Below, piece after piece: positions 1-64,000 of a stretch of DNA of 64,000 nt. Source of the stretch: Lingula anatina (lineage: Eukaryota; Animalia; Brachiopoda); contig CM120647.1 of assembly GCA_051362555.1 (NCBI GenBank), positions 1,240,001-1,304,000 of the forward strand, given 5' to 3'. The position numbers and the translations under genes were made by a program. How positions within the stretch are numbered: the stretch's first letter is position 1; each line of letters begins with the position of its first letter. The notes beneath the pieces were generated by a model. It was given only the letters and a program-made list of their open reading frames with translations, searched no databases and had not been told where the DNA came from.

Positions 1-519
1 CACATCTTCAATTGCAAATCTCTTTACTGTGCATAGTATTCACATTTTATTCACTTTATTAAGTAAAATCCATATGCGAGCCACACTGGCTTCAAATGAT
101 TTACGTACATATTGTAGTGCAACATTAACAGGGGTGGGTTTCCACTTATCACATCTAAATTATACAACTATGTCAGGCAAAAAAAAAAAAAAAAATGAGT
201 ATGTAACAAAATATTTTCATAGACAGGAGAAAATTGATGTTGACAAAATATAATTACACAATATAGAATTGAGGAAGGTTTCTACACGCTTCCCCTACTA
301 ATATAATATCTTTTATCTCTTTAAATCCATCATGAAAAAACGAAAAGTCATGATATGGTACATACAATATATTACATTTTCTGTTCAACGCATCTAAATA
401 GTAATGCCGTAAATTTTATCTAGGTCTGTGATCCTTATTCTTTATGCATAAATCTTACGAATAAAATTTACTTGGGAATAAAATCGTAATAATTGTTCGG
501 GTTAGATACACACACACAA

Positions 520-562
<43 letters not shown>

Positions 563-1721
563 TCTCAGGTAACAAGCAGATCTATTGAAGAATAACAAAT
601 AATATTTCATCTTATTTCTGTATCCACACATATTTAGGCCTTATCAGTAAAAGTATTTTCTCTACAATTTTTTTCTGTAAATTTACTCCGGCCCTTCGAC
701 TTTTCCACCTGAAAATAAAGAGAAAAAATAATAATAACATATACCAAATCACAAAAGTAATCAATGTCTCAATGTTTCTTGATCAGGATGGCTAGCTGCT
801 AAACCTTTAAGGTTATTTAAATTTTTTAGAATCGGTACAATACTCAATCCTATCAAAATTTAACTCAACATTAGAATAACCTTATCGTATATTTAAATAA
901 AATATATAAAAAAGAATATTTCTGCAATCTCTTATCATTTTTATAAAGGCATTATTACACCGAGCTTAAAATAAAGTCGTGTTACTAAATTTCTCGGTTG
1001 CAGATCAGTTTTTGCTCCTTTCTTGTTGATAGATTTACAAAGCAAAAAGAAATAATAAATACAAAGAAGATGAATGGAGCGTAGAGTCTCCGCGTTTTTA
1101 TTATGTATACTTAAAACATTAAAAAGGTCAAATTACCCTGCTCCACTGATACAAAAAAAACAACAACTTTTTCTTCTTCTTCTTTTACAATCCCGCATTT
1201 ACAAATATGGCAGAGCAAATATACCCTACTTTAGATACGATGTTTTTATTAATCTATTTCTGAAGTGGTTGTTATGGACATTTATCTCGCAGTTGTATCA
1301 GATGAAGTATTAAAGCAATATTAATGTGACAAACAGTGGAATAAATGTTTTAAGACATGAAAAGTATATTAACGTCTCGCCAGACGGTTATCCAGTTATC
1401 TATCTGTTCCTTATACTGAAATCTACATATATATGAAAAACATGTTCCATTTATTATATTACTTTTATAACATACCAAAATTCATTCATTTTATTCATCA
1501 TAGGGTTCATAGAGTTCAAAATCTGTAAGCTTGAACAAGATTTGTTTGTTATAAATTTGTGCATGGTATTGGGGACTTTGCGCCATATGCATGTATATAT
1601 AGATTGAAATGCATTTGCATTCTACTTCAAGTGCAAAAAGGAAATGCAGCTTAGACGAACGCACGACAAGTGAACTATATCAAGAAAAAGCAAAGAGGTT
1701 GGCTGCTGACGTCATTAAAAC

Positions 1722-4700
1722 ATGGGCTGTATGGGTGATACATCATGGGGATGGATAATCCTCGTATTTGCTGTTGCCATGAGAACGACCATACACGGTA
1801 TGCTGACGTCATACGGAGAGTTTCTTGCTACGTTCAGCAACGTGTTTCAGGAACCAAATATGGCTTTCTTTGGTAGGTAAAGAGTTTTTACATCTTTAAA
1901 GTATGATTTAAAAATGATACTCTCCAGTGATGATGTCCAGGCGCATAAAAAAATAACGGAGCCGGCGATTAGGGTTATCTTTACAAATAGCATGGAGCAT
2001 GAATAATCTTGCCTAGCATATAACCCATTAAGCCTTGGATGCAATTTTTTTTGTCCAGATATATGTTGATAAATAAGAAGTCTACAGAACTCAAGAACAT
2101 GAGATGATTACGTGCATTTTAGTCGGTCACTATGACTCCATTCCCACAGATTTCAGATCGATCTATCCCCGTGGGGAGTCTCACCAGATTACTGTCACCT
2201 TAGCCGGCTTAAGCGTCTGTCCCACCTACTAAAAGCTGTAAGGGGGTAATTAAATATGGTGCGCGCTCGACTGACAGCAATTTAGCGTGAACCCCCAAGG
2301 AGTTAGGTCGATCCGGATGGATCGATCTAAATCTCTGGGAATGGAGTCTGTGTCTTAACTGTCTGCTCGGCCGCCCGATTGACAAAATAATGATGTTCTA
2401 TCCGTGTGTGTATGTTCTATCTTCTCTCTCAGACATATTTTTTTAATACTATGATACATGGCCAATCTTATTTCTCGTCCGGCGATCATCGGTTTCTTTT
2501 TTCTTTTTATTTTTGTATGTTTTCTTTTCATTCGGTGTGTTGGTTAATTTGTGGGTTTTGTGGTCCGTATTGACGTTAGAGTTCAAAGATCCACAGGTAG
2601 TGTTAGTAAACGCCTAATCCGTTTACAAGGCCTGTTTATTAGCAGACACATTTTATTCTGATTTGTTCTTTATCATGTTACATGACCAATCTTGTCTCTC
2701 GTCCAGGGATCATCGGTTCCACGGCGTACGGTATCATCAGTATAGGAACCCCGATAGCGCTGGCGCTCACACGGTGGATAGGTGCCCGGCGAACAGTATT
2801 CATTGGTGTCTTCTTGCTGTCGCTAGGTGTCGCCCTCTCGGGGGTCGTGGATCAACCCTTGGAGCTGTTCTTCACATACGGGCTCCTGGGAGGATGTGGG
2901 GCCCTGCTCACCAACAACCCGCCGTTCTTCCTGCTGTCTCAGTACTTTCACCGTGACCATAAATATTATATACTGACGTCTAGTCTCCCGATGGTCTCAT
3001 TTTGTTTGGGTCAGTTTTAGAATATTGTTCAGCAAAATAATAATAATAATAAATATAATAATAATAATAATAATAAAATTAATTAAAATAAACACTTTCA
3101 AACAATTGTTTTTTCTTCTGAATCCCGTTGAGTTCAAATAAGTGACAGCCACACTGTAAAGCAATGTTCCTTTTGTACATAAGATGGCGAAAGTTTTGAG
3201 GCAGATATGCTGCTACGTTAAGTTATTCTAAAAAGTCTGAAAGTGAATCATGTGTTTTTTATTGCTATACTTGTTGAATGTCTGTTTACAAAACGTCAGT
3301 CTCAGAAGATAGATAAAATGAAATTGGCGTTATTTACCAAATAACTTATCCGTTACATGTTATTTTCAGGTTCACTTATATTTAACCCCATTATTCAAGC
3401 TATGATAACATCCATAGGCTGGAAATGTACTTTTGCTGTCTACGCCACGTTGATTTTCATTGTCGGCTGCACTGCTGCTGCCACCTTTCGTGAAAACGAG
3501 GACCAAGACGAAAACGACAAGACGACCCTAATCAAAGACGAACCAGATTCCATGAAACCTTCTAAATGCCTGTTTGTTTTAAGCGCAAGTGTATATGTTA
3601 TAACCATGTTTACCCGCTCAATGGCCTTATTTACTCCTGTCTTTATTATGGTAAGAAAATAAATAAATTTTCGTATCTTATTTTTTAAATATAATTTATT
3701 ACAGCGAATACTGTGCATCAACAGTTCATTGCTAAATTCAAAAAATGATAAATACATTTGCAATTAAATCTATGATTATTTTCAAAATGTTGAAATTAAT
3801 TCCTTACCAATCAGTAATATGGATTACGATATTTTTACCAGGTTAAACATCTTGAAACGCTGGGCGTAGCGAAGATGACGGCCGCGGCCACAGTTACTAT
3901 ATATTCCTCCGCCGATCTCTGCGGACGCTTGTTTACATCATTTTTAGGAGACAGACTATTTAAAAAGAGAGTGATGTACCTCAATATCGCCTGCTGCTTG
4001 CTTCTTGGTCTGGAGAATTTCGCTGCAGGGTTTGCTACGTTATATTACCAGCTGGTGATCTTCTGTGTTGGTAAGTTCAGCACGTGCACATCGTTCTGGG
4101 CCGGACGGCAATATTAGGTAGTACACTTAGCATTTCAGTGTTATTCACTTTTGAGAGATTTGAGTTTTCTTGAATATTAATTGAGCTTTTCTTTATTATA
4201 CGTAACTTGGTAAAAGCACTATCATCAGTTGTGAGGACTTCATCGATAAAAGACATGGCTAACAAATAACATTTTTTTAGCTTTGTACGATCAATGATTT
4301 ATTTTTTAAATTTATTTTTAATATTTTTTTTGCAAACGATTGTTTACAATAACAAATATGTTATTATGCTCAAAACTCAATCTAAAGTTTCAGATATTTA
4401 TCACAGACTCATAGTCATACATAAAGTAAATCAATAAATGTATTTTATTGCTCATAAAAATAATTGTAACAAAACAGGAAGGAAAAGGTTTTAACGAAAT
4501 AATTCCTAAACGTATATATCACGCCCGTCAAAAAAAGTACGTTTGATAACTTGTTTCAGCATCTTAAGTGGTTCCTTGTATTTCAGTGGCTGGTTTTACT
4601 GCAGGCGCCATGACGGCCGTCCTGTTCACGTCCTCCAGTGAGGTACTAGACGGATGGTTCACCCAGGAGTTGTTTGCTGTCAGCAGGGTTGGTTCTGGCC

Positions 4701-5387
4701 TCGGGATTATAGTCGGCATCGGGATGACGGGTAAGATGGACGATATTTGGAGCCATATTTCCTCAGGATTTACACTTCTGAGGGGGGGGGGGGTATTCCC
4801 TTTTTGGCACAATCTATGCTAAAATAATACCAAGGCATATTGATCATATATGGTGGTAAATACCCGTGTATCAAGTCACAACTTATAGTGACGTCATGTT
4901 ATTAGTTGCGTTACTATACGTTTCTTACCTCTCTCTTACTCAGGATTATAATTTTAATTATTTATTATTTATTTCATTTTAAAACGTATCACTATAGAGG
5001 CGTCTCGTGTTATTTAGGCTTCATAAAACGTTTAGACATCACGAAACATTTTGAAATTGCAAGGGTATTGGTATGTATGTATCTCTCTTAAAAATAATGT
5101 AGTAGTCACCCAACGAATGCACAGCAGTAACCGATTCCTTTGGATAGCTTATAAAATTATGAGAATCAACTCTGTAAGCTAAGACTAAACATATTTTTCT
5201 TCGTCTCCTCCCAGGCGTCATCTACGATCTCTCAGGCTCCTACCACTATGTCTTCCATATCAACCTCGGCGTGTTTGCTTTCGCCGCTCTGTGTTTCGGT
5301 GCCGTGGTGCTTATACGGAACTGCATTTTACGGAAACAGCCGAACGAAGATTCGGAAGAACTGCCGCTGACGAGACCTGTGCAATGA
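1722..5387 (+). CDS. Monocarboxylate transporter (SLC16/MCT family, MFS), 6 exons: 1722-1872, 2707-3009, 3370-3650, 3842-4070, 4587-4730, 5215-5387
   Basis: Exons join in frame through GT..AG introns. N-terminal MGCMGDTSWGW matches the MCT D-x-x-WGW motif. Other family-like segments are 'LTRWIGARRTV', 'SQYFHR', 'IGWKCTF', 'LCGRLFTSFLGD' and C-terminal 'GVIYDLSGSYHYVF'. Roughly 12 hydrophobic segments. Confidence 0.9.
2134..2348. mobile_element. ~215-bp MITE, PIF/Harbinger-like family (copy 1, MCT intron 1)
   Basis: TIR GACTCCATTCCCACAGATTT / AAATCTCTGGGAATGGAGTC with subterminal GATCGATCTA. The same internal sequence occurs at 9745, 13355, 33666 and 43629. Confidence 0.8.
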
Positions 5388-5427
5388 TTCTCTTTTTATT
5401 TATCTAGGATCAGTGACAGTGGGAAGT

Positions 5428-5889
5428 CAGGGCCGTAGCCTGAGCAAAATGCCAGGGGGGTAGTAAGCGGACACAAGGGTGCAAAGCCCCCGAGGGGGGA
5501 GGCTGTGTTCCCCTCCCACGGTGTGGAAAATTTTTAAAAACTGTATGTATAATACTGCATTCTGGTGCATTTTAACTGTTATTTATTGCTCAATCAGAAG
5601 TCAGAAATTGTGGGTTCATTTTGCCATAAGTACAGTCATTTTTTCAACACAACACGCTAATGGAACTTTTTGGCATGAACTGAGTTGGCTAAAAACAGTA
5701 CACCTTTGTAAACAGATTGTTGAATGATTGTCTAGTGGCCATGAGTGCATTTTCTCACAGAATTGATACCAACTTTGCAATTTTTTTTTTTTTACCTTTG
5801 TGATTTTTTTTTTGCACCTCAAATCCCAGGGGTGGGGAGGCAGTTGCCCCCCCCCTGCCCCCCCCCCCCCCCCCGAGGCTACGGCCCTG
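5428..5889. mobile_element. Non-autonomous DNA transposon, CAG..CTG termini, 5-bp TSD (hAT5-like by inference)
   Basis: TIR CAGGGCCGTAGCC / GGCTACGGCCCTG, flanked by GAAGT on both sides (5423-5427, 5890-5894). Confidence 0.8.
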
Positions 5890-6760
5890 GAAGTTATTCT
5901 AATCTAATACAAGTAGTATTTAATGAGACGTATTTCGATTACACATATCTACCAGAAGTAGGTGTTAGTTTTGCGCAATTTAGTAAATGAATTTTAATAT
6001 TGTGCTTTCTCTGGTTTCAGTTAGTTATTGAGTGCCGATAACTAGTGCCCCCCCCTCACTTCTCACTACTTAATAATATTTACCTTTGGTAAATACACGT
6101 ATTGACCTTATTTCATTTGAAAACTGTTTACGTTCTGTTCATGCCACTCAGCACTAGAACGAAAATAGTATATTTTTCATGTGGGGAATATATACATGTA
6201 GTAAAATTTCGAGAACTACAACCTTTTCTTAAATGGGAAAAGTTATAAAACATAACAAATAAAGAAAGTCTGAATGGTTTTTGACGCCCGCGTAGATTAT
6301 CCGCATCCCCGCACAATTCGTCTGTTGGGTCAAAGGTCAGTCTATAGATCAATACGTTAACTGTGTCACAAATTGATATCTCAGGGCAACCGGTTGTACA
6401 GGTAAACTGATTTATTTGACGAGATTGATAAGGCTTACTTAGCTGGCTAGGTGGAGGGCCTTCTGTTCATGCATTAATACAATAACCGGCAGGCTGTAGT
6501 TTAGCCAGGATTTGACAATAGCAGCAGCTGAGGTCGTCGTGCGTACGCAAATCTCGGGCGCTCAACGAGACTGCTGTAGAAGTTGATGGAATTTGGACTA
6601 ATCCTACGACTTTCTGCTGACATCTTGCGTAGGTTCCATCCTTGGCTCACTGATGAGTAGACAGTCTACATCGTTGAACATTGGAATCAAGGTACACCCG
6701 TGCTAGTAGCATTAAGCTCCTATCAGCTGTTCCTTTAAGAAATTCCTCGGCGTGAACAGC

Positions 6761-7619
6761 ATGTCGTTGATCAAAGCTCTCCCATTTATGACATACACTG
6801 TCCTCCACGGCAGTTTAGCGTACAAACAACAGATCATCATCTTCAGTGGACAGAACTATTCCCCCGCCATCGCTATCCCCTTCCTCATGGTGGCCTGCGG
6901 GGGGCTGTTGGACAACGTAAGACTTGCCATGGGAGCTCTACGCGGCCCCGCGGGAGCTTCGTTGCAATTGGCTGATTTGTGTTTCTTCCTCCATTACGTC
7001 ATCGTGCCCTTGACCTTCACCAGTTTGGCGTATATCGCAGTCGGCATGTTGCAGGGTTATGATTGGTTAATGACTGGGAGCTATCTTCTGACGGCGACGT
7101 TTGTGGTTCATGGACTTGTTACCTATCACGGAAAAGTGGCAGGGAATTATGCCTTGTCCTTAGAAGGTGGGATTGCAAAGTGGACATTGGACAGGAGCAA
7201 GGTCAAGGTAAGTTATAGGTTTAGGTCAAGGTCGGAGATATATTAAAGGCACATTTGAAACAAGCGTGGATTCCTAGTAACTAAGAAAAAAAAACTCCTA
7301 CTGGTTAATTTCTTTTTGCGACTCTAGTCAACATACCAGTCAATTGTTTCCCAATCCAATGTCGATCCCCTTATTATTTTCCCATTTTTTTTTTCAGGTG
7401 ACCTTTGACATGATTCTCCCTGTCATGCTGATTGGTTTATTTGGAGTGATTGTTGGCGCCATTGGCTGGTGGCGGAGGGGGTGGGCGTGGCTGTTCTACT
7501 TGCAGCTCGCTGGTTTCCTGGGTCAAGCTATGGTACCGAGCTTGAAAACAGGCGGCATGTACCTTTCCAACTTCCTAGAGGTGGTTTTCTTGGCAAGCAT
7601 GATGGCCACTCAAATATAG
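6761..7619 (+). CDS. Uncharacterised ~222-aa multi-pass (about 7 TM) membrane protein, 2 exons: 6761-7207, 7398-7619
   Basis: Two hydrophobic ORFs joined in frame by AAG|GTAAGT and a poly-T CAG|GTG acceptor. Motifs LLDNVRLAMG, FFLHYVIVP, GWWRRGWAWLF and NFLE. Confidence 0.85.
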
Positions 7620-8546
7620 CCGGACTGAAGAGCTTCAACTTGCTTTCAAAATAATTCTGGGTTAATTGAAGTTTGTTTTCATATAGAATATGGCGTTAAT
7701 ATGGTATTCCCAATAATAATATAAAAAGAGTTAAAAAATCAGAGTTCAAAAATTAACTACGAGAGTTACATGTACCTAAGGTATCAAACGAAACGTATCG
7801 AGAGAAAATGAACCCTGTTTTAACAAGATGACATTGTCTAGATATTTATTGATGTTTGTGTTCTCAGGAAACACGCTGTACTCTTCCTGCGTCCACAATT
7901 AATGCGTGGCATTTATGTTATAAGAAGAAATAAGTCGGAATATCTTAAAATAGATTTTAATATTGAACAATAAACAAATCAGGTATGTAGATTGCATTGC
8001 AAAGAAAATATATAATTGTTTCTATTTAACATCAAGATATACGTCAACTGTTTATATACAAATAATACAATATCGCACTAAATGTTGTTGTGCAGCACTT
8101 ATTTCTAAAGAGGTATTTCATAGGAATAATACAGACGCCGTAATTTGGGCAATTTACCGTCATGAGTAGGAATATTCATACGTCACATTTAGAAGATATT
8201 CTTTATTTACAAATTACAAATTAATTTATTTAGATATTGGGAACTGTTATGAAGAGAGATTGTTTGTTTTTATTTTCATTTTTTTACGTAGACGTCATGC
8301 GTTAAAAGCTTTACAACCTATCTTGTTGTCATGCCAACAGATATTTCACGTGTCCTTCAAATTATTCTGTCGTATCTGTATCAGTGAATTCAGTTTCATT
8401 TCTGGATAAAATGTTTCTTGCTTGAAACTTTAGCCAACAATGGTAAACTTATTGTGTTTTTGCGCCAGGAACATCAAGTAATTCATCATGTGACATAAAT
8501 GCCATCCTTGGTTGACCAAATTATTTGACTGGCTATGTCAGCACTG

Positions 8547-9433
8547 TCACTTATGGTTTATCTTGGAATATTTGGCATCTATTCTTCTGATTGGCTTATG
8601 GGTGGTTGGGACTGCGCGTCGCCGCCTGCGTTTTTGGCCTGAAAAGAAAGAAAAAATTCTCATTAAAAATATAATGGCATTTTCAAAATTATCCATCAAA
8701 ATATTGAAATACGTTATCGTGAATAACATTTCAATAAATGTAAAACTTACAAGTTTGTTCGTCAGATCCGTCAGTGCAGTCCGCGACGCCATCACAAACC
8801 CAGTCGCTGTATACGCATGCGCCGGTGCTGTACACGTTTTCTCCGCTTCTACACAGGAAGTCGCATTCTGTGGCTAATAAGAGAGGAAAAGAAAACCCAT
8901 GACATGTATGCTTGACGCAGTGTTTTTTATTCAAAAAGCCAATGTTAGGCATAGTTCAGGGGCGGATCCAGAGATATTTTCTGACAGTCTTCCATTATAT
9001 TTGTTGATCCATCCTCCATTTTTTGACCGTCTTCCGACAGAAAAAATTAGATACCCGTCAATGTAAACTTGAAAATCTGACCGTGTTCTGGAAGACCCAG
9101 AAGACGGCCTAAATCCGCCCCTGTAGTTACTAATATAATTTTTTGTCAATGCAGAAAATATTTTCCTTGATTTAAACGTTTGGTCAAGTTTTAATCAAGT
9201 TTGTTTATATCTCATCTTTGCTACGTTTACCTCCCTCCTCCCAACTCTTTCCTCCTCCCTCTCTTCATTCCATCTTCTCTCTTTTCTCTTTCTCTCTCTT
9301 CAATATTAACTGCTGTGCTATCAACACGCGCGCGCGTTCTCTCCCTCTCTTTCTCTCTCTCTCTCTATCTGCATCTCACTCCCTTTCTCACTGTGCGTGT
9401 GCGTCTGCATTTCTCTCTCTATATGTGTGTGTC

Positions 9434-9480
<47 letters not shown>

Positions 9481-12400
9481 TCTCTCAAGCACATCCCACT
9501 ACTCACTGCAGCCTGCCTCGTCCGAGCCATCACGGCAGTCCGGGGTATTGGGAGCGTCACACGCCCAGGCCAGGGGGATACACTGCTGTCCGTCCTGGCA
9601 GGCGAACTGGCCCTCAATACACGTGAACCCCTCTGGAGAGGAGAACATATCAGGTTGAGAGAAATGATAGGCGTAAACCTTATCGATATTGAATGTTACA
9701 CCTGGGATTTTAAACATCGTAAGAACTTATAACAGAGAGTTTAAGGGTGCATTCCGAGAGATATAGATCGATCCAGATATTTAGATTTAGATCGACCTAA
9801 CTCCCTGGGGGTTCAGGCTAAATTGCAGTCAGCCGAGCGCGCACCATAGTTAATTACTCCCTTACACTGTTACAGCTTTTAGTAGGCGGGACAGACGCTT
9901 CAGCCGGCTAAGCTGACAGTAATCTAGTGAGACTCCCAACAGGGATAGATCGATCTAAAATTTGTGGGAATGGGGTCTAAGACCCTCCAGCAAATGAACA
10001 ATTTAAGGTCAGCCAAACTGGTGCGATACAGGGAACTGTACTGCTCAATGTGAAAAGGGGTGAAAAGAATAGTTGTTATAGTTGAAGGAAATTGACATCT
10101 TAGGGCACTATCGGTCTACGTAGAACGATTCTGCTCTGCAGGAACCGTCGCTGAATGCAATCAGGTTACCTGATTGCTAGTAATTATACAAGTACATTTT
10201 AAACAGTAGAAGGCGTGTTAATCTGTGTAACTGGTTGCATTCAGCGAGATGTGCATATGAAGATATAAATATACAGCACTGTCACAGAGAAAAGAAAGAC
10301 AAGAACTCACCGCAGTTCCTCTCATCAGCGACATTGTTGCAGTCAATGCTGCTGTCACACCTGTCCACCAAGCTGACACATTGGCCGTCTCCGCAGTTAA
10401 ACTGATCTTCACGACACTGAGCTGGAACAGTGACAACATCGCGACATAACGGTGACGGCGTACAGCGAGAGGTAGGACTTTATTTAGCACATAACATTAT
10501 TCTCTACCTGAAGATATGACTATTTTTCTGTACACATCAAAGCATAATCCATAAAAAACTACCTAGTTCAAAATAGGAAGTAAAAGCTTATGAATATGTA
10601 GGGGGCGGAATCTCTTGGTACATATTCGAGTAATAAATACAGAAAGAAATTGCTGTATAATAACAATAAGTTAGTTAATACATAAATTCATGTAAATACG
10701 TGGAACTACGATTTCAGTTGGTAACTATCCCTGATCTAAGTAATCAGTGCAGTAAAAAATAACAATATATGTAAGTTAATAAACGTACTTAGGTTGTGTG
10801 TCTGTGACGGTGGCGGTACACACACCGCGCTGTCCGTGGAGTCTGGGAACATGGAACAGTCGATGTCCCACCGGAAGTCGGCAAACCCTAGCTGCTGCTG
10901 ACACCCAGCGGTCGTGGCTGAAGTTAGTTGATGGAATTTTAGCAAGTTTGAAATAGGCAAATCTATTCTCTATATCTACGCTGTCTTAATTTTTTTTTCA
11001 AACTTATTAACATTTTCTTCAAAAATAGACCCTACATTCCTTGGACGCTCACCTTCACACAGACTGCGACATGGAGGGCGCCTCTGTTCATCGACACAAG
11101 ATGGCGCCAGTGCAGCGCAGCCAAATGTCATCAAGGAGTCGTGGCATCTGTAGATAGAATGAACCGCTGACAACACACTGACGTAATACTCCGCCTCCGC
11201 CTGCAAAACACGAGCATTATTACTTTAAAGGATTATAAAGAGAACAAAATGCGTAGATAAATGTTATGACAATCAATGAAAATACCGAGTAATTTAGAGG
11301 CACATATCTGAACTGGCCATCAGTAATTAATGTAAGAACTTGAGTTTATCTATGAATGCTTTAACTGTAACCAAACCTGAGAAGATTTTTTTAAAGAATT
11401 AAAAACTTTCATTTTCAAAAAGTTTAATGACTGATTTGACTGACTTTTATATCTTAAAATTGTACTATATATTTTAATTGCAAACCTGTATTATTTGACT
11501 TAATTCATCTTATTCATTTTACCAATGTCAAATCTAGTGAACATTTTATATGGATTTTAGACCATTGATAAAACTTTATCATAATTATTAACATAGGTTT
11601 GGAGAATATGTACGTCAAGTGTCAGTTATGGCCTACCTGTGTCTGTTGATCCAGGTAATTTGGGAACGCTGTGATGTTGTAACCCATGTCCTTACAGGCC
11701 TCTATAGTTAGGGGTTCACATCGAGGCTGCTCTGGGGTCCCTGGAATAATAATAATAATAATGATAATAAAGGATTTGTGATGTGAGGGAGATGAATTTA
11801 TTAAAATAACGTTATTTTGAACATATTTAGTTAGATAAAGAAAGAAAGATGTTTGTGGATATTACATTGTAATTAAATGACGAGAAAGAACAATTTTAAT
11901 CTGCCGCACCCAACAAACAGCAACTTGGAGATATCGTTATTGTTATTCTGCACTGCACTGTTTGTCGCAAGACTTGGAGTGGAATATCTAATTAAAACCC
12001 CATGTTTCCAATTACTGTTAATACTAACTTCAACATCGTGATACAGGCATCGCAATGGTGTTTGCCAAAATACAGTTATTTATATCAATTTAAGGAGGCG
12101 GCTTCAAGGTCACCTGCCTTGTTAACTATGTACGTACAAGGCATTTTTGAACAAATATAAGCTTCACTGGACTAAGTCACACTGGTTTGCGATAACTTCA
12201 CCATCTCTGTCATTTCTCACGCACTCCCTCAGAAGATTTTCTTTCAAAACTATGGCTAATGAGTGAATTTTAACAGCAGTTCATCTAAAAATTTTTAGTC
12301 AACTCAATCGGTGCATTTAATGTGTAATCAGTGTAACACATGGGGGACCACAACATACCTGGGAAGACAGTCGGTGTCTCAGTGGTTGGCGGAATCATAT

Positions 12401-15400
12401 CCCCGTACAGGCAGTCCAGTCCTCTGCCGTACACTGGGAGTGCCTCACAGTCCAGTTGCTTGCCGAACTCTGGAAGAGCTCTGAAGATGGCGGGGCAATT
12501 GCTCTTGAAATCTGAAAGAAAAATGAAAAATGTATATTGAAGTTATCAGTCCGATTTTAAATACTGCAAACATATCGATATAATTTAGCAAGCAACGGAA
12601 TTCCAAAAAAAATTCATCAATAGGTTACTCTCTATCTCAAAGAAGCAATGCCAGTAGACAAAATTCAGTTATATGCATCACTAAATAAATAAATAAATAA
12701 AGAAAGAAAGAAAGAAAGAAAGAAAGAAAAATGAAAGAGTAAATTTATAAATGAAGATATGGCGAGTGACAATCAGGCAGATCCAATGATATGCGAAGTA
12801 ACTGAGAGGGAATCAGAACGTGCAGTGAGATATTTTAAAATATTTAAAAAAATACTGTAACTGTAAAGTGCTGAAAATTTAAAAGTAACAGCGTCCGCCT
12901 ACCTTCGCATACATGTTTGCAAAGCGGCACTGGGAAATTGTTACTGTCACACTTGGGTAGCATAGTCACGCAGGACGCAAACAGCGACCCCTGGTAGCAC
13001 GTGGAGTTCACGTGACTCATGAATGACGGCCAGTCAGCATTCTCCATCAGTTCTCGTTGCTTGTCTGTCGTCACGGACGTTGTTTTGTACGGAATGACAT
13101 CGGAGCACTCCGGGATTATTATGTTGTTTGTGCAGTTAGGGGCGGCAACCACAGTTTCTTTTTCGGCTAAAATACAATACAGAAATATACCAAGACAAGA
13201 AAACAAACAACTTCAAAAAGTGTGACTTCGAGAGACTTCTGGTGGTCAAACGGTTCGATGCATTTAACACAAATCATTTATCATTATCATTTGTCTTTAA
13301 AAGAAAGTTATATAACAAAAATGTTAACTTTACTATGCATTGCAAATGAACAAAGACGCTTAAGCGTCTGTCCCGCCTACGGAAAGCTGTAAGGGGGTAA
13401 TTAACTATGGTGCGGGCTCGGCTGACTGCAATTTAGCGTAAACCCCCAGGGAGTTAGGTCGATCTAAATCTTAATCTCTGGATCGATCTAAACCTCTGGG
13501 AATACACCCACAGACTAGGTAGTCCACTATTCTGAAAAGGGCCTATGTGAACTCAGCTACCCATATTCGGGGGACTTCCCTACCGCCAAAAGTGTAAACA
13601 ATCGACACAAAATATTGTCTTAAATTTTATTCATCCCGGCGCCCTAAAATAATAGTAAATTGTCTAAGTCTGTTGTTTTTTCGATGTGTTCCCACCCCCA
13701 TACACAAAACCCTGGAACCGCCTGTACCCACTTTAAACTGTAGTTACTAATGATGATACTTACGACAGTTAATTTCGTCCGTGCCGTCTGCGCAGTGTTT
13801 GGTGTCGTCACACACGAGTTTCCTGGGAATGCAAGGGCTGCTGGGATACGCAATGCCCAGACCTCCCAGGAGGCACTTGAAATGATCCACTGGACACGTG
13901 ACTGGAAAATACGAAATGGGAGATCAAAATGTCGAACGAAACATGCTAAACTAAATGTAGATAAATAATACATTATCACAGGTCTTTGTCTATTGTCGCA
14001 AAAAAAGACCCACTTTTAAATAGGGTGTTCATGAACAAAGTGACATAACAGGGTCTGACACCGACACCATTGGCACTTTCAAGAAGACAAAAAATCACCA
14101 AAATGTTAAGCAAAACAGTCATGTGCATGATTTTTCATTAACATTATGGTACACGCAACTGATCCGCTAGTGGGGTGTCTCTGTCTGACAAATTAATAAT
14201 ATTTGTATTTATTAAAAAGTTGGATTTTACAATAAAAGCAAATAGACGTGAGATGCACAATCTTAAAATATACTTGTAAGTGTTAAAATGATTCGATACT
14301 TATTAAAAGTTCATAAAAATGTACTAAATGACGACACTTTTAGAAAGTTTAGTTAATAAATATACATGTAATCATATATTTCACATCTGAACAGATATCT
14401 AAGTTACTCTGTCGTTGTTCATGAAGTTTTGCAAAGGCCCGACTACACATTGTCGCAGAGAGAAAATCGAAGAGCAGGAAAGACTGCAGCGAAATAATTC
14501 AAGAATGCGTTAGTTGAGAACGGTTCTACCACAGAATTGCGTTCTTCGTTGGAACTTACCGTTGTGTGGAACGCAGCCAAGTTCGTCCGACCTATCACCG
14601 CAGTCGTTGTATTTGTCGCACGTCCAATCCTTGTTAATACACTTCCCATTCATACAGCGGAACTGGTAAGAGTTACAGGTGTCATTGCAGTTCTGCTCGT
14701 CGCTTCTGTCAGGACAGTCGGCCTCGAGATCACACTGGAATATGATTGGGCGACAGCTCACTCCATCTGCGCATGCGAACTGGCCCTCGACACACTGGAA
14801 GTTTTCTGAAAACATCATTCATATTCGTACATGAAAATTATCAAACACAAGCCGAAAATCTTTCATACCTTTGGCTTACAGCCAACCTGGATGTAGGCCT
14901 TCGTAAGACTAAATATGAGATGTTGTTCCCACGAACCCGTGCATACTCCCGATGACACCAGTAGGTCTATCAATCCTTATACTTTCAGTTTTTAAATTAA
15001 AATTCCTGTAATGGTCTGGAACGAGATCCGGAGGATAAAAACGCACTTTCGGGCTTACGTACAATCGAGCGTAATAACATGATCCCGGACTTTTTTCACT
15101 TAAGTATGGTCGTGGACGGTTACAGTGTTTTTTTTTTTTTGCCTCAAGTCATTCATTTTTCTGTGATGTCAGTCACATGTCAATCACTAGTGTTATGGCA
15201 AACTCCATCTGCACGTTTTGTCAGTTAAAACGATCTACATACATCTGTCTATACGAACAATATTCCTACTTACCGCAGTTTTCCTCGTCTTTGTCCCCCA
15301 GACAGTTGGGGAAGCCGTCACACCGATGGTGCATGGGAATACACTCCGTGGCACTGCACTGGAACTTCTCTGGGGGGCAAACTTCAACACAAACACAACA

Positions 15401-16780
15401 GACATAATAAGGCGGGGACCATTAGTATTTACATGATAATGACATCTATTAAGTTTGATAAAGCGTCTATTTATACCAACGGCTAATCTATTTTTCCTGA
15501 TAATTTCTGATTGTTTTCTACGTTGTTTATAGACAATTTACGTATCTAAATAAACAAATAAATAAATATAAAGGAATTTAATTATAAATAAACAAACGGA
15601 TTATCATGAAGTAAATTATTTTCTTCATTTCTTTTAAATTCATCCTTCAATATATTTATGTTCACGGCGATTAGTCACTTACTCCCAATCGCCCCCAACC
15701 ATCCCCTTCCCTACCCCCACCCCCACTCGTATTACCCCCACCCCAAGGACATTCACTCACCTGCATCTTCTCCCGGCACCTGATAGTGAGTGAAACAGAT
15801 CTCAGAGTCGTTACTGTGAGGAAAGGTATTGCAATCAAACGGCAGCTGGACGTTCAGATAACTCAGGTAATACTGGCAGGAAGAGATAGCGTCTGGATAA
15901 GAGAAAAGACAAGTCATTTATGCACCCTGCGTTAAACCTGATTTTCATGCACTTCTGCAATTAATTCTAACCCATTCTTTCAATGTACGTAAGTGACTTA
16001 CTCTAATGCTTACCATTAATTAATTTAATATGAATGAATATATTGTAATTTACTTAATTTGGATCCTATTTTGATAAAGTGCTCATACTGTAAACATAAC
16101 CTTTCACTTGGGTTTTAAAATCTGCTTAAAACCCAAAAGGTTGTTATCATTATTATTATCATTATTATTATTATTATTATTATTACTATTATTACTAAAG
16201 CATGAAACCATGTAATCAAGTCGCACGACAGTAGTAAATAAATCAATGTTAATTAAGGGATTAACCATCAATGTGTTTAAAACAGTTTCGGTGACATTTC
16301 CTTGTTGTTTTCTCAAAATATACCAATGGTAAAATATACCAAAATACTGAGAATCAATTTTTATCGGTTAAGACTATTAGCATTTAGAGGTACAAAGTCT
16401 CAAATTCAGGAAATAAAGATTAAATATTGCTTTCTCGGAGAAAAGCGCGGTTTACACAAGGAAAATCCGTTAAATATGAATTTTTTGGGGAGAATCGTAC
16501 ACCTAAAGTTTCTGCTCACCTGCGCACATCTGCCTACACGGCGGTACACGTGCACCTGTTGTATTACACTGCGGAGTCAGCACAGCGCACGCAAATTCCT
16601 TGAAGTGACTGTAACACTTAAAGTTGGCAGCAATTTGGGAGAACAGGTTCAGCGTCTCTGTGGCCTGCGTCTGGAAATAAACATTACGTTTAAATCGTGA
16701 TAATAAATGAATAATGTACTGAAGGTTCATTTATTTATTAATATAATTAGAATGTCAGGTTCTTTTGATAAATCTTTTGA

Positions 16781-16821
<41 letters not shown>

Positions 16822-18091
16822 CCAGTTCTTGTCTCCCTTTCGTATATAACTGCCGTTCAAACAAGCTGCCTTCAACACTGTGTGTGAACAGCAGCGTGTA
16901 GGCCTACAAAAAATAAGTCAAAAGTCTATCCCATGAGACACGCAGCGGTCAACTGTCAGCCCAGTTCATATGGACTGAAAGTGAATAGGCTACGATCATG
17001 TGGACTCTTTTCCCCCCTCCCCCCCCAGACAAACATTACACCCCCGCCTCACCTGGCTCCAGTGTCCCACATAATCCCTGCCTCCCACCTCAGACAAACA
17101 TTACACCCCGCCTCACCTGGCTCCAGTGTCCCACATAATCCCTGCCCCCCCCCCCCACCCCCCATACAAACATTATACCCCCGCCTCACCTGGCTCCAGT
17201 GTCCCATATAGTTGGGGAAGGCAGCGGTGTCGTAGCCCATGTCCTTGCAGTAGTCCAAGGTGATCTGTTCACACGTGACCATCTGAGACGTGGGCGTGGC
17301 CGACGGAGCTACAGAGACATTGACGGGGGTCAGACTGCTATCAATTGCCATGCTCAACTCGAAATATCTTTTCATTTATGTCAGATGAATCATCTGTAAT
17401 GTTGTTTTAGCGGTGTCTCCATTCCTATTCTTTTAATTACTTTTCAATTAAATTGTGCACTACTGCATTTAAAGATCGTAGGTCTACATTCCCACAAAAA
17501 CTAAAAAAGGGCACATTTGTAGGAAGAAGTAAATTTACAAAGCACAGTGTTGCAAAAAAAGTCTTCTATTCTATTCTGCGACAGTGGAAATTATGTTCTA
17601 TTAAATTGCAAACAAAATTCTAATAAAAATAAACATAAGGAACCAGCAAATATCAAATGCATGAAGTCGAAAGCCAACAATGTTTTAACAGTTAAAAGTT
17701 TAAAACGAACATCGAATTCAAGCAAAATGGTTTTATGTAAACTGTCGTTAAAAGCACGCACCTGTCGGCGGTAGTGACGGGGCGACCTCTGGTTGTACAC
17801 AGGTGGGGTTGTTCTGGTCCAAGACAGGCCACGAATCACACGCCATCGTCTGCGACACCTGGGGGAAGCGGGTCAGGAAAGTCGAGCAGTTCGCCTTGAA
17901 ATCTGAATTTGGACCAATCAACGTGAATACACTCAATGCATATTGCATATCTTTTTGCAATGTACATATGCAAAATACTTTAATATCAAATTTGTAATTT
18001 TTTTTATATGTGGTTCACTAATAAACAAATCATGGACAAAGCCGATGACAACATATCTTGATTCACACAACCCAAAAATAATAATCAATCA

Positions 18092-18127
<36 letters not shown>

Positions 18128-21100
18128 TGGCTGTGTCTCTACCTTGACATATATGGCGGCAAGGGAACACGGTAGGCATGGCGGGTGTACACATCGGCAC
18201 CATGGTGCTACAGAGGAAGAACAGGCCGTGTTCACTGCACTGTTCAGCCAGGGCCTTCATCTCCGTCCAACTACTGGCTACTACCAGATACTCCTGCAGG
18301 GAGGCCGCGGCCGCTGTGGCGTTGTACGGTAATATGGCGGCACACTCTGGGATTGTCAACGGGTTGCATTGGATTCTGGAACACAACATATGTGTCTTTA
18401 CAGGAGTTTGTAGCTGAATATGTACCAGTTTATTCTTGTGTTTCACAGGGAATTACATGGCAATGTAGAGGCGGAACGAGAGACGCTCTGTCCCATGCAT
18501 GTCTGATTTCTTATAATTGTCCAAAGACGGTTCAGTTTAAAAGAAGAGTCACGTTTCGTGTTTTTCGTGTGTACATCTTAACTTGATCGTGGCAAAATGC
18601 TACCATGTGCAATGTTACTCAACGTATTGTACAAAACCTAATTCCTTTCGGGGCATTGCTTCCATGATGGTACGACCAATATCTGGCCGTTAGTGAGAGA
18701 AAATATCTCTAAGTAATTCGAATATGGTCGTTTTTTTTCAAGAAAATAAGGCCTAATTCTCCTCTGAACAAGTCGTACATGAGCAAAATCTATAGACATA
18801 TATTCAGAAGGCTCCACCTACCCGGGAAGCTGTGAGCCGCCCCCTGCTGTGCCGCCTCTTCCTGCTGTAAAAAGATATCGAATTTTATGTTATTATGTTA
18901 TTCATGAAGAAAATGTGTAATGATATTAATGTTTGGAAGTGTGTGTGTTTGGGTGAGAGAGAGAAAGAGAGAGAGAATGAATATACTGTAAAAAAGAAAT
19001 TTTACGTAAAGTAAATTTATCCTATCTAAAATTTGTGACACATTTGCTTTGAACACTTTTCTGAAAAGATAAAAAAGTCACATGTCATGATAGTTTAATC
19101 TTCTTACAGTATATTGTACATTACCACAAAAGGTAGCGTCCTCGTCAGAGCCGTCACTACAGTCAACAGAGCCGTCGCACAGCCACGCCTCCTGTATACA
19201 CGACTCTCTCGCTGGGAGGCGCCACCTGCTGAACCCACCCTTGCTACATGGGACCTGATGACCGCTACACTGGCCTAAAATGATGGAGGTATTATTTCAA
19301 TGTGTTTGTGTATAATTGAAATGAGACCGTATATACCTACATTGTACTTAACTTTCAGAACAGGAAATGTATCGTTCGGTCTAAAATGTCAAGGTATTGG
19401 CTTTGTTTGAAAAACGTGATTTTGGCTATTGAAACCCATATATATTCCACTTTGTTGAACATTTCATTATTGTGTGTCAATTTTTTGTAATACTCAGTTG
19501 TAAATCAGTGAGTTGGTCCTGCTGGGATTTATTCTAACGCGAATCAGTTGAAATTTTTTATCTTTATTTTAGAAGAGTAACCATTAATATTATCAAAGAT
19601 ATAACACAGACATTCGTTTAGAAACCGTTCTTACTTTGTTCTGTACAATTGTACTCGTCCGAGAAGTCGCCGCAGTCGTTCTCGCCGTCACAGGCCCACG
19701 CCTTGTTCCTACACAGGCCGTTATCACACCGCACCTGTGTCGGGTTACACGTGTCACACGAAATCTCGTCACTGGCGTCGCCACAATCGTCACTCCCATC
19801 ACACTCCCAAACCAAAGGCAGGCAGTTGCCATTGCTGCACTCAAATTGCCCCTCGATGCATTCGTAGTTGGCTAAAAAACACGTTATCAACTCTTTGATT
19901 ATTGTGTAGTTAAGTTTATGGGCATTTAACCTTTAAAGGATTTAATGCACACCCAGGCTGCTCATTAATGCGGGCACCAACAAAACTAACAAGTTATCAC
20001 CGCCTTCAAGTGCCCATTGAACCAATACCAGTCTTCTAATATCGCATTTGAAGCTTCACAGATGATATGGAATAAGACGTAAAGCATCTAGCATCATTTC
20101 TACACGGACGCGAAAACGAGGCTATCTTCAATAACCACTATTACCCCAGCGCCCTCTTTAGGACAAACGGCTCCGCGTATAGCCCCATTGAACATTTTAA
20201 TGTGGATCGCAATGTCCTTGTTAAGGGTAATATTTTTATTTGATTGGAATAGATAATATAAGTGTGAATACATGTTTGGGTGAGATATCTAAATTTGGCT
20301 AATTGATGGTATTTTGTCCTAGCAAACCTGTCATCAGCTGGTGTTATAAATTCAAAGTGACAATAATTTCTTTCAACAACTGCATTTGCTCTTCCCGATC
20401 TCAGTGCATCATATTGGATATGCTAAATATCAAAATACAATTAATTCTTAATCTGGCTGTTATATTAAGAAACTATTATTGTCATCTCCAGGCTATAACT
20501 CCACTTACTGCATTGGCTTTCGTCCTGAAAATTACTGCAATCGTTGAAATTGTCACATTTGTCGATCAGGTCGTAGCATTCACCGTTCCCACAATGCAGT
20601 TGACCTGGGCTGCAAGCTTCATTGAGAAATAACAGAGTACATCATCACTACTATTAGTAGAAGTATTATTAATTATTTCCATCAAACGAGCAAACAACAA
20701 AAAGTACTTAGCGTGTGATTATATATTAGAAAACAATTATACAAAGCGTTTAAAAATTAGAACACAAATTAAGACACGGGCAACTGAGGATTTTTTCTAG
20801 GGTCGCGATATTATTTTTCAGAATTGTCAATGAATCGGTTTTCAACATGCAGCACAACTTGAGGACGGCGTTACAGCTAAGCCATAACTTATTGTGCATC
20901 TCTGCCCGAACACGACAGTGTCTTGGGAAATTTTAATTTGAGATAAGAGTAAATACTTACTTGGCGGCACGCAGACTGAGGGGTCGGTTCCTCCTGGTAG
21001 CTGGTCACACGTGACCGGAAGTTGAATGTTAAATCTTTGTAACTCTGCAGCGCAATCTGTGGTAACCTCTGGATTGGAGAAAATTTACGAAATGAAATTG

Positions 21101-23138
21101 AATATATTTTACCAGATGGTTATCATAAGTAAAGTCTACATCCATTTCTGGACGCAATACTACATGTCTGTTCGATGAGAACATTTTAACACAATTTAAC
21201 ATATCTACATTTTATTATTTTGAATATATTAAAAAATCTTCTGACAAATATTTTAACTACGGTCAAAAATCCACAAAAAGGAAAACACGTTCCAAAACAA
21301 AGAAAAAAAGTAGATTTTCAGTGGTTCGTTCTTTGCATATTAAAACTTCTTCACATATGAAAAAAGGACGTATATCTCAGATAGATAAATCCTGCAAATA
21401 TCTCAGGCTTACTGGATTTCGAATCCCCCACCAGAATATGGAGGTCTTATTTTAAATACGAAACTGAAATGGGCAGGTAATTTCGTACCTTCACAGAGCT
21501 GTCTACAGGGCGGGATTCTCTTGACGACATCAGCGCCACCACACTTAGGAGCCAGTAAGGCGCATGCGTATAATCTGGCATCCGGTGAGCAAGTTATGTT
21601 CATCCGTTTGATATCTTGCACGAGAAGTGACGCGGACATTTCAGACTGAAATCGGGATTAAGACCATTAAACACTCGACATTAAAGGGATAATATTTTTT
21701 CTTTTTAGACATTGAAATGAATTTTTCTGGAGTAAAACAACAATTTTCCCATACTTACCAATGGTTAACGAATCCAATTCTACATTCAAATTTAGTCCCT
21801 GTTTTTTTTTTTTTTTTTTTTCTAAAAAGTTTGTTTTCTTTTGTTATAATCTCTTAAGTGATTATTACAGAGTATAGCCATCTATGGAGGTCACGATACA
21901 AGCTCAGATATCTGAATAATAGCTATAATTGTCGTTTTGTAGTAAAACAGAATATATTATAATTCTATGAGTTGTTTATAATGTATTTGTTGTGAAATAT
22001 AGATCTCATACGAAGAGTTATTATCCCTTTACACACAAAGCGAGTTCATAATATGTATATTTGCACGTGTACGCAGTAATATGATGCATTTTGACAGAAA
22101 AAGGGAAATATCGATGAAACCTTGAAACCTGCAATTTTTCAATTAAAATGTGCTCCTCCTGATATGACATTAATAATCGTTATTTAATATTTAATTATAT
22201 ATTTAAACTATACACATAAAAATATGTATAAAGCTATGACTACACATACGTAATTTGGCGTAAACTGTTGTGTGATTTACAGTACACTCATTCAAGTTTA
22301 GAATAATTTAGGCGGCTTTTACTCGTACCATCAAAGGTACGTATTTAAGCTATAAACTGACACTATAATAGTATAAGTGATTGCTTTCACTTTATATCCT
22401 GAACCAATCATTTCACACTTTTTTGTTCACAGAATGATAAAATGTTACATAGTATAAACAACTGTACCTGTCGAGTGTTTCCAGCGAAATTAGGGAAGGT
22501 AGTGTAGCCATACAGGCCATAGCATAGTGGTTCCGCTATGTTCTCACACTGATAACCGGCTGTCGTCTGTACTGGCGGGTTAGTTGTAGTGCTGGCAGTG
22601 CTTGGAGGAACAGTGGCCGGGGCTGATGGTCTCTGGACTGAGGTATCATGGGTTACTGAACCAGGAGCCGACGTTATCCCTTGAAAAATTAATAAAACTG
22701 GTGTAAACTCATAAGAACAGCTTCAAGGAGTTTCAAACAAGCATCGACGACGTATTACAGACGGCGGTGAGTTACATCAACCATATAGCCCCATGGTAAC
22801 TTTTACTGATATCCCTGACCTTTGAATTCAATACTTTATGATCTGCTACAAGTCTCTACATATGTGAAGGGCTTATAATAGTTTGTTTGATTAATTATGT
22901 TTTCAGCTGCAATGTGCAGTATAATGTGTCAAAATGCCACTGCATAGGCAGATCCATGGGATGTCCTTTTTGTTAAAATAATACAGCGGATTCAGCCGCC
23001 CCTCCCTTAAAGTGTGTAAGTGTGTAAGTGGGGAGGGGGGGTTGATTGAATAACCCCTTATCTTTGAAATTGTGTAGTAATGTTTTATGCCTGGCTGCCT
23101 TATGTTATTGCCAAAGTTTTGAAGGTATCCCACGCCTC

Positions 23139-23177
<39 letters not shown>

Positions 23178-26100
23178 TTTTTGGTGTTACCACATTTTTA
23201 TAAAAGGCTATGGTGCCCTCCCAACTTACCTTCTTGAAGCTTTAAACTATCCGTATCAATTTCGAAGACGCCAAAGCTGGTTTTCCCGTCTGTCGTTGTG
23301 ACGGCTTCTTCTAGAACTTTGAACACGTCACCAATAGATTTCCCGTTACCGCCACCAGGTGTCTCTGATGTCGATATGTCCTTGTGGAATATTAATGTGA
23401 AGTCAATCGTCACACTACCCTCACTGAAATGTAAATAAAACGTTATTTTTGTCTATCAAAAGTTTGTCATTATGTACAAGTATGCTGTCGCTGTTAAAAA
23501 GAAAAAAAAAACTGTTTGATTCTTCATTTTTGTACTAGTCTCTGTTTCATAAATATGCACGTATTCGCACCTTGGTATCTATAACGAAGTCAAATTAAAA
23601 CCATTTTAGAGAGGATGGCAGAATTTAAATTGAAAAAAAAATTAAAAATAAAGTTCAGTTCCTCTATATCACATTACGTATATGCGTCTCAGTTCAGTTT
23701 ATAATGGACGCCTGGTTATTTTGGGTAACGATATAGACTGGGTGTTGACGCTTTCGCCTCCCTGGGGAGGATACAGTGTCTGAAAACTGAGTCTTCATTT
23801 ATTTATTTTTTTCTCATTTTTTTTTTTTTTTGACGAAAGAAACTACCGTGTGGGTTTAGTAAAACAATATTATGTACGGAGCAACTTCTTGCCAAGGCGA
23901 TTTATAATCCGCTAATTAATCCGGATCACAACTACTTTTTGTTGAATTTCCCTGTCCTGGAAAAGACTGCTGATTTCGGTTAAGAATTAAACAAACAATG
24001 CAAATAGTCTGAAGGCTAAAACAAACAAATTGAAACATTACATATACATACCTGAAACCATTAACTACCGATCTGTCGAATGACGTCACGAACTCACTGT
24101 TTTTCATGACGTTATCAATCTAGAATGTGACGTGTTAAGACATGACGAATTTGTTCAGTGGTGGGGGGGGGGGGCAGTTTGATTAATTATGTTTGTAAAG
24201 GTAATGCACTGCCACTGTGAATTTCAGCTAACATGTAACAAATTAATCGATGTGATATTACTTGCTTTATGATACATTTTTCATATAAAATTCATTCTTT
24301 AGATATAGAAATGCGTCTGCACTTTAAGGTTTACACTTAAGAAGATTTGACGTTGTCTTAACCTAAATGGCAGTATTCACGATAACATTAGACTTAAGGA
24401 ATTCAGCTGATAAAAATGTTCCAAGGAGATGACGTAAAGCTGTTGATGTCTACGTCTTAAACGTGCAAGACACTTGTTTTTTTTTTTACCTCTGTCTCGA
24501 AAACACCGGAATAAGCTCTATACCGCTGCGAGTCAGTATCTTCTAAGTCACTGCTATACGTCCCGTACTCGCCTCCAACAACCTTCATACTTCCCGCAAC
24601 TTCTCGCGTAGTACGAGACTGGGTTGAAGCCGATTTCGAGGCTTCGTCCTTTTTGCCTCCCCCAGCTGAATTTACCAAATAGAAATAATCTTAAAAATAC
24701 GTAGAATCATTATTTTCTTCAACTTGCATTTATATTGATTACTTACTGGTACTGAGGTAGAGTTCAGATAAAGACCACAAATAGATTTTAAAACAAGATT
24801 ACAGATAATTACTTAATTCAAGATTGGGTTGTTATTACTGAATAATTCTATTTCTATTTTTATTTCTCTCTCTCTCTCTTTTGCGAGACACCTGCAGGGT
24901 AGTTTAGAAATGGGATGATATGTACTGGATACTCACATGACATGAAGGCAATAACCCCTATGATAGCAACGACGACAAGTACCCCAACGACCAAAATGGC
25001 GACCAGCATCAATTTTCGTTTTCTTGGCTGTGCGTCTGATTTCGCTGATTTTCCGTAGGCAGCTTTGAAACTCTCTCCCCTTTCGACAAATATAGGACTA
25101 GGCAAGGAAGTTTCCGTGACCTCGTTACTTTTCTCAAGGTCATTCGAATCGGTGTCTTCCGCCAGTTCAAAGCCGGGGTTGTCATAATGCTGGATCTGGA
25201 AGTTGACAAAAAAAGGACTTTATTTGTGAAACTTACATGTAAAGGTATTTTTCGCTGGATGTTTTTCGCCAAAATGAATTATTTTTGGGGGAGAAAGAAC
25301 ACTTTTCTGGGCCTAAAAGTTGTTAAAAACAGACCCACGTCATGTGACTTGGGACTGGATTCGCACTCGAGAAAACCTCCATAACAATGATAAACAAGCA
25401 TGCTTTGAAAAGGGAAATTTATATGTATGATTTATTTATTTATTTATCTATATTACCACCTTTTAAAGATGAATGAAAAAAATAGTAAGGATGGGATTGG
25501 ATAAAATGAAATGAATAAAAATTACACTATGTATGTAGAAGACTGTTAAAAAGATTTTACAAGTAGTTCCACAAGCATGTACCTGTATTCCTTAGATTTC
25601 TGAGAATTACATCAAGACTTTTAAGTTAAAACTCTAAAGAAACATTTACAATAATACAAACTGAAACAAAGAATGGAATCACAAAATTTCCATCACTCGA
25701 CAAAGGTTGAAATAATAAATGTTGCATCACTACATATATTCTAAACCTGTATCGTCACCCTGTAAGTATCCAATAATTAGGGCTAAAAGAAGACAATATT
25801 TCCCGGGTTTCTCACCTCAAAAGACAGAAGTCCTGTTGCTTGTCATATTATGATTTCAAAGTACAGTAAAAACAAAACAAGGCAAAAAATGTGAGAATCA
25901 TTTCATTTATTTATTACCTTGGTCTCTTGAGTACCATCAGTCTAGTACTGGTACAAATGTTACAACGACTATAGTTACAACAACTATAGGGTTATTACAA
26001 AGAATAATTATAATAGTAATAATCGCAATCATAATCATCATAACAATAATAATAGTACCTGTAGTAAATTAAATACATGAGTACTTAAATAAATAAACTA

Positions 26101-29100
26101 CTTAAATAAATCAAATTAAATCAAATTGAATCAAATGAGATCAAATTGGATCAAATTAGATTAGATCTCATGCCGAAGCCTTCCTGCTTGGCTAAGATAT
26201 CGTGCCAGGTTACATAATACTTTCTTACTGGAAGAATTCAGCAGGAGAACCAATTTGAACACCGAGGGTCTATTACAGTAGAAAGGTTTGATGAACCTTT
26301 TTCTTAAATCTAAATATCTAGAGCAACCCAGTATAAAGTGGAATTCGTGCTCCACATCATTGCAGTAGGTACATTTTCTTTGTGTAATAGGGATTTTACT
26401 GTATCTGCCCGTTTCAATAGCAAGTTTATGGGATGATAATCTTATTTTACTAATCATTTTCTTAAACTGGAGCGGGATTGGTTTTGTAAGATAAGAATAA
26501 TCAATATTTAACAACATAAGTAAAATATGTAAATGTGAACAATTCACAAACTCTGTACAGCCATTTTTCAAAGGACTACTCTTGAAGACGTAAGCTTTGT
26601 TCGTTATTCAATCAAACACCGCTTAAGTTGTTAGTAGGCTTGTTTAAAGTGTCACGGCTGAAACAAAGCGTTCACGTCGAGGGCTTGGGCTTTAATGTGC
26701 TTTAATGTAATAAAATCGATTAAGATGCTAACGGCCGCACAAACTTTTCTAGGAAAATGCTTTAAATTATTAAAATTAAGAAAATAATGAAAAAAAGTTC
26801 CTTTTTGTTAAGATTACTAGTTTGCAAAAGAAATAAATAATAATAGGTAAAATCTAAGGGCTACTTTTCCGTAATTTGAGCCATTATTACTTCACTGCGA
26901 GCGTTCAGGATGCAGCGCCGCTTTACGTTAAACACCTCTTAAGTTAATTGTAGGTGACAATAACAATGGCTTTAAGAGGATGTCCGGAAATCAATGTCAA
27001 TAAATGGTGCAATTATGTCCTTTTCGACTTTAAATTCACCTGCAAGCGCTCAGGTAAGTGCTGAGTAAGAAGAGTGGTTTCTTGCAGAAAGGGCGGATGT
27101 TGGCGGTCTATAAAGCGTAGTGTACCTGGTTTTCCATCTTTAAGGACACAACTGTGAGGGTTAGGTAATTACTTTACCTAAAACGCAGACTTAAATGACG
27201 TATCACCGTATGCATTGATCTAAAATAATACACAAAATACTGCATGGAATGAGATTTCACACTTACGCATATGTCAGAGATTGTTAAATAGTTGTGTAGC
27301 AAAAAAGAAAGAAAAAGCAGAAAACTTGTGTCCTCAGTAAGAGAGATATTCAATTTTCAGTGTGAAAGTTACTTTCTAAACTGTCCAAATTTCAAAAAGT
27401 TATGATGAAAGTTAATGAAAAAAATGGAATTCTTTAATTCCCTCAACTCGGTCAGAATATAGGTTACGCTTAAAAAAGACTAAAATACGGAAATAACTAT
27501 GAATAAATATGAGAAAAAGGACAAACCACTACTGAGTCAATTTCAAACTTGAATTTTACCGTTATATATAAATACAGGAAGGTATACAATGTTAGTACAG
27601 ACAGACCGGCTATAGAAAGCCTGACATATCTGTAAAAATTTGAAGGCTGGATTTTCTGTTACCCGGACCCTTAGTTTCGTTACACCAGTTAAACAGAATA
27701 AAAAGAGAAATTTTATAATAACACGGGTCGTCAAATAAATGAACTGTTTCATTGGAATAAACTGTGGGAAAATTTAAGACAACTGGCAAAATTTATTGCC
27801 ACAGAAGATAAAGATAGACGACAACAATGTTTGTACATGATTTTAGAATGTTTTATAAGCCCGAAGGGCTGGGTGTTTTTCTAAGCACGAATTGTTAAAC
27901 ACATAATAAACGAATGAATGCAATATTTTGAAAATTCATTTTTCTAAAAGTGACCTTTAGGAACATGAATCCATTCCACATGAATTTTTACCTTCCTGAT
28001 GTTAATATAGTTTTTAAGCGTGATTCAAGGCTACCTTATTATACTTATTATAATTTCCGTCTCTTTTTAAACCCCCCCCCCCCCCCCTCCACAAGCACGC
28101 ATGCAGGCATATTTTGTTATGAAATGCACATTGTTACATGTTGTCCGCGGGCGACAAATTCTCGAAATTAAGGTATCTTGAAGTGGGGCGTTCCTTAATG
28201 CACCGTATTACTCACTTCCCGGCTTGACTTAAGCTCTACACTGCCAGAAGCGGTGACAATATATATATACATACAGTATACAACAATAATTGTCAAAATC
28301 GGATAAAGCTTTGAATCGCCGGTCCCTAACTTCTCCGTTTACTGTTTATAAATATCACATTTTGACACTAGACCAAACATTTATCAACTTAAAACTAAAT
28401 TTTTCTGTTAATTAAGGGCATATTGAAAACATCCATATAAACCGTATGATATATAAATCAATTCTTTACAAGTTAAAAGACTACTTCATTCAACAGGGTC
28501 ATCTTTTATCTGTTGTTATTTATTTAGTGCATTCTACGTATTATCAGTTATCTCAGTCAAATATTACGTGAAATATCTTAAGAATGACAAAGTCTTATGA
28601 GTAATTTCACACCTAGCAGACAGGTTAAATTAAGGCGACAGTGGCCAGTGTCAAGTACATTCATTGACTAGGTATCTGACCGCACTATTGTCAATACACA
28701 ATACCCCAGTTACAGACACACACTGACTAACTGATAGGGTGCTTGATATTGTAATGAATAAATGGAGTGGGTAGGTGCAGATACAGTAATAACTAGGATA
28801 GATTTCGTGGTGGGGATTTTCAAGGACTTGACAATAAGTTCATTTTTCAAAGTCTTTCCACTTCATTTTATGTTATACTGGAAAGTGGTGACAACCAGCT
28901 ACAGCTAACAATCTTTTCCCTGCTTTTTGATAATAAAAATATGAGTAAATTTACAACATAAACGACAAGAATCGTATTATAAATGTTTCCAGGCTTTAAA
29001 TATGTCTAAAGGCAACATGACTGGGAGTAGCAGAGGGCAACAAAGTACATAATACAAATATACCAGTGAATACAAAACAATGACAACAGGACGAAAAACG

Positions 29101-29562
29101 ATAGCCGTACGTGATATGGGCACATGTTATACATCACGGCAGAGATTGAGAATCATCCCTCGTCTTTTCTTCCAACTTATGGCAGATACTATAAATATAA
29201 AGACCCCCACCCCACACTCTTTTTTTCCACTTTCGCCTTTTTTTCTATCACAAAATGTCAAATGATAAAAATATGACAAAATGACATACACCGGGAGAAC
29301 TATGTCCGTAAATTACACAAGAAATATGATCTCAACAGCTGAAGAGAGAAAGAGTTCGCTTTAACCAAACTACCCAGTAGTACACCGTGAGTATACCAAA
29401 ACTTAACACCAAGTGCCGCCTCGATGTATTGCAACACTCATACAACGGCCGGCACAGTAAAATATTCGATGACACGGTCAAGTTCGTATACAACATTCTT
29501 TGACAACTCACCTCTTTTTTCTCAGCTCCATTTGGCTTGCTATTTCTGTGTCGGGTCTCCAT
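8547..29562 (-). CDS. Type II membrane protein: cytoplasmic tail-TM-SEA-S/T/P linker-Fz-(LDLa)4-Fz-Fz-(LDLa)4-Fz-Fz-(LDLa)3; corin-like stem without a serine protease domain
   Basis: About 26 GT-AG exons. Probable exon 1 at 29562-29512 (METRH..EKKE|GTGAGT; less certain). TM exon 25195-24937. SEA exons 24665-24490, 24119-24052, 23423-23230. Fz-CRD exon groups at ~22.7-21.0k, 18.4-17.8k, 17.3-15.8k, 13.2-12.4k and 11.7-10.8k (C..FPN..G, PPCRxLCE). LDLa exons (DCxDxSDE) at ~20.6k, 19.9k (x2), 19.2k, 15.3k, 14.7k (x2), 13.8k, 10.4k, 9.6k and 8.8k. Last exon 8638-8547. Confidence 0.88.
8957..9123. mobile_element. Short MITE, CAGGGGCGGAT termini, 5-bp TSD
   Basis: CAGGGGCGGAT / ATCCGCCCCTG inverted ends, with TAGTT duplicated on both flanks. 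Confidence 0.75.
9745..9977. mobile_element. Harbinger-like MITE (copy 2)
   Basis: Reverse-orientation homolog of 2134-2348, with TAA on both flanks (3-bp TWA TSD). Confidence 0.8.
13355..13509. mobile_element. Harbinger-like MITE (copy 3, truncated)
   Basis: Matches the right ~155 bp of 2134-2348, ending CTCTGGGAATACACCC. Confidence 0.75.
17028..17207. repeat. Three-copy 64-73-bp tandem repeat that includes an exon end and splice donor
   Basis: ACAAACATTA..CCCGCCTCACCTGGCTCCAGTGTCCCA occurs three times. The copy at ~17167-17207 is the real exon/intron junction of the Fz/LDLa gene. Confidence 0.85.
25900..26530 (-). mobile_element. 3' fragment of a non-LTR retrotransposon (LINE ORF2 C-terminus plus probable 3' UTR)
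   Basis: Translation [40 protein letters not shown] is the Cys/His C-terminal motif typical of CR1/L2/RTEX-type ORF2. It is followed by short ATTTG-type repeats and AATAAA near 25910. No RT domain is present. Confidence 0.8.
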
Positions 29563-29871
29563 GTTTAGACCAGTAGATCTTCCTTCCTTGTTTTATCAGT
29601 TAACAAAGAGCGTATCCCCGTCTTGATGAGACGTTTTACAGTCCCCTCTGTATCTGGCTACCGGGACAGGTTCGGACCCTATATTACAAAAAAGAAAAAA
29701 AAGTCACGACATACGGTGGTCAGCGGTGACATTATACTGTCATAACGGCTTTGTGCCCACACCTCCTTTGTGGATAGAATTACTTTGTTGAATGTGTTCA
29801 ATGGATTTTGAGGTGTCGGACAATCATTGCAATACTGACTAAATAATATGATTCACAGGTAAAATGTAACA

Positions 29872-30045
29872 CACTGCCCGTAGCCAGCAAATTCAAAAGG
29901 TGGGTAATCTTTCTGAAAAGTGGACCTTTTACAATGAAACTTATGTGTACCTAGATCAAATTTTCCCCAAAATGGACCTTTCCCGAAAAAAGGAGCGGTT
30001 TTTTTCGAACCCCCCGAACCCCCCCTCTCCCTGGCTACGGGCCTG
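29872..30045. mobile_element. Degenerate MITE of the CAG..CTG family
   Basis: GCCCGTAGCCAG / CTGGCTACGGGCCTG inverted ends; TSD not recognisable. Confidence 0.6.
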
Positions 30046-30870
30046 GGGAGCATTTTATTTACATACACACACACATGTAGATATGCTCTTCCTATTTCAC
30101 TCTTAATTTTAGGCCTAATTATGCAAATGAAAGAAAACTTTTAATATAAAAAAAGTTAATGAAAATAAATACGGAAACTGCAAGGGATGTTTTCTATCGC
30201 GTATTACCCTCTTCCTCCGCATGCCCCCCCCTCACCCCCCCCCCCCCCCCCCCCCCGCGGACTACATTTCCTTGTGTCAACCTAAGATACCGTTTATTAG
30301 ATCTAAGTGTCAACCTCACATTTTCCTATTCCTTGTTCCTCTTTCAAACATCGAGAGTTCTCACAAAAGATGAAAATAAAATGTGATCTTTTTCAACATT
30401 TGTATTTATCATACCTGCAGTTGCTTTCCAGCTTATTTTTCTCTCACAATTTCCACTAGCAGTACACCATGCTAACTGATCAACTATTCCACAGCGAAAT
30501 CCACCCGACGTGCAACCTCTGAGCCACACAAATGATACAAGGCTGACAAAAGGCAAGAATGACGCTTTGTTACGTACAGATTACTAACTTAACGCAGCAC
30601 GTGTAGCTGTGAAGGTGTGAAGGTATTTTAATTGCAGGTGGCTTGCACATAATAAAAGATTTCCCTACGGGTCTATTAACGGACAAAATCCATTCATATC
30701 AGCTTAGAATACCGAGGTGATTAACTGCTGCTCTTCGGGACGATTACTATTACACGAATCAACGAAATCAAGAAGAAAAAAGTATAAGCAACCAAAAGCA
30801 AAGTGAACAAAATATCTGTGATAACGGGACAAACGATTATCTCGTAAAGCTTATACAATAAACAAATATG

Positions 30871-30922
<52 letters not shown>

Positions 30923-32604
30923 TCACCATGACCAGCGGTTACAATCCTTGCTCTTTCTTTCACAACTCCGTATTTCATGGTTATTTCAGGTAATTAGAAC
31001 TTTACCAACGGGCGGCTGGATGATCTCAGATTAGCCAAATAAAAGTTACTTGGGATTAACGGGTTCTCAGGTAATTAAAGAGATTATGTATACAGAGGTT
31101 TATTGGGTCAGTTTTACGATTTATGCGGCATGAACCGTGACTTGTATTGGAGGTTAGGCAAATGTTTTTTTTCACTGGCTTCCCCTGATAAGAGACCGTC
31201 TGCTAAGTACAGTTGTATGAAACCGTCTCAGGCTGTTTAAAAATACAACTCCAAAGAATCTGCTAAGTATGAGACCGTCTTAGCCTGGGAATGTACCTCC
31301 ACAGAGCCTGCTAAGTTTTAAGGATATTTTATTGCTCATAGTATGTAACTGTTGTACTTAGTTATTTTATCAAAATTATTAAACAAGCAATGCCGAGTTC
31401 ACTATTTTGTTTTTCGTTGACCATCAGATTCGTCTTCCTCTAAGCAAGGGTGAGACACTGCTGTAAATAGCCTCTTTACTTTAAAGTAAATATTTGCATA
31501 TTAATATTGGTATTGGGTATGTACGAGTAAAAACTGTGTCGTAATGCCCGATGCCAATGTGTGATTTTTTTTCTAGAAAGATTTTACAGAAGAAACTTAT
31601 TTTTCAAACATTTAGTTGAACTTTTAGATTTATTTGTTATATTCCATTGTGGTCAGAAATAAGTACGTCGTAGTCCATCATAAAGAAAGATATTACTACT
31701 GATTTACAGTGTTGTATCAGAGGATCATTAGACTTCAACATCGTGATGGAAGTTGGCCAAATTTCTCCATCTTGTATTCTCTGGTGAAACTGAGAAATGT
31801 CCCTACATTTGGTCTTAGGTTGAATGTAACCCCCGCCTGTTCTACTTCCCGAGCCTGGGCCTAAATTATCGAGGCTTCAGTTCCACTCTAGTACTAGTAC
31901 GAATTTTACCGGACCCTAAACATATCGTTTGATTTTTATATAAGTTATTAAGTTATTACCAGCCAAGAAGGAAAACGTCAGTGAGCTTATGATTTCACCC
32001 TTTTGAGGGAGTTGAATGAACACAAACAAGGACAGATTACAAACGAGAAGCAAAGGTTTCTGAATATAACTCACCTTTGTTGCTTACAAAGAATCAAGCG
32101 AAATAATCTCCCAGTTTTCTTTATCCTGATTAGTACAGCAAGATTAAAAAAATCACAAAACCCGTTCAAGCGGCGTCTGCCTTCTCCGCGATGGTGAAAT
32201 TTCAGTCACAAATCTTTTCTTACATTTCGCCAAGTAAAATGTTATCAGCGTGAAGCCGCCTTCTCGCCTCGGGGTGGTATGTCCAAGGCGTTGGTGAGAC
32301 GCAGTAAATCTCCCCTCTCATCAACAAAGAGTTTTTCCCGAAAATCATGTGATCACCTCTGGTGTTGGGATGACTGGTCCCGTTCCGCTTTGCTGGTTTC
32401 CATTCATTGTTTTAGCTTCGTGGTGGTGACGGGAGGCTATGTGATAGGTTTAGTGTGGTTTTCTCTGATGGTTTATCGCGTTTTATTCTTTTAAAATTAC
32501 AGATGAAAAATATTCGCTTCTGTTGCTGTCACATCATATTCATGTCCACATCTTCAGGCCCCTCTTTGTTCAGACATGCTGGCTGTCTCTATAATAATAC
32601 ACTG

Positions 32605-32879
32605 CAGGGGCGGATCCAGGATTATTCGAAGGGGGGGGGGGCGGTGAAGCAAAGCCGACCCCCCCCCCCCCTAGCGTGGGGTTCGGGGCCCGCTGGAGGA
32701 CACCGAAAATTTTTGGTATTTTAGAGAAAGAACGGTGCCATTTGTTCCGGTTAAGAACTATGATTCAGCTAGCCAAATTCTTATTTCAAGAGAGGAATTT
32801 TAGTGTGATTTTTTCTCAGAAATCGAATGAGGGGTCCGGACCCCCCTGACACCCGCCCCCCCCCTTAAATCCGACCCCG
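32605..32879. mobile_element. MITE of the CAGGGGCGGAT family, imperfect 5-bp TSD
   Basis: CAGGGGCGGATCC ... ATCCGACCCCG, with flanks CACTG / CATTG. Confidence 0.65.
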
Positions 32880-33665
32880 CATTGTATTCTATTCCTGGAT
32901 CAGAACACTACCCCCACTATTCTTTTTAGAATACTTTTCTTTAAAAAGGAGAAAACAGACTCATTGGATTTGTAAATAGTTAAACTGAAATATAATCATT
33001 GTTTAAATCCTTACTTTTGTGTAAACTATATGGTCAGCAGGATTAGTAAATAAGGATCTCAGCAATTAATATCTATTTTACAATAACTATCCTAATACAA
33101 GTTTCTGTATAATTGAGTTCTCAATAAACATGCATTCTCAATAAACATGAGTTTTAACCCCCCCCCCCTACGTTCACCCCCTTGCTTCACTCAATCTTAA
33201 GTGATTCGACCAAATGCTCGGCTGTTTTTAGAAAAAAAATCAATCTAAATACGTTTTGAAGTATAGTCCTTGTTATAGGCGTATACACTGTGCTTGAATG
33301 TTGAATGTAATTTCTTTGCCTTCTTTTTCCCTAAAAAGCGTTCTGTATTTTGAAGAAATTAAGTGGTGAAATGTACAGCGTCTCTTCAAAGAAACTAAAC
33401 GTGTCTTCTTCTATTGGGGTATGACGTTTTGACCTTTCATGCCGATGTCTTTATCACAAAGCTTGATCACGTGGCTTGCTTTGTTTGCTTTATTCTCTAC
33501 ATTCTACCACATTTTCCCACAATATGTGTAGCCATTTGCTCTCAAAATTTAAGGGCGGTGACGATAGCTAGTAAAATGAATAGATATCCCGTGGGGGAGT
33601 GTTCACGTGGGTCGGTCATATTTGAACCTCGAACTAGTTAGTCCACTATTCTGAATGGAGCCTTA

Positions 33666-33879
33666 GACCCCATTCCCAGAGTTAGATCGATCCAAACTAG
33701 ATCGATCCAACTCCCTGGGGGTTCACGCTAAATAGCTGTCAGCCGAGCAGGCACGAAAGTTAATTACCCCATAACAGCTTGTAGTAGGCGGGACGGACAT
33801 TTAAGCCGGATTATCTGACAGTGATCGAGTGAGACTCCCCGCGGGGATAGATCGATCTAAAATCTCTGGGAATACAGCC
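33666..33879. mobile_element. Harbinger-like MITE (copy 4)
   Basis: GACCCCATTCCCAGAG / CTCTGGGAATACAGCC, with TTA on both flanks. Confidence 0.8.
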
Positions 33880-36190
33880 TTAGTGTTATATTGCGACTGT
33901 TGAGACGCTTGGTCTAGTGTCAGATGGTTGCGCACTAAGGCCTAACAGTCCCAAGAGACTCTGACCTGATTCGAAATTTGAACACCACTGTGTAAAATTG
34001 CTATGTGAGACTTTGCCCTTAAACAGGAGACGAATGATAAAATAGATGATAATAGATATCACAGCCTCGGCCAAGCAACAACAAGACCAAAAGATGCCAC
34101 AAAACTCCCAAGACGTCAAGCGAACACTCGACATCTAGTTAGTGACCTCTATTGGTGAACGAACTTTGTCATAATAAGAATGTTCCAACCACATTCAAGT
34201 GGGATCGTAAAATAGAGAAATAAAGTTATTAATCGTATTTATGCATTACATCGGCAATTTCGAGTAATGGTCGAGCTCGGGAAAAAGCCATTCATTTGTT
34301 ATCATCATTTTCACAAGTCTACAAACCGTAAGCTGGGGAGGGGGTATTTTCCTTAGTAAATTTTTAAAAATGACGAAAAAAAAGGTCATGATTTTCAGCT
34401 TTCACTATATGCGGGAAAAGGGGGGGGTTTAGAACAAGTATACTATCTGTAGACTCGTGAAAATGATGTTAAAATTGAGGACCCTTACACAGAAAGCGAC
34501 TAAATCAGCCGTCTCTTCCGGAGGACACTTACTCTTTGTTTGATAGGGCACGTTGTATTTTCTTAGGGGTTCATAAAATTTACTTATTTGTTTATTTATT
34601 TATTTTTGGAATATCCTAGGATATTTAGGATATTTTATTTTTTAACTTATATAAAGAAGACAATGAGGAGTTGCCCCCTCATCAGGTACATGCTCTGCTT
34701 TGATTGAAACAGCGTCTCCCGGAAGACGGTCAGATTTTCAAGTTTCCATTGACGGGTAGCTATTTTTTCTGCAAGTAGACGGCCAAAAACGGAGGATGGA
34801 TCAACACAGATAATTTGGAAGGCTGTTGGAAAATATCTCCGGATCCGCCACTGTAAAACTAGCATTATCATGGTAAGGGAGTTAAAACAATTAAGATGTT
34901 TTCTATCCATGTTCATAATTTTCTATAATGAATTTCAATGCGACATTTGCCATGTTCGAGATAAACGGCTGTAGAGGAGCCCTCCATGTTGCAGTTAGCA
35001 TATATCGAAAACACGGCCCAGCTATAATAGCCTGTACCTTCAATGATATAGGAAACTCTGAACCAGGTTGCTATCATCTGTCTGCACATAAATGTATCTC
35101 TGAAATGTTAGGACATGTACGATGTTAACAAAACTTTAGAAAACACTTCCCTAAGAGCAGCAGCTAATGTTCTCCGATGAAGAGAGAAAATTTCGTGGGC
35201 CTTCTCCGCCTCACTGTGGACGGAAATCAAAATTCCGCTGCAAACAAGCGAAAAACCTGCGGCAAATTTGCCGCAAACTAAATAATTTGTAAGCAACTGA
35301 TTGAAGGTATTTGTTAAGAAAAATTTCAGCTGCCGCATATTTGTTGCACATTCAAATAAAAATTAAAAGTTTGTGGGTAGTTTGCAAGAAAATTTTCATT
35401 TTCAGCGAGTTTGCTAGAAGTTTGCTAGAATTTACATAAAAAGTAACCTGGAAGTCTGTAAGAAGCCTCTATATTTTTTATTGCAAATTGTGGCAAGTTT
35501 GCAAGAAACTCTACATCAAAATAAACGTTTGGGAGGAAAGCCCATTATTTTCTTTTAGTTTGCAACAAGTTTGTAAGAAATCATATGAAAAGCTCTAAAT
35601 TATCTAAACACATAAATTGTGTCTTATAAAGTTTCGTTTTTAAACAAGAAATGCAGAATTAACACTTATTAACCTTCAGCTTTAAGAAAATCCAAAGTTT
35701 TATTGACTTATTTTTATGATTCATAAGTTTTTAATATATGTCTATTGTATGTTAATATGTTTACTCTAATTTTTTTCATGTTGTCTAAATTGAACTATGT
35801 TGTTCTTGTTCTTGTTGAATCCGCCTGAATTCTACGTTTGTGCAGGTGAAGAACAAACCAAAGGAGAATTCAACTGCAACATTTTATTCATAATTTCTTT
35901 ATTTATCATAAACCACATTTAAAATAATGTTATTACAGTATTCCAACGATACGGATGTGTCATACATGATTTCTAATCTTTAGAGAAAATCTTTGTTTTT
36001 TTTTTTTTTTTAATTCCCCAGTGGACCATGGTAGAATTTCTTCCTTATTTTGCGAAGAAAAAGTCAAATAAAAATGTAATTAAAAAAGAAAGATTCACGA
36101 AATATTCTACCGAGATAAATTTATTCTTTACTAATTGAGAAATCTGTTGGTTGATATTAGATCTGGTACATCAGTACATAATTTCCAGAC

Positions 36191-36915
36191 TTAGCTGAAA
36201 ACCTCCAGGCAAGGGGTATATAAAACCAAATGGTCGTCCTTGACATTGGAAAGTTTACCACATTTTGCCTGTTCTTTAATGTATATCTCCGCGTAGTTGA
36301 TTACCTCAGCGGAGGGGGTGGAGATTTTCCCGTTATCCCTGAGGACCTGCAGCAAGGCCGCCACAGCGCCAGTCACAAACGGAGCCGCCATGGAGGTCCC
36401 GCTCATGGTAGTGCTTCCATATTTGTTCCAATGGGATGCGGCTGTGATAGATTCACCCGGGGCGTATAAGTCTACACAAGGGCCTAGATTACTAAATCCC
36501 GCCCTTTCGTAATTGGCGTTAAACGCCCCGACAGTGAGGGAAGCCGCGCTGCTAGCTGGAGAGAAATCACAAGCGTCGCTAGCATAGTCATTTCCGGCTG
36601 CGACAACCACGGGGATTCCTGCTTCAATGACGTCATCGACTGCGTCGTTCAAAACCCGGTTATACGGCCCGCCAATACTGAGGTTAACGACAGAGAGGCG
36701 TCCACTCTTTTTCACTCTTTGCTCTATCCACAGAAGACTTTGTAATATGCCGGATGTAGGGCACGAGTAGTCGCAAATCTTTAGAGAAATGATGTTGGCC
36801 TGCTTTGCCACCCCATATTTCTCTCCCCCGATGATACTTGCCACGTGGGTACCATGGCCGTTGCTGTCCACACTTGTCGATGTCGGCCAGCCTGGAGACA
36901 CAGAAAACATTGGTA

Positions 36916-36946
<31 letters not shown>

Positions 36947-39900
36947 TTTTATTAAGATTGCAACCAAATGAACGAGGGGGCGTGTCATTCATTAAAGCTG
37001 TTTGCTCATAGCGAGAGTCAACGATTTACATAGGATTTTTCCTGTGAAACCATGGTATGGAGACAATTCCAACTCACCAATGGTTACTCTCCCTGTAAAA
37101 TCGCGGTGGTCTGGGTTGACGCCAGTATCTCCCACATATACATCTATACCAGCCCCATCGCCCCAGCTTCGGAACTTAGAATCCCCTGGAACACCGTCAA
37201 GAGTGTCCAAGCCCTGCAAGGAAAGGAAATCAAAATACGAAATCTGATTTGAGATATTGTAAGAGCTAAAAATAACATATTCCAAGTCCACTCTGTGATG
37301 GTACAGTGAAATCAGTATTAACATACCCATAGTCCACTCTGTTATGATACAGTGAAATCAGTATTAACATACCCATAGTCCACTCTGTAATGATACAGCG
37401 AAATCAGTATTAACATACCCATAGTCCACTCTGTAATGATACAGCGAAATCAGTATTAACATACCCATAGTCCACTCTGTGATGGAACAGTGAAATCAGT
37501 ATTAACATACCCATAGCCCACTCCGTGATGATACAGTGTACTCTTCGCTGCAGTATTCTGTGTTCAGTTTTGCTTTCACATCTTGCTCGATCTCCTCAAT
37601 AACATTGGTCAGTCGCCTCAACTTCAGGAGGTCGCTTAAAACGATTTAAATAGATTCATTAATACCATCGTTAATGTCGTTATAATTATAATTAACAAAC
37701 ATGATTAACCATTGGTCATAATGCATATTTTAATTGATTCCTCTTTTGAAACTTTTTTAAGGTTTCATTTCAAACTGTTTGATTGGTGGGTACATGATAG
37801 TTATCAAACCGTAATCTGTTTGGTGAGTGGTAATTAATATATACGTATTATTTATAAGAATGCTATAAGAATAACTAAGACAAGTTTTACAAATATGTAA
37901 GAAGGGATGAAAAACAAATTGTTACGAATCTGTTGTGTCAAACCTGGCACTTATGTTTCGCAGAATGACAAAATCCTTGTCTTTACTAAACTTGACTTCT
38001 TGACTGTTCTCAGCTCCTTTGATGATCCTAGTGACTAGAAATTGGAAAAGATAAAGTTTCTGGTTAATATAGTTTAACGATGTTCATTTGTCCATATCTA
38101 AGTCCTAAGTCCATATCTTATAAAATAAACGCAAGGTGTGAGCTGAAAACACACTCCTGCTAAGATGGCCAATAAAAGCGTTCTACAACCGCTCGATGCC
38201 ACGTCATCGTGAAGACTCCAAAAATCACAGGTCAGTATTCTGCGGGCAAATATCTGGGGGTCCATCACATGACCAAAACTTTTGTTTAATTAATCATTCT
38301 TTGAAGATGTCCAAAAACCTTGTACTTAATCCAACCAAGAAGTTATAATGAGAAGGAGTAGAAACGGGACATCAATTATCTCTCTCGTCCAATCAGATCG
38401 CAGCATTCTTTTCAAAGCGGCGTCCTTTGAAATTCGATCCTCGTAACTGGTCTAATCCTCCGCTCGCCTCCGCGTGACTCAAGACGGAGAAGCTGAACCA
38501 GTGCGTATACGTCTTGATTTATTCATGTTTAATGCGAATATTTGGAAGTTATACTTAGAAAAACGCCAAGTCGAGCGATATAAAGGTGAGTGAGAGTTGA
38601 TAATCTGCTTTGAGCATTGTTTTATGTTCATACAGTGGCTGTCAGTCAAATTTGTCAGTGCAGAAAGCAGCGTTAGTTCGAAGATCTGAGGCCGATTCAG
38701 CGGGACCTCCATGTTTAGGACTTTTTTCTTCTTAAGTGCGTGATGTATGCACATAATTTATGTTTTTCTGGTTAGTTAAGCACGTGCATCATTACAATAC
38801 ATCCCTTTAGTATTAAATGAGTCAATCCTTTAGATGAAAAACATCGTTTCAAATAGACAACTTTTCATCCTATTTTTTCAAAATGGCGGGTCCCTAAATT
38901 GGTTAGAGACAGTTGGGTGACAGTTTGGGACAATTTTTGGTAATTTAAACGTGGTGTATGCAGATAATTTATGTTTTTCTGGTTAGTTAAGCACGTGCAC
39001 CATTACAATACATCATAGTGATATAAAATGAGTCAATCCTTTAGATGAAAAACATCGTTTCTAATAGACAACTTTTCATCCGACTTTTTCAAAATGGCGG
39101 GTCCCTAAATTGGTTAGAGACAGTGGGGTGACAGTTTGGGACAATTTTTGCTAATTTTAACGTGGTGTAAGCACATAATTTATGTTTTTCTGGTTAGTTA
39201 AGCACGTGCACCATTACAATATAACATTGTGATATTAAATGAATCAATCCTTTAGATGAAAAACATCATTTCAAATAAACAACTTTTCATGGGACTTTTT
39301 CAAAATGGTGGGTCCAAAATTTGATGACAGGGAACTCTCGGAATTTTTTTCAATTTTTCATTGCAATATGATGTTTGCAGAGTTTCGTTTAGGATATAGA
39401 AGTATATTTTGTAATGAATTCCGCACTTACTCATTTCAGGTTGAAGAGAATGCAGGTGAAAGATCTTTAGTTTTGCTGGCAGATGTACATGTAGCCATAA
39501 TTGAACAGTCAAAATGATTGTTTCCAGCAGCAACTTGATGAGGCACAAGGCTCTGTTTTCTTACCACCACTAATATTAAACTATAGTGCACAAGAGGTGC
39601 AAGTTTTAAAAGGGAATTTAGTGGTCCAAGTTTTAAAAGGGAATTTAGTGGTCCAAGTTTTAAAAGGGAATTTAGTGTTCACTGGCTAATTGTCTAAAGT
39701 ATAAAATAAAATAATCACCACATCAAAATAAAAACTAACCATTTTTGTATTGCTTTAATCACTGTTGGGTGTAACAATATTGATATATTTTCATTGCTGG
39801 TACTTTGTTTTAGATAATATACAAGTTGCTCGAATGTTGAAATAAAGCAATATCAATCAATAAAAATATTTCTTTGTTTTTTTTTCTTCTAATGAATTTA

Positions 39901-42223
39901 AACTATCAGTCTACTATTAGTTGGCCTCATGTAATAGACAAAGATATAAACAAAAATATGTATTGATGAAATTTCATTTAGAATCATACTAAGTGCAATA
40001 ACTTATTTACATTTCCCCAATTTTCCCGTTTAAGCTCTACCTGGTACATAAGCAATAATGTGCCAAAAAAGAAAGAAACGAGGCTGGCATACGGAAATTG
40101 CAAGTACTACTGTTTTGTGTACACGGCTGTGAATTGAATGTGTCATTCCTAGATGAAGGTAAATTTCCTTTACACGCCTTTACACGACAAAAATAATTTA
40201 AAATAAATATGAGACTTCTACAGGTGCAAATTTTAGCGTTGAAGGTGGGTTTGTGAAATTGTTCTCATACATTCTTGATGTGAAACTAAATTTTGTATAA
40301 CTGATCGGCTCTAGATCAAATGAAGGTGTATCTTGCATAATTTGAGTTTTATTTCCCGAAATGGTTGCATCCAGGCTTGAAATCTCTCTCTACACCTTTC
40401 TGTAATCCCACCATGTTTTCTCTGTGAGATTATCTGAGACTTCGCGAGGCTTTATCCCAATTGGCTGAAGCAACCCACGTGAATGGTCTTTTGAATATGT
40501 ATTAGGCACAAGCTCTCCCTAAGACCACAAGCTGGGTAATTATTAGGATTAAGCCCGTTACGAGGATAGGATGAAAGGAAACCCCTTGTTTCTACTCCTT
40601 CTCATTATAACTTCTTGATCCAACTGGTCATGGTGTTTAGGCCATTTTCATGTCATTCGCCCTTAATGTGTTAGATCGGGGATGACCAAAAACTCTAACC
40701 TATGATTCACTGTTAAAAAACAACAACTCGTGTTTGTAATCTTGTAAATTGTTAGTTTAAGCAGTAAAAAGCACCACATTGAGAACTGTCACGGATCAGC
40801 GATATCATGTTGAAGATTTCCACAAGTGACAGCTTGTCGTGTATGACTTTCAGCAGAGTTTGGTTAAAGTTTACCGCACCAGCCATGAATGTTAGACGAG
40901 TTTACTTACTGCGTCACATATCCCTTATCCTTATAAATTATTAAATTAGTTCCCACTAATTACTAGATTACTTCACATTAGTTCACACTAATTACTGCAT
41001 CACATATCCCTTATCCTTATAAAATATTAAATTAGCTCCCACTAATTTCTAGATTACTTCACATTAGTTCACACTAATTACTGGATTATTTCACATTGCT
41101 GAAGTTGTAAAAAGCATCAAATTTGGAGCAGACAAGGACGCAGACCAGAGCCTTCATGTTGAAGATCTCCACACGTGGCTGTTTGTCGTGTATGAACTTT
41201 AGCGGTGTTTGGTTAAAATCTACAGTGCCAATCACAAATGTAAGACGACTCTATTTACTACGTCACAAACCCTTATCCTTGTAAATTACTAAATAAGTTT
41301 CACTAATTACTGGATTGGTTCACATTAGTTCACACTAATTACTAGATAATTTTACGTTAATTTACTCTAATTACTGGATGAGTTCACACTAATTACTGGT
41401 TTTGTTCACACTAATTACTGGACTGATTCACATATGTTCATAATTAATGCATGTGTAATTCACACTATTTTACATTAATTACTTGATTAGGTCACATTAA
41501 TTACTTGATTAGGTCACATTAATTACTTGATTAGGTCGCCTGTTCTTGGTGCTCTAAACTTCAAACAGATTTGAACCTGACAGCTATAATAATATCCGTG
41601 CACATTTCAAAGGAGCACATATAACGCAGTAACGGTAGTGGATATTATTGCCATAGTTTAGAGTTAGGTACTTCTACTTACTTTGACCATAATCTGCGCC
41701 AGGCAAAAGTCGGGCGATGTATTGGTTTGCTACTCCAGAACCATCCGTGTATTCAATAAGAGGCACTAAGGAGAATATGAATAAGTTCAACCTTTTTTTT
41801 TTCTCCGAGACCTCGCACTATTTTGTGAAGTAAATTAATATTGTACTGCTTTAAGCCATAGGAATATAAATAAGAACACTCTATTGTTAATTTTTTGACA
41901 GAATTCAATTGGGTTACGTACAAAGCAATAACATGTGATTTTTTCCACTGATTTGTGAGATGAAAGTTCTTTCTCCAATGCTACACACTATTATGTGAAA
42001 TCAGTTAATATTTCTACTTACCCAAGCTTTCTTCTTCCGACACCTTCAACACAGCTAGTGCTTGTAGCCTTTTTCGAATGTCCACGTGATTTCTTTTTTT
42101 CCTCAGCGGCGCCTGAGGTGCGTCTCTTGAGTTAATGTTATACTCACTGTCCCCACTCGGATAGGCAACTGTCATTGCTAACAGTCCCAGAACCAAAATA
42201 CCCACCAACACAGACGACTTCAT
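36191..42223 (-). CDS. Secreted subtilisin-like serine protease (S8A, proteinase K/aqualysin-type) with I9 propeptide, ~445 aa; exons 42223-42022, 41765-41682, 38034-37944, 37634-37511, 37213-37078, 36891-36191
   Basis: Signal peptide MKSSVLVGILVLGLLAMTVA. I9-like NQYIARL..IEEIEQD, then W|GLDTLD. Catalytic motifs VYVGDTG, HGTHVA, AAGND and GTSMAAPFV. All intron phases are compatible. Confidence 0.93.
37285..37538. repeat. 46-bp minisatellite (~5.5 copies) spanning an exon/donor junction of the subtilase
   Basis: Unit AGTCCACTCTGTGATGATACAGTGAAATCAGTATTAACATACCCAT; the last copy overlaps the exon ending at 37511. Confidence 0.9.
38745..39320. repeat. ~211-bp tandem repeat (~2.7 copies) inside the P-like element
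   Basis: ATAATTTATGTTTTTCTGGTTAGTTAAGCACGTGCA recurs near 38753, 38964 and 39175. Confidence 0.85.
39601..39678. repeat. 27-bp tandem repeat x3
   Basis: AAGTTTTAAAAGGGAATTTAGTGGTCC repeated three times. Confidence 0.9.
40764..41537. repeat. Diverged local duplication plus CACTAATTACT-type short repeats
   Basis: GTAAAAAGCA..TCATGTTGAAGAT..CCCTTATCCTT blocks start near 40764 and 41106; there are many (T)CACACTAATTACTG copies. Confidence 0.7.
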
Positions 42224-42509
42224 ACTTCTATAAACAGACCAATTATATTATGAACAGATGGAAACCATTTGGTATGACATTATATTAGTCTTTTTAATTC
42301 CAATTATCACCACGGATCTACGTGTACTGACCCAACTTTGAGGGGATTCTTGCAGAGTGGAATCAGCTTGACAGATTAACACGCCTCCTCCTAGCGTTAA
42401 GTAGAATACAGAGAAGCTGGGGATTATGCAAGGATATGTAAATTGAAAACAAAAGGAAGAGCGATATTCAATTAATTTGATTGCACTTAGCAAGAGTCCC
42501 TGCAGTTTT

Positions 42510-42511
<2 letters not shown>

Positions 42512-42581
<70 letters not shown>
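42512..42581. repeat. (AT)n microsatellite
   Basis: Pure AT run. (AAT)n/(ATT)n runs also occur at ~520, 3040, 16150, 18090, 23140, 30870 and 36915, and (CT)n at ~9440 and 16785. Confidence 0.95.
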
Positions 42582-42584
<3 letters not shown>

Positions 42585-42797
42585 AGTCTGTTCGAACGAA
42601 AACATAAAAAGACTGAACAAAAAATGTCAAAAGAGACCCTAAAAACTGATTGTACATTTGAGTTGGTTTTAATGTTGGTGCTTGCTACTATACATTCTCC
42701 AATAAATTACAAATTCTTCATCTCCCTTTTTGTGCTTTGATTTTTTTAAGAAAACGCATACATCCAGCACCTAACGTTAAAATGAATTGCAACTTAC

Positions 42798-42878
42798 CCA
42801 ATGTAGCTTCTGCGATAACTGAACAGCGCCTTGTCTGCTCCGTTGTGCCGTGCTTTCAGCTTGGGTTCAGCTTTTATA
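42798..42878 (-). promoter_or_regulatory. Probable TATA box and non-coding first exon of the subtilase
   Basis: Minus-strand TATAAAA at 42878-42872, then a GG|GTAAGT donor at ~42798. The matching acceptor TTTATAG|AAGT lies immediately before the ATG at 42223. Confidence 0.6.
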
Positions 42879-42899
42879 TTTCTTTCAAGTGACCACAAT

Positions 42900-43506
42900 A
42901 TCGTATCACGTGTGCTGCCTATAAGCCTTCGCCAAAGTCTTGTATATATTTTCAACTGCAATTAAAAATTCATTGCCTTAGAAAGTATGATGACATCGTA
43001 TTACTTATGCTGCCCATAAAAGACCATGCAGGTTTGGACATTGTCTTCTTCGATTAGCCACGTCAATGTTTTGTACTTATTTTCAACAACAATTAAAATT
43101 GCATTGCCTTAGAAAATATGACGACATCGTATTACATGTGCTGCCTATATCATACCCGTATCGTACAGTTACTTTGTCAAGATGTGCCAACTCAAAAATC
43201 TAATTTAAGCTTAAACTGCAATTAAAATGTCATTATCCTAGAAAGTAGGACGATATTGTTTTACGTGTACTGCCTATATCATACCCTATAGGACAGTGCC
43301 CTTTTTTGATGTGTCAACTCAAATGTCTAATTTAAGTTTAAGCTACAATGAAAATGTCATTGTCTTAAAGAGGATGACGACATCGTATTACGTGTGCTTA
43401 TATCAGGCGCGTATCGTACAGTGCCCTTTCTTGACGTGTCAACTCAAAGTGCTAAATTTATTTTCTACTGGAATTAAATTTTCATTGTCTTAAAGAGTAT
43501 GACGAC
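42900..43506. repeat. Diverged ~130-bp tandem repeat (~5 copies) upstream of the subtilase promoter
   Basis: CAATTAAAA..CATTG(C/T)CTTAGAAAGTATGACGACATCGTATTAC recurs at ~42960, 43090, 43220, 43345 and 43470. Confidence 0.8.
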
Positions 43507-43628
43507 AGGCGCAGTGTACATGCACTTTGGCTGATAATTGAAGCCGGTGTGACTGGAATGGTAGTCCGCTGGGAACCGAGTAGACAGTTTTTCATATTAA
43601 ATTTTGAATAAGTGACACTTGTCTCTAA

Positions 43629-43843
43629 CACCCCATTCTCATAGATTAGATCGACCTACATTGGATCGACCTAACTCCCTGGGGGTTCACGCTAAATAGC
43701 TGTCAGCCGGGCGGACACGAAAGTTAATTACCCCTTAAAGCTTGTAGTAGGCGGGGACGGACACTTAAGGGGGATTATCTGACAGTAATCTAGTGAGACT
43801 CCCCGCGGTGATAGATCGATCTAAAAGTTGTGAGAACAGAGCC
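43629..43843. mobile_element. Harbinger-like MITE (copy 5)
   Basis: Homologous to 33666-33879 along its length. Confidence 0.75.
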
Positions 43844-45124
43844 ATATACTAACCGCAATACCCCAACTAATCCTAACCTGTACTACTTTCATTCCTAGGA
43901 CTACCATTCCTGTCACACTGAAATCAGAATAGATTTATAGGCATTTGACTTTTAATGAACAATAACTAGAACGTTATTCATCAATTTGGGCATTAGTCAC
44001 ATCATACATTATGCACTTAAAGGAGTCGGGGTGCTTAAAATAAAAATTATAATAACGTTTATTTGTAACTAAAGGTACTTGGATTGTACAATTATTTGTA
44101 AATTGAGGGATATATTTATAAGAACATTAAGGCGCCTAATTATTACGTACAACCCAGCTGCCGTATGGACCGCTGTAACCTAACATGCCAAGTTTCTCTG
44201 TCAGACAACGAACCCTGCTTCAACCCCCAAGTGCTGAGTGCCAAGCGAGGAACCAGGAGGTAACGTATTATTTTCAAGTGTTTAATTACTGGTGCGTTTG
44301 CAGCCATGGGAATTTTGAGTAAAACATGTTTGGCAAATAATTCCGCCGAGGAGATATCGTTTTTCTACCGAACACGGTGAACAGGTGGTATGACGTGCCT
44401 CATCCGGGACTCGAACCCATGACTTTGCGTTACCAAGGTTGATGACGCTTTGGATGTCTCATATGCATCCATGCACGCTACCGACTGCTCCGTGACTGAC
44501 CCGCCCACCCTCCGTACGTGCGAGTTTCCTCTTATACTAATCAATCGCAATTTTTAAAAAAATAATTCTGGCAAAAACATTGACACCGTAGCTGCTGTGA
44601 CTCGAACCGGCGTCCCAGTGTCTGCTGGCTGGCAAGACAGCAGAGTTACCACGCAGCCACGACAGCTCCGTTGACACGAAATCATCGGATGGAAACTTTC
44701 AACCTCGTCACGGAAAGCGCCAGATTGGGTGTACGTGTGTAGACCTGCTGTCGCAATCGATAATCCGGGTGCCAATACTGGAAAGGAGGGGCATAATAAG
44801 ACAAAATGTGTGCCTGATAAAAGGAGTAGAGGTGACGCGACTTTTGTAAAAAATCAAAAGTTTTCTCTCTGCTAATCCCACCAAAAAGAGAGCAGATTTT
44901 GATGAAATGCAAGCCATACGGAGTTAGTTATATCTGTGACACCAATATAAAGACTTTTAACTGAAGAGAAAGGAAATAAAATTGTCGACGCAGATGTAAA
45001 CTTTCTAAAGTATACCGTATTATTATGCAAAAGGTAATTTGCTAGGTCCCACGAGCGCCCTCACTCGTTCTCTTCTAGTGACATCCCGATTCAGGGGCCA
45101 GGTCGTTGTCGTGATGGACTGACG

Positions 45125-45230
45125 TGCCTCATCCGGGACTCGAACCCATGACTTTGCGTTACCAAGGTTGATGACGCTTTGGATGTCTCATATGCATCCA
45201 TGCACGCTACCGACTGCTCCGTGACTGACC
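45125..45230 (-). ncRNA. tRNA-like Pol III element (module 1; representative copy, one per unit, 14 copies)
   Basis: A-box-like CGGAGCAGTCGGTAGCG, B box GGTTCGA(G/A)TCC within a T-arm hairpin, and two hairpins between them. TATAAG upstream (~45261-45266); first TTTT at 45032-45029. No canonical acceptor stem. Confidence 0.55.
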
Positions 45231-45301
45231 CGCCCACCCTCCGTACGTGCGAGTTTCCTCTTATACTAATCAATCGCAATTTTTAAAAAAATAATTCTGG
45301 C

Positions 45302-45398
45302 AAAAACATTGACACCGTAGCTGCTGTGACTCGAACCGGCGTCCCAGTGTCTGCTGGCTGGCAAGACAGCAGAGTTACCACGCAGCCACGACAGCTCC
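45302..45398 (-). ncRNA. ~97-nt Pol III panhandle RNA candidate, vault-RNA-like topology (module 2; representative copy, one per unit, 14 copies, one disrupted)
   Basis: A box TGGCTGCGTGG at +11, B box GGTTCGAGTC, TTTTT terminator. The A-box arm pairs with the sequence in and 3' of the B box (17 bp with two bulges); there are two internal hairpins. Confidence 0.55.
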
Positions 45399-48300
45399 GT
45401 TGACACGAAATCATCGGATGGAAACTTTCAACCTCGTCACGGAAAGCGCCAGATTGGGTGTACGTGTGTAGACCTGCTGTCGCAATCGATAATCCGGGTG
45501 CCGCATTTCAGCCCACGCAACCCCAGTCCTCGACATGAACGGTTAAGTTCGTGATGTACACGAAGTCGTGTTTGACAACCCGACTCGGAGCTCGGAGTTT
45601 GTTCTACACTAAGATTGATTTTGGCTTTACCCATGTTATTAAAGAGTACAGGGGGATCAGAGGCGGTGCACAACAGGCGGGTGGGTTTTACTTTTAGCGA
45701 GACCATAAGAGGAGAGAATAAAGAAAAATGACAAAACATTCAAGTGTTTAATTACTGGTGCGATTGCAGCCATGGGAATTTTGAGTAAAACATGTTTGGC
45801 AAATAATTCCGCCGAGGAGATATCGTTTTTGTACCGAACACGCTGAACAGGTGGTATGACGTGCTGTTATACGGCCGGCCGGAAAAGCTACAGAATTAAA
45901 ACAAGTTGGATCGTATTCATTGATAGGCCTGCTCTGTACGTTCCTAGTGGGATGACTTCGGATGCTTTTATTTTCATTTGGTTTTGCATTGAGATAACGT
46001 TTGGTTTCACCTTTGACGTTTTAGAGCACGCTGACGTCCACAGCCGTTCACCCCTCAGCGGCTTTAGTATTGAGTAGTCTTTACTCTTTCCAATGTCGAC
46101 TGCGGACTTGCCCCTGGTACCGTATGAACATATGTACAGTCTTGAGAACCCAGGGCCCAAGACTGGAAAGGAGGGGCATAATAAGACAAAACGTGTGCCT
46201 GATAAAAGGAGTAGAGATGACGCGACTTTTGTAAAAAATCAAAAGTTTTCTCTCTGCTAATCCCACCAAAAAGATAGCATATTTTGATGAAATGCAAGCC
46301 ATACGGAGTTAGTTATATCTGTGACACCAATATAAAGAATTTTAACTGAAGAGAAAGGAAATAAAATTATCGACGCAGATGTAAATTTTCTAAAGAATAC
46401 CGTATTATTATGCAAAAGGTAATTTGCTAGGTCCCACGAGCGCCCTCATTCGTTCTCGTCTAGTGACATCCCGATTCAGGGGCCAGGTCGTTGTCGTGAT
46501 GGACTGACGTGCCTCATCCGGGATTCGAACCCGTGACTTTGCGTTACCAAGGTTGGTGACGCTTTGGATGTCTCATTTGCATTCATGCACTCTACCGACT
46601 GCTCCGTGACTGACCCGCCCACCCTCCGTACGTGCCAGTTTCCTCTTATAGTAATCAATCCGCAATTTTTAAAAAATTAATTCTGGCAAAAACATTAACA
46701 TCGTAGCTGCTGTGACTCGAACCGGCGTCCCAGTGTCTGCTGGCTGACAAGACAGCAGAGTTACCACGCAGCCACGACAGCTCCGTTGACACGATGTCAT
46801 CGGATGGAAACTTTCAACCTCGTCACAGAAAGCGCCAGATTGGGTGTACGTGTGTAGACCTGCTGTCGCAATCGATAATCCGGGTGCCGCATTTCAGCCC
46901 ACGCAACCCCAGTCCTCGACATGAACGGTTAAGTTCGTGATGTACACGAAGTCGTGTTTGACAACCCGACTCGGAGCTCGGAGTTTGTTCTACACTAAGA
47001 TTGATTTTGGCTTTACCCATGTTATTAAAGAGTACAGGGGGATCAGAGGCGGTGCACAACAGGCGGGTGGGTTTTACTTTTAGCGAGACCATAAGAGGAG
47101 AGAATAAAGAAAAATGACAAAACATTCAAGTGTTTAATTACTGGTGCGATTGCAGCCATGGGAATTTTGAGTAAAACATGTTTGGCAAATAATTCCGCCG
47201 AGGAGATATCGTTTTTGTACCGAACACGCTGAACAGGTGGTATGACGTGCTGTTATACGGCCGGCCGGAAAAGCTACAGAATTAAAACAAGTTGGATCGT
47301 ATTCATTGATAGGCCTGCTCTGTACGTTCCTAGTGGGATGACTTCGGATGCTTTTATTTTCATTTGGTTTTGCATTGAGATAACGTTTGGTTTCACCTTT
47401 GACGTTTTAGAGCACGCTGACGTCCACAGCCGTTCACCCCTCAGCGGCTTTAGTATTGAGTAGTCTTTACTCTTTCCAATGTCGACTGCGGACTTGCCCC
47501 TGGTACCGTATGAACATATGTACAGTCTTGAGAACCCAGGGAAAAATACTGGAAAGGAGGGGCATAATAAGACAAAATGTGTGCCTGATAAAAGGAGTAG
47601 AGGTGACGCGACTTTTGTAAAAAATCAAAAGTTTTCTCTCTGCTAATCCCACCAAAAAGAGAGCAGATTTTGATGAAATGCAAGCCATACGGAGTTACTT
47701 ATATCTGTGACACCAATATAAAGACTTTTAACTGAAGAGAAAGGAAATAAAATTGTCGACGCAGATGTAAACTTTCTAAAGTATACCGTATTATTATGCA
47801 AAAGGTAATTTGCTAGGTCCCACGAGCGCCCTCACTCGTTCTCTTCTAGTGACATCCCGATTCAGGGGCCAGGTCGTTGTCGTGATGGACTGACGTGCCT
47901 CATCCGGGACTCGAACCCATGACTTTGCGTTACCAAGGTTGATGACGCTTTGGATGTCTCATATGCATCCATGCACGCTACCGACTGCTCCGTGACTGAC
48001 CCGCCCACCCTCCGTACGTGCGAGTTTCCTCTTATACTAATCAATCGCAATTTTTAAAAAAATAATTCTGGCAAAAACATTAACACCGTAGCTGCTGTGA
48101 CTCGAACCGGCGTCCCAGTGTCTGCTGGCTGGCAAGACAGCAGAGTTACCACGCAGCCACGACAGCTCCGTTGACACGAAATCATCGGATGGAAACTTTC
48201 AACCTCGTCACGGAAAGCGCCAGATTGGGTGTACGTGTGTAGACCTGCTGTCGCAATCGATAATCCGGGTGCCGCATTTCAGCCCACGCAACCCCAGTCC

Positions 48301-51300
48301 TCGACATGAACGGTTAAGTTCGTGATGTACACGAAGTCGTGTTTGACAACCCGACTCGGAGCTCGGAGTTTGTTCTACACTAAGATTGATTTTGGCTTTA
48401 CCCATGTTATTAAAGAGTACAGGGGGATCAGAGGCGGTGCACAACAGGCGGGTGGGTTTTACTTTTAGCGAGACCATAAGAGGAGAGAATAAAGAAAAAT
48501 GACAAAACATTCAAGTGTTTAATTACTGGTGCGATTGCAGCCATGGGAATTTTGAGTAAAACATGTTTGGCAAATAATTCCGCCGAGGAGATATCGTTTT
48601 TGTACCGAACACGCTGAACAGGTGGTATGACGTGCTGTTATACGGCCGGCCGGAAAAGCTACAGAATTAAAACAAGTTGGATCGTATTCATTGATAGGCC
48701 TGCTCTGTACGTTCCTAGTGGGATGACTTCGGATGCTTTTATTTTCATTTGGTTTTGCATTGAGATAACGTTTGGTTTCACCTTTGACGTTTTAGAGCAC
48801 GCTGACGTCCACAGCCGTTCACCCCTCAGCGGCTTTAGTATTGAGTAGTCTTTACTCTTTCCAATGTCGACTGCGGACTTGCCCCTGGTACCGTATGAAC
48901 ATATGTACAGTCTTGAGAACCCAGGGCCCAAGACTGGAAAGGAGGGGCATAATAAGACAAAACGTGTGCCTGATAAAAGGAGTAGAGATGACGCGACTTT
49001 TGTAAAAAATCAAAAGTTTTCTCTCTGCTAATCCCACCAAAAAGATAGCATATTTTGATGAAATGCAAGCTATACGGAGTTAGTTATATCTGTGACACCA
49101 ATATAAAGAATTTTAACTGAAGAGAAAGGAAATAAAATTATCGACGCAGATGTAAATTTTCTAAAGAATACCGTATTATTATGCAAAAGGTAATTTGCTA
49201 GGTCCCACGAGCGCCCTCATTCGTTCTCGTCTAGTGACATCCCGATTCAGGGGCCAGGTCGTTGTCGTGATGGACTGACGTGCCTCATCCGGGATTCGAA
49301 CCCGTGACTTTGCGTTACCAAGGTTGGTGACGCTTTGGATGTCTCATTTGCATTCATGCACTCTACCGACTGCTCCGTGACTGACCCGCCCACCCTCCGT
49401 ACGTGCCAGTTTCCTCTTATAGTAATCAATCCGCAATTTTTAAAAAATTAATTCTGGCAAAAACATTAACATCGTAGCTGCTGTGACTCGAACCGGCGTC
49501 CCAGTGTCTGCTGGCTGACAAGACAGCAGAGTTACCACGCAGCCACGACAGCTCCGTTGACACGATGTCATCGGATGGAAACTTTCAACCTCGTCACAGA
49601 AAGCGCCAGATTGGGTGTACGTGTGTAGACCTGCTGTCGCAATCGATAATCCGGGTGCCGCATTTCAGCCCACGCAACCCCAGTCCTCGACATGAACGGT
49701 TAAGTTCGTGATGTACACGAAGTCGTGTTTGACAACCCGACTCGGAGCTCGGAGTTTGTTCTACACTAAGATTGATTTTGGCTTTACCCATGTTATTAAA
49801 GAGTACAGGGGGATCAGAGGCGGTGCACAACAGGCGGGTGGGTTTTACTTTTAGCGAGACCATAAGAGGAGAGAATAAAGAAAAATGACAAAACATTCAA
49901 GTGTTTAATTACTGGTGCGATTGCAGCCATGGGAATTTTGAGTAAAACATGTTTGGCAAATAATTCCGCCGAGGAGATATCGTTTTTGTACCGAACACGC
50001 TGAACAGGTGGTATGACGTGCTGTTATACGGCCGGCCGGAAAAGCTACAGAATTAAAACAAGTTGGATCGTATTCATTGATAGGCCTGCTCTGTACGTTC
50101 CTAGTGGGATGACTTCGGATGCTTTTATTTTCATTTGGTTTTGCATTGAGATAACGTTTGGTTTCACCTTTGACGTTTTAGAGCACGCTGACGTCCACAG
50201 CCGTTCACCCCTCAGCGGCTTTAGTATTGAGTAGTCTTTACTCTTTCCAATGTCGACTGCGGACTTGCCCCTGGTACCGTATGAACATATGTACAGTCTT
50301 GAGAACCCAGGGAAAAATACTGGAAAGGAGGGGCATAATAAGACAAAACGTGTGCCTGATAAAAGGAGTAGAGGTGACGCGACTTTTGTAAAAAATCAAA
50401 AGTTTTCTCTCTGCTAATCCCACCAAAAAGAGAGCAGATTTTGATGAAATGCAAGCCATACGGAGTTAGTTATATCTGTGACACCAATATAAAGAATTTT
50501 AACTGAAGAGAAAGGAAATAAAATTATCGACGCAGATGTAAATTTTCTAAAGAATACCGTATTATTATGCAAAAGGTAATTTGCTAGGTCCCACGAGCGC
50601 CGTCATTCGTTCTCGTCTAGTGACATCCCGATTCAGGGGCCAGGTCGTTGTCGTGATGGACTGACGTGCCTCATCCGGGATTCGAACCCGTGACTTTGCG
50701 TTACCAAGGTTGGTGACGCTTTGGATGTCTCATTTGCATTCATGCACTCTACCGACTGCTCCGTGACTGACCCGCCCACCCTCCGTACGTGCCAGTTTCC
50801 TCTTATAGTAATCAATCCGCAATTTTTAAAAAATTAATTCTGGCAAAAACATTAACATCGTAGCTGCTGTGACTCGAACCGGCGTCCCAGTGTCTGCTGG
50901 CTGACAAGACAGCAGAGTTACCACGCAGCCACGACAGCTCCGTTGACACGATGTCATCGGATGGAAACTTTCAACCTCGTCACAGAAAGCGCCAGATTGG
51001 GTGTACATGTGTAGACCTGCTGTCGCAATCGATAATCCTGGTGCCGCATTTCAGCCCACGCAACCCCAGTCCTCGACATGAACGGTTAAGTTCGTGATGT
51101 ACACGAAGTCGTGTTTGACAACCCGAGTCGGAGCTCGGAGTTTGTTCTACACTAAGATTGATTTTGGCTTTACCCATGTTATTAAAGAGTACAGGGGGAT
51201 CAGAGGCGGTGCACAACAGGCGGGTGGGTTTTACTTTTAGCGAGACCATAAGAGGAGAGAATAAAGAAAAATGACAAAACATTCAAGTGTTTAATTACTG

Positions 51301-54300
51301 GTGCGATTGCAGCCATGGGAATTTTGAGTAAAACATGTTTGGCAAATAATTCCGCCGAGGAGATATCGTTTTTGTACCGAACACGCTGAACAGGTGGTAT
51401 GACGTGCTGTTATACGGCCGGCCGGAAAAGCTACAGAATTAAAACAAGTTGGATCGTATTCATTGATAGGCCTGCTCTGTACGTTCCTAGTGGGATGACT
51501 TCGGATGCTTTTATTTTCATTTGGTTTTGCATTGAGATAACGTTTGGTTTCACCTTTGACGTTTTAGAGCACGCTGACGTCCACAGCCGTTCACCCCTCA
51601 GCGGCTTTAGTATTGAGTAGTCTTTACTCTTTCCAATGTCGACTGCGGACTTGCCCCTGGTACCGTATGAACATATGTACAGTCTTGAGAACCCAGGGAA
51701 AAATACTGGAAAGGAGGGGCATAATAAGACAAAACGTGTGCCTGATAAAAGGAGTAGAGGTGACGCGACTTTTGTAAAAAATCAAAAGTTTTCTCTCTGC
51801 TAATCCCACCAAAAAGAGAGCAGATTTTGATGAAATGCAAGCCATACGGAGTTAGTTATATCTGTGACACCAATATAAAGAATTTTAACTGAAGAGAAAG
51901 GAAATAAAATTATCGACGCAGATGTAAATTTTCTAAAGAATACCGTATTATTATGCAAAAGGTAATTTGCTAGGTCCCACGAGCGCCGTCATTCGTTCTC
52001 GTCTAGTGACATCCCGATTCAGGGGCCAGGTCGTTGTCGTGATGGACTGACGTGCCTCATCCGGGATTCGAACCCGTGACTTTGCGTTACCAAGGTTGGT
52101 GACGCTTTGGATGTCTCATTTGCATTCATGCACTCTACCGACTGCTCCGTGACTGACCCGCCCACCCTCCGTACGTGCCAGTTTCCTCTTATAGTAATCA
52201 ATCCGCAATTTTTAAAAAATTAATTCTGGCAAAAACATTAACATCGTAGCTGCTGTGACTCGAACCGGCGTCCCAGTGTCTGCTGGCTGACAAGACAGCA
52301 GAGTTACCACGCAGCCACGACAGCTCCGTTGACACGATGTCATCGGATGGAAACTTTCAACCTCGTCACAGAAAGCGCCAGATTGGGTGTACATGTGTAG
52401 ACCTGCTGTCGCAATCGATAATCCTGGTGCCGCATTTCAGCCCACGCAACCCCAGTCCTCGACATGAACGGTTAAGTTCGTGATGTACACGAAGTCGTGT
52501 TTGACAACCCGAGTCGGAGCTCGGAGTTTGTTCTACACCAAGATTGATTTTGGCTTTACCCATGTTATTAAAGAGTACAGGGGGATCAGAGGCGGTGCAC
52601 AACAGGCGGGTTTTACTTTTAGCGGGACCATAAGATGAGAGAATAAAAAAAAAATACAAAACATTCAAGTGTTTAATTACTGGTGCGATTGCAGTCTTGG
52701 GAATTTTGAGTTAAACATATTTGGCAAATAATTCCGCCGAGGAGATATCGTTTTTGTACCGCACACGGTTAACAAGTGGTATGACGTGCTGTTATACGGC
52801 CGGCCGGAAAAGCTACAGAATTAAAACAAGTTGGATCGTATTCATTGATAGGCCTGCTCTGTACGTTCCTAGTGATATGACTTCGGATGCTTTTATTTTC
52901 ATTTGGTTTTGCATTGAGATAACGTTTGGTTTCACCTTTGACGTTTTAGAGCACGCTGACGTCCACAGCCGTTCACACCTCGGCGGCTTTAGTATTGAGT
53001 AGTCTTTACTCTTTCCAATGTCGACTTCGTACTTGCCCCGGGTACCGTATGAACATATGAACAGTCTTGAGAACCCAGGGCCCAATACTGGAAAGGAGGG
53101 GCATAATAAGACAAAATGTGTGCCTGATAAAAGGAGTAGAGGTGACGCGAATTTTGTAAAAAATCAAAAGTTTTCTCTCTGCTAATCCCACCAAAAAGAG
53201 AGCAGATTTTGATGAAATGCAAGCCATACGGAGTTACTTATATCTGTGACACCAATATAAAGACTTTTAACTGAAGAGAAAGGAAATAAAATTGTCGACG
53301 CAGATGTAAACTTTCTAAAGTATACCGTATTATTATGCAAAAGGTAATTTGCTAGGTCCCACGAGCGCCCTCACTCGTTCTCTTCTAGTGACATCCCGAT
53401 TCAGGGGCCAGGTCGTTGTCGTGATGGACTGACGTGCCTCATCCGGGACTCGAACCCATGACTTTGCGTTACCAAGGTTGATGACGCTTTGGATGTCTCA
53501 TATGCATCCATGCACGCTACCGACTGCTCCGTGACTGACCCGCCCACCCTCCGTACGTGCGAGTTTCCTCTTATACTAATCAATCGCAATTTTTAAAAAA
53601 ATAATTCTGGCAAAAACATTGACACCGTAGCTGCTGTGACTCGAACCGGCGTCCCAGTGTCTGCTGGCTGGCAAGACAGCAGAGTTACCACGCAGCCACG
53701 ACAGCTCCGTTGACACGATGTCATCGGATGGAAACTTTCAACCTCGTCACGGAAAGCGCCAGATTGGGTGTACGTGTGTAGACCTGCTGTCGCAATCGAT
53801 AATCCGGGTGCCGCATTTCAGCCCACGCAACCCCAGTCCTCGACATGAACGGTTAAGTTCGTGATGTACACGAAGTCGTGTTTGACAACCCGACTCGGAG
53901 CTCGGAGTTTGTTCTACACTAAGATTGATTTTGGCTTTACCCATGTTATTAAAGAGTACAGGGGGATCAGAGGCGGTGCACAACAGGCGGGTGGGTTTTA
54001 CTTTTAGCGAGACCATAAGAGGAGAGAATAAAGAAAAATGACAAAACATTCAAGTGTTTAATTACTGGTGCGATTGCAGCCATGGGAATTTTGAGTAAAA
54101 CATGTTTGGCAAATAATTCCGCCGAGGAGATATCGTTTTTGTACCGAACACGCTGAACAGGTGGTATGACGTGCTGTTATACGGCCGGCCGGAAAAGCTA
54201 CAGAATTAAAACAAGTTGGATCGTATTCATTGATAGGCCTGCTCTGTACGTTCCTAGTGATATGACTTCGGATGCTTTTATTTTCATTTGGTTTTGCATT

Positions 54301-56458
54301 GAGATAACGTTTGGTTTCACCTTTGACGTTTTAGAGCACGCTGACGTCCACAGCCGTTCACACCTCGGCGGCTTTAGTATTGAGTAGTCTTTACTCTTTC
54401 CAATGTCGACTTCGTACTTGCCCCGGGTACCGTATGAACATATGAACAGTCTTGAGAACCCAGGGCCCAATACTGGAAAGGAGGGGCATAATAAGACAAA
54501 ATGTGTGCCTGATAAAAGGAGTAGAGGTGACGCGAATTTTGTAAAAAATCAAAAGTTTTCTCTCTGCTAATCCCACCAAAAAGAGAGCAGATTTTGATGA
54601 AATGCAAGCCATACGGAGTTACTTATATCTGTGACACCAATATAAAGACTTTTAACTGAAGAGAAAGGAAATAAAATTGTCGACGCAGATGTAAACTTTC
54701 TAAAGTATACCGTATTATTATGCAAAAGGTAATTTGCTAGGTCCCACGAGCGCCCTCACTCGTTCTCTTCTAGTGACATCCCGATTCAGGGGCCAGGTCG
54801 TTGTCGTGATGGACTGACGTGCCTCATCCGGGACTCGAACCCATGACTTTGCGTTACCAAGGTTGATGACGCTTTGGATGTCTCATATGCATCCATGCAC
54901 GCTACCGACTGCTCCGTGACTGACCCGCCCACCCTCCGTACGTGCGAGTTTCCTCTTATACTAATCAATCGCAATTTTTAAAAAAATAATTCTGGCAAAA
55001 ACATTGACACCGTAGCTGCTGTGACTCGAACCGGCGTCCCAGTGTCTGCTGGCTGGCAAGACAGCAGAGTTACCACGCAGCCACGACAGCTCCGTTGACA
55101 CGATGTCATCGGATGGAAACTTTCAACCTCGTCACGGAAAGCGCCAGATTGGGTGTACGTGTGTAGACCTGCTGTCGCAATCGATAATCCGGGTGCCGCA
55201 TTTCAGCCCACGCAACCCCAGTCCTCGACATGAACGGTTAAGTTCGTGATGTACACGAAGTCGTGTTTGACAACCCGACTCGGAGCTCGGAGTTTGTTCT
55301 ACAGTAAGATTGATTTTGGCTTTACCCATGTTATTAAAGAGTACAGGGGGATCAGAGGCGGTGCACAACAGGCGGGTGGGTTTTACTTTTAGCGAGACCA
55401 TAAGAGGAGAGAATAAAGAAAAATGACAAAACATTCAAGTGTTTAATTACTGGTGCGATTGCAGCCATGGGAATTTTGAGTAAAACATGTTTGGCAAATA
55501 ATTCCGCCGAGGAGATATCGTTTTTGTACCGAACACGCTGAACAGGTGGTATGACGTGCTGTTATACGGCCGGCCGGAAAAGCTACAGAATTAAAACAAG
55601 TTGGATCGTATTCATTGATAGGCCTGCTCTGTACGTTCCTAGTGGGATGACTTCGGATGCTTTTATTTTCATTTGGTTTTGCATTGAGATAACGTTTGGT
55701 TTCACCTTTGACGTTTTAGAGCACGCTGACGTCCACAGCCGTTCACCCCTCAGCGGCTTTAGTATTGAGTAGTCTTTACTCTTTCCAATGTCGACTGCGG
55801 ACTTGCCCCTGGTACCGTATGAACATATGTACAGTCTTGAGAACCCAGGGCCCAAGACTGGAAAGGAGGGGCATAATAAGACAAAACGTGTGCCTGATAA
55901 AAGGAGTAGAGATGACGCGACTTTTGTAAAAAATCAAAAGTTTTCTCTCTGCTAATCCCACCAAAAAGATAGCATATTTTGATGAAATGCAAGCCATACG
56001 GAGTTAGTTATATCTGTGACACCAATATAAAGAATTTTAACTGAAGAGAAAGGAAATAAAATTATCGACGCAGATGTAAATTTTCTAAAGAATACCGTAT
56101 TATTATGCAAAAGGTAATTTGCTAGGTCCCACGAGCGCCCTCATTCGTTCTCGTCTAGTGACATCCCGATTCAGGGGCCAGGTCGTTGTCGTGATGGACT
56201 GACGTGCCTCATCCGGGATTCGAACCCGTGACTTTGCGTTACCAAGGTTGGTGACGCTTTGGATGTCTCATTTGCATTCATGCACTCTACCGACTGCTCC
56301 GTGACTGACCCGCCCACCCTCCGTACGTGCCAGTTTCCTCTAATAGTAATCAATCCGCAATTTTTAAAAAATTAATTCTGGCAAAAACATTAACATCGTA
56401 GCTGCTGTGACTCGAACCGGCGTCCCAGTGTCTGCTGGCTGACAAGACAGCAGAGTTA

Positions 56459-57387
56459 TATGGGCGGCGGTTTATACAAAAATGCAAAACACGATTAGTC
56501 GTCATCGCTATCAGATCAGAAGGCAAAATACGACTAGTAGTCGTCAAAACGCAACTAGTCATCAAAACGCAACTAGTCATCAAAACGCAACTAGTCATCA
56601 TCAAAACGCAACTTGTCATCATCAAAACGCAACTAGTCATCATCAAAACGCAACTTGTCATCAAAACGCGATTTGACGCCAGATGGCGCCCATTGTACGA
56701 AAATCTAGGCCAAGTCACATGATCCACAGTGATCAAAATGGCGGACGTTATTGAAGCAGCATTATCATATTCCTAGCTCGAACTCGAGAATTATCTCGAG
56801 TTCGAGATATTATTATATATATAATATCATTATTAGATTGTACGCGTAGAGATAATTCTCGAAATAATAAATAATTAAATAATTTATTAAATAATTTGGA
56901 CATGTTATAAATTAAAAAAAAAAACAAAAACACACACTTGTGAAGCACTGCTTTATTGTTGTACTCATTTCACAAGTTCCAGATATTATTATATATATAA
57001 TATCATTATTAGATTGTACGCGTAGAGATAATTCTCGAGTTCGAGCGAGGAATATGATAATGCTGCTTCAATAACGTCCGCCATTTTGATCACTGTGGAT
57101 CATGTGACTTGGCCTAGATTTTCGTACAATGGGCGCCATCTGGCGTCAAATCGCGTTTTGATGACAAGTTGCGTTTTGATGATGACTAGTTGCGTTTTGA
57201 TGATGACAAGTTGCGTTTTGATGATGACTAGTTGCGTTTTGATGACTAGTTGCGTTTTGACGACTACTAGTCGTATTTTGCCTTCTGATCTGATAACGAC
57301 GACGACTAATCGTGTTTTCATTTCGACTGATCTGATAACGATGACGACTAATCGTGTTTTGCATTTTTGTATAAACCGCCGCCCATA
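56459..57387. mobile_element. 929-bp foldback-type non-autonomous DNA transposon, IS3EU-like, inserted in an array unit
   Basis: Ends TATGGGCGGCGGTTTATACAAAAATGC / GCATTTTTGTATAAACCGCCGCCCATA. Imperfect TIRs of ~340 bp contain 18/21-bp CAAAACGCAACTAGTCAT repeats. 6-bp TSD GAGTTA (56453-56458, 57388-57393); the empty site is visible in all other units. Confidence 0.92.
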
Positions 57388-60300
57388 GAGTTACCACGCA
57401 GCCACGACAGCTCCGTTGACACGATGTCATCGGATGGAAACTTTCAACCTCGTCACAGAAAGCGCCAGATTGGGTGTACATGTGTAGATCTGCTGTCGCA
57501 ATCGATAATCCTGGTGCCGCATTTCAGCCCACGCAACCCCAGTCCTCGACATGAACGGTTAAGTTCGTGATGTACACGAAGTCGTGTTTGACAACCCGAG
57601 TCGGAGCTCGGAGTTTGTTCTACTCTAAGATTGATTTTGGCTTTACCCATGTTATTAAAGAGTACAGGGGGATCAGAGGCGGTGCACAACAGGCGGGTGG
57701 GTTTTACTTTTAGCGAGACCATAAGAGGAGAGAATAAAGAAAAATGACAAAACATTCAAGTGTTTAATTACTGGTGCGATTGCAGCCATGGGAATTTTGA
57801 GTAAAACATGTTTGGCAAATAATTCCGCCGAGGAGATATCGTTTTTGTACCGAACACGCTGAACAGGTGGTATGACGTGCTGTTATACGGCCGGCCGGAA
57901 AAGCTACAGAATTAAAACAAGTTGGATCGTATTCATTGATAGGCCTGCTCTGTACGTTCCTAGTGGGATGACTTCGGATGCTTTTATTTTCATTTGGTTT
58001 TGCATTGAGATAACGTTTGGTTTCACCTTTGACGTTTTAGAGAACGCTGACGTCCACAGCCGTTCACCCCTCAGCGGCTTTAGTATTGAGTAGTCTTTAC
58101 TCTTTCCAATGTCGACTTCGTACTTGCCCCGTATGAACATATGAACAGTCTTGAGAACCCAGGGCCCAAGACTGGAAAGGAGGGGCATAATAAGACAAAA
58201 TGTGTGCCTGATAAAAGGAGTAGAGGTGACGCGACTTTTGTAAAAAATCAAAAGTTTTCTCTCTGCTAATCCCACCAAAAAGAGAGCAGATTTTGATGAA
58301 ATGCAAGCCATACGGAGTTACTTATATCTGTGACACCAATATAAAGACTTTTAACTGAAGAGAAAGGAAATAAAATTGTCGACGCAGATGTAAACTTTCT
58401 AAAGTATACCGTATTATTATGCAAAAGGTAATTTGCTAGGTCCCACGAGCGCCCTCACTCGTTCTCTTCTAGTGACATCCCGATTCAGGGGCCAGGTCGT
58501 TGTCGTGATGGACTGACGTGCCTCATCCGGGACTCGAACCCATGACTTTGCGTTACCAAGGTTGATGACGCTTTGGATGTCTCATATGCATCCATGCACG
58601 CTACCGACTGCTCCGTGACTGACCCGCCCACCCTCCGTACGTGCGAGTTTCCTCTTATACTAATCAATCGCAATTTTTAAAAAAATAATTCTGGCAAAAA
58701 CATTGACACCGTAGCTGCTGTGACTCGAACCGGCGTCCCAGTGTCTGCTGGCTGGCAAGACAGCAGAGTTACCACGCAGCCACGACAGCTCCGTTGACAC
58801 GAAATCATCGGATGGAAACTTTCAACCTCGTCACGGAAAGCGCCAGATTGGGTGTACGTGTGTAGACCTGCTGTCGCAATCGATAATCCGGGTGCCGCAT
58901 TTCAGCCCACGCAACCCCAGTCCTCGACATGAACGGTTAAGTTCGTGATGTACACGAAGTCGTGTTTGACAACCCGAGTCGGAGCTCGGAGTTTGTTCTA
59001 CACCAAGATTGATTTTGGCTTTACCCATGTTATTAAAGAGTACAGGGGGATCAGAGGCGGTGCACAACAGGCGGGTTTTACTTTTAGCGGGACCATAAGA
59101 TGAGAGAATAAAAAAAAAAATACAAAACATTCAAGTGTTTAATTACTGGTGCGATTGCAGTCTTGGGAATTTTGAGTTAAACATATTTGGCAAATAATTC
59201 CGCCTAGGAGATATCGTTTTTCTACCGCACACGGTTAACAAGTGGTATGACGTGCTGTTATACGGCCGGCCGGAAAAGCTACAGAATTAAAACAAGTTGG
59301 ATCGTATTCATTGATAGGCCTGCTCTGTACGTTCCTAGTGATATGACTTCGGATGCTTTTATTTTCATTTGGTTTTGCATTGAGATAACGTTTGGTTTCA
59401 CCTTTGACGTTTTAGAGCACGCTGACGTCCACAGCCGTTCACACCTCGGCGGCTTTAGTATTGAGTAGTCTTTACTCTTTCCAATGTCGACTTCGTACTT
59501 GCCCCGGGTACCGTATGAACATATGAACAGTCTTGAGAACCCAGGGCCCAATACTGGAAAGGAGGGGCATAATAAGACAAAATGTGTGCCTGATAAAAGG
59601 AGTAGAGGTGACGCGACTTTTGTAAAAAATCAAAAGTTTTCTCTCTGCTAATCCCACCAAAAAGAGAGCAGATTTTGATGAAATGCAAGCCATACGGAGT
59701 TACTTATATCTGTGACACCAATATAAAGACTTTTAACTGAAGAGAAAGGAAATAAAATTGTCGACGCAGATGTAAACTTTCTAAAGTATACCGTATTATT
59801 ATGCAAAAGGTAATTTGCTAGGTCCCACGAGCGCCCTCACTCGTTCTCTTCTAGTGACATCCCGATTCAGGGGCCAGGTCGTTGTCGTGATGGACTGACG
59901 TGCCTCATCCGGGACTCGAACCCATGACTTTGCGTTACCAAGGTTGATGACGCTTTGGATGTCTCATATGCATCCATGCACGCTACCGACTGCTCCGTGA
60001 CTGACCCGCCCACCCTCCGTACGTGCGAGTTTCCTCTTATACTAATCAATCGCAATTTTTAAAAAAATAATTCTGGCAAAAACATTGACACCGTAGCTGC
60101 TGTGACTCGAACCGGCGTCCCAGTGTCTGCTGGCTGGCAAGACAGCAGAGTTACCACGCAGCCACGACAGCTCCGTTGACACGAAATCATCGGATGGAAA
60201 CTTTCAACCTCGTCACGGAAAGCGCCAGATTGGGTGTACGTGTGTAGACCTGCTGTCGCAATCGATAATCCGGGTGCCGCATTTCAGCCCACGCAACCCC

Positions 60301-63300
60301 AGTCCTCGACATGAACGGTTAAGTTCGTGATGTACACGAAGTCGTGTTTGACAACCCGACTCGGAGCTCGGAGTTTGTTCTACACTAAGATTGATTTTGG
60401 CTTTACCCATGTTATTAAAGAGTACAGGGGGATCAGAGGCGGTGCACAACAGGCGGGTGGGTTTTACTTTTAGCGAGACCATAAGAGGAGAGAATAAAGA
60501 AAAATGACAAAACATTCAAGTGTTTAATTACTGGTGCGATTGCAGCCATGGGAATTTTGAGTTAAACATATTTGGCAAATAATTCCGCCGAGGAGATATC
60601 GTTTTTGTACCGAACAAGCTGAACAGGTGGTATGACGTGCTGTTATACGGCCGGCCGGAAAAGCTACAGAATTAAAACAAGTTGGATCGTATTCATTGAT
60701 AGGCCTGCTCTGTACGTTCCTAGTGGGATGACTTCGGATGCTTTTATTTTCATTTGGTTTTGCATTGAGATAACGTTTGGTTTCACCTTTGACGTTTTAG
60801 AGCACGCTGACGTCCACAGCCGTTCACCCCTCAGCGGCTTTAGTATTGAGTAGTCTTTACTCTTTCCAATGTCGACTGCGGACTTGCCCCTGGTACCGTA
60901 TGAACATATGTACAGTCTTGAGAACCCAGGGCCCAAGACTGGAAAGGAGGGGCATAATAAGACAAAACGTGTGCCTGATAAAAGGAGTAGAGATGACGCG
61001 ACTTTTGTAAAAAATCAAAAGTTTTCTCTCTGCTAATCCCACCAAAAAGATAGCATATTTTGATGAAATGCAAGCCATACGGAGTTAGTTATATCTGTGA
61101 CACCAATATAAAGAATTTTAACTGAAGAGAAAGGAAATAAAATTATCGACGCAGATGTAAATTTTCTAAAGAATACCGTATTATTATGCAAAAGGTAATT
61201 TGCTAGGTCCCACGAGCGCCGTCATTCGTTCTCGTCTAGTGACATCCCGATTCAGGGGCCAGGTCGTTGTCGTGATGGACTGACGTGCCTCATCCGGGAT
61301 TCGAACCCGTGACTTTTCGTTACCAAGGTTGGTGACGCTTTGGATGTCTCATTTGCATCCATGCACTCTACCGACTGCTCCGTGACTGACCCGCCCACCC
61401 TCCGTACGTGCCAGTTTCCTCTTATAGTAATCAATCCGCAATTTTTAAAAAATTAATTCTGGCAAAAACATTAACATCGTAGCTGCTGTGACTCGAACCG
61501 GCGTCCCAGTGTCTGCTGGCTGACAAGACAGCAGAGTTACCACGCAGCCACGACAGCTCCGTTGACACGATGTCATCGGATGGAAACTTTCAACCTCGTC
61601 AAGGAGAGCGCCAGATTGGGTGTACATGTGTAGACCTGCTGTCGCAATCGATAATCCTGGTGCCGCATTTCAGCCCACGCAACCCCAGTCCTCGACATGA
61701 ACGGTTAAGTTCGTGATGTACACGAAGTCGTGTTTGACAACCCGAGTCGGAGCTCGGAGTTTGTTCTACACCAAGATTGATTTTGGCTTTACCCATGTTA
61801 TTAAAGAGTACAGGGGGATCAGAGGCGGTGCACAACAGGCGGGTTTTACTTTTAGCGGGACCATAAGATGAGAGAATAAAAAAAAAAATACAAAACATTC
61901 AAGTGTTTAATTACTGGTGCGATTGCAGTCTTGGGAATTTTGAGTTAAACATATTTGGCAAATAATTCCGCCTAGGAGATATCGTTTTTCTACCGCACAC
62001 GGTTAACAAGTGGTATGACGTGCTGTTATACGGCCGGCCGGAAAAGCTACAGAATTAAAACAAGTTGGATCGTATTCATTGATAGGCCTGCTCTGTACGT
62101 TCCTAGTGATATGACTTCGGATGCTTTTATTTTCATTTGGTTTTGCATTGAGATAACGTTTGGTTTCACCTTTGACGTTTTAGAGCACGCTGACGTCCAC
62201 AGCCGTTCACACCTCGGCGGCTTTAGTATTGAGTAGTCTTTACTCTTTCCAATGTCGACTTCGTACTTGCCCCGGGTACCGTATGAACATATGAACAGTC
62301 TTGAGAACCCAGGGCCCAATACTGGAAAGGAGGGGCATAATAAGACAAAATGTGTGCCTGATAAAAGGAGTAGAGGTGACGCGACTTTTGTAAAAAATCA
62401 AAAGTTTTCTCTCTGCTAATCCCACCAAAAAGAGAGCAGATTTTGATGAAATGCAAGCCATACGGAGTTACTTATATCTGTGACACCAATATAAAGACTT
62501 TTAACTGAAGAGAAAGGAAATAAAATTGTCGACGCAGATGTAAACTTTCTAAAGTATACCGTATTATTATGCAAAAGGTAATTTGCTAGGTCCCACGAGC
62601 GCCCTCACTCGTTCTCTTCTAGTGACATCCCGATTCAGGGGCCAGGTCGTTGTCGTGATGGACTGACGTGCCTCATCCGGGACTCGAACCCATGACTTTG
62701 CGTTACCAAGGTTGATGACGCTTTGGATGTCTCATATGCATCCATGCACGCTACCGACTGCTCCGTGACTGACCCGCCCACCCTCCGTACGTGCGAGTTT
62801 CCTCTTATACTAATCAATCGCAATTTTTAAAAAAATAATTCTGGCAAAAACATTAACATCGTAGCTGCTGTGACTCGAACCGGCGTCCCAGTGTCTGCTG
62901 GCTGGCAAGACAGCAGAGTTACCACGCAGCCACGACAGCTCCGTTGACACGATGTCATCGGATGGAAACTTTCAACCTCGTCACGGAAAGCGCCAGATTG
63001 GGTGTACGTGTGTAGACCTGCTGTCGCAATCGATAATCCGGGTGCCGCATTTCAGCCCACGCAACCCCAGTCCTCGACATGAACGGTTAAGTTCGTGATG
63101 TACACGAAGTCGTGTTTGACAACCCGACTCGGAGCTCGGAGTTTGTTCTACACTAAGATTGATTTTGGCTTTACCCATGTTATTAAAGAGTACAGGGGGA
63201 TCAGAGGCGGTGCACAACAGGCGGGTGGGTTTTACTTTTAGCGAGACCATAAGAGGAGAGAATAAAGAAAAATGACAAAACATTCAAGTGTTTAATTACT

Positions 63301-64000
63301 GGTGCGATTGCAGTCTTGGGAATTTTGAGTTAAACATATTTGGCAAATAATTCCGCCTAGGAGATATCGTTTTTCTACCGCACACGGTTAACAAGTGGTA
63401 TGACGTGCTGTTATACGGCCGGCCGGAAAAGCTACAGAATTAAAACAAGTTGGATCGTATTCATTGATAGGCCTGCTCTGTACGTTCCTAGTGATATGAC
63501 TTCGGATGCTTTTATTTTCATTTGGTTTTGCATTGAGATAACGTTTGGTTTCACCTTTGACGTTTTAGAGCACGCTGACGTCCACAGCCGTTCACACCTC
63601 GGCGGCTTTAGTATTGAGTAGTCTTTACTCTTTCCAATGTCGACTTCGTACTTGCCCCGGGTACCGTATGAACATATGAACAGTCTTGAGAACCCAGGGC
63701 CCAATACTGGAAAGGAGGGGCATAATAAGACAAAATGTGTGCCTGATAAAAGGAGTAGAGGTGACGCGACTTTTGTAAAAAATCAAAAGTTTTCTCTCTG
63801 CTAATCCCACCAAAAAGAGAGCAGATTTTGATGAAATGCAAGCCATACGGAGTTACTTATATCTGTGACACCAATATAAAGACTTTTAACTGAAGAGAAA
63901 GGAAATAAAATTGTCGACGCAGATGTAAACTTTCTAAAGTATACCGTATTATTATGCAAAAGGTAATTTGCTAGGTCCCACGAGCGCCCTCACTCGTTCT

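What the first reader, a model, noticed from the sequence alone, without database searches (positions are those of the whole stretch)
45302..45398. Tandemly amplified ~97-nt Pol III RNA with vault-RNA-like panhandle
Seen: the minus strand reads GGAGCUGUCGUGGCUGCGUGGUAACUCUGCUGUCUUGCCAGCCAGCAGACACUGGGACGCCGGUUCGAGUCACAGCAGCUACGGUGUCAAUGUUUUU. By eye, nt 8-17 UCGUGGCUGC pair with nt 75-84 GCAGCUACGG, then GUG/CAC and ACUC/GAGU. These close two hairpins, UGCUG/CAGCA and ACUGG-GACG-CCGGU. No T-arm or D-arm forms, so this is not a tRNA. Differences between copies fall in the first loop (GCC/GUC), in the unpaired 3' tail, or turn a U-G pair into U-A. A TGACG half-CRE lies ~40 nt upstream. Known: vault RNAs are ~90-140-nt Pol III transcripts whose A box pairs with the B box region (A box..GGUUACUUCG / CGAGACC) and end in oligo-U; most are described from vertebrates at low copy number. 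Inference: this is an invertebrate vault RNA or a new Pol III RNA class, amplified at least 14-fold in a satellite-like array.
Basis: partly seen in the sequence, partly recalled or inferred. Interest (0 to 1): 0.8.

Follow-up and report, generated by a model that had tools for sequence, protein, structure and literature searches.

The report
Refolded tRNA-like gene in tandem array
Fourteen near-identical copies of a 97-base gene with tRNA-type promoter boxes sit in a tandem array of a likely brachiopod-like animal; it likely descends from a serine-type tRNA, is predicted to have refolded into a vault-RNA-like closed stem and would be a lineage-specific small RNA, but its expression and any tie to vault particles are untested.

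Summary
The sequence and the array are real: 14 copies (13 intact, 1 split by a transposon) in 1.38-1.39-kb tandem units. The vault label is not earned: no Rfam hit (a paper says RF00006 holds mollusc and annelid members), the TTACTTCG flank differs at 3 of 8 bases, and the stem stops short of the U-run. New here: nt 4-83 keep tRNA geometry and align end to end best with tRNA-Ser genes (moderate support). The cloverleaf is gone because the acceptor's 3' strand pairs in a slipped register with the A box: 12 of 12 pairs, against at most 10 in 227 real tRNAs. A read variant with 8 changes keeps the fold. A second, decayed tRNA-like element shares each unit. Seven long-RNA runs show no discrete transcript, which is uninformative for 97 nt. 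Best reading: a tRNA-derived, refolded Pol III RNA gene of the BC1/4.5SI/OAX kind (0.45); dead relic 0.30; true vault RNA 0.18.

The parts
45302..45398 (-). Element 1: 97-nt Pol III-type gene (reference copy); start site inferred, 10 nt before the A box
45316..45395 (-). tRNA-shaped span (nt 4-83): 7 nt before the A box, 52 nt from A-box U8 to B-box G53, 7+1 nt after the T-arm position
45378..45388 (-). A box (nt 11-21)
   Evidence: sequence
45328..45337 (-). B box (nt 62-71)
45379..45391 (-). 5' strand of the predicted closing stem (nt 8-20)
   Evidence: pair probabilities 0.77-0.99
45315..45328 (-). 3' strand of the predicted closing stem (nt 71-84, nt 74 bulged); former T-stem and acceptor 3' strand
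45350..45373 (-). Predicted hairpin 1 (nt 26-49), over the anticodon-arm position
45329..45348 (-). Predicted hairpin 2 (nt 51-70), variable-arm position paired with the B box
   Evidence: 0.66-0.86; 0.84-1.00 in the read variant
45302..45306 (-). T5 terminator
   Evidence: sequence
45285..45291 (-). T7 run, possible back-up terminator
   Evidence: sequence
45435..45439 (-). TGACG half-CRE at -37 to -41 (a 5-mer; weak)
   Evidence: sequence
45110..45228 (-). Element 2: second, decayed tRNA-like unit (A-box-like 45198-45209, B box 45137-45146, T-arm remnant), sharing a 5' block with element 1; no terminator until a T4 at 45029-45032
   Evidence: 6 of 3000 shuffles; type I tRNA profile 16.3 bits, 0 of 500 shuffles
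44274..64000 (.). Tandem array of 1381-1386-bp units, running off the window end; first unit shortened and rearranged (left edge read by eye)
44573..44669 (-). Copy of element 1 (identical)
46688..46784 (-). Copy of element 1 (3 differences; the same type at 49459, 50845, 52231, 61464)
48073..48169 (-). Copy of element 1 (1 difference); further copies at 53612, 54997, 58696, 60078 (identical) and 62846 (2 differences)
56383..57414 (-). Interrupted copy of element 1
56459..57387 (.). Inverted-repeat (MITE-like) insertion just 3' of the A box, with a 6-7-bp target duplication

Best explanation
This is a tandemly repeated gene with tRNA-type A and B boxes and a T5 terminator that likely descends from a long-variable-arm (serine-type) tRNA gene and is predicted to have swapped the cloverleaf for a closed 12-13-bp stem carrying two hairpins, so it would make a stable, lineage-specific ~97-nt Pol III RNA rather than a tRNA. 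Shown: boxes, terminator, 14 copies, loss of acceptor, D and T pairing. Computed: the stem, and that it is more complete than decay of a tRNA gives. Inferred: TFIIIC binds the boxes, Pol III starts about 10 nt before the A box and stops in the T5; the acceptor's 3' strand slips onto the A-box strand, so RNase P, RNase Z and synthetases would find no tRNA fold; La would bind the U tail and the end stem would slow decay, as shown for 4.5SI RNA; the RNA would act as a protein-binding ligand (La or a TROVE protein such as TEP1 or Ro60), with output raised by copy number. The array would have grown by unequal exchange of a 1.39-kb segment that also carries a dead tRNA-like element.
For: Geometry: U8-to-G53 distance 52 nt against 51-59 in 10 type II tRNAs. 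End-to-end alignment to a tRNA-Ser gene 53 of 82 identical, 0 of 3000 box-fixed shuffles; best score over 237 distinct tRNAs reached by 1 of 400 shuffles, the top two hits tRNA-Ser(UGA), still 1 of 400 without the motif-picked locus. Slipped register: 12 of 12 pairs in the element, 1-10 in 227 tRNAs, up to 9 in tRNA-Ser, so the slip is pre-formed in that isotype; all 8 stem columns that differ from the tRNA-Ser proxy keep or create a pair (13 of 200,000 random placements; 5 of 5000 when any register is allowed). Longest 5'-3' helix matched by 4 of 2000 shuffles. A diverged copy in RNA reads with 8 changes in nt 39-83 keeps 22 of 31 pairs and perfects hairpin 2; 31 of 2000 random sets stay as close. 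Among the 40 best-supported read differences none falls in 45361-45403, while 5 fall in 45404-45416 (72 more not shown). Precedents: BC1 from tRNA-Ala (PMC13169703), end-stem stability and tandem 4.5SH genes (PMC3440375), OAX and PolIII/TAN (PMC10702118).
Against: No discrete transcript: 13-49 reads per run over the stretch, no pile-up of ends, lowest depth over the gene (long-RNA libraries, 6-30% of each run read). Whole-RNA stability z -1.06; duplex energy of the two ends matched by 210 of 2000 shuffles. The read variant has more changes in the 3' half (8 in 45 nt), breaks three pairs, shows no double compensatory change, rests on 4 reads from 3 starts in one run, and 516 of 2000 random sets fold as stably. 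tRNA-Ser descent is only moderately supported: p 0.023 once the 5' block is also fixed, p 0.052 over 9 other type II tRNAs; a profile of 93 mostly phage or bacterial tRNA-Ser gives no hit; a 10-sequence model gives 4.1 bits, E 2; a tRNA-Gly scores 62 against 65. The proxy is not the true ancestor. No homolog from another species was found. One of 14 copies is broken by a transposon and kept; element 2 beside it is decayed.
Confidence: 0.45

Rival explanations
1. A dead tRNA pseudogene or tRNA-derived SINE-type head, passively amplified with its neighbours in a satellite-like segment; the stem is a partly pre-formed slip pairing of tRNA-Ser completed by chance, and no functional RNA is made.
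For: No lower variation in the gene than in the spacer; no transcript signal and reads run through the gene on both sides; tRNA-Ser already gives up to 9 of 12 slipped pairs; the unit holds a second decayed tRNA-like element and pieces that match other transcribed repeats (loose ends); an 8-of-9 direct repeat flanks nt 2-83 like a target duplication (45398-45406 and 45307-45315); bivalve V-SINE heads have a similar Ser-type A box and box spacing (by eye, PMC4824008 supplement); a broken copy persists.
Against: Completion of the stem by chance is unlikely (5 of 5000); both boxes and a double terminator are intact; no SINE body or tail follows; the fold survives 8 changes better than random (31 of 2000); the flanking repeat is changed at 45404 in 15 of 21 reads.
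Confidence: 0.3
2. A true but divergent vault RNA gene of a brachiopod-like animal, bound by TEP1 in vault particles and amplified in tandem.
For: Length, A and B boxes, T-run and a stem joining the 5' and 3' regions around a variable centre fit the published description (PMC7058938 section 4, PMC9179338, PMC8824774); a half-CRE lies upstream, and a CRE-like element is reported as conserved (PMC7058938); vault RNAs are hard to find by homology, and the Fasciola candidates are very divergent and clustered (PMC8824774); 5 of 8 bases of the TTACTTCG flank match. From recall only, not tested: the human stem pairs in a similar register relative to the boxes.
Against: No Vault hit at E up to 10 even on a 131-nt stretch, although RF00006 holds Lottia and Helobdella members (PMC8824774); A box plus TTACTTCG matches only with 3 mismatches, a level met by 3 unrelated sites in the window and 6.3 expected by chance; human vtRNA stems close directly on the 4-nt U tail (PMC13692180) whereas here 8 nt (4 in the array variant) stay unpaired before it; the vault-like pairing after the A box has probability 0.04; residual tRNA-Ser likeness suggests a younger origin than an RNA shared by deuterostomes and lophotrochozoans (inference).
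Confidence: 0.18
3. Elements 1 and 2 are the two diverged LTRs of a Helenus-type miniature LTR retrotransposon (tRNA-like sequence inside each LTR), later amplified in tandem.
For: Lingula has three Helenus families, one of 323 bp with 132-bp LTRs, each LTR holding a tRNA-like part followed by a T-run, and tandem arrays occur in zebrafish (PMC10886601); elements 1 and 2 lie about 190 bp apart, share a 5' block and a G-rich tract precedes element 2.
Against: By eye no match to the three Lingula Helenus consensus sequences or to those in supplement parts 6 and 9; three element-1 motifs are absent from the supplement; no primer-binding site after element 1, no 4-bp target duplication, the two parts are far too unlike for paired LTRs, and the TG start is changed in most reads.
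Confidence: 0.05

Closest known systems
Vault RNA (Rfam RF00006)
   Same: 80-150-nt A-box/B-box gene with T-run; stem joining 5' and 3' regions around a variable centre; upstream half-CRE.
   Different: No covariance-model hit; TTACTTCG flank 5 of 8; stem does not close at the U tail; B box predicted in a local hairpin; 14 or more tandem copies; vault binding untested.
BC1 RNA (rodent, tRNA-Ala-derived) and 4.5SI RNA
   Same: tRNA- or SINE-derived Pol III RNA in which the cloverleaf is replaced by a long stem (BC1: PMC13169703 passage and the title of the cited structure paper); end pairing gives stability (4.5SI: PMC3440375).
   Different: Independent origin, serine-type here; no A-rich or unique 3' domain; tandem array instead of one to three genes; expression unproven.
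tRNA-derived tandem Pol III repeats: Xenopus OAX/satellite I, newt PolIII/TAN, Rana/polIII; rodent 4.5SH arrays
   Same: A long tandem unit holding a tRNA- or SINE-related Pol III gene (PMC10702118, PMC3440375).
   Different: Invertebrate host; two tRNA-like elements per unit; a complete slipped-register stem; copy number unknown beyond 14.
Eukaryote-type tRNA-Ser (type II)
   Same: 5' block, A box, box spacing, anticodon-loop position, variable-arm block and 3' end in register (53 of 82 identical to L008).
   Different: Acceptor 4 of 7 pairs, T stem 1 of 5, no D stem; ARAGORN and Rfam negative.
Helenus TRIMs and bivalve V-/Meta-SINE heads
   Same: tRNA-like Pol III promoter in a lophotrochozoan repeat; element 2's 3' part resembles their tRNA-like heads by eye.
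   Different: No LTR pair, PBS or 4-bp duplication; no V, Meta or CORE body or tail after element 1.

Membership tests
Vault RNA (RF00006) | Internal A and B boxes, 80-150 nt, oligo-T terminator | tested here: met
   sequence; definition from PMC8824774 passages
Vault RNA (RF00006) | Panhandle joining 5' and 3' regions around a variable centre | tested here: met
   predicted only: pair probabilities 0.77-0.99; helix length 4 of 2000 shuffles, duplex energy 210 of 2000
Vault RNA (RF00006) | Terminal stem closing directly on the oligo-U tail | tested here: not met
   8 nt unpaired before the U-run in this copy, 4 in the array variant; human architecture from PMC13692180 passages
Vault RNA (RF00006) | A box followed by the TTACTTCG flank (Lottia, Helobdella) | tested here: not met
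   3 mismatches, chance level; motif from PMC8824774
Vault RNA (RF00006) | Match to the Rfam covariance model | tested here: not met
   none at gathering score in 64 kb, none at E up to 10 in 2201 or 131 nt; filters could not be switched off
Vault RNA (RF00006) | Upstream CRE-like element | tested here: inconclusive
   TGACG half-site at -37 to -41 only; the next bases vary among copies
Vault RNA (RF00006) | Expressed as a discrete small RNA | tested here: inconclusive
   7 long-RNA runs, no peak or end pile-up
Vault RNA (RF00006) | Bound by TEP1 / recovered with vaults; MVP and TEP1 in the genome | not testable with these tools
   no genome held; one paper search listed nothing relevant on MVP in Lingula
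Functional tRNA | Cloverleaf (acceptor, D, anticodon, T arms) | tested here: not met
   acceptor 4 of 7, T stem 1 of 5; ARAGORN 0
tRNA-derived sequence (Ser type) | Colinear similarity to tRNA outside the two boxes | tested here: inconclusive
   for: (1 of 400); weaker: (p 0.023-0.052); against:
tRNA-derived tandem Pol III repeats (OAX, PolIII/TAN type) | Long tandem unit holding a tRNA-related A/B-box segment | tested here: met
tRNA-derived tandem Pol III repeats (OAX, PolIII/TAN type) | Pol III transcription of the unit | not testable with these tools
   needs in vitro transcription or ChIP
tRNA-derived SINE | Head followed by a body and a LINE-like or simple-repeat tail | tested here: not met
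   T5 follows 10 nt after the tRNA-like span; no V or Meta body by eye
tRNA-derived SINE | Many dispersed copies with target duplications | tested here: inconclusive
   no copy in the first 44 kb; diverged copies exist but their places are unknown; no genome
Helenus TRIM | Two TG...CA LTRs, PBS, PPT, 4-bp target duplication | tested here: not met
   sequence by eye against PMC10886601

The most novel reading that the evidence does not exclude
This is the vault RNA of a brachiopod lineage, newly recruited from a serine tRNA gene by slipping the acceptor's 3' strand onto the A box, caught while its tRNA ancestry is still readable and amplified in tandem; it would show that vault-type panhandle RNAs can arise, and be replaced, from tRNA genes.
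Probability: 0.15. Interest if true: 0.8.

Novelty: new variant of a known kind. Interest (0 to 1): 0.42.

Why it matters
If expressed and conserved, it would be an invertebrate case of a tRNA gene turned into a new small RNA by a simple register slip, a route so far documented mainly in rodents (BC1) and, as tandem tRNA-derived repeats, in amphibians. Because the product looks like a vault panhandle, it gives a direct test of whether vault RNAs descend from tRNAs and whether TEP1 recognises shape rather than family sequence. If it is silent, it is one more tRNA relic in a satellite, and a warning that A-box/B-box plus panhandle alone does not make a vault RNA.

Tried and rejected
Rfam: no hit for the window, the unit, element 1 or element 2 beyond chance-level rows. 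Homolog searches: 0 in viral contigs; 7 loci in metagenome contigs, 5 of them tRNA-Gly/Val pairs and 2 an unrelated A/B-box element; 0 phage matches for element 1, weak tRNA-Thr matches (E 0.1-4) for element 2. So no cross-species covariation test was possible. No whole genome was held. Profile tests of tRNA-Ser descent were negative or non-significant. The first helix statistic (15 of 3000) was redone with bounded strands (4 of 2000). Helenus TRIM and SINE-with-body readings rejected by eye against printed consensus sequences. Spliced-leader RNA, Y RNA, tRNA-Sec and hammerhead readings were dropped on sequence by eye (no Sm site, no such cores) and on the Rfam blanks. Earlier scan findings: four look-ups returned nothing. 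Stadler 2009, Kolev 2019 and Mosig 2009 were not held, so their invertebrate vault alignments were not seen; file 1 of the PMC4824008 and of the PMC8824774 supplements could not be searched and may bear on the SINE and vault comparisons.

Full report
Observation. BLAST of the 97-mer finds 13 full copies at 96.9-100% identity and one copy split between 56458 and 57387. The split is an insertion of about 929 bp with terminal inverted repeats and a 6-7-bp target duplication, just after the A box. The copies lie in units of 1381-1386 bp, 96.0-99.9% alike, from about 44274 to beyond the window end.

Fold. The MFE is -36.6 kcal/mol, z -1.06, with 26 of 200 shuffles as stable. The outer stem (nt 8-17/75-84 and 18-20/71-73) and hairpin 1 have pair probabilities of 0.77-0.99. 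With both boxes and the T-run held fixed, 4 of 2000 shuffles give as long a helix between the ends, but 210 of 2000 give as low a duplex energy.

Host. The S8 protease exon at 36191-36895 has its nine best hits in Lingula anatina (49-67% identity) among 407 hits, so the host is likely a brachiopod or close relative. No whole genome is held.

Vault test. No Rfam family reaches its gathering score in the window, and no Vault or tRNA row appears at E up to 10 on 2201 or 131 bases. Passages of PMC8824774 state that RF00006 holds Lottia and Helobdella members with an A box followed by TTACTTCG; here that pattern needs 3 mismatches, as do 3 unrelated sites in the window, with 6.3 expected by chance. 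Passages of PMC13692180 say the human terminal stem closes directly on a 4-nt U tail; here 8 nt, or 4 in the array variant, stay open before the U-run. Met features are the boxes, length, terminator, a panhandle and a half-CRE (definitions from PMC7058938 section 4, and PMC9179338 passages). Vault RNAs in lophotrochozoans are already reported (PMC2770079 passage; PMC8824774), and sea-urchin vaults carry an RNA band (PMC550661 passages). It may work like a vault RNA; it is not shown to be one.

tRNA ancestry. Nt 4-83 have tRNA spacing: 52 nt from A-box U8 to B-box G53, against 51-59 in 10 type II tRNAs, 7 nt before the A box and 7+1 nt after the T-arm position, then a 10-nt trailer and T5. A eukaryote-type tRNA-Ser gene fetched with a recalled motif (L008) aligns end to end with 53 of 82 identities, above all 3000 box-fixed shuffles. 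Against 237 distinct tRNAs from 260 loci the two best are tRNA-Ser(UGA) (65, 64.5), followed by a tRNA-Gly (62); 1 of 400 shuffles reaches the best score, with or without L008 (the library is motif-picked and 93 of 237 are Ser). The support weakens under stricter controls: 69 of 3000 when the 5' block is fixed too, 52 of 1000 for the mean over the 9 other type II tRNAs. A profile of 93 tRNA-Ser gives no hit and a 10-sequence model aligns positions 4-70 colinearly at only 4.1 bits, E 2. I rate tRNA descent likely and the Ser isotype moderately likely.

The slip. In tRNA register the acceptor keeps 4 of 7 pairs and the T stem 1 of 5. In the slipped register, where the acceptor's 3' strand meets the A-box strand, the element forms 12 of 12 pairs; 227 tRNAs that could be anchored form 1-10, and tRNA-Ser up to 9. 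Eight stem columns differ from L008 and all eight keep or create a pair; 13 of 200,000 random placements do so, and 5 of 5000 reach 11 Watson-Crick pairs when any register is allowed. L008 is a proxy, not the ancestor, so these figures are indicative.

Reads. Nine same-species long-RNA runs were offered and seven laid. They give 13-32 reads per run over 1361 nt at 90% and 26-49 over 571 nt at 80%, on both strands, mostly under 95% identical, with no place where many molecules start or end, and the least depth over the gene. Such libraries lose 97-nt RNAs, so this neither shows nor excludes expression. It does show diverged, also tandem, relatives of the unit (junction reads). Four reads from three starts in X7 span the gene with 8 changes in nt 39-83; one X8 read shares 3. 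The variant keeps 22 of 31 pairs, closes the mismatch in hairpin 2 and shifts the inner stem by one base; 31 of 2000 random sets stay as close in structure, 52 keep as many pairs, 516 are as stable, 14 meet both distance and energy. No change is doubly compensatory. None of the 40 listed differences falls in 45361-45403; 72 were not shown.

Element 2. Each unit holds a second B box at 45137-45146. Its 3' half matches a type I tRNA profile (16.3 bits, 0 of 500 shuffles) and weakly phage tRNA-Thr; its 5' end shares a block with element 1 (6 of 3000 shuffles). It has no convincing fold (z -0.38 and 0.03), no near terminator, and varies in reads. It looks like a decayed tRNA-like or SINE-type head. 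A Helenus TRIM reading was checked against PMC10886601 (main text parts 1-4 of 6, supplement parts 6 and 9 and searches) and a SINE reading against PMC4824008 (passages, supplement file 2 parts 1-2): no match by eye, no PBS, no body.

Mechanism and comparison. Most likely TFIIIC-directed Pol III transcription gives a ~97-nt RNA whose slipped stem hides the tRNA ends from processing and protects it from decay, acting through bound proteins; all of this is inferred. Precedents: BC1 from tRNA-Ala (PMC13169703 passage); end-stem stability of 4.5SI and 700-800 tandem 4.5SH genes (PMC3440375 passages); OAX, PolIII/TAN and Rana/polIII tandem repeats with tRNA-related parts (PMC10702118 passage). None of ten paper searches (listings only unless named above) listed a title on a brachiopod vault RNA or on this element, but three key vault papers were not held. 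PMC7904556 and PMC12547018 were read as passages only and added nothing decisive.

Verdict. Real, ordinary in kind, unusual in detail: a new variant of tRNA-derived tandem Pol III genes with a well-formed vault-like stem. Live refolded RNA 0.45, dead relic 0.30, true vault RNA 0.18, TRIM 0.05. Interest 0.42.

Noticed in passing
L003 862-935 (+) and L005 1490-1563 (-), two metagenome contigs: A non-tRNA A-box/B-box element followed by a T-run, predicted to fold with the A-box strand paired to the B-box region (z -1.56); no Rfam hit over it. Vault-like by layout, unrelated to the window's element.
   Followed up: partly
window 56459-57387: Non-coding inverted-repeat element of about 929 bp with internal 21/42-bp subrepeats and a 6-7-bp target duplication, inserted in one array copy.
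   Followed up: partly
window 45398-45406 and 45307-45315: An 8-of-9 direct repeat flanks nt 2-83 of element 1, ending at the tRNA discriminator position, like a target duplication; weakened by variation in reads and array copies.
   Followed up: partly
window 44274-45119: The first array unit is rearranged: two deletions relative to the full unit, one at an 8-bp microhomology (by eye).
   Followed up: partly
window 2128-2349, 9745-9977, 13358-13509, 33665-33885, 43630-43846: A dispersed repeat family of about 220 bp, 78-87% alike, in both orientations.
   Followed up: no
window 12844-25219 (-): Exons with frizzled and LDL-receptor class A domains, likely one corin-like membrane protein gene.
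   Followed up: no
window 36191-37357 (-): Subtilase (S8) gene whose closest relatives are an expanded Lingula set, then fungal and bacterial proteases at about 50%.
   Followed up: partly
window 45241-45264 (-): A TATA-like hexamer about 30-35 nt before element 2 (by eye), overlapping a 20-nt chance-level match to group II intron domain V (E 0.56).
   Followed up: no
window 44150-44273: A stretch at the array's left edge that resembles, from recall only, the reverse strand of a lophotrochozoan SINE body.
   Followed up: no
L008 50-128 (-): A eukaryote-type tRNA-Ser(UGA) of 79 nt with a shortened anticodon stem in a 65-kb viral contig.
   Followed up: no
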